Shown here one piece after another: positions 1-32,000 of a DNA stretch of 32,000 nucleotides. Below the pieces are notes generated by a model. The model worked only from the letters and a program-made list of their open reading frames with translations. It did not search any database and had not been told where the DNA came from. Source of the DNA: Halomicrobium mukohataei DSM 12286. Its GTDB lineage: Archaea > Halobacteriota > Halobacteria > Halobacteriales > Haloarculaceae. How positions within the stretch are numbered: the stretch's first letter is position 1; every line of letters begins with the position of its first letter. The stretch is from NCBI RefSeq assembly GCF_000023965.1, contig NC_013202.1, forward strand, positions 750,001-782,000, written 5' to 3'. Position numbers and translations under genes: made by a program.

Positions 1-830
1 TCGAAGCGGCCCTCGGCGGGTCCGTAGAGACGAGCGAGCGGCTGGACGGCGGGATGGTCGGAGACGTGTTTCGCGTCGAACTCGCCGACGGCCGTGTCGC
101 GGTCGCGAAGACCGGCGAGCACGACCTCTCGATCGAAGGTCGGATGCTGTCGTACCTCGCTACGGAGTCCGACCTGCCGGTGCCCGAGGTGTATCACGCC
201 GACGCCGAGGTGCTCTGTATCGAGTACGTGGCGGGCACGTCGACGATCACGCCGGCCGTCGAGCGCGACGCGGCGAGGCAGTTGGCCGATCTGCACCGCG
301 TCGAGGGGCGGGCCTTTGGCTTCCCGTTCGACACGCTCACCGGCCCAGTCGCGCAGCCCAACCCCTGGACCGAGCGCTGGGTGTCGTTCTATCGGGACCA
401 GCGGGTACGGTCGATCTGTGACCGGGCCAGTCGGGCGGGAGCGCTGTCGGACGAGCTGGCGACCCGCGTCGAGCGGGCGTGTGCCGACTTCGAGTCGCTG
501 CTGAGCGAGCCCGAGTCCCCCGCGCTGTTGCACGGCGACGCGTGGCGGACGAACCTCCTGACCGACGGCCGGCGAGTGACGGCGTTTCTCGACCCCGCCT
601 GTTACTACGGCCACCCGGAGGTCGAGCTGGCCTACGTCGACTGGACGGAGACGTTCGGCGACGCCTTCTTCGATCGCTACCAGCGCGAGCGCGGCGTCGA
701 TCTCGGTGCAGCGTTCTGGGATCGGCGGCGCTACGTCTACAGGCTCTCCCCGCTGCTCGTCCACGTCCACCTGTTCGGCGACCAGTACCGCGAGGAGCTG
801 GCCGAGACGCTGGCCCGACTGGGCTACTGA
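1..830 (+). CDS. fructosamine kinase family protein (aminoglycoside-phosphotransferase-like fold), 5'-partial
   Basis: The frame of the listed ORF 54..830 stays open back to the window edge (..EAALGGSVETSERLDGG precedes Met54), so the gene probably starts upstream of the window. It has a nucleotide-binding-like GGMVGDVFRV..AVAK segment and the catalytic-loop motif LLHGDAWRTNLL followed by FLDPACYYGHPEVELAY. These are typical of fructosamine-3-kinase-like kinases. Confidence 0.8.
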   Translation, partial: EAALGGSVETSERLDGGMVGDVFRVELADGRVAVAKTGEHDLSIEGRMLSYLATESDLPVPEVYHADAEVLCIEYVAGTSTITPAVERDAARQLADLHRVEGRAFGFPFDTLTGPVAQPNPWTERWVSFYRDQRVRSICDRASRAGALSDELATRVERACADFESLLSEPESPALLHGDAWRTNLLTDGRRVTAFLDPACYYGHPEVELAYVDWTETFGDAFFDRYQRERGVDLGAAFWDRRRYVYRLSPLLVHVHLFGDQYREELAETLARLGY

Positions 831-909
831 ACGATCGACGAGAGCGTCGACAGAGTGGCCCAACCGCCGACGGGAACGCTCAAGACGGTGCCGGGAGAAG
901 GGCTCGACG

Positions 910-1146
910 ATGAGCGAGCGACGGACCGTCTCGGCCGGCGAGCTGGCGGTCGAGGAGCTGCTCGACCGGCTGGAATCCGGTGAGCGCGTCGTCGTCCGCA
1001 CGGAGTTTCTGGGCTCGGAACACCAGGTGACGCTGCGCTACGACGGCTCGACGTTCTACTGTGACACGCCCACGCGGCTCCACCGCCACGAGAGCCGCGA
1101 GGCGATGCGGACCTGTCTGGAGAATCAGGGCTACGCGAGCCAGTGA
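910..1146 (+). CDS. small acidic hypothetical protein (78 aa)
   Basis: An internal ATG at 910 (MSERRTVSAGELAVEELLDRLESGERVVV...) lies within ORF 706..1146. The part upstream of 910 overlaps the end of the previous gene and is Arg-rich. Codon third positions are almost all G/C, and the composition is acidic. No family was recognised. Confidence 0.55.
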   Translation: MSERRTVSAGELAVEELLDRLESGERVVVRTEFLGSEHQVTLRYDGSTFYCDTPTRLHRHESREAMRTCLENQGYASQ

Positions 1147-1194
1147 GCTGTAGGTAACGCGGCAATTTATCCGCGATGGCCGGCAACGTCGGGT

Positions 1195-1566
1195 ATGGCC
1201 GCCGACCCCTCGCCCAACCGGTTCAGAGAACTGCTGCTCGACGACGAACCGTCGCTCGACGAGGTAATGGCCTGTGTCTTCGGCATCCAGGCCCACGAGG
1301 TCCGGACCTACGAGACGCTGCTCGACTACCCCGAGAGCACCGTCGAGGAGCTGGCCGACCAGCTCGACCGGGACCGGTCGAACGTGAACCGTTCGCTGTC
1401 GACGCTGCGCGAAAAGGGGCTGGCCTCGCGTCGCCGCCGCCTGCTCGACAGCGGCGGCCACGTCTACCAGTACACGCCCACACCTCGCGATGAGGCCGCC
1501 GAGTTGATGCACGAGACCCTGGAGGAGTGGGCAGAGTACGTCCACGGTCGGATCGACGAGTTCTAG
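1195..1566 (+). CDS. winged helix-turn-helix transcriptional regulator (TrmB/MarR-like)
   Basis: The 123-aa product contains EVRTYETLLDYPESTVEELADQLDRDRSNVNRSLSTLREKGLASRRRR, a classic HTH plus wing pattern of archaeal TrmB/MarR-type regulators. Confidence 0.7.
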   Translation: MAADPSPNRFRELLLDDEPSLDEVMACVFGIQAHEVRTYETLLDYPESTVEELADQLDRDRSNVNRSLSTLREKGLASRRRRLLDSGGHVYQYTPTPRDEAAELMHETLEEWAEYVHGRIDEF

Positions 1567-1577
1567 CGAGGGGCGTC

Positions 1578-1683
1578 GCGAGCGAAGCGAGCGACGGCCC
1601 TCAATGATGCGAGCGGGAGCGCAAGCGACACGCGAGCTGCTGGGCGAGCGAAGCGAGCGACGGCCCTCGATGATGCGAACGGG
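1578..1683. repeat. 40-bp direct repeat x2 (period 66 bp) in the regulator-thrC intergenic region
   Basis: Copy 1 (1578-1617) is gcgagcgaagcgagcgacggccctcAatgatgcgaGcggg. Copy 2 (1644-1683) is gcgagcgaagcgagcgacggccctcGatgatgcgaAcggg. They differ at 2 positions. The core GCGAGCGAAGCGAGCGA recurs in variant form near 17465-17535. Confidence 0.9.
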
Positions 1684-1742
1684 GGAGAGCGGCGAACCGA
1701 CAACCGCCCCACTTTTGCCGATAGGGGACTTCGCCCCCGACA

Positions 1743-3122
1743 ATGGCCGATCTACAGTTGACCGACGAGACGCCGGGGATCGCCGACGACGGCGTCTGGC
1801 TGACGTGCATCGAGTGTGGGGAGACGTTCGCGCCGTTCGCAGCGGTCAGGTACACCTGCGACGAGTGTGACGGACTGCTGGAAGTTCGCTACGAGGACCT
1901 GCCGACGTTCGACGACTTCGACGGCGAAGGCGTCTGGCGCTACAGCGACGCACTGCCCTTCGAGGAGGGCGTGACGCTGCCGGAGGGACACACGCCGCTG
2001 CACCGGGTGCCACGCCTGGAAGCGGAAGTCGATGTCGACGCCCTGCGGATCAAACACGAGGGAATGAATCCCACGGGATCGTTCAAGGACCGCGGGATGA
2101 CCGTCGGCGTCCGCGTGGCCCAGGCCGTCGGCGTCGACCGACTCGCCTGTGCCTCGACGGGCAACACCTCCGCGGCGCTCGCGGCCTACGGCGCTCGCGC
2201 GGACCTGGAGACGCTCGTTCTCCTGCCGGCCGGCAAGGTCGCCGCCGGGAAGGTCGCACAGGCCTCGCTCCACGGCGCACGGATCCTCGAAGTCGACGGC
2301 AACTTCGACAGCTGTCTGGACATCGTTCAGGAGCTCGCGGGCCGGGGCGAGGCGTACCTCCTGAACTCGCTGAACCCCTTCCGGCTGGAGGGCCAGAAGA
2401 CCATCGGCCTGGAGATCATGGAGCAGTTCGCCGCCGACTACGACGACTACCCCGACCGGATCGTGCTGCCGGTGGGCAACGCCGGCAACACCGCAGCGCT
2501 GTACAAGTGCTTCCGCGAACTCGTCGCGGCCGGCGCGATCGACGAGTCGGACGTGCCGAAGATCACCGGCGTCCAGGCCGAAGGGTCCGCGCCGATGGTC
2601 GAGGCTATCGAGGAGGGCAACGACGAAGTCCGGCGCTGGGACGAGGTCGAGACCATCGCGACCGCCATCCGCATCGGCAATCCCGTCAACGCGCCCAAGG
2701 CGCTGCCGGGCATCCGCGAGACCGGCGGCACCGCGGTCGCGGTCAGCGACGAGGAGATCACCGACGCCCAGCGCTCGCTGGCCGGCGAGGGCGTCGGCGT
2801 CGAGCCGGCCTCCGCGGCCAGCGTCGCCGGCCTCCGGAAGCTCCGAGCCCAGGGCGAGATCGGCAGCGACGAGCGGGTCGTCTGCCTGACGACCGGCCAC
2901 CTGCTGAAAGACCCCGATGCCGCCGCCGAGGCAGGGGCCGATCCAGAGCCGGTGCCCAACGACACCGACGCCATCCTAGAGCACATCGACGAGGGGTCGT
3001 CAGTCGTCGACGCGGTCGGTCGAGCGGCGTCGAAGGCCGTCTCGGGCTCGAAAGTACCGCTGCTGGTCGGGGCCGGTCTCGGCGTCGCGTACCTCTATCG
3101 AAGGCTTCGTTCAAGTAAGTAA
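1743..3122 (+). CDS. thrC: threonine synthase
   Basis: It has an N-terminal C-x2-C...C-x2-C zinc ribbon (CIECGE...CDECDG), the PLP-lysine motif NPTGSFKDRGM, and the GNAGN phosphate-binding loop. Length and order match archaeal ThrC, apart from a C-terminal ~43-aa extension with a hydrophobic stretch. Confidence 0.92.
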   Translation: MADLQLTDETPGIADDGVWLTCIECGETFAPFAAVRYTCDECDGLLEVRYEDLPTFDDFDGEGVWRYSDALPFEEGVTLPEGHTPLHRVPRLEAEVDVDALRIKHEGMNPTGSFKDRGMTVGVRVAQAVGVDRLACASTGNTSAALAAYGARADLETLVLLPAGKVAAGKVAQASLHGARILEVDGNFDSCLDIVQELAGRGEAYLLNSLNPFRLEGQKTIGLEIMEQFAADYDDYPDRIVLPVGNAGNTAALYKCFRELVAAGAIDESDVPKITGVQAEGSAPMVEAIEEGNDEVRRWDEVETIATAIRIGNPVNAPKALPGIRETGGTAVAVSDEEITDAQRSLAGEGVGVEPASAASVAGLRKLRAQGEIGSDERVVCLTTGHLLKDPDAAAEAGADPEPVPNDTDAILEHIDEGSSVVDAVGRAASKAVSGSKVPLLVGAGLGVAYLYRRLRSSK

Positions 3123-3323
3123 TCGAGTTCGACGCCGCCACCAGGGGACTGCAGCGTGCGGCACTGCCGGGTACGGGCGCCTCCCTGCGGGGCGGAGCAT
3201 CCGGCCGGTTTGTCGGGACGCCCCCTCAGGGTACTAAGCAGAAGGTGGGAGCCGACCGACGAAAACAGTATCGCGGCTGCGCAAATTGATCGAGAGCGCG
3301 TCACGTCGAACTCCCCGACGGAG

Positions 3324-6300
3324 TCACTCCCACAGCAGGATACACGGCAGTTCGTCTGGGTCACAGAGTCGTAGGTAGGCGTATCCGATCCCGGAGACGC
3401 CTTGGAAGAAGGTCGGGTCAACAATTTCGGCAGTTTCCGACAGCGTCCGATAGTGGCCGTTGGCACGCCGACTGCCGAGGACGTCACCGAGGGTGCGGCG
3501 AGCAGCGCCCTCGTGGCGCTGGCGTCGACGCTGGAGCGCCAGGAGAAACGCCGCTCGGCCAGCAGAGCCACAGCAGAGGTGGTCGACAGTCGTGGTCTGA
3601 ACGTCGGAGAGCCCCGACGTCGCACGTTCGATGTCGCGCTCTATCGACGGATCTGTGAGGTAGTCTGCCATGCCCAGCCGTGCGAGCCCGATCCCGCTTC
3701 GGCCGTAACACCACTGGTCGGGGTGCCTGTCGGTCCACGGCCGATAGTCGATCCAGTTGTCTGCCTCAGGGACGTACGCGTCGCGTTCGTACGCCAGTGC
3801 CTCAGTCGCCGCATCGAGATATGATTGATTGCCCGTCGCGTCCCACAACCGAACCAACGCGTACGCGATGCCGCTAACACCGTGTGCCATCCCCGTCAGA
3901 GGTGGACAGTCCGGCACCGTTTTCCAGACGCCGACGCCGTCCAGGGTCTGTCTCGCGTCCAGTAACCTGTCACCACACGCCTCGGCCAGCGACAGCAGTT
4001 CCGGCGACTCGATCCGGTTGTACGCCCCGAGAAGCCCCAGTATAGTGCCTGCAGACCCACCGACAGCGTCGTAGGTTTCGTCTTCGGCGATCCGCGCTTC
4101 GGGAAACCGGTTGGCGACTCGCGTTGCATCCTCGAGCATCTCTCGGTCGTCGATCATGGTTCCGATAACACTCAGCCCGTACGCCACCGACCCGACACCG
4201 AGGGCCCCCCCGAGGTTTTCGAACGCCGGGACCTCCCGCTGGGTGCGCACCGCATCGCGAATCGGACCGACGGCCGAACGAGCGAACTCCGCGTATCGAC
4301 TGTCGCCGTCCACGGCAAACAGTGCCGCTCCCAGTAGACCGATACCGACACCACCGACGTACAGCGAACCACCGGCCGGCTGGATGGTCAAGCGGTCGGT
4401 CTCGTGATAGGGTGCGATGCTCGCCCACTGGTAGTGTCCGTCCGCAGTCTCACGAGCACTAGACCGGACGGTTCGGAGCAACCGCTTGCTCTCGCGGAGG
4501 AACGCATCGTCGTTACTGGGTCGTTGCGGCGACGTTCCCGATACGTCCGCGTGTACCTCTCCCTGGGGCGGTTCCCCGTAACATCCCCGGATGATCTCGA
4601 GTTGTTTCCGGAGTTCGGACCGGTCGGCCCGTTCGATTCGCTCTCTGGCGCGCTCGAAACCGGTTTGGCTCGCCGTGATGCCGAGACCCGTACCGCCCCA
4701 CTCTATTTCGTGTTCGTCCGTCCGCGAGGTGAACCGAGGCGGATCGAGGCGTCTGAGCGCCGTCCGCTCCGCCTCGTACAGTGCCCACGGCTTTCGGTCG
4801 GTGATGCTCCCGTCGAAAAACGGCGTCGACAACTGCTCTAGCTCGACGCCGAAACGGACGCCGTCGCCCAGGCAGTCCCTGGAAGTGAGATCGCGTAACA
4901 CCTTCGCGTACTCCATCGTCGGCCGGTACACCAGCCGGTTCCTGAGGCCCTCGAATCGATCGAAAACGGCGATCGACTCCTCCAACGCGCCCGAGTCTCT
5001 GAGGTCGAGGACAGTTTCGTACGCCTCCCGAAAACCATCGACGAGCACCTCGATGTACGCGTCTGGTGGGTGATCGTCTCCGTCAACCACGGGAATCGTC
5101 TCGTCCCGATCCAGTGTCGCGGGCTCGTCCTCGACAGACATGACGTCTGTGTTTTCGGCGACGATCTGTGGGACCTGAATACCGTCGAGCGTTACTTCGC
5201 CCGACCGTTCGCCGAAACCGGCGATACGTTCCCGCATTCGTGACTGTTTGGCATCGGTGTCATGTGCTGATGTGACGTCGTACGGCAGCAAAGAAGTCAA
5301 GAGCGTGCTATCGTCCGTGAGGGTCCCGATATCGCCGCTCCCAGGTCGCCGCTCCGCGTCGAAGTAAGGATGGAAGACGGTCTCGGAGTCGACCAGCAGT
5401 GGCTGGTCGCCAGCCGCTTTCACGTTCTCGAAGTGGCAGTCGGAAAACTCGAAGAGATGCGCCAGACAGAGCCACACACCAGCTCGACGGTAGTACCGCT
5501 CGACCTCACTGTCGTCCTGGCACGGCTCGTGGTCGATCCATTCCATCCACCCGTAGGCATCGCGGTCGAGATACGTCGGAGTGTCGAACGACGGACAGGA
5601 CAGGTGCTCATCGATCGCCTCGAGCGTGTCGTACAGCGCTTCGCCGGCAGCCACGCTCCGGGGCTTGTACACCACACTGAGCCCCGCGTCGAACGTAACA
5701 CGCATGACAGCACGTCCGTCGCCATGCGTGTCGTCGGCGAGCGGTTTGACGCTCACGACCGGGCCGAGATCGTCTCCGCTTCCGAATCGGTCACACAGCA
5801 GGTCCCGGTCCGAACGGAGCCGTTCACAGAACACGTCGAGGTGACGCTGCCACTGCCGAATCTGTGTCACGAGGAGCCGAGCGAACACCGGATACTCCTG
5901 ACAGAGGTCGACGAACCCACCGTCGAACAGGTACGCGACGAATCGGTCGTAGTATTCGCTCGGCGGTTCGTCGAAATCGTTCGGGTCCGCGAATGCGAGT
6001 TCACGGTCGTGTGCTGCCACGAACGACTTGAACTCCACGAACAGAATTCGGGAAAAACGGTTCTGGAACCGAGTTCTGAACCACTCACCCATCTCGGCGA
6101 TAGCTTGGTCGGTGAGCGCCTCCTCAACCTCAGCTGGGACGCGATCGCACACGTAATCAGCCAGTGCCGCGGTCAGTTCTCCGAGCAACCGTCGTTCGTC
6201 CGTGTCGACGTCGAAGCGCGTGTCTGCACGTTCGGGCGAGCGGTCCTGTATCGCTGCGACCGCCGCTTCCAGGCGGTCGACCCACGCCGGGACTGACGCG

Positions 6301-6548
6301 CCTTCGTTCAGCGTTTCGACCTCGATGGCTCGCCGCCACTCGGACTCGGAAACGTCCGACCACTCGATTCGATCCTCGAAGCTCCCGTCGCTGGGAAACT
6401 GCGACCGCCATTCGTCCCACAGTGCCTCGATTCGTTCGTCGTGTTCGACGTCTTGGTCGTACTCGTCGAGCGTCTGTACTCGTTCGTGCAGTGTGCGGGC
6501 CTGTCCGACGATCGATCGTTTTTCAGCGTCAGTGAAGACAGCAGTCAT
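3324..6548 (-). CDS. lanM: class II lanthipeptide synthetase (LanM; N-terminal dehydratase domain plus C-terminal LanC-like cyclase)
   Basis: The 1074-aa product has N-terminal LanM dehydratase-type motifs: DTHGDGRAVMRVTFDAGLSVVYKPRSV, YYRRAGVWLCLAHLFEFSDCHFENVKAAGDQPLLVDSETVF. The C-terminal region has LanC-like repeats GMAHGVSGIAYAL, DQWCYGRSGIGLARL, DHLCCGSAGRAAFL and FQGVSGIGYAYL. Confidence 0.9.
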   Translation of the reverse strand: MTAVFTDAEKRSIVGQARTLHERVQTLDEYDQDVEHDERIEALWDEWRSQFPSDGSFEDRIEWSDVSESEWRRAIEVETLNEGASVPAWVDRLEAAVAAIQDRSPERADTRFDVDTDERRLLGELTAALADYVCDRVPAEVEEALTDQAIAEMGEWFRTRFQNRFSRILFVEFKSFVAAHDRELAFADPNDFDEPPSEYYDRFVAYLFDGGFVDLCQEYPVFARLLVTQIRQWQRHLDVFCERLRSDRDLLCDRFGSGDDLGPVVSVKPLADDTHGDGRAVMRVTFDAGLSVVYKPRSVAAGEALYDTLEAIDEHLSCPSFDTPTYLDRDAYGWMEWIDHEPCQDDSEVERYYRRAGVWLCLAHLFEFSDCHFENVKAAGDQPLLVDSETVFHPYFDAERRPGSGDIGTLTDDSTLLTSLLPYDVTSAHDTDAKQSRMRERIAGFGERSGEVTLDGIQVPQIVAENTDVMSVEDEPATLDRDETIPVVDGDDHPPDAYIEVLVDGFREAYETVLDLRDSGALEESIAVFDRFEGLRNRLVYRPTMEYAKVLRDLTSRDCLGDGVRFGVELEQLSTPFFDGSITDRKPWALYEAERTALRRLDPPRFTSRTDEHEIEWGGTGLGITASQTGFERARERIERADRSELRKQLEIIRGCYGEPPQGEVHADVSGTSPQRPSNDDAFLRESKRLLRTVRSSARETADGHYQWASIAPYHETDRLTIQPAGGSLYVGGVGIGLLGAALFAVDGDSRYAEFARSAVGPIRDAVRTQREVPAFENLGGALGVGSVAYGLSVIGTMIDDREMLEDATRVANRFPEARIAEDETYDAVGGSAGTILGLLGAYNRIESPELLSLAEACGDRLLDARQTLDGVGVWKTVPDCPPLTGMAHGVSGIAYALVRLWDATGNQSYLDAATEALAYERDAYVPEADNWIDYRPWTDRHPDQWCYGRSGIGLARLGMADYLTDPSIERDIERATSGLSDVQTTTVDHLCCGSAGRAAFLLALQRRRQRHEGAARRTLGDVLGSRRANGHYRTLSETAEIVDPTFFQGVSGIGYAYLRLCDPDELPCILLWE

Positions 6549-6630
6549 GCTTCGCCGGGTGCGGTGTTATATGCGGGACGTTCAGCTCCCGTTCGTCGGT
6601 CCGACCTCGTCCGAATTTGGCCTCGTACGA

Positions 6631-6694
6631 TCATAGTAATAATATTATAGTCTTATTTATAATATTTTCTATTAAATTTATAATATTAATATAT
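6631..6694 (-). promoter_or_regulatory. extremely AT-rich block upstream of lanM (candidate TATA/BRE promoter region)
   Basis: The 64 nt contain only about 5 G/C (tcatagtaataatattatagtcttatttataatattttctattaaatttataatattaatatat) in an otherwise GC-rich genome. The block lies 83-146 nt upstream of the lanM ATG and downstream of the hydrolase stop. The exact TATA box is not assignable by eye. Confidence 0.45.
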
Positions 6695-6785
6695 GGGGAA
6701 CGACATCGCCGCCTCCATCACCGTTCGACGGGCGACGACTGCCGTAGTGGCCCGTCGCTGGGACGTGATCCACAGTGTCGATCGG

Positions 6786-8702
6786 TCAGACCACAACGCC
6801 GACCAGGTTCCAGTAGTCACAGAGCCATAGGAGCACAGTCGATGACGCGACGACCCCCGAGTAGCGCAGTCTGTCCGCGAGCGACCATCGTGACTCCCGC
6901 CACGCATGGGCCGCGTATGCGACTGCGACGACCGTCCCGATCGCACCGATCAACGGGATCGAGAGCGGGACCTGTATCCCGGGAGGTGCTCGATCGCCGA
7001 CGGATATCCCGGTCACGGCACTGGCGGCGACGAGCGTGGAGACGAGCGTGAGCACGAATGCGAACGGCCAGCCAGCGGAGACGGCTTCCGCCCACCTTGG
7101 ACGGGAAGACCACGTCCGGTCCGGATCGGTCTCGAACACGCCGCGCACAGACTGAGCGGACAGTCGGAGGATGCTCAGGAGACTGACGAGCATGGCGACA
7201 GCAGCCGTCGCAATCTGAACGTCGTACTGCTCGATCCACGAGACCCGTTCGTACGGTACGACCATCCGACTCTCCAAGATGATGTACTCGGTGCCGTCCT
7301 CGGTGCTCTCAAGGAGCAGCGTGTCGCCGCCGTCGGAGCGCTGGTACAGATCGGGCTCGATCTGTATCCACTCGTGCTCTGTGCTGCCTATTGTCGTGAT
7401 CATCTTTCCGTCGGTTCCGATCGTCACGTCAAGCGACTGGGTCGTGGCCGTCCACAACACTTTGTCGTAGGTCGTCGAGTCGGTCACGTACACCGGCCGG
7501 AACTGTCCCGCAGGTGCCTGCTGTTCCCCCGACTGCGGACGCTCGCCCGGAGGTTCGGTATCGGTATCGCTGCCGACGAAGCGGTCGAGAAACGCGTCCT
7601 CGACGGCATTAACGGCCGCTGGCGATTCCCGACCGTGAGCGGAGACGAAGAGTCCGACCCCGAGCGCTGGCGCGAACACGATCTTGCTCGAGAACCGCGG
7701 GGTCGACCCGCCATGTTCGAGGAGACGAGTGTCGCCGCGGCTGCTTTCCGCAAACCCAAACGCCATACCGCGGATTCGCTCGTGGGGACTGAACCACTCC
7801 TGATGCATGTCGTCGTAGGCTCCCGACGACATGATCGGTTCGCTCGCGTCCCCGTGGTGCAGGTGGGCGTGCAGGAACCGTCCCATATCCGCCGCAGTCG
7901 AGCACATCCCTGACGCAGGCGGGACATCAGAGTACCAGCTGAGGTCGTCAGCGCTCCCGGGTTCGCCCGGAACGAGGGCGGCCGGCGCCGTCTCGAACGT
8001 GCTCTCGGTCATACCGAGCGGTTCGAAGACCTGTCTGTCGACGTACTCGGGGAACGAGTCTCCCGTTACGTCGGATACGAGTTGCCCGGCCACAGCCGCA
8101 GCCCAGTTCGTGTACACCATCATCTCGCCCGGTGGCCGGACCTGAGCTGGTGTCGGGTGGCGGACCGACTCGGCCAACGGACGCACGTCGGTAGGGTCAC
8201 CGACCTTGTCACCCCTGACTCGAGCCTCGAAGCCTGGCGTGTGGGTCGGGAGGTGCCACAGCTTCACCTGCCCGTGGTGCTGTGGAACTGTGACGGACGT
8301 GAGGTGATCAGCGACGGCGTCGTCGACCGCGATACGTCCACGGTCGACCAGTTGCATCAGCGCCGTCCAGGTGATCGCCTTCGAGATCGAGCCGATTTCG
8401 ACAAGCGTCTGTGACGGATCCATCGGTGTGTCGGGCGACCGGTACGCCTGGCCATAGCCGCGGGCGATCGTCTCGCCCGCCCCCGTGACCAGCGACACGG
8501 CGGCGCCGTCGATGTCGAGTTCGGATAGCAGTCGCTCGACGGTGTCGTCTACGAACGCCGCACCGTTTTGCGTCGTCTCCGCTCGACGTCTGCGTTGCGT
8601 CGTCGCGGTACCACTCGCTCCGACGACGTCGCCAGCAGCGCTCGCCGCGCACGCGGCCCCGATCGATCCGAGGAGCCCCCGTCTGGTCGTTCTCGTGTTC
8701 AT
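6786..8702 (-). CDS. Tat-exported beta-lactamase-fold serine hydrolase with C-terminal multi-TM anchor
   Basis: It has an N-terminal twin-arginine signal (MNTRTTRRGLLGSIGAACAASAAG). The S-x-x-K active site is GSISKAIT, the Y-x-N motif is VYTNW, and an H-G-G motif is EHGGS. The last ~140 aa contain about 4 hydrophobic helices (IATAAVAMLVSLLSIL, WPFAFVLTLVSTLVAASAV, IPLIGAIGTVVAVAYAA, GVVASSTVLLWL). Confidence 0.8.
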   Translation of the reverse strand: MNTRTTRRGLLGSIGAACAASAAGDVVGASGTATTQRRRRAETTQNGAAFVDDTVERLLSELDIDGAAVSLVTGAGETIARGYGQAYRSPDTPMDPSQTLVEIGSISKAITWTALMQLVDRGRIAVDDAVADHLTSVTVPQHHGQVKLWHLPTHTPGFEARVRGDKVGDPTDVRPLAESVRHPTPAQVRPPGEMMVYTNWAAAVAGQLVSDVTGDSFPEYVDRQVFEPLGMTESTFETAPAALVPGEPGSADDLSWYSDVPPASGMCSTAADMGRFLHAHLHHGDASEPIMSSGAYDDMHQEWFSPHERIRGMAFGFAESSRGDTRLLEHGGSTPRFSSKIVFAPALGVGLFVSAHGRESPAAVNAVEDAFLDRFVGSDTDTEPPGERPQSGEQQAPAGQFRPVYVTDSTTYDKVLWTATTQSLDVTIGTDGKMITTIGSTEHEWIQIEPDLYQRSDGGDTLLLESTEDGTEYIILESRMVVPYERVSWIEQYDVQIATAAVAMLVSLLSILRLSAQSVRGVFETDPDRTWSSRPRWAEAVSAGWPFAFVLTLVSTLVAASAVTGISVGDRAPPGIQVPLSIPLIGAIGTVVAVAYAAHAWRESRWSLADRLRYSGVVASSTVLLWLCDYWNLVGVVV

Positions 8703-9079
8703 CTTTCGAGACAGACGCTCCGGAACGCTTGCTGCTCGTAGCGGTGACCGTCGGTTACCCCTCGCTGGGTTCCGCTTCGACGGACGACAGTGCGAGACAT
8801 CTCAGTGCCCGGTACGCTTTCCCGTCTCTTAACCTTCCGTCGAGAGTTTCACTGAATGAAACAGTGCACAGTCACCTGGGACCACCGCTACACCGCTCTA
8901 CCGGCGACCAGTCCCATCTCTGCCGCTCGATGCGCCCAGACGGGTCGTCTTCGGATCGACGATTTCGTGGCCTGTCGGTCGAGCCGAGACGAACGGGTAT
9001 CACGCGTTGTACCGTCCTCGCCGTGGCACTAGTCGGTCACGCCGTCACGGTGTGACGTAGCTGCGGTCTGTGGAACCGT

Positions 9080-9817
9080 CTACAACTGCTGCCACAGTTT
9101 CTTGATGGTCTGCACCGGACGACGGAGTCGGTCTCTGGTGTACCGAATCAGTTCCCGTGGATCGTCGACGGCGAATCGAACGAGCGGGACGACATCCTGT
9201 TTGAGTACTTGCGCCGCCTTGATCAGTAGCAGACCAGTCAGTGACAGTATGATCGTGAGTGCGACCAGTCCGCCGATCGTACTCTCGGGCGCGACAAACG
9301 AACTACCGAAGAACCGATCGGAGATCGACAGCAGTAAGAAGACCGCGAACGCACCGCCGGCTACTTTCAGCAGCCGGTTCGCATTGCGCTCCCACGGATT
9401 CTCTTCGAGTCGCTCGAGCAGCGCAGCGCGTGTCTCGGCGCGGACCTCCTGTTGGGTTCGCAGCTCGATGTCCTCCAGGGATCGAGCCTGGTCGGTGCCC
9501 AGTTCTTCGGCGTGCGCCCGACTCGACTCGATGATCTCGGTCTCGTCGTACTCTCGTAGCTGTTGAATCCGCCGCAACACGAGATATGCGTCTGCCAGAG
9601 CGTCTTTGAGTTCCTCGTCGGAAAGGTCCTCGAAGGCCATCTCCAGTTGTCGGTCGGGATAGTCGACCAGCAGTCGAAAATCGACGACGCCGGACTTGAG
9701 CCGTTCCCTGATCCGTTGTTGGTCTCGTCGCCGTTGGTTCTCCTCGAGGGGCTCGAAAGAGTCTTGGATACGCTGTCGCTGCGTTTTCGTCAGTAGCGAC
9801 GCTGACTTCCTCACCAC
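9080..9817 (-). CDS. hypothetical membrane protein (charged coiled N-terminal domain plus 2 TM helices)
   Basis: This is a 245-aa ORF with a GTG start. The N-terminal ~150 aa are highly charged (LTKTQRQRIQDSFEPLEENQRRRDQQRIRERL...). Two hydrophobic helices follow (VAGGAFAVFLLLSI, IGGLVALTIILSLTGLLLI). The start codon is uncertain and no family was recognised. Confidence 0.55.
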   Translation of the reverse strand: MVRKSASLLTKTQRQRIQDSFEPLEENQRRRDQQRIRERLKSGVVDFRLLVDYPDRQLEMAFEDLSDEELKDALADAYLVLRRIQQLREYDETEIIESSRAHAEELGTDQARSLEDIELRTQQEVRAETRAALLERLEENPWERNANRLLKVAGGAFAVFLLLSISDRFFGSSFVAPESTIGGLVALTIILSLTGLLLIKAAQVLKQDVVPLVRFAVDDPRELIRYTRDRLRRPVQTIKKLWQQL

Positions 9818-10005
9818 ATTTTATTTATACTGCGTTCAAACTTAATTGTGGTGATACCGGCGTCCTTGACGGCAGTTGTACACCCGTACAGACCGCTGAG
9901 GCAATTCAAATGCGGTAAACGCGCAGGGTCTGGATCGGAACACCGCACACCGTATCGATCCTGTACGGCCGTACCGACGATCCGCCCAGTGTTAACGGTC
10001 TCTCG

Positions 10006-10013
10006 TTTTTATA
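10006..10013 (+). promoter_or_regulatory. candidate TATA box for the regulator/ABC operon (near-leaderless transcript)
   Basis: TTTTTATA lies 30-37 nt upstream of the ATG at 10043. This spacing is typical of haloarchaeal leaderless mRNAs. Confidence 0.4.
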
Positions 10014-10042
10014 CCATCGGCGGGAAAAGTGACGGCTGCCAC

Positions 10043-10366
10043 ATGAGCCAGTCCCAACCCGCCCCCGAACGACAGGACTCCAACAGGATATACCACGTCC
10101 TGTCGAACAAACACGCCAGGGAGATCCTCAGGCAGATCGCGACCGACAGCAAGACGATCCAGGATTTGACCGCCGTGTGTTCGGCCTCTCGGGTGACGAT
10201 CTACAGACAACTCGATCGACTACAGGAGGCCGGACTCGTCAGCACACAGATGAGCTACGATCCGGACGGCCACCATCGGCGAACGTATCGGGCTCGTCAC
10301 GCAGAGATAACGATCGCGGTCGGACACGAGGGCTTGACGGTAGACATCGACCACAGATGCCAGTAA
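10043..10366 (+). CDS. ArsR-like winged-HTH transcriptional regulator
   Basis: An internal ATG at 10043 (MSQSQPAPERQDSNRIYHVLSNKHAREILRQIATDSKTIQDLTAVCSASRVTIYRQLDRLQEAGLV...) lies within ORF 9848..10366. The upstream extension is basic and unlike real proteins of this genome. The HTH pattern is ArsR/SmtB-like. Its 3' end overlaps the next ATG by 10 nt. Confidence 0.7.
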   Translation: MSQSQPAPERQDSNRIYHVLSNKHAREILRQIATDSKTIQDLTAVCSASRVTIYRQLDRLQEAGLVSTQMSYDPDGHHRRTYRARHAEITIAVGHEGLTVDIDHRCQ

Positions 10367-11307
10367 CACCGATCGAAATTTCCGGTCTCACGAAACGATA
10401 CGGAGAAGTCGTAGCCCTTGACGGTGTCGATCTGACCGTCGAACGAGGAGAAGCGTTTGGGTTTCTCGGACCGAACGGCGCAGGAAAGTCGACCACGATT
10501 CACGCGTTACTCGGGATCGTCGACCCGACCGCCGGAACAGCGAAGCTCTTCGGCCACGACGTCACGAAGAACGCCAAGCGGGTGAGAGAGCGAGTTGGCG
10601 TCGTATCTGAGGGGAGCACACTGTACGATCGTCTCACCGCCCGCGAGCACCTGGCACTGACAGCGCGAATGAAAGGCAGCGAGAGGGATCCAGCCCAGCT
10701 TCTGAAACTGGTCGGCCTGTCCGACGCTGCCGACCGTCCCGTAGGAGAGTTCTCGAAAGGGATGATACAGAGGTTGTCTTTGGCGATAGCACTCGTCGGG
10801 GAGCCGGACCTCCTGATCCTCGATGAACCGACATCGGGTCTGGATCCGAACGGGATCGAGCTCTTTCGAAATATCGTTCGTCGCCGCGTGAGCAACGGGA
10901 CGACGGTCTTCTTCTCGTCGCACGTCCTCTCGGAGGTCGAAGCTATCTGTGACCGGGTTGGAGTCATGCGCGATGGGGCATTGACGACCGTCGAAACGGT
11001 TACAGGGCTCCGAAAAACTCAACCGGCCAACGCTTCGATAGGGTTCGAGCTCTCCCGTGATGGGGCCACCGTGGACGGCCCCGAGAGGATCGTAAACGAC
11101 GTCGATGGCGCCCGCTCTGTCGCAATCGAGGGGCAACGAGTGACGGTCGACGTCGCCTCGAAAGCGGCCAAAATCGAGGTACTTCGACGGATGCTCGAAC
11201 TCGAATGGGTCGTCGACGTGGACATCCACACGGCTTCGCTCCAGTCGGTGTTCCAAGACATATCGACGGCGGACTCGAACGAGGCAATCGCGGAGGCAAG
11301 CCGATGA
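10357..11307 (+). CDS. ABC transporter ATP-binding protein (ABC-2/LanF-like subfamily)
   Basis: Start is set at MPVTPIEISGLTKRYG. It has Walker A GPNGAGKST, a signature-like SKGMIQRL, Walker B LLILDEPTSGLD and H-loop SSHVL. It overlaps the regulator stop upstream and has an ATGA overlap with the permease downstream. Confidence 0.9.
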   Translation: MPVTPIEISGLTKRYGEVVALDGVDLTVERGEAFGFLGPNGAGKSTTIHALLGIVDPTAGTAKLFGHDVTKNAKRVRERVGVVSEGSTLYDRLTAREHLALTARMKGSERDPAQLLKLVGLSDAADRPVGEFSKGMIQRLSLAIALVGEPDLLILDEPTSGLDPNGIELFRNIVRRRVSNGTTVFFSSHVLSEVEAICDRVGVMRDGALTTVETVTGLRKTQPANASIGFELSRDGATVDGPERIVNDVDGARSVAIEGQRVTVDVASKAAKIEVLRRMLELEWVVDVDIHTASLQSVFQDISTADSNEAIAEASR

Positions 11308-12113
11308 CAGTGCGCGAGATAGCGCGGGTCGACCTTCGTCGTGCCAGACGGACCAAAGTCGTGCGAATAGCCGCAATCGTACTGGCGCTGTTTGCGAGCT
11401 TCGTGTTCCTCGGCGCTGGCATGCCGGGCGGGTATCTCGTCCAGATGTATTTCGGCGCGATCCTGTTCCCTCTATTAGGTATCGGCCTGGCGTATCGTTC
11501 GGTCGCCGGTGAATGCCAAAGTGGGAACGTCCAGTATCTCCTCTCGCTGCCGAACGACCGTCTGGAGGTGCTGCTCGGCAAGTGCCTGTCACGGGTCGGG
11601 ATCGCAGTCGTCGTCGTCGTGACCGCGTACACGCTCGTCGGTGTCGTCCTGCCGCTCGCGTCCGACGCCCCCTTGTCGGCGCTTCCCAGCTACGTGCGGT
11701 TCGTCGCTCTCACTGCGCTGTTCGTCACGGCTCATGCCGGCGTCGCTGTCGGCGTCTCCGCCGCAACGCGCAGCACCGGACGGACGCTCGGTGTCATGGC
11801 CGCGTACTTTTTCCTCTTCGACTTCATGTGGGTGTTCCCCGACGGATTTTCGACGGTCATGGCGTTGACGAGGGTGCTCGAAGCGGTGGGCATCACCGTC
11901 TCGGAAACCGCGCGAGCAGGGTTGTGGATCACGAGTCCCGCGGGCGCGTACGTCCACGCCATGGATCCGATTCTCCCGCGGAACTTTCTCGACCCGATTA
12001 CCGTTGACGCGTGGTTTCTCTCGAGCACGATGGCAACGGCCGTCCTCCTGTGTTGGACCGCGTTGCCGCCGCTGATCTGCTATCGATGGTTCGCTCGTGC
12101 CGACCTCGACTGA
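11304..12113 (+). CDS. ABC-2 type transporter permease
   Basis: Start is at MTVREIARVDLRRARRTKVV, with an ATGA overlap onto the ATPase stop. The product is 269 aa with about 6 hydrophobic helices. Its position directly after an ABC-2-type ATPase supports the call. Confidence 0.7.
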   Translation: MTVREIARVDLRRARRTKVVRIAAIVLALFASFVFLGAGMPGGYLVQMYFGAILFPLLGIGLAYRSVAGECQSGNVQYLLSLPNDRLEVLLGKCLSRVGIAVVVVVTAYTLVGVVLPLASDAPLSALPSYVRFVALTALFVTAHAGVAVGVSAATRSTGRTLGVMAAYFFLFDFMWVFPDGFSTVMALTRVLEAVGITVSETARAGLWITSPAGAYVHAMDPILPRNFLDPITVDAWFLSSTMATAVLLCWTALPPLICYRWFARADLD

Positions 12114-12169
12114 ATGCACGGTTCGTCCACCTACTGTTTTTCGGTTACGCTTCTAGAGTGGCAAATACT

Positions 12170-13252
12170 ATGGATTCAAGGGATGAATTCACCCTCATGA
12201 CTGCTGATTCTGGTTCTCTACACGACGAGGAAACCGACCGCGAGACGGCAGCAACTGATCCGACCACCGACGACGAATCCGTTCTCTCCGTCAGAAACCT
12301 GGAGAAACGTTACGGGAGGGGCGACGACGCCGTTGAGGCAGTCACCGATCTCACATTCGACGTCGAGCCCGGCACCGTCGTTGGGCTGTTAGGACCCAAC
12401 GGGGCGGGGAAAACGACGACCATCAAGATGCTCCTCGGGCTCATCATCCCGACAGCGGGGAGCGTCGAGGTAGCCGGTATCGATGTCCACGAAAACCTAT
12501 CGCAGGGTTACAACAGTATCAGCGCCGTGCTAGAAGGTGCCAGGAACGTCTACTGGAGGCTGACGGTCAAGCAGAACGTCCGGTTTTTCGCCTCTCTGTC
12601 GGGCATCGATCCGAACGACAGGGCGAGCTATCACACCGAGTTACTCGACCTCTTCGATCTCACGGAGAAAGCCGACACCGCAGTCAGGGAACTCTCCCGC
12701 GGTCAGAAACAGAAGGTCAGCCTCGCGTGTACGTTCGCCCGGGAGACGGACGTCGTCGTTCTCGACGAACCGACGCTGGGGCTCGACGTCGAGAGTGGTC
12801 TCAATCTGCGTCAGGAACTGAACCGTATCGTCGACGAGTACGGAACGACGGTGATACTCTCGAGTCACGACATGGACGTGATCGAAGACCTCTGTGACAG
12901 AGTGATAATAATGGAGGACGGCGAGATCGTCGCCGACGATAGCGTCTCGAATCTCTTGGGGGTATTTAACCAGCAATGCTACGAGATAACAGTTGATGGT
13001 GACCTCCAAGAAGCGACTCGTCGTCGATTGCGTACCGAGTACGAGGTCGAAGAGTTCGACGGACAGTACGAATCGACCCGGTTTCGGGCCCGGGTCGCGG
13101 ACGACGGCATCTACAACCTGATGCAATCGCTGCAGTCTGCCGGTGTGACGGTGGATACGATCGAGACAGTTCGTCCGGATCTTGAGGAAGTGTTTCTCGA
13201 GGTCACGAATGCAAGACACGCGACGCGTCCAGCGGAGGTGCCGACCCGATGA
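12170..13252 (+). CDS. ABC transporter ATP-binding protein (second copy, acidic N-terminal extension)
   Basis: Start is at MDSRDEF (an alternative is MTADSG at 12197). It has Walker A GPNGAGKTT, signature SRGQKQKV, Walker B VVVLDEPTLGLD and H-loop SSHDM. There is a C-terminal ~100-aa extra domain. Confidence 0.85.
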   Translation: MDSRDEFTLMTADSGSLHDEETDRETAATDPTTDDESVLSVRNLEKRYGRGDDAVEAVTDLTFDVEPGTVVGLLGPNGAGKTTTIKMLLGLIIPTAGSVEVAGIDVHENLSQGYNSISAVLEGARNVYWRLTVKQNVRFFASLSGIDPNDRASYHTELLDLFDLTEKADTAVRELSRGQKQKVSLACTFARETDVVVLDEPTLGLDVESGLNLRQELNRIVDEYGTTVILSSHDMDVIEDLCDRVIIMEDGEIVADDSVSNLLGVFNQQCYEITVDGDLQEATRRRLRTEYEVEEFDGQYESTRFRARVADDGIYNLMQSLQSAGVTVDTIETVRPDLEEVFLEVTNARHATRPAEVPTR

Positions 13253-14079
13253 CCGACACGATCGGACACACGAGGCAGTCCGACGCGAATGCGGGACTGA
13301 CGACGCTGTTCAAGGCCGTCGCAGCCAAGCGAATCCACCTGCTCGTCCAGTATCCGGTGAACACGTTCTCACAGGTGGTCACGCTGTATCTCTTCTTCGC
13401 CGTCGTCTTCTTCGGCGGACGAGAGGCGTCCAGCAGAGTCGCGGACGGAACTGGAGCCCTGTCTTCGACACTCGACGGCGTCATCGTCGGGTGGTTTCTT
13501 CTGACGATGGCGCAGGCGGCGTACTTCGGACTTGCGTCGAACATCATCAGGGAGTCTCAGTGGGGCACGCTAGAGCAACTCCACATGACTCCGTACGGAT
13601 TCGGCACCGTCGTCGCCGTGAAGACCGTTTGGAACGTCGTCGAGAGTGCCGGCTGGGGGCTGCTTATCCTCGCGTTGATGCTGCTTACGACCGGGAGATC
13701 GCTCGTGATCGACGCAGTTGCGGTCGTTCCGATCAGTATCTTGTCGATCCTCTCGATCATCGGGGTCGGGTTCGTCTTTGCCGGCCTGGCGCTCGTGTAC
13801 AAACGAATCGAGAAGGTCACGAGCCTCCTCCAGTTCGCCCTCATCGGACTAATTGCAGCTCCGGTCGTCGAGATCCCCGCGACGAGACTGCTCCCCCTCG
13901 TGCAGGGGTCTTCCATGCTCCAAGCGACCATGCGCCAGGGTGTCGAGCTCACCGAGTTCCCACCGGTCGCGTTCGCGTTGCTCGTCGGCACTGCCTTCGG
14001 CTACCTTCTGGCCGGGTACGTCGTCTTTCTCGTCTGTATGCGGGTTGCGAAACGCCGAGGCGTCATGGGGCACTACTGA
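13249..14079 (+). CDS. ABC-2 type transporter permease (second copy)
   Basis: It has an ATGA overlap with the preceding ATPase. The 276-aa product has about 6 TM helices (VVTLYLFFAVVFFGG, VIVGWFLLTMAQAAYF, GWGLLILALMLL, ISILSILSIIGVGFVFAGLALV, LLQFALIGLIAAPVV, AFALLVGTAFGYLLAGYVVFLV). Confidence 0.75.
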   Translation: MTDTIGHTRQSDANAGLTTLFKAVAAKRIHLLVQYPVNTFSQVVTLYLFFAVVFFGGREASSRVADGTGALSSTLDGVIVGWFLLTMAQAAYFGLASNIIRESQWGTLEQLHMTPYGFGTVVAVKTVWNVVESAGWGLLILALMLLTTGRSLVIDAVAVVPISILSILSIIGVGFVFAGLALVYKRIEKVTSLLQFALIGLIAAPVVEIPATRLLPLVQGSSMLQATMRQGVELTEFPPVAFALLVGTAFGYLLAGYVVFLVCMRVAKRRGVMGHY

Positions 14080-14747
14080 CGGAGATCCACTGCCGGAGAC
14101 GTTCACAGGGGACAACGGTACGCTTGCGACCCGACACGGAGTGGCGGTACAAGAAAGCGAACCGACAGGAGATCCCGAGCGGTGGGAGTCGTCCAGTGGG
14201 CCCTCGTACACTGTCTGCTGGTCGACCGTCGACGGCTGGGAACGGCAGCGAAAACGGTCTGAGAGGCAGAGAATCCGACCGGGAGGGTTCGAAGAGGGCC
14301 ACCACTCGAATCCGCGTGCGCTTGTATCGTCCCGAAACTGATGACCATCAGGTGCTCGGCAGCACTCGATCCGACCGTTTCATGCTACAATGCGAGCAGC
14401 GTAGTCGGCTGACTGACTGCCGGATCACTTCGAAGAATAACGACACAGTTGACGATGGTTTCAGTCGAGGTGGTCCTCTCATCGTCGGTGGTGTCGGGTC
14501 GTTGAGCAACATTGAGAGTGGAGTCCCCCTCCGAACAGTGAGTAGCAAGACCCACTGTATCGGGCGCTATTGACAGATGTAATACACTATGAATGAGTGC
14601 AAAAAGCCGATTAAAGACATCATATCCTGTGATTTCACCCAGATCTGACGACAGACCATTATTTTTAATTAGTAAAATGATAGTTATAAACTAAGATAAA
14701 TATACCTTAATCCATAAATTTAAGTAACTTACTTCCATGATGTCAAG

Positions 14748-14770
14748 TGATGTCAGGTTATCAGACATCA
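14748..14770 (+). promoter_or_regulatory. inverted repeat (TGATGTC-N9-GACATCA) plus tandem GATGTCA(A/G)G just upstream of lanA
   Basis: The sequence tgatgtcaag (14738-14747) is directly repeated as tgatgtcagg (14748-14757). TGATGTC (14748-14754) is complementary to GACATCA (14764-14770), which ends 6 nt before the lanA ATG. It could be an operator or a 5'-UTR hairpin. Confidence 0.35.
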
Positions 14771-14776
14771 TCCAAG

Positions 14777-14908
14777 ATGGCGTACAGTGCGAGCAACGAC
14801 CTGAAGACTGAGCTGGATCAGCTCTTTGATATCGATAGCCCGACGATCAAAGCACACGACAAGAAGTGCTTCACGGAATCCTGCACCTGTTCGATCGCCT
14901 GCTTCTAA
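14777..14908 (+). CDS. lanA: lanthipeptide precursor peptide (LanA), 43 aa, not in the ORF track
   Basis: ATG 14777 to TAA 14906-14908 translates to MAYSASNDLKTELDQLFDIDSPTIKAHDKKCFTESCTCSIACF. The leader is acidic and helix-prone. The C-terminal 13 residues carry 4 Cys plus 2 Thr plus 2 Ser. About 77% of third codon positions are G/C (33 of 43) despite the AT-rich surroundings. It lies directly behind a ~200-bp AT-rich promoter-like region, in the same locus as lanM and the ABC-2 transporters. Confidence 0.75.
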   Translation: MAYSASNDLKTELDQLFDIDSPTIKAHDKKCFTESCTCSIACF

Positions 14909-14924
14909 ACTGGTAGCGCGAGTC

Positions 14925-14943
14925 GCGGCCCAACGGCCGCTTT
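14925..14943 (+). terminator. short GC hairpin followed by TTT after lanA
   Basis: GCGGCC-caac-GGCCGC (14925-14940) is followed by TTT (14941-14943), 17 nt after the lanA stop. The evidence is weak because archaeal terminators are poorly defined. Confidence 0.3.
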
Positions 14944-15508
14944 CATCCGAAATATTTGATTTCCGATCGGAGGGTTCCGGACGGTAGTCCGTGAATTCTG
15001 GTGCTGTCGGCTTCTCGGACAGGATCGAACTGTATACGGCCGAACGACAGTCTGGAGACCGAACTGAGGCGGCAAACCGGTATCGACGCCGGATGAGTAC
15101 GTCACGCGAGGATTGTTCGCGGAACCCATAGCCTGCGCAGATCAGTGTTCCTGGAGATACCGTCGGTCGGCACCAATCGGACCCAGATCAGCGTGAGGAC
15201 CGTTGAGGTCGCCCTGATCGGTGAAATCAACGTCGTCTGGACGTGGACGCTGTTGAGGAGTGTCATCACCAGATTGAGGGCTGGCCAGAGCCGATAGCGA
15301 GTGCGAAGCCCCGACATTGCTCGGCACCGTACCGCGACCAGTCTCCGGTTCGCAAGCCTCGACGCCTGCCTGAACGGCCACCCCACCCTCACGGAACCAC
15401 GCCGATGCCAGACAGTGAGATCGCGACAGAGATTCGCGAAACACCCCATCACCGGACTGCAGCGTGACTGACGCCCGTCCGACGGGGCTTTTTGCCGTGG
15501 GAACTACC

Positions 15509-15530
15509 CACATACACACACACACACACA
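15509..15530. repeat. (CA)n dinucleotide microsatellite
   Basis: The sequence is cacat(ac)8a, 15509-15530. Its last base is the A of the ATG at 15530. Confidence 0.9.
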
Positions 15531-15781
15531 TGTCATCGAACGGTCCCCCAACCGGGAGCGACACCCCGGCAGTCGGACTCGAACGGTCGGACGCCGTCGG
15601 AACGGTCCACCAGCTCGAACGGCGGCTGCTCCGTGAGCGGATCGAACACCTGGAGGCGAAGCTGTCGCGTGAACGGCGACAGCGCCAGCAGATCGTCGAG
15701 CAGTACGAGCGGCTACTGGACGAGGAACGGACGAGAGCGGAAGGCGAGAGCGGCGAGGGGCTGTTCGAGAAGCTGTTGTGA
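15530..15781 (+). CDS. small coiled-coil hypothetical protein (83 aa)
   Basis: The product is MSSNGPPTGSDTPAVGLERSDAVGTVHQLERRLLRERIEHLEAKLSRERRQRQQIVEQYERLLDEERTRAEGESGEGLFEKLL. GC3 is high and the charged heptad-like region fits a coiled coil. The GTG-extended version from 15464 would translate the CA repeat as THIHTHTH and is considered less likely. Confidence 0.5.
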   Translation: MSSNGPPTGSDTPAVGLERSDAVGTVHQLERRLLRERIEHLEAKLSRERRQRQQIVEQYERLLDEERTRAEGESGEGLFEKLL

Positions 15782-15787
15782 GGGGCG

Positions 15788-17377
15788 CTATTCGCCGTTG
15801 TCCAGCGAGATGTACTTCGTCTCGATGATCCGGTCGTCGCCGTTGAGTCGGTCGAGCACGTCGCTCGTCGGGGGCTCGTCGAGGTTGTACACCGACAGGG
15901 CTTCGCCGCCGATGACCTCGCGGCCGTTGAACATCCCGGCGATGTTGATGTCGGACTCGCCCAGCACGGTCCCGATGAAGCCGATCGTCCCCGGTTCGTC
16001 GCGGTTGCGAGCGACGAGCATGTGACCGTGGGGGACGGCGTCGACGCGGTGGTCGTCGATCCGGACGATCCGCGGGTCTTCGCCGGCAAACTGGGTCCCA
16101 CAGACGCTGACGCTGTCTTCGCCGTCGCCGACGGTCACCGTCACGAGGCTCTGGAAGTCCTCGGACTGGCGAGTCTTGGACTCGGTCACGTCGATACCGC
16201 GGTTCTCCGCGATCTGGGGGGCGTTGACCGCGTTGACCTGCAGCTCCGACGGTGCGAACACGCCTTTCAGCGCGCTGGCGGTGACCAGTTCCACGTCCTG
16301 GTCCGCGATGTCGCCCGCGTAGGTGACTTCGACGCTGCCCATCTGTCCGTCGAACAGCTGGACGGCGATCTTGCCGGCCGTGTCGGCCAGTTCGATGTAG
16401 GGGCGGATCTGCGGGAAGATGCTCTCGTCGATCGACGGCGCGTTCAGCGCATTGATCACCGGCTCGTCGTTGAACGCGGCGACGATCTGGTCGGCCGTCG
16501 AGGTGGCGACGTTCTCCTGTGCGGCCTCGGTGGAGGCCCCGAGGTGGGGCGTGACGATGATGTCTTCGACATCCAGCAGCGGGCTGTCGTCTGGTAGCGG
16601 CTCCTCCGCGAACACGTCGACGGCAGCGCCTTTGAGGATGCCGTCCTCGACGGCCTCGGCGAGCGCTAGCTCGTCGATAATCCCACCGCGGGCGCAGTTG
16701 ACGACGTAGCCGTCTTCGAGCTGTGCGAGCTCCTCCTCGCCGATCATGTTCTCGGTCTCGGGGGTCAGCGGCGTGTGGATCGTGAGGAAGTCGGCGGCGG
16801 CGAGACACTCGTCCAGCTCGTCGACGAGTTCCGCGCCGAACTGGTCCGCTCGCTCCTGGCTGATGTAGGGATCGAAGGTGACGATGTCCATCCCGAGACT
16901 GCCCAGTCGCTTGGCGACCTCCTGGCCGACGCGGCCGAAGCCGACGACGCCCAGCGTCTTGTGGTTGACCTCGGTGCCGAGGTAGTCGCCTTTCGCCCAC
17001 TCCCCGCCGGTGAGCCGTTCGTGGGCCTGCGGAATCGAACGCGCCGTCGCGAAGGCCATCGCCACGGAGTGTTCGGCCGCGGCCCGGACGTTGCCTTCCG
17101 GGGCGTTGGCGACGATGACGCCGTGTTCGGTCGCGGCGTCGATATCGATGTTGTCGACGCCGATACCGGCCCGGCCGACGATGACCAGGTCCGGTGCCGC
17201 CGACAGCACCTCGTCGGTCACCTCGGTGCCGGAGCGGACGATCAGTGCGTTGGCGTCGGCGACGGCCTCTAACAGCGCGTCACCCTCGATGTCGTACGCC
17301 GTCTCGACTTCGTGGCCCGCTTCGCGGAGCCGTTCGAGACCCGCGTCTGCGATGGGGTCTGTCACGAGTACCTTCAT
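15788..17377 (-). CDS. serA: D-3-phosphoglycerate dehydrogenase (long form with ASB and ACT domains)
   Basis: Start was moved to MKVLVTDPIADAGLERL (ATG 17377). It has the NAD-binding GVVGFGRVGQEVA, the 2-hydroxyacid dehydrogenase catalytic region NCARGGIIDE...TPHLGAST, and a ~200-aa C-terminal regulatory extension. Confidence 0.92.
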   Translation of the reverse strand: MKVLVTDPIADAGLERLREAGHEVETAYDIEGDALLEAVADANALIVRSGTEVTDEVLSAAPDLVIVGRAGIGVDNIDIDAATEHGVIVANAPEGNVRAAAEHSVAMAFATARSIPQAHERLTGGEWAKGDYLGTEVNHKTLGVVGFGRVGQEVAKRLGSLGMDIVTFDPYISQERADQFGAELVDELDECLAAADFLTIHTPLTPETENMIGEEELAQLEDGYVVNCARGGIIDELALAEAVEDGILKGAAVDVFAEEPLPDDSPLLDVEDIIVTPHLGASTEAAQENVATSTADQIVAAFNDEPVINALNAPSIDESIFPQIRPYIELADTAGKIAVQLFDGQMGSVEVTYAGDIADQDVELVTASALKGVFAPSELQVNAVNAPQIAENRGIDVTESKTRQSEDFQSLVTVTVGDGEDSVSVCGTQFAGEDPRIVRIDDHRVDAVPHGHMLVARNRDEPGTIGFIGTVLGESDINIAGMFNGREVIGGEALSVYNLDEPPTSDVLDRLNGDDRIIETKYISLDNGE

Positions 17378-17558
17378 ACCCTCTCGATTCGCGCCGTCGG
17401 GGATAACGTTTGTTTTCTCACCGCGACGCAGATGACACAATAGACACACCACCGTCTCCCCCTCGAATTCGCTCGCTGCGCTCGCGGACTACTCACACGG
17501 AAAGAGGTACTAGTGAGCGAAGTGATCGAAAAGCCGTCGGTACCGCGAACTGCGTCGT

Positions 17559-17726
17559 CTACCGCCAGGCAGGCAGCGAGGCGGCGTCTTCGAGATCGAG
17601 CGTGAGGTAGGCGTCGTCGGTCGTTACGTCCGCGATGATGTACGTATCCGTCTGGCCGTGTTCGACGGAACCCATGACTTCTGCGTCCGCTGCCACCTCC
17701 GCTTTGGCGACCGTGTCCGGCTCCAT
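17559..17726 (-). CDS. small acidic hypothetical protein (55 aa)
   Basis: The product is MEPDTVAKAEVAADAEVMGSVEHGQTDTYIIADVTTDDAYLTLDLEDAASLPAWR. GC3 is high from this ATG onward, but falls to about 50% (24 of 48 codons counted by eye) in the upstream in-frame extension, so the shorter form is preferred. Confidence 0.45.
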   Translation of the reverse strand: MEPDTVAKAEVAADAEVMGSVEHGQTDTYIIADVTTDDAYLTLDLEDAASLPAWR

Positions 17727-17970
17727 GCATGACAATATGTAACAACCACATATAAACGTGCCGAAACCGACGGACGAAGCCGGGAATATGGTTAGTAAGC
17801 GAACAACAAAAGCGGCGATAGTGTCCTCTTCTAGACCTGGGAGGCGTCGAAGGCCGTAGTGAGTGGTCATATTTTGTTCTCCGCGTGTGCGTGCCGGGGG
17901 TCGGTGGGAGTCGCCGTCCCGGAGAAGCCGAAGGGCAGGACTTAGTACGTGGGACGGGACAAGGGATAGT

Positions 17971-18816
17971 ATGAACGTCGCAGACGCCATGACGCCGCGC
18001 TCGGACGTCGTCACCGTCGAGATTCCGGGCACTCGTGACGACGTACTCGAGTACCTCCAGGAACGCTCTTTCTCCTCCGTACCGGTCATCAAGCAGACCG
18101 ACGACGGCGAGGAGTTCCGTGGCATCGTCTCGCGTGACGCCCTGATCAACCACCCCGACGAGGACCAGCTCGCGCTCCTGACCGAGGAGGTTCCCACCGT
18201 CACCGCCGACACCAGTATCCAGGCGGTCGCGGCCCTGATGGTCGAGGAGCGAGCCCGCCGGATCCCCGTCGTCGACGGTCGCCTCGAAGGGATCATCACC
18301 GTCACGGACGTGATCCGGGCCATCGCCACCGGCGACGTCGACGGTGCGACCAGCGTCGACGAGCTGGCCCGCCGAGACGTGAACTGCGTCTACGCCGGGA
18401 CGCCGCTGACGGTCGCCGAACGCGAACTCGACTACGCGGAGGTCCCCTACGGCGTCGTGCTGGGCGACGAGGGAGAGATGTGTGGCATGCTCACCGAGGT
18501 CGACATCATCGACGTGGCCCGCGTGGTCGAAGGCGAGGCCGAGACGGGCGAGAACATGGCCAGTGACGACGACGACTGGAAGTGGGAGAGCGTCAAGGCC
18601 GTCGGGAGCCGCTACATGCCCACCCGCAACGTCGAGATCCCACACGAGCCCGTCCGAGCGTTCATGACCGAAGACGTGCTGACGGTCAGCAAGCGCGAGA
18701 CGGCCAGAGACGCCGCACAGCTGATGATCGACGCCGAGATCGAGCAGATCCCGCTGGTCTCGGGCGACGACCTCGTGGGCATCGTCCGGGACATGGATCT
18801 GCTGGAGGGCCTATGA
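17971..18816 (+). CDS. CBS domain-containing protein (two CBS pairs)
   Basis: Start is at MNVADAMTPRSDVVTV. The CBS pattern is repeated (VPVIK...GIVSRDALI; RIPVVDG.LEGIITVTDVI; YGVVLGDEGEMCGMLTEVDII; QIPLVSGDDLVGIVRDMDLL). There is an ATGA overlap with glyS. Confidence 0.85.
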   Translation: MNVADAMTPRSDVVTVEIPGTRDDVLEYLQERSFSSVPVIKQTDDGEEFRGIVSRDALINHPDEDQLALLTEEVPTVTADTSIQAVAALMVEERARRIPVVDGRLEGIITVTDVIRAIATGDVDGATSVDELARRDVNCVYAGTPLTVAERELDYAEVPYGVVLGDEGEMCGMLTEVDIIDVARVVEGEAETGENMASDDDDWKWESVKAVGSRYMPTRNVEIPHEPVRAFMTEDVLTVSKRETARDAAQLMIDAEIEQIPLVSGDDLVGIVRDMDLLEGL

Positions 18817-20582
18817 GCGACGGCGGCGACCTCGTCGAGTTGGCCAAGCGCAGGGGCTTTTTCCTGCAGTCGGCCGGGGCGTACGGCGGCGTCTCGGGGT
18901 TCTACACCTTCGGTCCCTCCGGGGCCGCGCTCAAACAGAACATCGAGGATACCTGGCGCAACCGCTTTGCGATCCAGGAGGGCAACATGGAGGTCGACGC
19001 CCCGACCGTGATGCCAGAGCCCGTCTTCGAGGCCTCGGGCCACCTCGATGGCTTCGACGACATGCTCGTGGAGTGCCCGGAGTGTGGCGAGAGCCACCGG
19101 GCCGACCACATCGTCGAGGACAACACCGACATCGAGGAGGCCGAGTCGATCCCGGTCGCCGAGGTCGAGGAGCTGATCGCCGAGTACGAACTCGTCTGTC
19201 CGACCTGTGGCACCGGGCTGGCCGGCCAGGCCATCGAGGACTTCAACCTCATGTTCGAGACGAACATCGGCCCCGGCTCCGCCGATCCGGGCTATCTGCG
19301 CCCCGAGACCGCCCAGGGCATCTTCATCGAATTCCCACAGCTCGCGGAGTACGCCCGCAACCAGCTTCCCTTCGGCGTCACACAGATCGGCCGGGCCTAC
19401 CGCAACGAGATCAGCCCGCGCAAGTCCCTGCTGCGAGTCCGGGAGTTCACCCAGGCCGAGCTCGAGCTGTTCGTCGATCCCGAGGAAGACGAGCCGGCAC
19501 TCGAAGCGGTCGCGGACGTGACCGCTCCGTTCTACCCCGCCGCCGATCAGGAGGCCGCGGACGGCCAGCCCTACGAGGCCACGATCCGCGAGGTCGTCGA
19601 CGACGGCGTCGTCGGCAAGCCATGGATCGCCTACTACCTCGGCGTCGCCAAGCAGTGGTACGAGTCGATCGGCGTCGACATGGACCGCTTTCGCTTCCGC
19701 CAGCACCTCTCGGGCGAGCGAGCCCACTACGCCGCGGACTGCTGGGACGCCGAAGCGGAGGTCGACGGCGACTGGATCGAACTGGGCGGCTTCGCCTACC
19801 GATCCGACTACGACCTCTCGAAACACGACAGCTACTCCGACGAGGAGTTCACGGTCTTCAAGCAGTACGACGAGCCGGTCACCGTCGAGCGAGCGACGGT
19901 CGACCCGGACATGAGCTACCTCGGACCGGAGTTTGGCGGCTCGGCCGGCGCGGTCGCCGACGCCCTCGAAGCACTCGCCGAGCGCGATCCCGACGCCTTC
20001 GACGAATCGGAGGTCGTCGTCGAGGTCGACGGCGAGTCACACGCGGTCCCCGTCGAGAAGACCAACTTCGGCGTCGAGGAAGTCATCGAGTCGGGCGAAC
20101 ACATCACGCCCCACGTCGTCGAGCCCTCGCTGGGTATCGACCGGGCGCTGTACACGGCGCTGGATCACTCCTATCGCGAGGACGAGGTCGACGGCGAGGA
20201 ACGCACCTATCTGGCACTGCCACAGGAAGTCGCGCCGACGACCGTCGGCGTCTTCCCGCTGATGGACCGAGACGGCATGGGCGAGTACGCTCGCGACCTC
20301 GTCGAGAAGCTGCGCGCGGCCGGCCTGGCCGTGACCTACGACGATTCGGGCGCGATCGGCCGACGCTACCGCCGCCAGGACGAGGTCGGCACGCCGTTCT
20401 GTGTCACCGTCGACTACGCGACGCTCGGGGAGGCCCGCGACGACGAGGGCGAACCGGCAGCGCCAGACACCGTCACGGTCCGCGAGCGAGATACGACGGC
20501 ACAGAAACGCGTTCCGGTCGCCGATCTCCCCGAGACGCTGACGGCGCTCCGGGACGGCGAGCGCACCTTCGACGACCTGTAG
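18813..20582 (+). CDS. glyS: glycine--tRNA ligase (archaeal/eukaryotic-type class II)
   Basis: Start is at MSDGGDLVELAKRRGFFLQSAGAYGGVSGFYTFGPSGAALKQNIE. It has class II motifs YLRPETAQGIF and GRAYRNEISPR, and a C-terminal anticodon-binding domain (VGVFPL...GAIGRRYRRQDEVGTPFCVTVD). Confidence 0.93.
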   Translation: MSDGGDLVELAKRRGFFLQSAGAYGGVSGFYTFGPSGAALKQNIEDTWRNRFAIQEGNMEVDAPTVMPEPVFEASGHLDGFDDMLVECPECGESHRADHIVEDNTDIEEAESIPVAEVEELIAEYELVCPTCGTGLAGQAIEDFNLMFETNIGPGSADPGYLRPETAQGIFIEFPQLAEYARNQLPFGVTQIGRAYRNEISPRKSLLRVREFTQAELELFVDPEEDEPALEAVADVTAPFYPAADQEAADGQPYEATIREVVDDGVVGKPWIAYYLGVAKQWYESIGVDMDRFRFRQHLSGERAHYAADCWDAEAEVDGDWIELGGFAYRSDYDLSKHDSYSDEEFTVFKQYDEPVTVERATVDPDMSYLGPEFGGSAGAVADALEALAERDPDAFDESEVVVEVDGESHAVPVEKTNFGVEEVIESGEHITPHVVEPSLGIDRALYTALDHSYREDEVDGEERTYLALPQEVAPTTVGVFPLMDRDGMGEYARDLVEKLRAAGLAVTYDDSGAIGRRYRRQDEVGTPFCVTVDYATLGEARDDEGEPAAPDTVTVRERDTTAQKRVPVADLPETLTALRDGERTFDDL

Positions 20583-21155
20583 ATGGCCGACGAGATCGCC
20601 AGGCGACTCGTCCACGCGAGCGGGACCGGGCTGCCGGCACTGCACCTGCTGGAACTGACGGACTGGCGGACCGTCCAGTACCTGCTGGTGGTGGGCGCGG
20701 CGGTCGGGCTCGCACTGGAGGTGATCCGCCTGGTGGTCGGCCTCGACTGGGCCATCTACGACCGGCTCACCCGCGAGTACGAGCAGGACAACCTCGCCGG
20801 CTACGCGCTCTATCTCGTCAGCGCCGCCGCCGTCGGTCTGCTCGCACCAGAACACGTCGCGATCCCGGCGATCCTGATGCTGACGATCGGCGATCCGATC
20901 AGCGGACTGCTGAGCTCGGGGAGCCTGACCAAAGAGACCTACGTCCTGCTGGCGATGTTCGGCGTCTGTACCGGGATCGCCTCGTTTTTCGTCCACTGGG
21001 TGCCCGCGGTGCTCGGCGGCCTGGCCGCGACCGCGGCCGACGGCCTCAAGCCCGTGATTTGGGGGTACGTACTGGACGACAATCTGACGATTCCACCGGC
21101 GGCGGCCGTCGCGATGGTCGCCGGGATGGAGCTGATGGCGACCCTCTCGCTGTAG
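20583..21155 (+). CDS. polytopic membrane protein, dolichol/polyprenol kinase-like (tentative)
   Basis: The 190-aa product has about 5-6 TM helices. The pattern EIARRLVHASG...TIGDPISG resembles CTP-dependent polyprenol kinase family proteins. It starts immediately after the glyS stop. The family assignment is from memory only. Confidence 0.5.
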   Translation: MADEIARRLVHASGTGLPALHLLELTDWRTVQYLLVVGAAVGLALEVIRLVVGLDWAIYDRLTREYEQDNLAGYALYLVSAAAVGLLAPEHVAIPAILMLTIGDPISGLLSSGSLTKETYVLLAMFGVCTGIASFFVHWVPAVLGGLAATAADGLKPVIWGYVLDDNLTIPPAAAVAMVAGMELMATLSL

Positions 21156-21160
21156 TCGGC

Positions 21161-22372
21161 CTACCGATCCAGCAACGGAACGAGCCGGCCGGTGATGGCG
21201 TCGGCGTACTGGACCAAGACCGTCCCGAGGACGCTCATGACGAGCACGTAGCCCACGGCGAAGGCCGTGACGACCGGTGCGAAATCGGCGAGGGAGTCGT
21301 TCCCCGAACCGGCCGCGCTGACCACCAGCGCGGCGATGATCAGCGAGAACTCGCCGCGAGAGATCAGCGCCAGCCCGGTCCGCAGCGACCGGGTCGGCGA
21401 GAGCCCGTAGATCCGACCCGAGATCGCGCCGCTTGTGAGTTTCGTCACCGTCGTCGCGACCACGGCGACGGCCAGCAGTCCCGCGACGCCAGCAAGCAGC
21501 GTCACGTCCGTCTGTAACCCGATCGAGAAGAAGAAAAACGCCGCAAAGAGGTCCCGAGTGGGTGCGATCACGTGTTCGATGCGCTCGGTATGGCTCGTCT
21601 GACTGAACGCTGTCCCGACGAAGAAGGCGGCGACGGCCTCGCTCACGCCGATCGAGAGCGCTACACCGGCGATCAGCGTCGCGGTCCCCACCACCGACAG
21701 GAGGAACAGCTCGTCGGAGGGGAGATCGAACGTCGCCTCGACGAATCGGGTCGCGTACCACGCCACGAGAGCGAGCCCCCCCAGGAAGGCGAAGGCGACG
21801 CCCACGTCGACGACGGCCCCGGAGAGCCCGCCGGTCCCGGTGACGAGCGCAGCGACGACCGCCAGATACACCGCGATCAGGATGTCTTCGAAGACGAGCG
21901 TCCCCAGCACCGGATCGGCTTCGGGGTTCGCGATCCACCCCTGCTCGATCAGGGTCTTGGTGACGATCGCACTCGAAGAGATGTAGACGATTCCAGCGAG
22001 CAGGACCGTCTCCAGTAGCGTCCGACCGAACGCCAGCCCGATGGCGACACCGATCCCGAAGTTCAGCAGGAAATCGACGGCTCCGGCACTGGCGATCCGG
22101 CGGCGGTCGTCCAGCAACTGACCGACGCTGAACTCCAGCCCGAGGAAAAAGAGCAGCACGACGATCCCAAGCTCGGCGGCCAGTTCGACGAACTCTCCGT
22201 AGCCGACGATCTGGAGCGAGAGCCCAGCCACCTCTGTCGGCGGGTTCGGACCGACGAGAATGCCGACGAGGATGTACGCGGGGATCACCGACAGCGAAAG
22301 TCGGTTGGCAGCGATACCGGCAAGCGCGAGTGCGACGAGTGCGACGCCGAGTTCGACGAGCAGTGCCGCCAT
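21161..22372 (-). CDS. cation:proton antiporter (CPA2 / Kef-type)
   Basis: The 403-aa product has about 12 TM helices. Its N-terminus LSLSVIPAYILVGILVGPN and overall Na+/H+-exchanger-family pattern support the call. It lies directly downstream of a TrkA-C regulatory subunit gene. Confidence 0.85.
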   Translation of the reverse strand: MAALLVELGVALVALALAGIAANRLSLSVIPAYILVGILVGPNPPTEVAGLSLQIVGYGEFVELAAELGIVVLLFFLGLEFSVGQLLDDRRRIASAGAVDFLLNFGIGVAIGLAFGRTLLETVLLAGIVYISSSAIVTKTLIEQGWIANPEADPVLGTLVFEDILIAVYLAVVAALVTGTGGLSGAVVDVGVAFAFLGGLALVAWYATRFVEATFDLPSDELFLLSVVGTATLIAGVALSIGVSEAVAAFFVGTAFSQTSHTERIEHVIAPTRDLFAAFFFFSIGLQTDVTLLAGVAGLLAVAVVATTVTKLTSGAISGRIYGLSPTRSLRTGLALISRGEFSLIIAALVVSAAGSGNDSLADFAPVVTAFAVGYVLVMSVLGTVLVQYADAITGRLVPLLDR

Positions 22373-22861
22373 CTATGCGTCCAGCAGTTCCTCGAACTCG
22401 TGCTGTTGCTCGCGGGTGCCGAGCACGACGAGCGTGTCGCCCGCACGCACCGTCTCGGTCGCTTCGGGGTTCGCGATCGTCTCCTCCCCGCGCTGGATCG
22501 CCACGACCGAGACACCGATCGCCTCTCGGAGGTTCGACTCAGCGAGCGTCTCGCCCACGATCGGAGGCCCCTCGTCGAGATCGGCGATATCGTACCACTC
22601 GATCAGCGAATCACCCAGCGGGACCTGGACCTCGTCGAGATCGACCGGCTGGAAGTGTGCCCCTTCGAGGATCGAGCCGAACTGCCGGGCCTGCTTGTCC
22701 GACAGCGAGAACAGCCGCTCGCTGTCGGCGTCCGGATCGGGCCGACGGTACACGTCCCGCTTACCGTCGTGGTGGATGATGACGACGAGGCGCTCCTCGC
22801 CGTCGATTTCGAGCTCGAACTTGTGTCCGACACCGGGCACCTCGGTCTCGTAGATCGTCAT
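22373..22861 (-). CDS. K+/H+ antiporter regulatory subunit (KhtT-like, TrkA-C/RCK_C domain)
   Basis: The 162-aa product has an N-terminal small beta domain (TEVPGVGHKFELEIDGEERLVVIIHHDGKRDVY). Its C-terminal TrkA-C pattern is GETLAESNLREAIGVSVVAIQRGEETIANPEATETVRAGDTLVVLG. Its stop abuts the antiporter ATG (TAGATG). Confidence 0.8.
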   Translation of the reverse strand: MTIYETEVPGVGHKFELEIDGEERLVVIIHHDGKRDVYRRPDPDADSERLFSLSDKQARQFGSILEGAHFQPVDLDEVQVPLGDSLIEWYDIADLDEGPPIVGETLAESNLREAIGVSVVAIQRGEETIANPEATETVRAGDTLVVLGTREQQHEFEELLDA

Positions 22862-22960
22862 AGCGGTGGTTGGGTCGTGGGGTGCTTAATGCTGCAGGAC
22901 GCTCCACTTTCACCGCGGTACGCGAACGCTTAAACAGATTCCCGGCCAAAACCCGGACAG

Positions 22961-25516
22961 ATGGCCCAGTCCGACGCCGATCCGGGGAGCACCGACGGCC
23001 ACGTCGATCACCCGCTGGTGACGCCGGGACTACTCGAACAGCGGCGCTACCAGCGCGAGCTGGCCGATACGGCGCTGGCCGACCACACGCTGGTCTGTCT
23101 CCCGACCGGCCTGGGCAAGACGACGGTCTCCTTGCTCGTGACCGCCGAACGGATACAGGACGCGCAGTGGAAGTCCCTCCTGCTCGCGCCGACGAAGCCG
23201 CTCGTCCAGCAACACGCCGAGTTCTACCGGGAGGCCCTGCAGGTGCCCGACGACGAGATCGTCGTGTTCACCGGCGAGGTCCGGCCAGCCAAGCGGTCGG
23301 ACCTCTGGGAAGACGCCCGCGTCGTCATCGCGACGCCGCAGGTCGTCGAGAACGACCTCGTGGGCAACCGGATCTCCCTGGCGAACGTGACCCACTGTAC
23401 CTTCGACGAGTGTCACCGCGCGACCGGCGACTACGCCTACAACTACATCGCCGAGCGCTACCACGAGGACGCATCGGATCCGCTCGTGACGGCGATGTCG
23501 GCCTCGCCGGGCGGCGACGAGGAGGAGATCCTGACGGTGTGTGAGAACCTCGGCCTGCGTGAGGTGGCGGTGATGACCGAGGACGACGCCGACGTGGCCG
23601 AACACACCCACGACACCGAACTCGAGTGGAAGCGCATCGAGTTGCCCGAGACCGTCATCGAGATACGGGACGCGATCAACGAGGTCGTCAGCGACCGGCT
23701 CGCACAGCTCAAAGAGCTGGGCGTCACCTCGACCACCCAGCCCGACGTGTCCGAGCGCGAGATCCAGAAGATCCAGGGGAAGCTGTCCGAGCTGATGGAC
23801 AACGACCAGAGCGAGGGGTACAGCGGGATGAGCCTGCTCGCCGAGGTCCGAAAGCTCCGCACGGCCGTCACCTACGCCGAGACCCAGAGCGTCGAGGCGC
23901 TGCGTCGGTACTTCGAGCGCCAGAAGGAGGCCGCCCGCTCGTCGGGAGCCTCCAAGGCCGACCAGCGACTCGTCTCGGACCCGACGGTGATGGAGGCCAT
24001 GCGGAAAGCCGAGAACTTCACCGACCTCCACCCGAAGTTCCGCCGGACCCGGATGTTGCTGGCCGAGACGCTGGGCATCGAGAACGGCGAGCGCGTCATC
24101 GTCTTCACCGAGTCCAGAGACACCGCCGAGACGCTGACCGACTTCCTCTCCGATCACTTCGAGACCGAGAAGTTCGTCGGCCAGAGCGACACAGAGGGCA
24201 GCGAGGGGATGACACAGACCCAGCAACAGGAGACACTCGACCGGTTCCGAGCCGGAGAGTTCGAGGTGCTGGTCTCGACCAGCGTCGCCGAGGAGGGACT
24301 GGACGTGCCCGAAGTGGACCTCGTGTTGTTCTACGAGCCCGTCCCGACGGCGATCCGCTCGATCCAGCGCAAAGGACGGACCGGCCGCCAGACCGAGGGT
24401 CGCGTCGTCGTCCTGCTGGCCGAGGACACCCGCGACGAGGCGTACTTCTGGAAGTCCCGACAGGACGAGCAGCGCATGGAGGACGAACTCCGCACGCTGA
24501 AGGGCGTCGCCGGCCAGCTAGAGTCGAAACTGGGGGGTGAGCAGACTGGCGTCGACGAGTACGACGACGGCCAGACCGACCGAGAGCGCGGCGAAGAACC
24601 CGGAGGAGACGGTCTCGACGGGGACGAAGGTACCACTTCGAGTGGAAACGGCGGCGGTCCGTCCGACGCCGAGCGCCAGCCCTCGGAAGCGTCGAACACG
24701 GGCGAACGATCCGAAGCCGACGGCCAGACGGCCGACGGTGACGGACAGGCCGGTCTCGACGCCTTCGCCGACGACGGCGCGACGGGAGCGGACGAAGATG
24801 AGACAGCCGGCGTTCCAGACGAAACGAAGGGGTCGACGCCGGAGCCACACGCCGACGGCGACGAAACCGTCGCGATCGTCGCCGATCAGCGAGAACTCGA
24901 CTCGACGATCGCACGCGATCTCTCGACCCGCGAGGGCGTCCAGACGGAACTGGAGACGCTGGCGGTCGGGGACTACGTGCTCTCGGATCGGGTCGTGGTC
25001 GAGCGCAAGACCGTCAGCGACTTCCTCGATACGCTGACCGGCGGCGACCGCTCGATGTTCGAGCAGGTCGGCGACGCCACCCGTCACTACGCCCGCCCCG
25101 TCGTCGTGATCGAAGGCGGCGACCTCTACGGCGAACGCAACGTCCACCACAAGGCGATTCAGGGCGCACTGGCCTCACTCTCGGTCGACTTCGGCGCGAG
25201 CGTCCTCCAGACGGCCGACGAAGAGGAGACCGCGGACCTGCTGGAGACGATCGCCCGGCGCGAACAGGAGGAGTCCGACCGCGAAGTCAGCGTCCACGGC
25301 GAGAAGCAGGCCAAGACACTCGGGGAACAGCAGGAGTACGTCGTCGCGTCGGTGGCGGAGGTCGGCCCCGTCACGGCGCGGGCGCTACTCGAACACTTCG
25401 GGAGCGTCGAGGCCGTTATGACCGCCGACGAAGACGAGCTGATGGACGTCGACGGCGTCGGCGAGGTGACGGCCGAGCGGTTTCGGGACGTGGTCGGCAG
25501 CGAGTTCGAGCAGTGA
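22961..25516 (+). CDS. hef: Hef helicase/nuclease (DEAH helicase plus ERCC4/XPF nuclease plus HhH2)
   Basis: It has Walker A LPTGLGKT, the DEAH-box variant FDECH, SASPG, and helicase C motifs (VSTSVAEEGLDVPEVDLV, QRKGRTGR). A long acidic low-complexity linker follows. The ERCC4 nuclease motif is GDYVLSDRVVVERKTVSDF, and C-terminal helix-hairpin-helix repeats are present (VGPVTARALLEHFGS...VDGVGEVTAERF). Confidence 0.92.
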   Translation: MAQSDADPGSTDGHVDHPLVTPGLLEQRRYQRELADTALADHTLVCLPTGLGKTTVSLLVTAERIQDAQWKSLLLAPTKPLVQQHAEFYREALQVPDDEIVVFTGEVRPAKRSDLWEDARVVIATPQVVENDLVGNRISLANVTHCTFDECHRATGDYAYNYIAERYHEDASDPLVTAMSASPGGDEEEILTVCENLGLREVAVMTEDDADVAEHTHDTELEWKRIELPETVIEIRDAINEVVSDRLAQLKELGVTSTTQPDVSEREIQKIQGKLSELMDNDQSEGYSGMSLLAEVRKLRTAVTYAETQSVEALRRYFERQKEAARSSGASKADQRLVSDPTVMEAMRKAENFTDLHPKFRRTRMLLAETLGIENGERVIVFTESRDTAETLTDFLSDHFETEKFVGQSDTEGSEGMTQTQQQETLDRFRAGEFEVLVSTSVAEEGLDVPEVDLVLFYEPVPTAIRSIQRKGRTGRQTEGRVVVLLAEDTRDEAYFWKSRQDEQRMEDELRTLKGVAGQLESKLGGEQTGVDEYDDGQTDRERGEEPGGDGLDGDEGTTSSGNGGGPSDAERQPSEASNTGERSEADGQTADGDGQAGLDAFADDGATGADEDETAGVPDETKGSTPEPHADGDETVAIVADQRELDSTIARDLSTREGVQTELETLAVGDYVLSDRVVVERKTVSDFLDTLTGGDRSMFEQVGDATRHYARPVVVIEGGDLYGERNVHHKAIQGALASLSVDFGASVLQTADEEETADLLETIARREQEESDREVSVHGEKQAKTLGEQQEYVVASVAEVGPVTARALLEHFGSVEAVMTADEDELMDVDGVGEVTAERFRDVVGSEFEQ

Positions 25517-25595
25517 TTCGCCCAGCGAGCGCGTTCGTGCGCGAGCAGCGGATCACTGCGAGAGAGGACTGATTCGCCCAGCGACCGCGTTCGTG
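25514..25595. repeat. 26-bp direct repeat x2 (period 56 bp) at and after the hef stop codon
   Basis: Copy 1 (25514-25539) is tgattcgcccagcgaGcgcgttcgtg. Copy 2 (25570-25595) is tgattcgcccagcgaCcgcgttcgtg. They differ at 1 position. CAGTGAT (25511-25517) is also complementary to ATCACTG (25552-25558). Confidence 0.85.
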
Positions 25596-25709
25596 TACGC
25601 GCAACACGACGAACAGAGGGCTCGGAGCACCGTGACATTTCGGCTGAGCTATACGTAAGTTAGGCTTATTGTCGTTTGGTCTGGAGTTGGACGCGGGGGT
25701 CACGAGAGC

Positions 25710-26279
25710 GTGAACAAGCGTCGTGTCGGACGAGACGAATCGATCGCGTTTACACTACCCGATGCGAGCGTCGGCGGAGAGAAGCGCCGTTCCGAGACGT
25801 TGGCACGCGAACACGAGCGGGTCCTCGTCGTCCTGTTGCGAAGTCACTACTGTCCACTGAGTCGCGAGATCGTCCAGTCACTCCGGGACGAGTACGGGTC
25901 GTTCGCGTCTCGGTCGACGGCCGTCGTGGCGGTGTTGCCCGACAGCGTCGAGCGGGGAGCGGTGTGGCAGCGACGCTACGAGTTGCCGTTTTCCGTCCTG
26001 GCCGATCCCGGCGAGTCGGAGTCGGGAGACGACGAAACGGCTTCGAGTTCGCCGTCGTTCGGAACGTTCGAGCCCTACGCCCGCTATCTCCAGTCGCTCC
26101 CCGGCGGTGCGCTGTTCCGGACCGACGGCGACGAACTCAGGCTGATCGAGACCGTCGGCAACGACGGTCGACAGTCGTTCCCGTCGATCGAGGAGCTACT
26201 GAGCGAGATCGAGTCACACGACCGGGGCGAGACTAGGCAGCGGGCCGGGCCGCGAGCGGACACCTACGGCCGTCACTGA
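25710..26279 (+). CDS. thioredoxin-fold redoxin / peroxiredoxin-like protein (tentative)
   Basis: GTG start. The pattern FTLPDASVGGEKRRSETLAREHERVLVVLLRSHYCPLSREIV...AVLPDSVERGAVWQRRYELPFSVLADP resembles the AhpC/TSA-type fold with a single Cys. The tail is acidic. Confidence 0.55.
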   Translation: MNKRRVGRDESIAFTLPDASVGGEKRRSETLAREHERVLVVLLRSHYCPLSREIVQSLRDEYGSFASRSTAVVAVLPDSVERGAVWQRRYELPFSVLADPGESESGDDETASSSPSFGTFEPYARYLQSLPGGALFRTDGDELRLIETVGNDGRQSFPSIEELLSEIESHDRGETRQRAGPRADTYGRH

Positions 26280-26336
26280 CGCACCTGCGGTCGTCACTGA
26301 CACGCCGACGGCGTCGTCGACGTGTGAGTCCGGTAC

Positions 26337-27071
26337 TCAGTACCGAGTCGCGTCGAGCGTCTCGGCCGCCTCGCGAGCGGCTTCGAGGTACTCGCGGGCC
26401 TGTCGCGGGCTGTCGGCGTCGCGAGCGCGCCGAGCGTACTGTTCGACGGTCTGGACGAGGAGCCCGCGTGCGTTCTGCAGTTGTTCGTCGACCGAGTCGG
26501 GAGCCCCCGAACGAGGGTCGTCGGCGGCTCCGCCGGAGCGGCCAGCCGGCTGCGTGCTCGTCGCGGCCGGATCGACCGACGGTGCGCTCCGCGGGTCGGC
26601 GGACTCTTCGGGTGCCGGCCCGGTGGCATCGTGTCGACCGTCGACGGTGGCTGTGTCGCGCTGGTTCTGGCCAGCTCCGGCACTCGACGGTCTACCGCCA
26701 GTCGGTTGTCGACTGTCCGCTTCGGAGGCACGTGGTGGCTGCTGGCTGCCCGCCTCCGACGCTGGCTGCTGGTCGTCGGCGTCGCCGAACTGGACTGTCG
26801 CGTCGTCGCTCGGCGTCGTCACCTCGATGTTGTCGCCGGTGTCGTCGCCCGCGTCGTCGCCGCGGTCGACCGGCTGCTGGCAGGTGGGACAGAACTCCTG
26901 TCCGTCGTACCGGAAGATGGGGTCGCCGCAGTTGTTGCAGTGGGCGTTGGTCATCGTCGCGCCCTTCAACAGGAGGTCGCTCATCTGCTCGGTGGCCTCG
27001 CGATCGGACTCTGCGTCGCCGTACTTCTCGCGGAGCTTCTCGCGTTCGGTCTCTTTGTCGAAGTCGCTCAT
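26337..27071 (-). CDS. zinc-ribbon protein, autoantigen p27 (Sjogren/scleroderma) family-like, with long disordered tail
   Basis: Start was moved to MSDFDKETEREKLREKYGDAESDREATEQMSDLLLKGATMTNAHCNNCGDPIFRYDGQEFCPTCQ. This N-terminal helix plus C-x2-C...C-x2-C ribbon is characteristic of that archaeal family. The remainder is low-complexity and acidic. Confidence 0.65.
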   Translation of the reverse strand: MSDFDKETEREKLREKYGDAESDREATEQMSDLLLKGATMTNAHCNNCGDPIFRYDGQEFCPTCQQPVDRGDDAGDDTGDNIEVTTPSDDATVQFGDADDQQPASEAGSQQPPRASEADSRQPTGGRPSSAGAGQNQRDTATVDGRHDATGPAPEESADPRSAPSVDPAATSTQPAGRSGGAADDPRSGAPDSVDEQLQNARGLLVQTVEQYARRARDADSPRQAREYLEAAREAAETLDATRY

Positions 27072-27202
27072 ACCCGTAGGGAGGCCACCGAGGAGAAAAG
27101 GGCTTGTGGGAGCCACTCGGCGCGACCGGTCGACCACGGCGATAAATGGTCGACGCGTGTCCGACACGCTTTTCGTCCAGCCATCCGGTGGTACTAGGTG
27201 TC

Positions 27203-28117
27203 ATGACAAAGGTAAGCGTGGTCGGCGCAGCCGGAACAGTCGGTGCCGCAGCAGGGTACAACATCGCGTTGCGCGACATCGCGGACGAACTCGTCTACGT
27301 CGACATTCCGGATCAAGAAGACGTGACGATCGGGCAGGCCGCCGACACCAACCACGGGGTCGCCTACGACTCGAACACGACGATTCGACAGGGCACCTAC
27401 GAGGACACCGCCGGCTCCGACGTGGTCGTCATCACGGCGGGGATCCCTCGCCAGCCCGGTCAGACCCGGATCGATCTCGCCGGGGACAACGCGCCGATCA
27501 TGGACGACATCGGCTCGTCGCTGGCCGAGCACAACGACGACTTCGTGACGATCACCACCTCGAATCCGGTGGACCTGCTCAACCGTCACCTCTACGAGAC
27601 GGGCGATCGCGCCCGCGAGAAGGTGATCGGCTTCGGCGGTCGCCTCGACTCCGCGCGCTTTCGCTACGTGCTCGCCGAACGCTTCGACACGGAGGTTCAG
27701 AACGTCGAGGCGACGATCCTCGGCGAGCACGGGGACGCACAGGTGCCGGTCTTCTCGAAGGTCCGCATCGACGGTGCGGACCCCGACTTTTCCGCCGACG
27801 AGAAAGAGGCGATCCTCGGCGAACTCCAGGAGAGCGCCATGGACGTCATCGAGCGCAAAGGCGCGACCGAGTGGGGGCCGGCGACCGGCGTGGCCCACAT
27901 GGTCGAGGCCGTCCTGCGCGACACGGGTGAAGTACTCCCCGGTTCGGTCGTCCTCGACGGCGAGTTCGGCCACGAGGGCACCGCTTTCGGCGTCCCGGTC
28001 AAACTCGGCTCCGACGGCGTCGAGGAGGTCGTCGAGTGGGACCTGGACGACTACGAGCAGGATCTGATGGCCGAGGCGAGCGAGAAACTGGCCGAACAGT
28101 ACGACAAGATCGGATAA
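27203..28117 (+). CDS. mdh: malate dehydrogenase (LDH-like haloarchaeal type)
   Basis: Start is at [19 protein letters not shown] (Rossmann G-x-x-G-x-x-G). The substrate loop is [16 protein letters not shown], and the catalytic His is in [11 protein letters not shown]. The product is 304 aa. Confidence 0.93.
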
Positions 28118-28210
28118 CAGCGTCGTCCGGTCGTCTCGGCGGTATCCCGTTCTGTGAACAGTTGCCGAGTAGTCGGCGTCGACCAGGTGATCGACCGCGA
28201 TGGTGATACG

Positions 28211-28627
28211 TCACTGGCCGGCCATGGGTGACCCAGTCACAGACCGGAGCACGTATTCGGCGACACCGAGAGCGGTCATCAATCCGAGTGCGGCCAACAG
28301 ACTGAACAGATTCCGCACGTACGAGACCCCGGGAGACAGCCGGTCAGGTTGGACGATGCTGAACGAGAGAATCACGATGACGACGACAGGTGCCACGAGG
28401 GAATACTTCGTCCACAGATAGCCGACGAGAGCCGCAATTTCGACGAGGAGGAGGATATGTAGCAGCGACAGTACACTCATTCCGAGCGGTGAGGCGACGA
28501 ACGTCGCAACCGGGTCTCGCGTCGCCTGGGCCGTCATCACGATGCCCCCGACAGTCCCGTACGGGAGGCCGAAACGGAGTGCCGATCTCGTATGACTGGA
28601 ATCCAGCCTGGAGAGAGAGACGGTCAC
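28211..28627 (-). CDS. small polytopic membrane protein, divergent fifth member of the 29.1-30.8 kb paralog family
   Basis: 138 aa. The segment AALVGYLWTKYSLVAPVVV...FSLLAALGLMTALGVAEYVLRSV aligns by eye with LGAVPGYLLVRYRIVSPLPI...HAYALGVLVVVGFGEYLVRDQV of the array proteins. It lacks the SHDP(L/I)L tail. Confidence 0.55.
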   Translation of the reverse strand: MTVSLSRLDSSHTRSALRFGLPYGTVGGIVMTAQATRDPVATFVASPLGMSVLSLLHILLLVEIAALVGYLWTKYSLVAPVVVIVILSFSIVQPDRLSPGVSYVRNLFSLLAALGLMTALGVAEYVLRSVTGSPMAGQ

Positions 28628-28763
28628 GACGGAAGTATTTCGCCTTGTAAGTCAAAAATATATCTCTGAGAATGTAGAATCGAGCCAGACAGTATTTGTT
28701 GTCCGTTCAAATGTTGGTACCGACCGGCAGGGAGAGGAGCCACATGGGAAGCGCCAGTGAGGA

Positions 28764-28901
28764 TCACTCCGCGTGATCACCGCGGTACTCCGACTCCGAC
28801 GGGAGCCACGTACCCGATTCGTCATCGAGCAGTTCTTCCGAAACATCCTCGCCGAGGAGCGACGCCCACTCCTCGAGGTGTGAGCGATCAGGTTGGAGCA
28901 T
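28764..28901 (-). CDS. possible small acidic protein (45 aa) in the spacer of the paralog array
   Basis: The product is MLQPDRSHLEEWASLLGEDVSEELLDDESGTWLPSESEYRGDHAE. It is in a different frame from the listed 88-aa ORF 28652..28918, whose product is basic and implausible. The acidic composition fits the proteome. There is no homology evidence. Confidence 0.25.
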   Translation of the reverse strand: MLQPDRSHLEEWASLLGEDVSEELLDDESGTWLPSESEYRGDHAE

Positions 28902-29143
28902 GGTCTCAGCGGGTACAACTCTGTCGGAATATATAATGATTGTGCCGGTCGCCGAGAACTGGGAAGCCGTCGGCGCGGTGACTCATACTGCCGGCTGCCA
29001 CTGTTTGAAGATACTCGCGACCACGGGGTCGCAGTATTCTGTACAGACGGACAGCCGGCAGTGTCACGACGGTCTCCGGTAACGTGCGTCGGCGGCGGCC
29101 CTCGGAGCGCGACGACACACCTCCGTAGTACGGCCGGTTCGAC

Positions 29144-29548
29144 CTACAGAAGCGGATCGTGAGAGACGTACGGGACCTGATCGCGGACGAGATATTCCCC
29201 GAAGCCGACGACGACGAGCACGCCGAGGGCGTACGCGTGGACGATCGGGTTCGAGTACAGGACGATGAACGGTTCCATACTCCCGCGGTCGACGAACGCG
29301 TACCACGTCAGGAACCCGCTGATCGGTAACGGTGACACGATCCGATAGCGCACCAGCAGGTACCCGGGCACTGCGCCCAGGAGAAACGGACCGAGAAACA
29401 CGATCGGTGCCGTGAGGACGAGGACGACGCCTCCATCAGAGAACATCTGCGGGTCGATGTTCCAGTGTGCGTAAAGGAGGAACGCGACGTTGGCGAAGCC
29501 GAAGACAATGCCCGGGAGAGTATACTTGTCGAGATATACACCATTCAT
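29144..29548 (-). CDS. 4-TM membrane protein, tandem paralog 1 (134 aa)
   Basis: Four hydrophobic helices. It shares the family motifs NVAFLLYAHWNIDP, LGAVPGYLLVRYRIVSP, SGFLTWYAFVDRGSMEPFI, GEYLVRDQVPYVSHDPLL. A GGAGGA lies 12 nt upstream of the ATG. Confidence 0.75.
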   Translation of the reverse strand: MNGVYLDKYTLPGIVFGFANVAFLLYAHWNIDPQMFSDGGVVLVLTAPIVFLGPFLLGAVPGYLLVRYRIVSPLPISGFLTWYAFVDRGSMEPFIVLYSNPIVHAYALGVLVVVGFGEYLVRDQVPYVSHDPLL

Positions 29549-29566
29549 CGTATCAGATCGTCCTCC

Positions 29567-29974
29567 CTACAGTAGCGGATCGTGAGAGACGAACGGGATC
29601 CGTTCGCGGGCGAAGTACTCCCAGAAGCCGACGCCCCCGAGCACGCAGATGGCGAACGCGTGAATGAACGGACTCGAGTACAGTCCGATGAACGGTTCCA
29701 TGCTCCGCTGGTCGACGTACGCGAACCAAGAGAGGTAGCCACTGATTACGAGCGGCGACACGACTCGATAGCGAAGCAGCAGGTACCCGGGAACTGCGCC
29801 CAAGAGAAAGTGACCGAACAACACCACCGCTGTCTCGATATGGAGTAATAATCCTCCATTTGAGAACTCCAGCGGATCGATTTGCCATCGTGCGTAGAGA
29901 AGGAAAACGACGTTGGCGATGCCGAATACCATGCTCAAGATGACGTACGAATCGATGTGGAATGGATCTCTCAT
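29567..29974 (-). CDS. 4-TM membrane protein, tandem paralog 2 (135 aa)
   Basis: Start is set at MRDPFHIDSYVIL (ATG 29974), by analogy with paralog 3; the longer ORF to 30112 would overlap paralog 3. Motifs are NVVFLLYARWQIDP, LGAVPGYLLLRYRVVSP, SMEPFI, WEYFARERIPFVSHDPLL. Confidence 0.75.
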   Translation of the reverse strand: MRDPFHIDSYVILSMVFGIANVVFLLYARWQIDPLEFSNGGLLLHIETAVVLFGHFLLGAVPGYLLLRYRVVSPLVISGYLSWFAYVDQRSMEPFIGLYSSPFIHAFAICVLGGVGFWEYFARERIPFVSHDPLL

Positions 29975-29990
29975 AATCTGGTCGTCCGTC

Positions 29991-30386
29991 CTACAGTATC
30001 GGGTCGTGTGAGAGGAACGGGATCTTATCACGGATGAAGTACTCACCCAAACCAAAGGCGGCGAGGACAGCGAGAACGTGGCCGTGGAGGATCGGAAGAG
30101 AGTACAGAGCAATAAATGACTCCATACCCCCCCTGTCGACGTATGCGGCCCAGGTCAGAAATCCACTGATCACCACCGGTAGCACGATCCGATAGCGAAC
30201 CAACAGATATGCTGGAACGGCACCCAATGCAAAGTGTCCCAGCCTCACGATCGGCGTGAACAGCCCCAGATCGGCGAGTTCGAGTGGATCGATCTGCCAT
30301 CTCGCGAAGAGGAGAAAGGCGACGTTTGCGATCCCGAACACCGCGCTCAAGATGACGTACGAATCGATGTGGAATGTATCTCTCAT
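29991..30386 (-). CDS. 4-TM membrane protein, tandem paralog 3 (131 aa)
   Basis: The product begins MRDTFHIDSYVILSAVFGIANVAFLLFARWQIDP. It also has LGAVPAYLLVRYRIVLP, GMESFI and GEYFIRDKIPFLSHDPIL. It is separated by 16 nt from each neighbouring paralog. Confidence 0.75.
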   Translation of the reverse strand: MRDTFHIDSYVILSAVFGIANVAFLLFARWQIDPLELADLGLFTPIVRLGHFALGAVPAYLLVRYRIVLPVVISGFLTWAAYVDRGGMESFIALYSLPILHGHVLAVLAAFGLGEYFIRDKIPFLSHDPIL

Positions 30387-30402
30387 ACTCTGATCGTTTG
30401 TC

Positions 30403-30834
30403 CTACAGTATCGGGTCGTGAGAGACGTACGGGACCTGATCGCGGACGAGATATTCCGCGAAGCCGACGACGACGAGCACGCCGAGGCTGTACGCGTGGA
30501 CGATCGGGTTCGAGTACAGTACGATGAACGGTTCCATACTTCCGCGGTCGACGAACGCGTACCACGTCAGGAACCCGCTGATCGGTAACGGTGACACAAT
30601 CCGATAGCGCACCAGCAGGTACCCGGGCACTGCGCCCAGGAGGAACGGGCCGAGAAACACGATCGGTGCCGTGAGGACGAGGACGACGCCTCCATCAGAG
30701 AACATCTGCGGGTCGATGTTCCAGTGTGCGTAGAGGAGGAACGCGACGTTAACCGCACCGAGGAATCCACCGACAATTGTGTACTTGTTCACCTGCAGTG
30801 TTTCTTCAAAAACCCCACCCATTTTCTCACTCAT
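30403..30834 (-). CDS. 4-TM membrane protein, tandem paralog 4 (143 aa)
   Basis: From residue ~32 onward it is nearly identical to paralog 1 (LLYAHWNIDPQMFSDGGVVLVLTAPIVFLGPFLLGAVPGYLLVRYRIVSPLPISGFLTWYAFVDRGSMEPFIVLYSNPIVHAY.LGVLVVVGF.EYLVRDQVPYVSHDP.L). The N-terminus is different (MSEKMGGVFEETLQVNKYTIVGGFLGAV). An alternative start is Met5 (30822). Confidence 0.75.
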   Translation of the reverse strand: MSEKMGGVFEETLQVNKYTIVGGFLGAVNVAFLLYAHWNIDPQMFSDGGVVLVLTAPIVFLGPFLLGAVPGYLLVRYRIVSPLPISGFLTWYAFVDRGSMEPFIVLYSNPIVHAYSLGVLVVVGFAEYLVRDQVPYVSHDPIL

Positions 30835-30922
30835 ACATTAGTTTTAATATTTATTTGATTATTAATAGTGCGATACAATCGGGTCGTATTCACCCGTTCG
30901 AAATATACTCTCACACTGTAAA

Positions 30923-31915
30923 TCAATCATCGTCAAAATATTTCCAATTTCCGTTGTGCGATCCGAATCGTTCCGATGTGGCGGTATTACCAACCGAGAT
31001 AGTTTCCGAATTAATCCCCGATTCCTGAGACCAGAAATCAGATACCTTATCTCTCGCAGCGTCTATTTTCCAGTTGATGTTCTCGTTATCTCGCAGGTGA
31101 CCATGTGTACAGGGGTCTTGATGCGACTGTCCAACCGCAGTGATACCATCTGCAGGAACGTCATACAGTCTAATGTGCCACTGCTTCGTTTCGGCATCAC
31201 AGAAAATATCGGAGATCCACTTCATAATGTGCTTGTCAGTTTCTTTAGTCCCACCGTTGGGAAGGTTGACCGTCTTCGGGACACGCATCCACGGGAGCAT
31301 CGTGACCGGCCCGGGTAGCCAGGCTCTTCCAACGCTTGCATTTTCCATATTTTGCTTAATACTTTGAGAATCCTCCGCTTCCCAGGCAAGGTTCAACGGT
31401 GAACTGCGACTCTGCTGGTCGCTATCGGCGTCGGGATCGTAGTGATACAGCGGGACGTTTCCGTCAATTTCTGCCTGGTCCTGCAGTTCGATCTCTTCGC
31501 TCTGTTGTTCTCTGATGCGTTCCTCCGCGTGCCGGTTTTCTGCCTCTGTTCCGATGACTTTCTTGGTCTGGAAGGTGTAGGTCGTCTTCCGTCGCTCTCG
31601 TACCGCCTCGGGAACACGCTCCTTCGAGAGGACCTGATCCATGTATCTGAAGATCGGATCCCCGTACCGCTCGGCCAGATCCACGCTCTCGAACTTCCGT
31701 TCCAGAATGTAGCGGTCTTCGTGACTCGGATCAGGACGATAGTGAGAGACGAGTCTCCCGTCCGCGTACACGGGTAACTGTTCGTCGTTACCTGGCCCCC
31801 CGGTACCGAGCGGTTGCACTGTACTGTCCGACGAACGGTCGGCGGTTGCGCTCTGTACCGCACCGAGTAGCGATGTGGAGGCGATGCCCTTGAGGAATTT
31901 TCTTCGTTTCGTCAT
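30923..31915 (-). CDS. Tat-secreted protein of unrecognised family (330 aa)
   Basis: The N-terminus MTKRRKFLKGIASTSLLGAVQSATA has a near-consensus twin-arginine motif (RRKFLK), then a hydrophobic region and an A-x-A-like site. The mature part is hydrophilic and acidic with 2 Cys. It has many A/T-ending codons compared with the core genes. AT-rich regions lie on both sides. Confidence 0.75.
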   Translation of the reverse strand: MTKRRKFLKGIASTSLLGAVQSATADRSSDSTVQPLGTGGPGNDEQLPVYADGRLVSHYRPDPSHEDRYILERKFESVDLAERYGDPIFRYMDQVLSKERVPEAVRERRKTTYTFQTKKVIGTEAENRHAEERIREQQSEEIELQDQAEIDGNVPLYHYDPDADSDQQSRSSPLNLAWEAEDSQSIKQNMENASVGRAWLPGPVTMLPWMRVPKTVNLPNGGTKETDKHIMKWISDIFCDAETKQWHIRLYDVPADGITAVGQSHQDPCTHGHLRDNENINWKIDAARDKVSDFWSQESGINSETISVGNTATSERFGSHNGNWKYFDDD

Positions 31916-32000
31916 TGCAAGCAGATTTTGGTTTAGAGCACAGTCAAAAAAAAACCTATTATCTCTATTTGATTTTCAACGAAGTGGTTTGTAGGCAATG

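What the first reader, a model, noticed from the sequence alone, without database searches (positions are those of the whole stretch)
3324..14908. Complete-looking class II lanthipeptide gene cluster in a haloarchaeal chromosome with a split architecture
On the minus strand lie lanM (3324-6548), a Tat-exported serine hydrolase (6786-8702) and a membrane protein (9080-9817). On the plus strand lie a wHTH regulator, ABC ATPase 1, permease 1, ABC ATPase 2, permease 2 (10043-14079) and lanA (14777-14908). The two sets diverge from the intergenic region at 9818-10042.

The biosynthetic enzyme and its substrate are therefore at opposite ends of an ~11.6-kb locus, each behind its own extremely AT-rich block (6631-6694 and ~14640-14736). 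Two ABC ATPase/ABC-2 permease pairs are the classical LanFEG-like self-immunity or export arrangement. All parts are seen directly. That they form one functional unit is inferred from co-localisation and shared lower-GC composition.
Basis: partly seen in the sequence, partly recalled or inferred. Interest (0 to 1): 0.8.

Follow-up and report, generated by a model that had tools for sequence, protein, structure and literature searches.

The report
Known haloarchaeal lanthipeptide cluster, mosaic island
This is the class II lanthipeptide gene cluster of Halomicrobium mukohataei, already listed in published surveys; its enzyme, precursor peptide and one ABC transporter pair belong together, but the hydrolase, regulator and membrane-protein genes look like passengers on the same genomic island.

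Summary

The window is the Halomicrobium mukohataei DSM 12286 chromosome. LanM is Hmuk_0783. The cluster (antiSMASH region CP001688.1:743323-766548) and the exact precursor peptide are already in the supplements of Liang 2023 and Song 2025. No product has been linked to it.

- **Core.** The supported core is lanM, lanA and the second ATPase/permease pair. Homologues of that pair sit next to LanM in 10 of 26 other genomic LanM loci. The order LanM | ABC pair | LanA recurs in several of them.
- **lanA start.** lanA most likely starts at 14750 (52 aa), not 14777.
- **Pair 1.** It recurs only in the closest relative, and partly in one other locus.
- **Not co-conserved.** The hydrolase, wHTH regulator and 245-aa membrane protein occur in no other LanM locus. 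A close relative has the hydrolase beside thrC without LanM.
- **Island.** Positions 3113-15614 are a low-GC3 island between thrC and serA. It is absent from two sister genomes and flanked by a 17-nt direct repeat.
- **Transporter class.** Curated LanFEG criteria are not met, and there is no LanT or LanP.

Verdict: already known, with the functional unit smaller than proposed.

The parts
3142..3158 (+). Left copy of a 17-nt direct repeat (CAGGGGACTGCAGCGTG) at the island boundary, 20 nt after the thrC stop codon.
   Evidence: There are only two matches in the 32-kb window, one at each end of the island; 0.17 are expected by chance. Homology with the empty-site genomes ends at 3112.
3324..6548 (-). 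lanM, the class II lanthipeptide synthetase (1074 aa; Hmuk_0783).
   Evidence: TIGR03897 835 bits (cutoff 304); DUF4135 plus LANC_like. The kinase-like D370-x-H-x-x-N375...D387 loop, K295, the GMAHG and WCYG motifs, and a CCG zinc motif are all present. It is 100% identical to an NCBI Halomicrobium protein.
6610..6714 (.). Extremely AT-rich block upstream of lanM (minimum 6% GC over 50 nt). A second TATA-like CATATAA lies about 25 nt before the lanM ATG.
   Evidence: AT-rich blocks lie within 260 nt upstream of 14 of 29 LanM genes, against 4.2% of background windows. Promoter function is inferred.
6786..8702 (-). Probably Tat-exported, membrane-anchored S12/beta-lactamase-fold serine hydrolase. 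It is island cargo but probably not part of the biosynthetic unit.
   Evidence: PF00144; motifs SxxK, YxN and HGG; RR signal; C-terminal TM segments. It is absent from all other LanM loci. It is present beside thrC without LanM in L031 and in LanM-free contexts in L033 and L034.
9080..9817 (-). 245-aa protein with a charged N-terminal domain and two predicted TM segments; role unknown. It is transcribed divergently from the transporter operon.
   Evidence: No Pfam, NCBIfam or PHROG hit. No homologue in other LanM loci.
9818..10042 (.). Divergent intergenic region (52% GC) with a TTTTTATACC box about 30 nt before the wHTH ATG.
   Evidence: Sequence read; GC. Promoter role is inferred.
10043..10366 (+). 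Small winged-helix regulator (ArsR/PadR/HVO_A0261-like). It overlaps the start of ATPase1 by 10 nt.
   Evidence: Weak Pfam and NCBIfam hits near or below the cutoffs. Not found in other LanM loci at E<1e-5.
10357..11307 (+). ABC ATPase 1 (316 aa), DrrA-like.
   Evidence: PF00005 116 bits. TIGR01188 241.6 bits and TIGR03740 187 bits, both below their cutoffs. A homologue lies beside LanM only in L005 (46%), and a partial one in L029 (55%).
11304..12113 (+). ABC-2 permease 1 (269 aa), translationally coupled to ATPase 1.
   Evidence: PF12679 80 bits, cutoff 27.2. A 28% homologue sits next to LanM in L005 and a 29% homologue sits in the LanM-free L083.
12170..13252 (+). ABC ATPase 2 (360 aa), DrrA-like with a DrrA C-terminal domain. 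It is the ATPase of the LanM-associated transporter.
   Evidence: Homologues of 47-57% identity lie beside LanM in 10 genomic loci and in L057/58 and L064.
13249..14079 (+). Permease 2 (276 aa, six predicted TM segments), overlapping ATPase 2 by 4 nt. It belongs to the LanM-linked sub-clade of a wider haloarchaeal permease family.
   Evidence: No significant Pfam or PDB sequence hit. The permease role is inferred from TM count, gene coupling and constant adjacency to the ATPase.
14632..14763 (.). AT-rich block upstream of lanA, containing a TATA-like AATTTAAGTA (14717-14726).
   Evidence: The identical 10-mer lies at a similar distance before the LanA of L006, and similar boxes lie before the L005 LanAs.
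14750..14908 (+). lanA precursor, 52 aa (MSGYQTSSKMAYSASNDLKTELDQLFDIDSPTIKAHDKKCFTESCTCSIACF). The 43-aa form from 14777 is the published version.
   Evidence: Sequence. It is listed in Liang 2023 Supplementary Table 1. It matches the LanA profile at E=7e-18 and is the only such ORF in the window. It carries the leader motif KxxLDxxFD.
15450..15466 (+). Right copy of the 17-nt direct repeat (CACCGGACTGCAGCGTG), just before a conserved hairpin and T-run (15474-15486).
   Evidence: Homology with L031 and L035 resumes at 15448 and 15464, and with the empty sites at 15615.

Best explanation
The locus is the chromosomal class II lanthipeptide cluster of Halomicrobium mukohataei. It sits inside a 12.5-kb mosaic genomic island inserted between thrC and serA.

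**Working core**
- lanA (14750-14908).
- lanM (3324-6548).
- The ATPase2/permease2 ABC transporter (12170-14079).

**Proposed mechanism**
1. LanA is made from its own TATA-containing AT-rich promoter, probably as a leaderless or near-leaderless monocistronic mRNA.
2. LanM binds the leader through the haloarchaeal Kxx(F/Y/L)(D/E)xxF(D/E) motif.
3. LanM phosphorylates and eliminates the four Ser/Thr residues of the C-terminal CFTESCTCSIACF region.
4. Its ProcM-like Cys-Cys-Cys zinc site then adds the four Cys residues, forming up to four (methyl)lanthionine rings.
5. The ABC-2-type ATPase2/permease2 pump moves the peptide out of the cell and/or keeps it off the producer's membrane.
6. No LanT or LanP is encoded, so the leader is probably removed by non-dedicated proteases, as reported for other archaeal lanthipeptides.

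**Accessory and passenger genes**
- The wHTH-ATPase1-permease1 module is a plausible regulated accessory pump for immunity, shared only with the closest relative.
- The serine hydrolase and the 245-aa membrane protein are most likely unrelated island cargo.

**Shown versus inferred.** Shown: gene identities, intact catalytic motifs, co-conservation patterns, island boundaries. Inferred: substrate-enzyme pairing, ring formation, direction and role of transport, promoter use.
For: **LanM and LanA**
- LanM identity and intact motifs.
- LanA fits a profile built from LanAs of other haloarchaeal LanM loci (E=7e-18) and is the only such ORF in the window.
- Its nearest relatives are encoded next to the two nearest LanMs, in L005 and L006.
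- The leader motif matches the published one.

**Transporter pair 2**
- ATPase2/permease2 homologues (42-57% identity) lie within about 0.3-4 kb of LanM in 10 of 26 genomic LanM loci and in 3 metagenomic ones.
- The window's permease falls in a clade where every member with usable context is LanM-linked.
- LanA-like ORFs occur only in LanM-bearing loci. The order LanM | ABC pair | LanA recurs in L005, L008, L015 and L057/58.
- The experimentally expressed cib2 cluster (L017) has the same ABC genes beside LanM.

**Island**
- Empty sites exist in L036 and L037. The breakpoints are 3112 and 15615.
- A 17-nt repeat flanks the island.
- GC3 is reduced across all island genes.

**Hydrolase independence:**

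**Published listing of the cluster and precursor:**
Against: - No product has been linked to this cluster. The strain was cultured and peptide-like MALDI signals were seen, but none was assigned.
- LanA lies 8.2 kb from lanM, the largest separation among the loci examined.
- The first aromatic position of the leader motif is Leu rather than Phe/Tyr.
- The ATPase2/permease2 family is mostly LanM-free in metagenomes, so linkage rests on one sub-clade and a distance-based tree.
- L038, a member of that sub-clade, shows no LanM within 10 kb on one side and 6.8 kb on the other.
- Permease2 has no significant family or PDB sequence match.
- The 17-nt repeats bracket the whole island including the hydrolase, so co-transfer of all the genes cannot be excluded.
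- There are no expression data.
Confidence: 0.72

Rival explanations
1. One reading: all nine genes from 3324 to 14908 form one functional unit. In it the Tat-exported serine hydrolase acts in maturation (for example extracellular leader removal), the membrane protein acts as an immunity factor, the wHTH acts as the cluster regulator, and both ABC pairs act as LanFEG-type immunity or export pumps.
For: - All the genes lie in one island that is absent from sister genomes and bracketed by a 17-nt direct repeat.
- All have reduced GC3.
- The arrangement is 100% conserved in several Halomicrobium assemblies.
- Archaeal lanthipeptide clusters lack a known leader peptidase, so an unconventional one is conceivable.
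- Both ABC pairs also flank LanM in the closest relative, L005.
Against: - The hydrolase, wHTH and membrane protein have no homologue in 26 other genomic LanM loci.
- The orthologous hydrolase sits beside thrC without LanM in L031. Its 41%-identical homologues in Halogeometricum and Halopiger are in unrelated contexts.
- lanM together with its AT-rich block is a precise 3.6-kb indel relative to L031.
- Curated LanFEG thresholds are not met.
- S12 hydrolases are not a known LanP type (established knowledge).
Confidence: 0.12
2. Only lanM and lanA are functionally linked. Both ABC pairs are ordinary efflux transporters that happen to be neighbours.
For: - 70 of 73 metagenomic loci with permease2 homologues show no LanM, though many are short.
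- Several long ones sit among housekeeping genes such as methylmalonyl-CoA mutase and acetyl-CoA synthetase.
- Pair 1 is no closer to its LanM-linked copy than to LanM-free copies.
- Trace product formation from larA plus larM alone shows a dedicated pump is not strictly needed.
Against: - Ten of 26 independent genomic LanM loci have the pair-2 homologue within a few kb. That is far above the roughly 0.6% expected for a single-copy gene in a 3.5-Mb genome (the estimate is my own).
- The LanM-linked copies form a coherent clade that includes the window's permease.
- LanA genes are repeatedly placed on the far side of this pair.
Confidence: 0.1
3. The cluster is a silent or decaying remnant of horizontal transfer. 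lanM and lanA were separated by later insertions and no lanthipeptide is made.
For: - No product was linked despite cultivation.
- The island is mosaic, with apparent successive insertions.
- The LanM-LanA distance is unusually long.
Against: - LanM is full length with every catalytic motif.
- lanA is intact and has a canonical TATA box.
- All transporter ORFs are intact and translationally coupled.
- Other archaeal clusters that are silent in the wild type gave products on heterologous expression.
Confidence: 0.06

Closest known systems
This same cluster as already catalogued: Halomicrobium mukohataei DSM 12286, antiSMASH region CP001688.1:743323-766548, LanM Hmuk_0783 (Liang et al. 2023, PMC10105419; Song et al. 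2025, PMC12144867).
   Same: Identical LanM (100%) and an identical 43-aa precursor sequence in Liang 2023 Supplementary Table 1. The region is classed as lanthipeptide-class-ii.
   Different: - Those papers list it without a product. They list the real precursor alongside spurious small ORFs.
- In the text I could read, they do not discuss the hydrolase, the island boundaries or the longer LanA start.
- Castro et al. 2021 could not be read.
Halorussus litoreus HD8-51 Scaffold15 cluster (locus L005): predicted only, and not the characterised 'lit' cluster.
   Same: - It has the closest LanM (51%).
- Both ABC pairs are present beside LanM (ATPase2 57%, permease2 55%, ATPase1 46%, permease1 28%).
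- Its LanAs lie downstream of permease2 on the far side from LanM.
- Its LanAs share the MSxxQTSxxxM...KxxLDxLF leader and AT-rich blocks before each lanA.
   Different: - It has seven tandem LanAs rather than one.
- It has no hydrolase, wHTH or 245-aa membrane protein.
- Gene order differs: permease2 and ATPase2 are divergent from ATPase1, permease1 and LanM.
- The core peptides are longer and richer in Cys.
cib2 cluster of Haloferax denitrificans (ciblan A2; locus L017), validated by heterologous expression in Song 2025.
   Same: LanM is 38% identical. ATPase2 (56%) and permease2 (53%) homologues lie immediately upstream of LanM. It also has no LanT or LanP.
   Different: It is compact and co-directional (ATPase, permease, LanM). 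The LanA family differs. Its product is known (bicyclic, with a Dhb residue) and has a reported effect on motility.
Bacterial class II lanthipeptide clusters, such as lacticin 481 or nukacin with LanT and LanFEG, and ProcM/prochlorosins.
   Same: The LanM has the same two-domain architecture and catalytic motifs; the best PDB matches are LicM2 and CylM. The CCG zinc-ligand motif is as in ProcM-type enzymes (the ProcM comparison is from my own knowledge). The precursor has a leader and a Cys/Ser/Thr-rich core.
   Different: - There is no C39-peptidase ABC exporter (LanT) and no subtilisin LanP.
- The transporters are one-ATPase/one-permease ABC-2 pairs that fail the curated LanFEG thresholds.
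- The leader motif is the archaeal Kxx(F/Y)(D/E)xxF rather than a GG/GA-type leader.

Membership tests
Class II (LanM-type) lanthipeptide biosynthetic cluster | A single bifunctional synthetase with an N-terminal dehydratase (DUF4135) and a C-terminal LanC-like cyclase. | tested here: met
   TIGR03897 835 bits against cutoff 304; PF13575 351 bits; PF05147 179 bits.
Class II (LanM-type) lanthipeptide biosynthetic cluster | Catalytic residues are intact: the kinase-like Lys and DxHxxN...D loop, the cyclase His, and three zinc ligands. | tested here: met
   K295, D370/H372/N375, D387, GMAHG, WCYG and LCCG are all present. They are invariant or near-invariant in a 25-sequence alignment and align to LicM2.
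Class II (LanM-type) lanthipeptide biosynthetic cluster | A linked precursor gene with a leader and a Ser/Thr- plus Cys-containing core. | tested here: met
   The core region CFTESCTCSIACF has four Cys and four Ser/Thr. It matches the LanA profile at E=7e-18. It lies in the same island as lanM.
Class II (LanM-type) lanthipeptide biosynthetic cluster | The product contains (methyl)lanthionine rings. | not testable with these tools
   This needs MS or NMR. No product has been assigned in the literature I read.
Haloarchaeal LanA leader family (Castro motif Kx(Y/F)(D/E)xx(F/Y), as quoted in PMC10105419) | The conserved leader motif. | tested here: met
   The window has K-T-E-L-D-Q-L-F-D. D23 and F26 are invariant in alignment A3. 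The first aromatic position is Leu, as in one L005 paralogue.
LanFEG lantibiotic immunity ABC transporter | The ATPase reaches the curated 'lantibiotic protection ABC transporter ATP-binding subunit' threshold. | tested here: not met
   TIGR03740: 187 bits (ATPase1) and 121 bits (ATPase2) against cutoff 309.75.
LanFEG lantibiotic immunity ABC transporter | Two different permease subunits (LanE and LanG, MutE/MutG family) serve one ATPase. | tested here: not met
   There are two separate ATPase-permease pairs. Permease1 scores 20 bits on MutG against cutoff 117, and permease2 has no hit. The two permeases are not detectably related.
LanFEG lantibiotic immunity ABC transporter | It confers self-protection on the producer. 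| not testable with these tools
   This requires deletion and sensitivity assays.
LanT (AMS/PCAT) lanthipeptide exporter-protease | An N-terminal C39 peptidase domain fused to a six-TM ABC_membrane domain and an ATPase. | tested here: not met
   No PF03412 or PF00664 hit in any of the nine island proteins.
LanP leader peptidase (subtilisin-like S8) | A subtilase domain encoded in the cluster. | tested here: not met
   The only hydrolase is of the beta-lactamase/S12 fold (PF00144) and is not co-conserved with LanM.
DrrAB-type ABC-2 exporter | A DrrA-subfamily ATPase with an ABC-2 family permease. | tested here: inconclusive
   - The best NCBIfam hit for both ATPases is TIGR01188 drrA (241.6 and 226.6 bits), below the cutoff of 312.45.
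- Permease1 passes PF12679 (80 bits against 27.2).
- Permease2 gives only E=0.15 on ABC2_membrane_3.

The most novel reading that the evidence does not exclude
The Tat-exported, membrane-anchored S12 serine hydrolase wedged between lanM and the transporter operon has been recruited in Halomicrobium as the extracellular leader- or trimming-peptidase for this lanthipeptide. Song 2025 explicitly leaves that enzyme activity unidentified for archaeal lanthipeptides.

A second, milder novel reading concerns the island. The thrC-serA gap with its 17-nt flanking repeats could be an integrase-less cassette-exchange hotspot that assembles such clusters piecemeal.
Probability: 0.07. Interest if true: 0.55.

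Novelty: already known. Interest (0 to 1): 0.2.

Why it matters
Archaeal lanthipeptides are a young field. The first structures appeared in 2023 and about two dozen in 2025. The Halomicrobium product is still unassigned, so the cluster is a legitimate target.

The existence of the cluster, its LanM, its precursor and the general composition of LanM plus LanA plus ABC transporter are already published.

What this analysis adds is practical:
- A minimal gene set for heterologous expression: lanA from 14750, lanM, and ATPase2/permease2.
- A warning that the hydrolase, regulator and membrane protein are probably island passengers.
- Exact island boundaries.
- Predicted masses to search for in the MS data that the published work collected for this strain.

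Tried and rejected
- **Neighbour clustering with longest-ORF calling.** It failed because GC-rich DNA produces long spurious ORFs. I replaced it with GC3-filtered calling.
- **Searches for the 245-aa membrane protein.** Pfam at E<=10, NCBIfam and PHROGs all gave nothing. A precomputed 'DUF8102 (weak)' label could not be reproduced.
- **Permease2.** A profile search against PDB sequences gave no hit at E<=10. hhalign of permease1 against the permease2 alignment showed no relationship. I did not run structure prediction, because the deep alignment contains sequences the tool would refuse.
- **Castro et al. 2021.** The library does not hold it. Its motif is cited second-hand from PMC10105419.
- **tRNA and Rfam scans of the window.** Neither found anything, so no tRNA-linked integration site. 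No integrase-like ORF was seen in the island.
- **Hairpin after lanA.** It folds no better than shuffled sequence (z = -1.0), so I do not claim it as a terminator. The sigma-70 promoter scan does not apply to archaea.
- **Hydrolase as an ancestral resident gene.** I considered this after seeing L031 and rejected it. H. katesii and the two empty-site genomes lack the hydrolase, so it is itself variable cargo.
- **L005 as the characterised 'lit' cluster.** Rejected, because LitA groups with Aln-beta rather than with the L005 peptides.

Full report
**1. Observation**

| Coordinates | Product | Evidence |
|---|---|---|
| 3324-6548(-) | 1074-aa LanM | TIGR03897 835 bits (cutoff 304); DUF4135 + LANC_like |
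| 6786-8702(-) | beta-lactamase-fold serine hydrolase | PF00144; TRRGLL twin-arginine N-terminus; SxxK, YxN and HGG motifs; 3-4 C-terminal TM segments |
| 9080-9817(-) | 245-aa protein, two predicted TM segments | no family hit |
| 10043-10366(+) | weak ArsR/PadR/HVO_A0261-type wHTH | |
| 10357-11307(+) | ABC ATPase 1 | |
| 11304-12113(+) | ABC-2 permease 1 | PF12679 |
| 12170-13252(+) | ABC ATPase 2 | |
| 13249-14079(+) | permease 2, six TM segments | |

- The small ORF at 14777-14908 encodes MAYSASNDLKTELDQLFDIDSPTIKAHDKKCFTESCTCSIACF.
- The two AT-rich blocks are real. They span 6610-6714 and 14632-14763, each below 30% GC, and the lanM block falls to 6% GC over 50 nt.
- The region has lower GC than its flanks (0.607 against 0.665-0.688).
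- Third-codon-position GC is 0.69-0.80 in every gene of the region, against 0.85-0.90 in the flanking thrC, serA, hef and mdh.

**2. Identity and prior knowledge**

- The LanM is 100% identical to an NCBI 'MULTISPECIES [Halomicrobium]' protein carried on a 3,110,487-bp contig.
- The supplements of Song et al. 2025 list antiSMASH region CP001688.1:743323-766548 of H. mukohataei (GCF_000023965.1) as 'lanthipeptide-class-ii'.
- Supplementary Table 1 of Liang et al. 2023 lists the identical 43-aa peptide under H. mukohataei DSM 12286 (Hmuk_0783).
- That strain was one of five that Liang et al. cultured. MALDI peptide signals were seen but none was linked to this cluster.
- The same papers state that archaeal class II clusters typically contain LanM, LanA and an ABC transporter.
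- The finding is therefore a rediscovery of a catalogued but chemically uncharacterised cluster.

**3. LanM is intact**

- A 25-sequence alignment of haloarchaeal LanMs was compared with LicM2 (PDB 6ST5).
- K295 (YKPR) and the D370-C-H-F-E-N375 catalytic loop with D387 are conserved.
- So are the cyclase motifs GMAHG and WCYG and a Cys-Cys-Gly third zinc motif.
- CCG replaces the commoner CHG in the consensus of all 25 archaeal sequences.

**4. LanA is genuine but probably longer**

- The closest LanM is in Halorussus litoreus (locus L005, 51% identity).
- It is accompanied by seven tandem small ORFs whose leaders resemble the window peptide.
- One example is MSATQTSTFGMTHSTTDSELKTQLDRLFESD..., against MSGYQTSSKMAYSASNDLKTELDQLFDID... 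in the window.
- An alignment of 14 LanAs from eight LanM loci starts at a shared MS..QTS..GM segment. It has an invariant D and F in a Kxx(F/Y/L)(D/E)xxF(D/E) motif, which is the leader motif attributed to Castro et al..
- The conserved N-terminal segment is encoded in the window only if translation starts at ATG 14750, giving 52 aa.
- An independent gene call is 52 aa.
- A TATA-like AATTTAAGTA lies about 30 nt upstream of 14750. The identical 10-mer sits before the LanA of L006.
- A profile built from the alignment finds exactly one LanA in the 32-kb window, at E=7e-18.

**5. Which neighbours are co-conserved with LanM?**

A genome-collection scan with the LanM alignment returned 26 independent loci. 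tblastn of all the window proteins against them gave these results:

| Window gene(s) | Found next to LanM elsewhere |
|---|---|
| ATPase2 + permease2 | 10 loci at 42-57% identity: L005, L008, L013, L014, L015, L017, L019, L023, L026, L030 |
| ATPase1 + permease1 | only L005 (46% and 28%), plus a truncated 55% ATPase match in L029 |
| hydrolase, wHTH, 245-aa membrane protein | none |

- L017 is the H. denitrificans cib2 cluster, which has been expressed heterologously to give ciblan A2. Its transcript list includes an ABC ATPase beside LanM.

The reverse test was a metagenome scan with a permease2 alignment. It returned 73 loci.
- Only three (L057/58 and L064) contain LanM.
- Long LanM-free loci place the pair among housekeeping genes.
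- In a neighbour-joining tree, the window permease falls in a clade with L005, L013, L014, L017, L023 and L026. Every member of that clade with at least 8 kb of flank on both sides is LanM-linked.
- The LanM-free loci lie in other clades.
- One short-flank member of the LanM-linked clade, L038, shows no LanM within reach. This is a caveat.
- LanA-like ORFs are found only in LanM-bearing loci.
- Pair 2 therefore belongs to a LanM-associated branch of a broader haloarchaeal exporter family.
- Pair 1 is no closer to its LanM-linked homologue than to LanM-free ones.

**6. The 'split architecture'**

- In L005, L008, L015 and L057/58 the LanA genes also lie on the far side of the ABC pair from LanM, 2.9-6.6 kb away.
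- The window's 8.2 kb is the extreme of a recurrent layout. The extra distance comes from the intervening hydrolase, membrane-protein, wHTH and pair-1 genes.
- AT-rich blocks are also recurrent. Fourteen of 29 LanM genes have a 50-nt stretch of at most 34% GC within 260 nt upstream, against 4.2% of background windows.
- Five of the seven L005 lanA copies have an AT-rich block directly upstream.

**7. The island and the hydrolase**

The flanking genes are threonine synthase (thrC, 1743-3122) and phosphoglycerate dehydrogenase (serA, about 15788-17377). The thrC-serA gap differs between relatives:

| Genome (locus) | thrC identity | Content of the thrC-serA gap |
|---|---|---|
| H. mukohataei GCA_012726095 (L036) | 95% | one small ORF only |
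| Halomicrobium sp. LC1Hm (L037) | 94% | one small ORF only |
| H. katesii (L035) | 98% | short-chain dehydrogenase, acetoacetate decarboxylase-like gene and two small ORFs (83 and 176 aa) |
| metagenomic relative (L031) | 91.5% (serA 92.6%) | thrC, hydrolase (70% aa identity), PKD protein, dehydrogenase, decarboxylase, serA; no LanM and no ABC block |

- In L036 and L037, DNA homology with the window runs to 3112 and resumes at 15615.
- Relative to L031, window positions 3128-6715 (lanM plus its AT-rich block) are a clean insertion between thrC and the hydrolase.
- Window positions 8704-15447 replace the other cargo.
- More distant hydrolase homologues (41%) in Halogeometricum and Halopiger sit in unrelated contexts.
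- A 17-nt sequence, CA(GG/CC)GGACTGCAGCGTG, occurs only twice in the window, at 3142-3158 and 15450-15466. Those are the two island ends, and 0.17 matches are expected by chance.
- I read this as a mosaic island at a recombination hotspot. The lanthipeptide genes and the hydrolase arrived, or were reshuffled, separately.
- I cannot exclude that the present 12.3-kb arrangement later moved as one piece.

**8. Comparison with known systems**

- Membership of the class II lanthipeptide family is met on every feature I could test.
- LanFEG membership is not met. Scores on TIGR03740 and the MutG model fall below their cutoffs. The subunit layout is wrong. The two permeases are unrelated to each other.
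- No LanT (C39 plus ABC_membrane) and no subtilisin LanP is encoded.
- This matches the published picture for archaeal clusters, where leader removal is attributed to unidentified host proteases.

**9. Verdict**

- The cluster is already known, so interest is low.
- The remaining value is a refined minimal gene set, a corrected lanA start, exact island boundaries and mass predictions for linking a product.

Noticed in passing
window 3142-3158 and 15450-15466: A 17-nt direct repeat, CA(GG/CC)GGACTGCAGCGTG, occurs only at the two ends of the 12.3-kb island. Diverged versions of the same motif sit at the thrC-proximal and serA-proximal edges of the different islands in L031 and L035, and once in the empty sites L036 and L037. 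It looks like an att-like or microhomology site, yet no integrase is present.
   Followed up: partly
window 3113-15614; loci L031, L035, L036, L037: The thrC-serA gap is a hypervariable hotspot in Halomicrobium. It is empty in two genomes. It holds a dehydrogenase, a decarboxylase-like gene and two small ORFs in H. katesii. It holds the hydrolase, a PKD protein, a dehydrogenase and a decarboxylase in a metagenomic relative. It holds the lanthipeptide island here.
   Followed up: yes
window 6610-6714 and 14632-14763; L005 3574-5316 and 9879-9933; many other LanM loci: Very AT-rich blocks of 50-130 nt recur just upstream of lanM and lanA genes across haloarchaeal genera (14 of 29 LanM genes against 4.2% of background windows). 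A shared AATTTAAGTA-like TATA box lies about 30 nt before the LanA start codons. I did not find this discussed in the papers I read.
   Followed up: partly
LanM residues about 989-996 (DHLCCGSAG); alignment A1: The consensus of all 25 aligned haloarchaeal LanMs has a CCG rather than a CHG third zinc-ligand motif, as in ProcM-type promiscuous synthetases (that comparison is from my own knowledge). Neither 'CCG' nor 'ProcM' appears in the main text of the two archaeal lanthipeptide papers.
   Followed up: partly
L005 3404-5681 (Halorussus litoreus HD8-51 Scaffold15): There are seven tandem LanA paralogues, five with an AT-rich block directly upstream, downstream of the permease2 homologue. This multi-precursor cluster is the window's closest relative. 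It appears to be uncharacterised, since it is not the published 'lit' cluster.
   Followed up: partly
L007 (uncultured Halobacteriales contig, 28.7 kb): Three LanM genes (3698-7060, 7693-10956, 13523-16756) are interleaved with at least five LanA-like ORFs on a single contig.
   Followed up: no
window 28200-32000: This is a second low-GC stretch (0.50-0.60). It has six co-directional minus-strand ORFs (28211-31915) with no Pfam or PHROG hit, and further AT-rich blocks at 30801-30952 and 31919-31999. It may be another island running off the window.
   Followed up: partly
window about 15506-15529: A (CA)n microsatellite, ACACACACACACACACAC, lies immediately upstream of the ATG of the 83-aa ORF next to serA. 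The relatives L031 and L035 have only a short non-repeat version at that position.
   Followed up: no
L072 8829-14613, L083 4798-11751, L066: In LanM-free metagenomic loci, homologues of pair 2 and pair 1 also lie within about 4-5 kb of each other, flanking methylmalonyl-CoA-mutase-like genes. The two transporter types therefore co-occur independently of LanM in some lineages.
   Followed up: partly

Follow-up and report, generated by a model that had tools for sequence, protein, structure and literature searches.

A tandem array of four-helix membrane proteins beside a putatively exported protein in Halomicrobium: a candidate effector-immunity module of haloarchaea

Introduction

Why should a haloarchaeon carry four tandem genes for closely related small membrane proteins directly downstream of a gene for a putatively exported protein? 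This arrangement was found in a 32,000-nt stretch of the Halomicrobium mukohataei DSM 12286 chromosome (NC_013202.1, positions 750,001 to 782,000; hereafter the window). The original prediction, made from the sequence alone, described five paralogues of a family it did not recognise and favoured an array of immunity genes, with a multi-subunit membrane complex considered equally possible. Little is understood of the molecular basis of conflict between archaea, and molecular detail has been described for only three halocin families, H4, C8 and S8 (bioRxiv 10.64898/2026.07.27.741052). Here we evaluate the locus by comparative genomics and structure prediction, referring to the small membrane proteins as M (paralogues A–D) and to the exported protein as S (Table 1).

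Results

The tandem array

In the ORF reading of the window, A–D are four co-directional minus-strand ORFs of 131–143 aa at the coordinates originally predicted, and the similar spacers of 16–18 nt described there were recovered as gaps of 18, 16 and 16 nt. For D, NCBI places the start at the ATG at 30822, which gives 139 aa. The gene ends with their spacers can be aligned as homologous repeats (CACGA(C/T)CCG..CTGTAG-G(A/G)..ACGA(T/C)C.GA). The predicted paralogy is borne out by BLASTP identities of 55–86% (E 1e-52 to 1e-84), far above chance, and by the presence of every motif quoted in the prediction; in a MAFFT alignment, the array paralogues share 61, 61 and 90% identity with A. Tandem Repeats Finder reported no repeats in the array, because the copies are only ~70–88% identical as DNA. 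A 181-aa TTG-extended ORF (29567-30112) overlaps C and was rejected as an artefact. A TATA-like element (AAATAAATATTAAAAC) precedes the second ATG of D (30822) by ~26 nt; it was read from the sequence itself, sigma-70 promoter scans being inapplicable to archaea. The element points to a possible separate promoter for the array.

Table 1. Features of the S–M locus, with positions counted from the first letter of the window.
Feature	Position	Strand	Description
E	28211..28627	-	138-aa membrane protein; distant M superfamily relative with its own orthologues
Acidic ORF	28764..28901	-	45 codons, MLQPDRSHLEEWASLLGEDVSEELLDDESGTWLPSESEYRGDHAE; conserved; within the "515-bp spacer"
M paralogue A	29144..29548	-	134 aa, ACV46938; sequence used for the AlphaFold model
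B-A spacer	29549..29566	-	18 nt, GGAGGACGATCTGATACG; contains a GGAGG Shine-Dalgarno-like element
M paralogue B	29567..29974	-	135 aa; identical to P0002
C-B spacer	29975..29990	-	16 nt, GACGGACGACCAGATT
M paralogue C	29991..30386	-	131 aa; identical to P0004
D-C spacer	30387..30402	-	16 nt, GACAAACGATCAGAGT; homologous to the other spacers
M paralogue D	30403..30834	-	143 aa; A/D subtype, four-helix membrane protein directly downstream of S
S-D intergenic region	30835..30922	-	AT-rich, GC 0.43; sequence read directly
S	30923..31915	-	330 aa, ACV46942 / C7P034_HALMD; twin-arginine signal; proposed effector

The count of five paralogues was too high, because E, the presumed fifth member, is a separate, core-like distant relative. 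It shares 27–30% identity with A–D across ~67 residues (BLASTP), scores 29–31 bits against a broad M profile and resembles M in the two C-terminal helices (HHalign probability 88%, E 3e-6). The core motifs by which superfamily membership was tested, GYLxx(R/K)YxLVxP and G.xEYxxR, are both present, and an "ALR(F/Y)G.P" N-terminus is common to E and the M-like ORFs of the metagenome locus L017. E is a member of the M superfamily outside the tandem array; it has no SHDP tail, forms a separate orthologous lineage and matches the flanking core genes in its evolutionary rate. The ~515 bp described as a spacer in front of E harbour the conserved acidic ORF, preceded at ~26–30 nt by a TATA-like element (TTATATAT). 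This ORF accompanies the island in all Halomicrobium loci, with homologues L001_11959, L003_12793, L007_5465, L013_11889 and IBS_8428 and a DNA identity of 95.7% to L001.

The M family

The four hydrophobic helices predicted for M are supported by a confident AlphaFold model of paralogue A (pLDDT 89.5, pTM 0.81), with helices at residues 10-31, 40-68, 73-86 (short) and 101-124 and a small extra helix at 94-97. The predicted topology is N-in/C-in, with the conserved tail on the cytoplasmic side. Helix 4 carries an intramembrane Glu/Arg pair, E118 and R122, that is invariant throughout the family; together with the tail, this pair could equally mean that M has an activity of its own. The SHDP(L/I)L ending was described as invariant, which holds within the Halomicrobium clade and fails in distant members; these terminate in P-x-P-(L/I)-(L/V/F) or immediately past the EYxxR motif, and two of them (P0049 and P0054) are fused tandem duplicates.

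M is rare, with just 27 representatives among 1.84 billion proteins and pattern matches in two of 185,579 species genomes. Searches of 29 members against Pfam gave scattered noise (best E 0.0017, unrelated DUFs, single members), no profile match was obtained to curated immunity or defence families including CPBP/Abi (PF02517), and comparisons with NCBIfam, PADLOC, PHROGs and the PDB, the last by sequence and by fold, returned zero matches. Given this rarity and the absence of a curated match, M did not turn out to be a known housekeeping family with single-copy orthologues.

The exported protein S

The N-terminus of S runs from MTKRRKFLKG to SATA, followed by D (full signal MTKRRKFLKGIASTSLLGAVQSATA, then D), and combines a twin-arginine motif (KRRKFLK) with a hydrophobic stretch and an AxA-type cleavage site, as expected of a Tat substrate. 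R4, R5 and L8 are invariant in the S family, and the Pfam TAT_signal model matches the family below threshold (E 0.0038–0.17). On these features S is predicted to be secreted and its signal cleaved. A beta/alpha domain follows at residues ~45-133, the only part modelled with pLDDT >70 (42 overall, 25–40 in the C-terminal domain). The C-terminal domain contains the invariant residues Q245-x-H247-x-R249-x-Y251 and H265-x-D267-P268-x-x-H271, and this His/Asp/Arg/Tyr set suggests an enzyme or metal site.

Like M, S belongs to a rare family. It has no match in Pfam, NCBIfam or the PDB, and 17 S sequences (that of the window and 16 relatives) yielded only weak Tat-signal, LssY_C and chance matches in Pfam-A and, by Pfam models, no homology to described halocins. 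The LssY_C match (PF14067) aligns ~30 residues of type-2 S, the segment "SSPxNLAWE...GW", with profile positions 13-41 of 188, at 13.3 bits (cut-off 25) and E 0.064 in two of the 17 sequences. It sits where a C-terminal LssY_C-like domain would start, finds no support in other S lineages and is taken as a lead only. Omega is 0.12–0.25 for S, indicating purifying selection, and 0.19–0.53 for M.

Linkage of S and M across haloarchaea

In 12 independent lineages that carry S, spread over four haloarchaeal families, S is followed by an M gene in the same orientation. In Halomicrobium these comprise the window, KBTZ05 (L001/L002), GOC74 (L003), LC1Hm (L007/L015) and both S copies of IBSBa; the others are the metagenome loci L011 and L017/L018, Halorussus aquaticus, and the Halobacterium hubeiense, Hbt. 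salinarum, Natribaculum and Halomontanus megaplasmids. A gene for a predicted exported protein and an adjoining small candidate immunity gene form a conserved pair, although S identity drops to ~25–30% across these lineages, with S–M gaps of 2–140 nt. Most lineages have a single M. In the remaining S lineages, the partner of S is a different type of small polytopic membrane protein, and unrelated small membrane proteins replace M in two lineages. In Natrialbaceae, S and M occur as a single copy each, have a GC close to that of the genome and share conserved gene order behind an ABC importer in the two genera Natribaculum and Halomontanus; even there M is the fastest-evolving gene among its neighbours (51% identity vs 78–83%).

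Cassettes, old alleles and orphans in Halomicrobium

The Halomicrobium island occupies a fixed chromosomal site between oapC, of the origin-associated oapABC, and mdh. GC is 0.43–0.62 over 28.2–32 kb vs 0.64–0.72 upstream, and the predicted lower GC relative to mdh is reflected in GC3 (0.68–0.79 in A–D and 0.59 in S vs 0.86 in mdh). S and M homologues are patchily distributed, many of them on megaplasmids.

Within this site, M copies number 1–5 per locus, some truncated, frameshifted or recombinant. KBTZ05 (L001) and GOC74 (L003) have flanks that are 98.6% and 99.1% identical but differ in the 3' two-thirds of S, such that the S proteins are 96–100% identical up to residue ~90 and ~40% beyond. 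The exchanged segment of GOC74 brings its own divergent M, of a subtype here termed Mdiv. A type-2 S is always followed by Mdiv, the copies of which are 59% identical to one another and 27–45% to other M. The 3' part of S and the M subtype are exchanged jointly, as expected of a toxin part and its cognate immunity gene, and the alleles differ between close strains. For S, dS reaches 1.25 and 1.17 in strain pairs whose neighbouring mdh genes show 0.15 and 0.04 (ratio 8–28), and for divergent M it is 0.74. By this measure, the S alleles greatly predate the strains. Next to type-1 S, the M gene is D-type in the window and C-type in KBTZ05, so that this neighbour varies between strains and any one-to-one cognate assignment would be tentative.

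M genes also occur without an intact S, and orphan immunity-like genes are present. M copies are frameshifted or truncated in L007 and L013, and HArc-gm2 and L013/14 have M without S, in HArc-gm2 as one M directly after oapC. In H. katesii, S is reduced to a 5' stub and an IS adjoins an array that includes a C/A recombinant M, together with a D copy that is 99% identical (omega 0.05). S is truncated and M intact in Hbt. salinarum. In IBSBa, the second S is pseudogenised, and a type-2-associated M (96% identical to that of LC1Hm) is present without any type-2 S.

Discussion

On balance, and with modest confidence, we propose that S–M consists of a new effector of halocin type and of membrane immunity genes, both cognate and orphan. 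The array A–D would be a lineage-specific expansion of the M half of a conserved two-gene haloarchaeal module. S would leave the cell folded via the Tat pathway and, once released outside, may act as an antagonistic effector protein, a new archaeocin resembling halocins, against the envelope or membrane of related haloarchaea, with M as the immunity protein that neutralises S at the producer's membrane. In Halomicrobium, the module resides in a low-GC hotspot where S alleles and matching M subtypes are traded as cassettes, and additional M genes would arise by tandem duplication and unequal crossover. The result would be an array that combines cognate with orphan immunity genes and guards against S variants from neighbours. 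Toxicity of S, protection by M and the pairing of each M with the S it would neutralise are predictions from sequence comparison.

The immunity-array hypothesis of the original prediction is, by comparative genomics, the best-supported reading, and is only partly supported. For it speak the S–M pairing across deep divergence, the joint exchange of the S 3' part and M subtype, the variable M copy number (1 to 5), including degraded and recombinant copies, the old S alleles, the fast evolution of M relative to its neighbours, the retention of M after loss or truncation of S, the non-self M subtype of IBSBa, and the foreign composition and patchy, plasmid-rich distribution. Counting against an effector are the purifying, rather than positive, selection on S as a whole, the variation between strains in the M next to type-1 S, and the fact that neither S nor M contains a recognisable domain known from toxins, halocins, immunity or defence; the single-copy, syntenic Natrialbaceae pair looks more like a stable accessory function.

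That pair, with its near-native GC3 downstream of an ABC importer operon, would also suit S as a secreted enzyme without toxicity, such as a hydrolase serving nutrient acquisition or envelope remodelling, with M as its membrane partner (anchor, docking protein, sensor or regulator) and the Halomicrobium array as merely duplicated partners. The 1:1 ratio of S to M in most lineages, the very short gaps, which suggest co-translation, and the invariant, catalytic-looking residues of an S under purifying selection agree with such an enzyme. We nevertheless consider it unlikely, since a partner is expected to decay without its enzyme, whereas M stays intact, with purifying selection acting on it, in Hbt. 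salinarum, H. katesii, HArc-gm2 and L013/14. It also leaves unexplained the cassette swaps of S 3' part and M, alleles 8–28 times older than their flanks, the IBSBa subtype and the two lineages in which unrelated small membrane proteins stand in for M. More improbable still is that A–D are subunits of a small transporter or of a hetero-oligomeric membrane complex, or that M is a housekeeping membrane protein, with S an unrelated neighbour. The co-directional, tightly spaced genes with Shine-Dalgarno-like, operon-type spacers would fit, as would the family-wide invariance of Glu118 and Arg122, the fused duplicates and the S-less M behind oapC in HArc-gm2. However, M is extremely rare, mostly single and adjacent to S in 12 lineages, and close strains vary in copy number, with some copies truncated or recombinant; no conserved set or number of paralogous subunits was found across genomes, which carry 1 to 5 M genes per locus. 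The complex once held equally possible is therefore disfavoured.

The low GC and atypical GC3 of the island, the many homologues on megaplasmids and the transposases adjoining the module in H. katesii and H. hubeiense could alternatively mark what is left of a mobile element such as a virus or plasmid, in which M would serve superinfection exclusion or receptor masking and S would be a virion or host-interaction protein. With zero relatives of S or M in 2.9 million viral contigs, no PHROG, PADLOC or viral predicted-structure match, islands in which integrase, capsid and replication genes were all missing and a fixed chromosomal site from oapC to mdh, we regard this as extremely unlikely. S–M might also be a polymorphic pair of secreted ligand and membrane receptor for kin (self/non-self) discrimination among haloarchaea without killing, which could gate, for example, cell fusion, mating or the choice of biofilm partners. 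In that case, the M variants of the array would define which neighbours' S alleles count as compatible. Matched allele exchange, ancient balanced alleles, M without S and a collection of non-self M are equally expected under such discrimination, which we rate as quite improbable.

As an effector and its immunity protein, S and M would find their closest parallels among bacterial systems. Colicins A and E1 are pore-forming, with immunity conferred by the 3–4-helix membrane proteins Cai and Cei, and colicin M is countered by the membrane-anchored Cmi. As in these loci, a gene for a large, here putatively secreted, protein lies beside one for a small (~110–180 aa) polytopic membrane protein, alleles occur as matched pairs, and S loci of the Halogeometricum type have a convergent small membrane gene, like pore-forming colicins. 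S–M differs in the multi-copy arrays of immunity-like genes, in having no sequence or fold similarity to colicins, in an S that lacks a hydrophobic hairpin and appears enzyme-like, and in predicted export by Tat through an archaeal envelope rather than by lysis proteins. Orphan modules are known from polymorphic toxin loci such as CDI (cdiA-CT/cdiI), Rhs and T6SS effector-immunity arrays. S shares with these a conserved N-terminal and an exchanged C-terminal part that moves with the downstream gene, and surplus immunity-like genes and displaced toxin-like fragments likewise pile up at a hypervariable locus in a fixed chromosomal position, with immunity-like genes kept in strains lacking S. Unlike those toxins, the C-terminal regions of S are homologous variants of one domain, contact-dependent delivery machinery and pre-toxin domains are absent, and the candidate immunity proteins are integral membrane proteins of one family in an archaeal, predicted Tat-secreted system.

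Like halocins, S is haloarchaeal, genome-encoded, predicted to be Tat-exported, patchy in distribution and often located on megaplasmids, and its mature form (~305 residues) is similar in size to halocin H4 (~35 kDa); S is unmatched by any Pfam model. In halocin C8, the immunity protein HalI is part of the precursor (bioRxiv 10.64898/2026.07.27.741052), whereas the candidate immunity protein of S–M is a separate four-helix membrane protein. The locus is thus a testable candidate for a fourth, unrelated halocin family with matched candidate immunity genes, and supplies allele types 1 and 2 together with natural controls in the form of M-only strains, S pseudogenes and orphan M subtypes. If the effector-immunity reading is true, S would represent a secreted effector of new fold whose His/Asp site is invariant and M a new four-helix immunity fold, the hypervariable hotspot beside the main replication origin of Halomicrobium would be accounted for, and archaea would share the evolutionary logic of bacterial colicin, CDI and T6SS loci, namely cassette swapping and the collecting of immunity genes. 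Should the toxin reading be wrong, S–M remains a tightly co-evolving, uncharacterised two-protein system at the haloarchaeal cell surface.

Organisation of the array and its neighbourhood

The stretch of low GC content encodes a tandem array of four paralogs (A, B, C and D) of a small membrane protein family, referred to here as M, next to a gene for a protein with a Tat signal, S (see table). Paralogy of the four, proposed in the original prediction, was confirmed by pairwise BLASTP identities of 55–86% (E 1e-52 to 1e-84), with every previously quoted motif found in A–D; in a MAFFT alignment the other three members are 61, 61 and 90% identical to A. The similarity of the spacers also holds, as the terminal codons and spacers of all four genes can be aligned to one another, and the duplication unit is therefore the gene plus its spacer. 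Gaps D–C, C–B and B–A measure 16, 16 and 18 nt, the last containing a GGAGG. A 181-aa, TTG-initiated version of B (29567–30112, minus strand) overlapping the whole 3′ end of C was set aside as an artefact, the frame upstream of B being open. GC content is indeed lower, 0.43–0.62 across 28.2–32 kb versus 0.64–0.72 upstream, and GC3 is 0.68–0.79 in A–D, 0.59 in S and 0.86 in mdh. Tandem Repeats Finder and a sigma-70 promoter scan returned nothing informative.

Features of the S–M region of Halomicrobium mukohataei DSM 12286
Feature	Position	Strand	Protein or remark
S, 330-aa ORF	30923–31915	minus	ACV46942
S–D gap	between S and D		AT-rich, 88 nt
D, M paralog	30403–30834	minus	ACV46941
C, M paralog	29991–30386	minus	
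B, M paralog	29567–29974	minus	ATG at 29974 agrees with public protein P0002
A, M paralog	29144–29548	minus	ACV46938
Acidic ORF, 45 codons	28764–28901	minus	conserved; MLQPDRSHLEEWASLLGEDVSEELLDDESGTWLPSESEYRGDHAE
E	28211–28627	minus	~515 bp from A
mdh	next after E, reading the window right to left	plus	
Zinc-ribbon protein	26337–27167	minus	long Asp/Gln/Ala/Ser-rich low-complexity C-terminal half

E had been counted as a fifth, more divergent array member, a view that the comparison does not sustain. It matches M only across the C-terminal two helices, at 27–30% identity (HHalign probability 88%, E 3e-6; 29–31 bits against a broad M profile), and has orthologues of its own in KBTZ05 (90% identical), H. 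zhouii and metagenomes (66–68%) and HArc-gm2 (about 60%). Between DSM 12286 and KBTZ05 its dS of 0.148 equals that of mdh (0.151) in practice, whereas divergence among M and S alleles is far greater. Based on these orthologues, the mdh-like dS and the partial similarity, E is a distant, core-like relative and not an array unit. The spacer separating E from A has the predicted length but is not empty, since it holds the acidic ORF, which was found in all Halomicrobium islands. A TATA-like TTATATAT lies ~26–30 nt upstream, the distance expected of a leaderless transcript. Public annotations give this ORF as 90–91 aa, an extension that is out of frame in the window. The zinc-ribbon neighbour is assigned to the Auto_anti-p27 family in related loci and varies between 225 and 295 aa across strains.

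M is a rare four-helix membrane protein

An AlphaFold model of A, based on a 39-sequence alignment (pLDDT 89.5, pTM 0.81), bears out the proposed four helices (residues 10–31, 40–68, 73–86 and 101–124) and places a short helix, 94–97, in the loop bearing the conserved DRGSMEPF motif. Arginines flank the turn between helices 2 and 3 (RYR) and acidic residues mark loops 1 and 3, a charge distribution that suggests an N-in/C-in topology, in which case the conserved tail would be cytoplasmic. Among 14 Halomicrobium M proteins most variation falls in helices 1 and 4, the N-terminus and the first half of helix 2, and the second half of helix 2, loop 2, helix 3, loop 3 and the tail are conserved. Only E118 and R122 (EYxxR, helix 4) are invariant in the widest alignment, with Y63 and P73 nearly so.

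A–D, E and S gave no match above noise in Pfam, NCBIfam, PADLOC or PHROGs, nor did Pfam scans of each member of the S and M alignments, and PDB sequence searches with four profiles of S and M found no match. The M model has no neighbour among PDB and viral structures (best E 1.1 and 0.65, TM-scores ≤0.4). Because helix 4 carries an ExxxR motif, a CPBP/Abi-like immunity protease was considered and rejected, as M has no PF02517 match, the wrong motif order and too small a size. A cytochrome-b-type or DsbB-like anchor of a Tat redox enzyme was dismissed since M lacks both a conserved pair of His residues and conserved Cys pairs.

Relatives of M are few: word-indexed searching of 5.8 billion proteins recovered 17 clusters, nearly all from Halomicrobium, and HMMER, run exhaustively against 1.84 billion representatives, found 27 proteins. 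A scan of a genome collection with a narrower alignment found only two species and so understates the family; tblastn on plasmids brought up distant members. Distant members from the HMMER scan (106–146 aa) retain GAVPxYLLxRYxLVxP, MEP(F/S) and EYxxR. The SHDP(L/I)L tail, originally described as invariant, is present throughout the Halomicrobium clade, but distant members end in PxP(L/I)(L/V/F) or directly after EYxxR. In two distant homologues, P0049 (246 aa) and P0054 (263 aa), two M units are fused head-to-tail with eight predicted helices, so tandem duplication of the M gene recurs beyond Halomicrobium.

S is a predicted Tat substrate

The N-terminus of S is a classic twin-arginine signal (KRRKFLK ... 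SATA|D), predicting export, and S has no hydrophobic segments past it. Structure prediction from a 10-sequence alignment reached a pLDDT of 42 overall, with only the N-terminal domain (residues 45–133) modelled; the model failed for the C-terminal domain, and the Foldseek search with it (best E 0.58) is therefore meaningless. In a 15-sequence alignment including homologues down to 28–31% identity, R170, P173, Q245, H247, R249, Y251, H265, D267, P268, H271, W295, G309 and G322 are invariant and look like an active or metal site. S contains no recognisable toxin domain, and a weak LssY_C match (13.3 bits versus a cut-off of 25) is confined to type 2 of its two allele types.

Allele exchange in an origin-proximal island

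The island occupies a constant position in Halomicrobium, between the origin-associated oapABC genes and mdh. Genes oapA/B/C directly precede it in L001 (4912–9257), L003, L006, L013 and L026 (626–2373), and cdc6/orc1 and the PolD small subunit gene lie a few kb beyond them in related genomes, past position 32000 of the window. Thus, the hypervariable S–M hotspot adjoins a chromosomal replication origin.

Island layouts in Halomicrobium, read from oapC to mdh (S1 and S2, type-1 and type-2 S; Mdiv, divergent M subtype found after type-2 S; orf, 45-codon acidic ORF; psi, pseudogene)
Genome (locus)	Layout
DSM 12286 (window)	...S1-D-C-B-A-orf-E
KBTZ05 (L001)	M-S1-M-M-orf-E
GOC74 (L003)	M-S2-Mdiv-M-M-orf
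LC1Hm (L007/L015)	S2-Mdiv-M(frameshift)-M-orf
IBSBa (L026)	psiS-M-Mdiv-M-M-S1-M-orf-E
H. katesii (L009)	IS / D-(C/A hybrid)-orf-E
Metagenome Halomicrobium (L013/14)	M-E-psiM-orf
HArc-gm2 (L006)	M-E

KBTZ05 and GOC74 differ by a swapped segment that comprises the 3′ two-thirds of S, joined in GOC74 by the divergent M, with flanks that are 98.6% and 99.1% identical. Identity of their S proteins is 96–100% as far as residue ~90, dropping to about 40% beyond, and the hypervariable stretch of S lies around residues 186–214. The Mdiv copies of GOC74 and LC1Hm are 59% identical (27–45% to every other M). IBSBa has no type-2 S, yet it retains an Mdiv that is 96% identical to the LC1Hm copy; a frameshift breaks its second S (L026, 2670–3661) into ORFs of 230 and 83 aa, and the 83-aa fragment represents the 90% cluster to which the window's S belongs. 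In H. katesii (L009, 7001–8844), an IS-type transposase abuts an array reduced to two genes, the second being a recombinant that is C-like at its N-terminus and A-like at its C-terminus, and S survives only as a 70-residue 5′ stub (P0060) elsewhere in the genome.

For S, dS is 1.25 between DSM 12286 and KBTZ05 and 1.17 between GOC74 and LC1Hm, compared with 0.15 and 0.04 for mdh; that of Mdiv is 0.74. Purifying selection acts on every gene (omega 0.19–0.53 for M, 0.12–0.25 for S), including the D copy of the S-less H. katesii (omega 0.05).

S is paired with a small membrane protein across lineages

S is followed by a same-strand M gene in the window, KBTZ05, GOC74, LC1Hm and IBSBa (both S copies), in three metagenomic lineages, and on megaplasmids of Halobacterium hubeiense, Hbt. 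salinarum, Natribaculum luteum, Halomontanus rarus and Halorussus aquaticus. Natrialbaceae carry a single-copy, syntenic pair in which M evolves faster than any neighbouring protein (51% identity versus 78–83%). Halogeometricum-type S is partnered by a convergent 124-aa polytopic protein with no detectable similarity to M, in unrelated contexts (L005, 10001–11414; L016, 5001–6443; L025) on a chromosome, plasmid pHBOR03 or a metagenome contig; the two genes appear to travel together. In Halorussus lipolyticus, the gene after S encodes a 132-aa polytopic protein with no match to M. In the lineages compared, S thus invariably has a small membrane protein as its partner, and the window's array is an expansion of that partner.

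ABC transporters adjoin S in several distant lineages (L011, 168–2023; L017, 2938–4763; L021/L022, 1–3730), as an ABC-2-type ATPase and permease pair divergent from S in L011 and L017, and as a binding-protein-dependent importer operon upstream of S–M in Natribaculum and Halomontanus.

Possible functions of the S–M system

Bacterial toxin/immunity loci, including colicins, CDI/Rhs systems and T6SS effector–immunity arrays, have recognised comparative signatures. The S–M system resembles them in that a small membrane protein partners an exported protein, the distal part of the effector is exchanged jointly with the adjacent partner, alleles are much older than the strains, and the arrays are variable and include decayed and recombinant copies. 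As in those loci, the partner outlasts loss of the exported protein and is retained for a non-self allele. These signatures favour S as an effector and M as an immunity protein, the roles suggested by the original prediction. On balance, and with modest confidence, we propose that S is a new halocin-like candidate effector and M its membrane immunity protein; A–D would then comprise cognate and orphan immunity genes.

S could also be a secreted enzyme with M as its membrane partner, which would suit the stable, near-native Natrialbaceae pair located behind an ABC importer; we regard this as unlikely, though worth keeping in view. The same comparative patterns as for an effector and its immunity protein would be expected of a kin-recognition ligand/receptor system, an explanation to which we attach little probability. 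A fixed multi-subunit complex of M paralogs, earlier considered equally possible, fits the data poorly and seems similarly improbable. Least probable is a virus-derived module, again a poor fit and rejected, as 2.9 million viral contigs contained no relative of S or M and there was no PHROG or viral fold match.

Molecularly described halocins comprise only the H4, C8 and S8 families (2026 survey, bioRxiv 10.64898/2026.07.27.741052), none of which S matches, and neither S, M nor their pair was found in the searchable literature. Bacterial systems provide precedents for this logic, but the parts are new: both protein families are orphans, the predicted export route is Tat, and the candidate immunity protein has four helices and is collected in an origin-proximal array.
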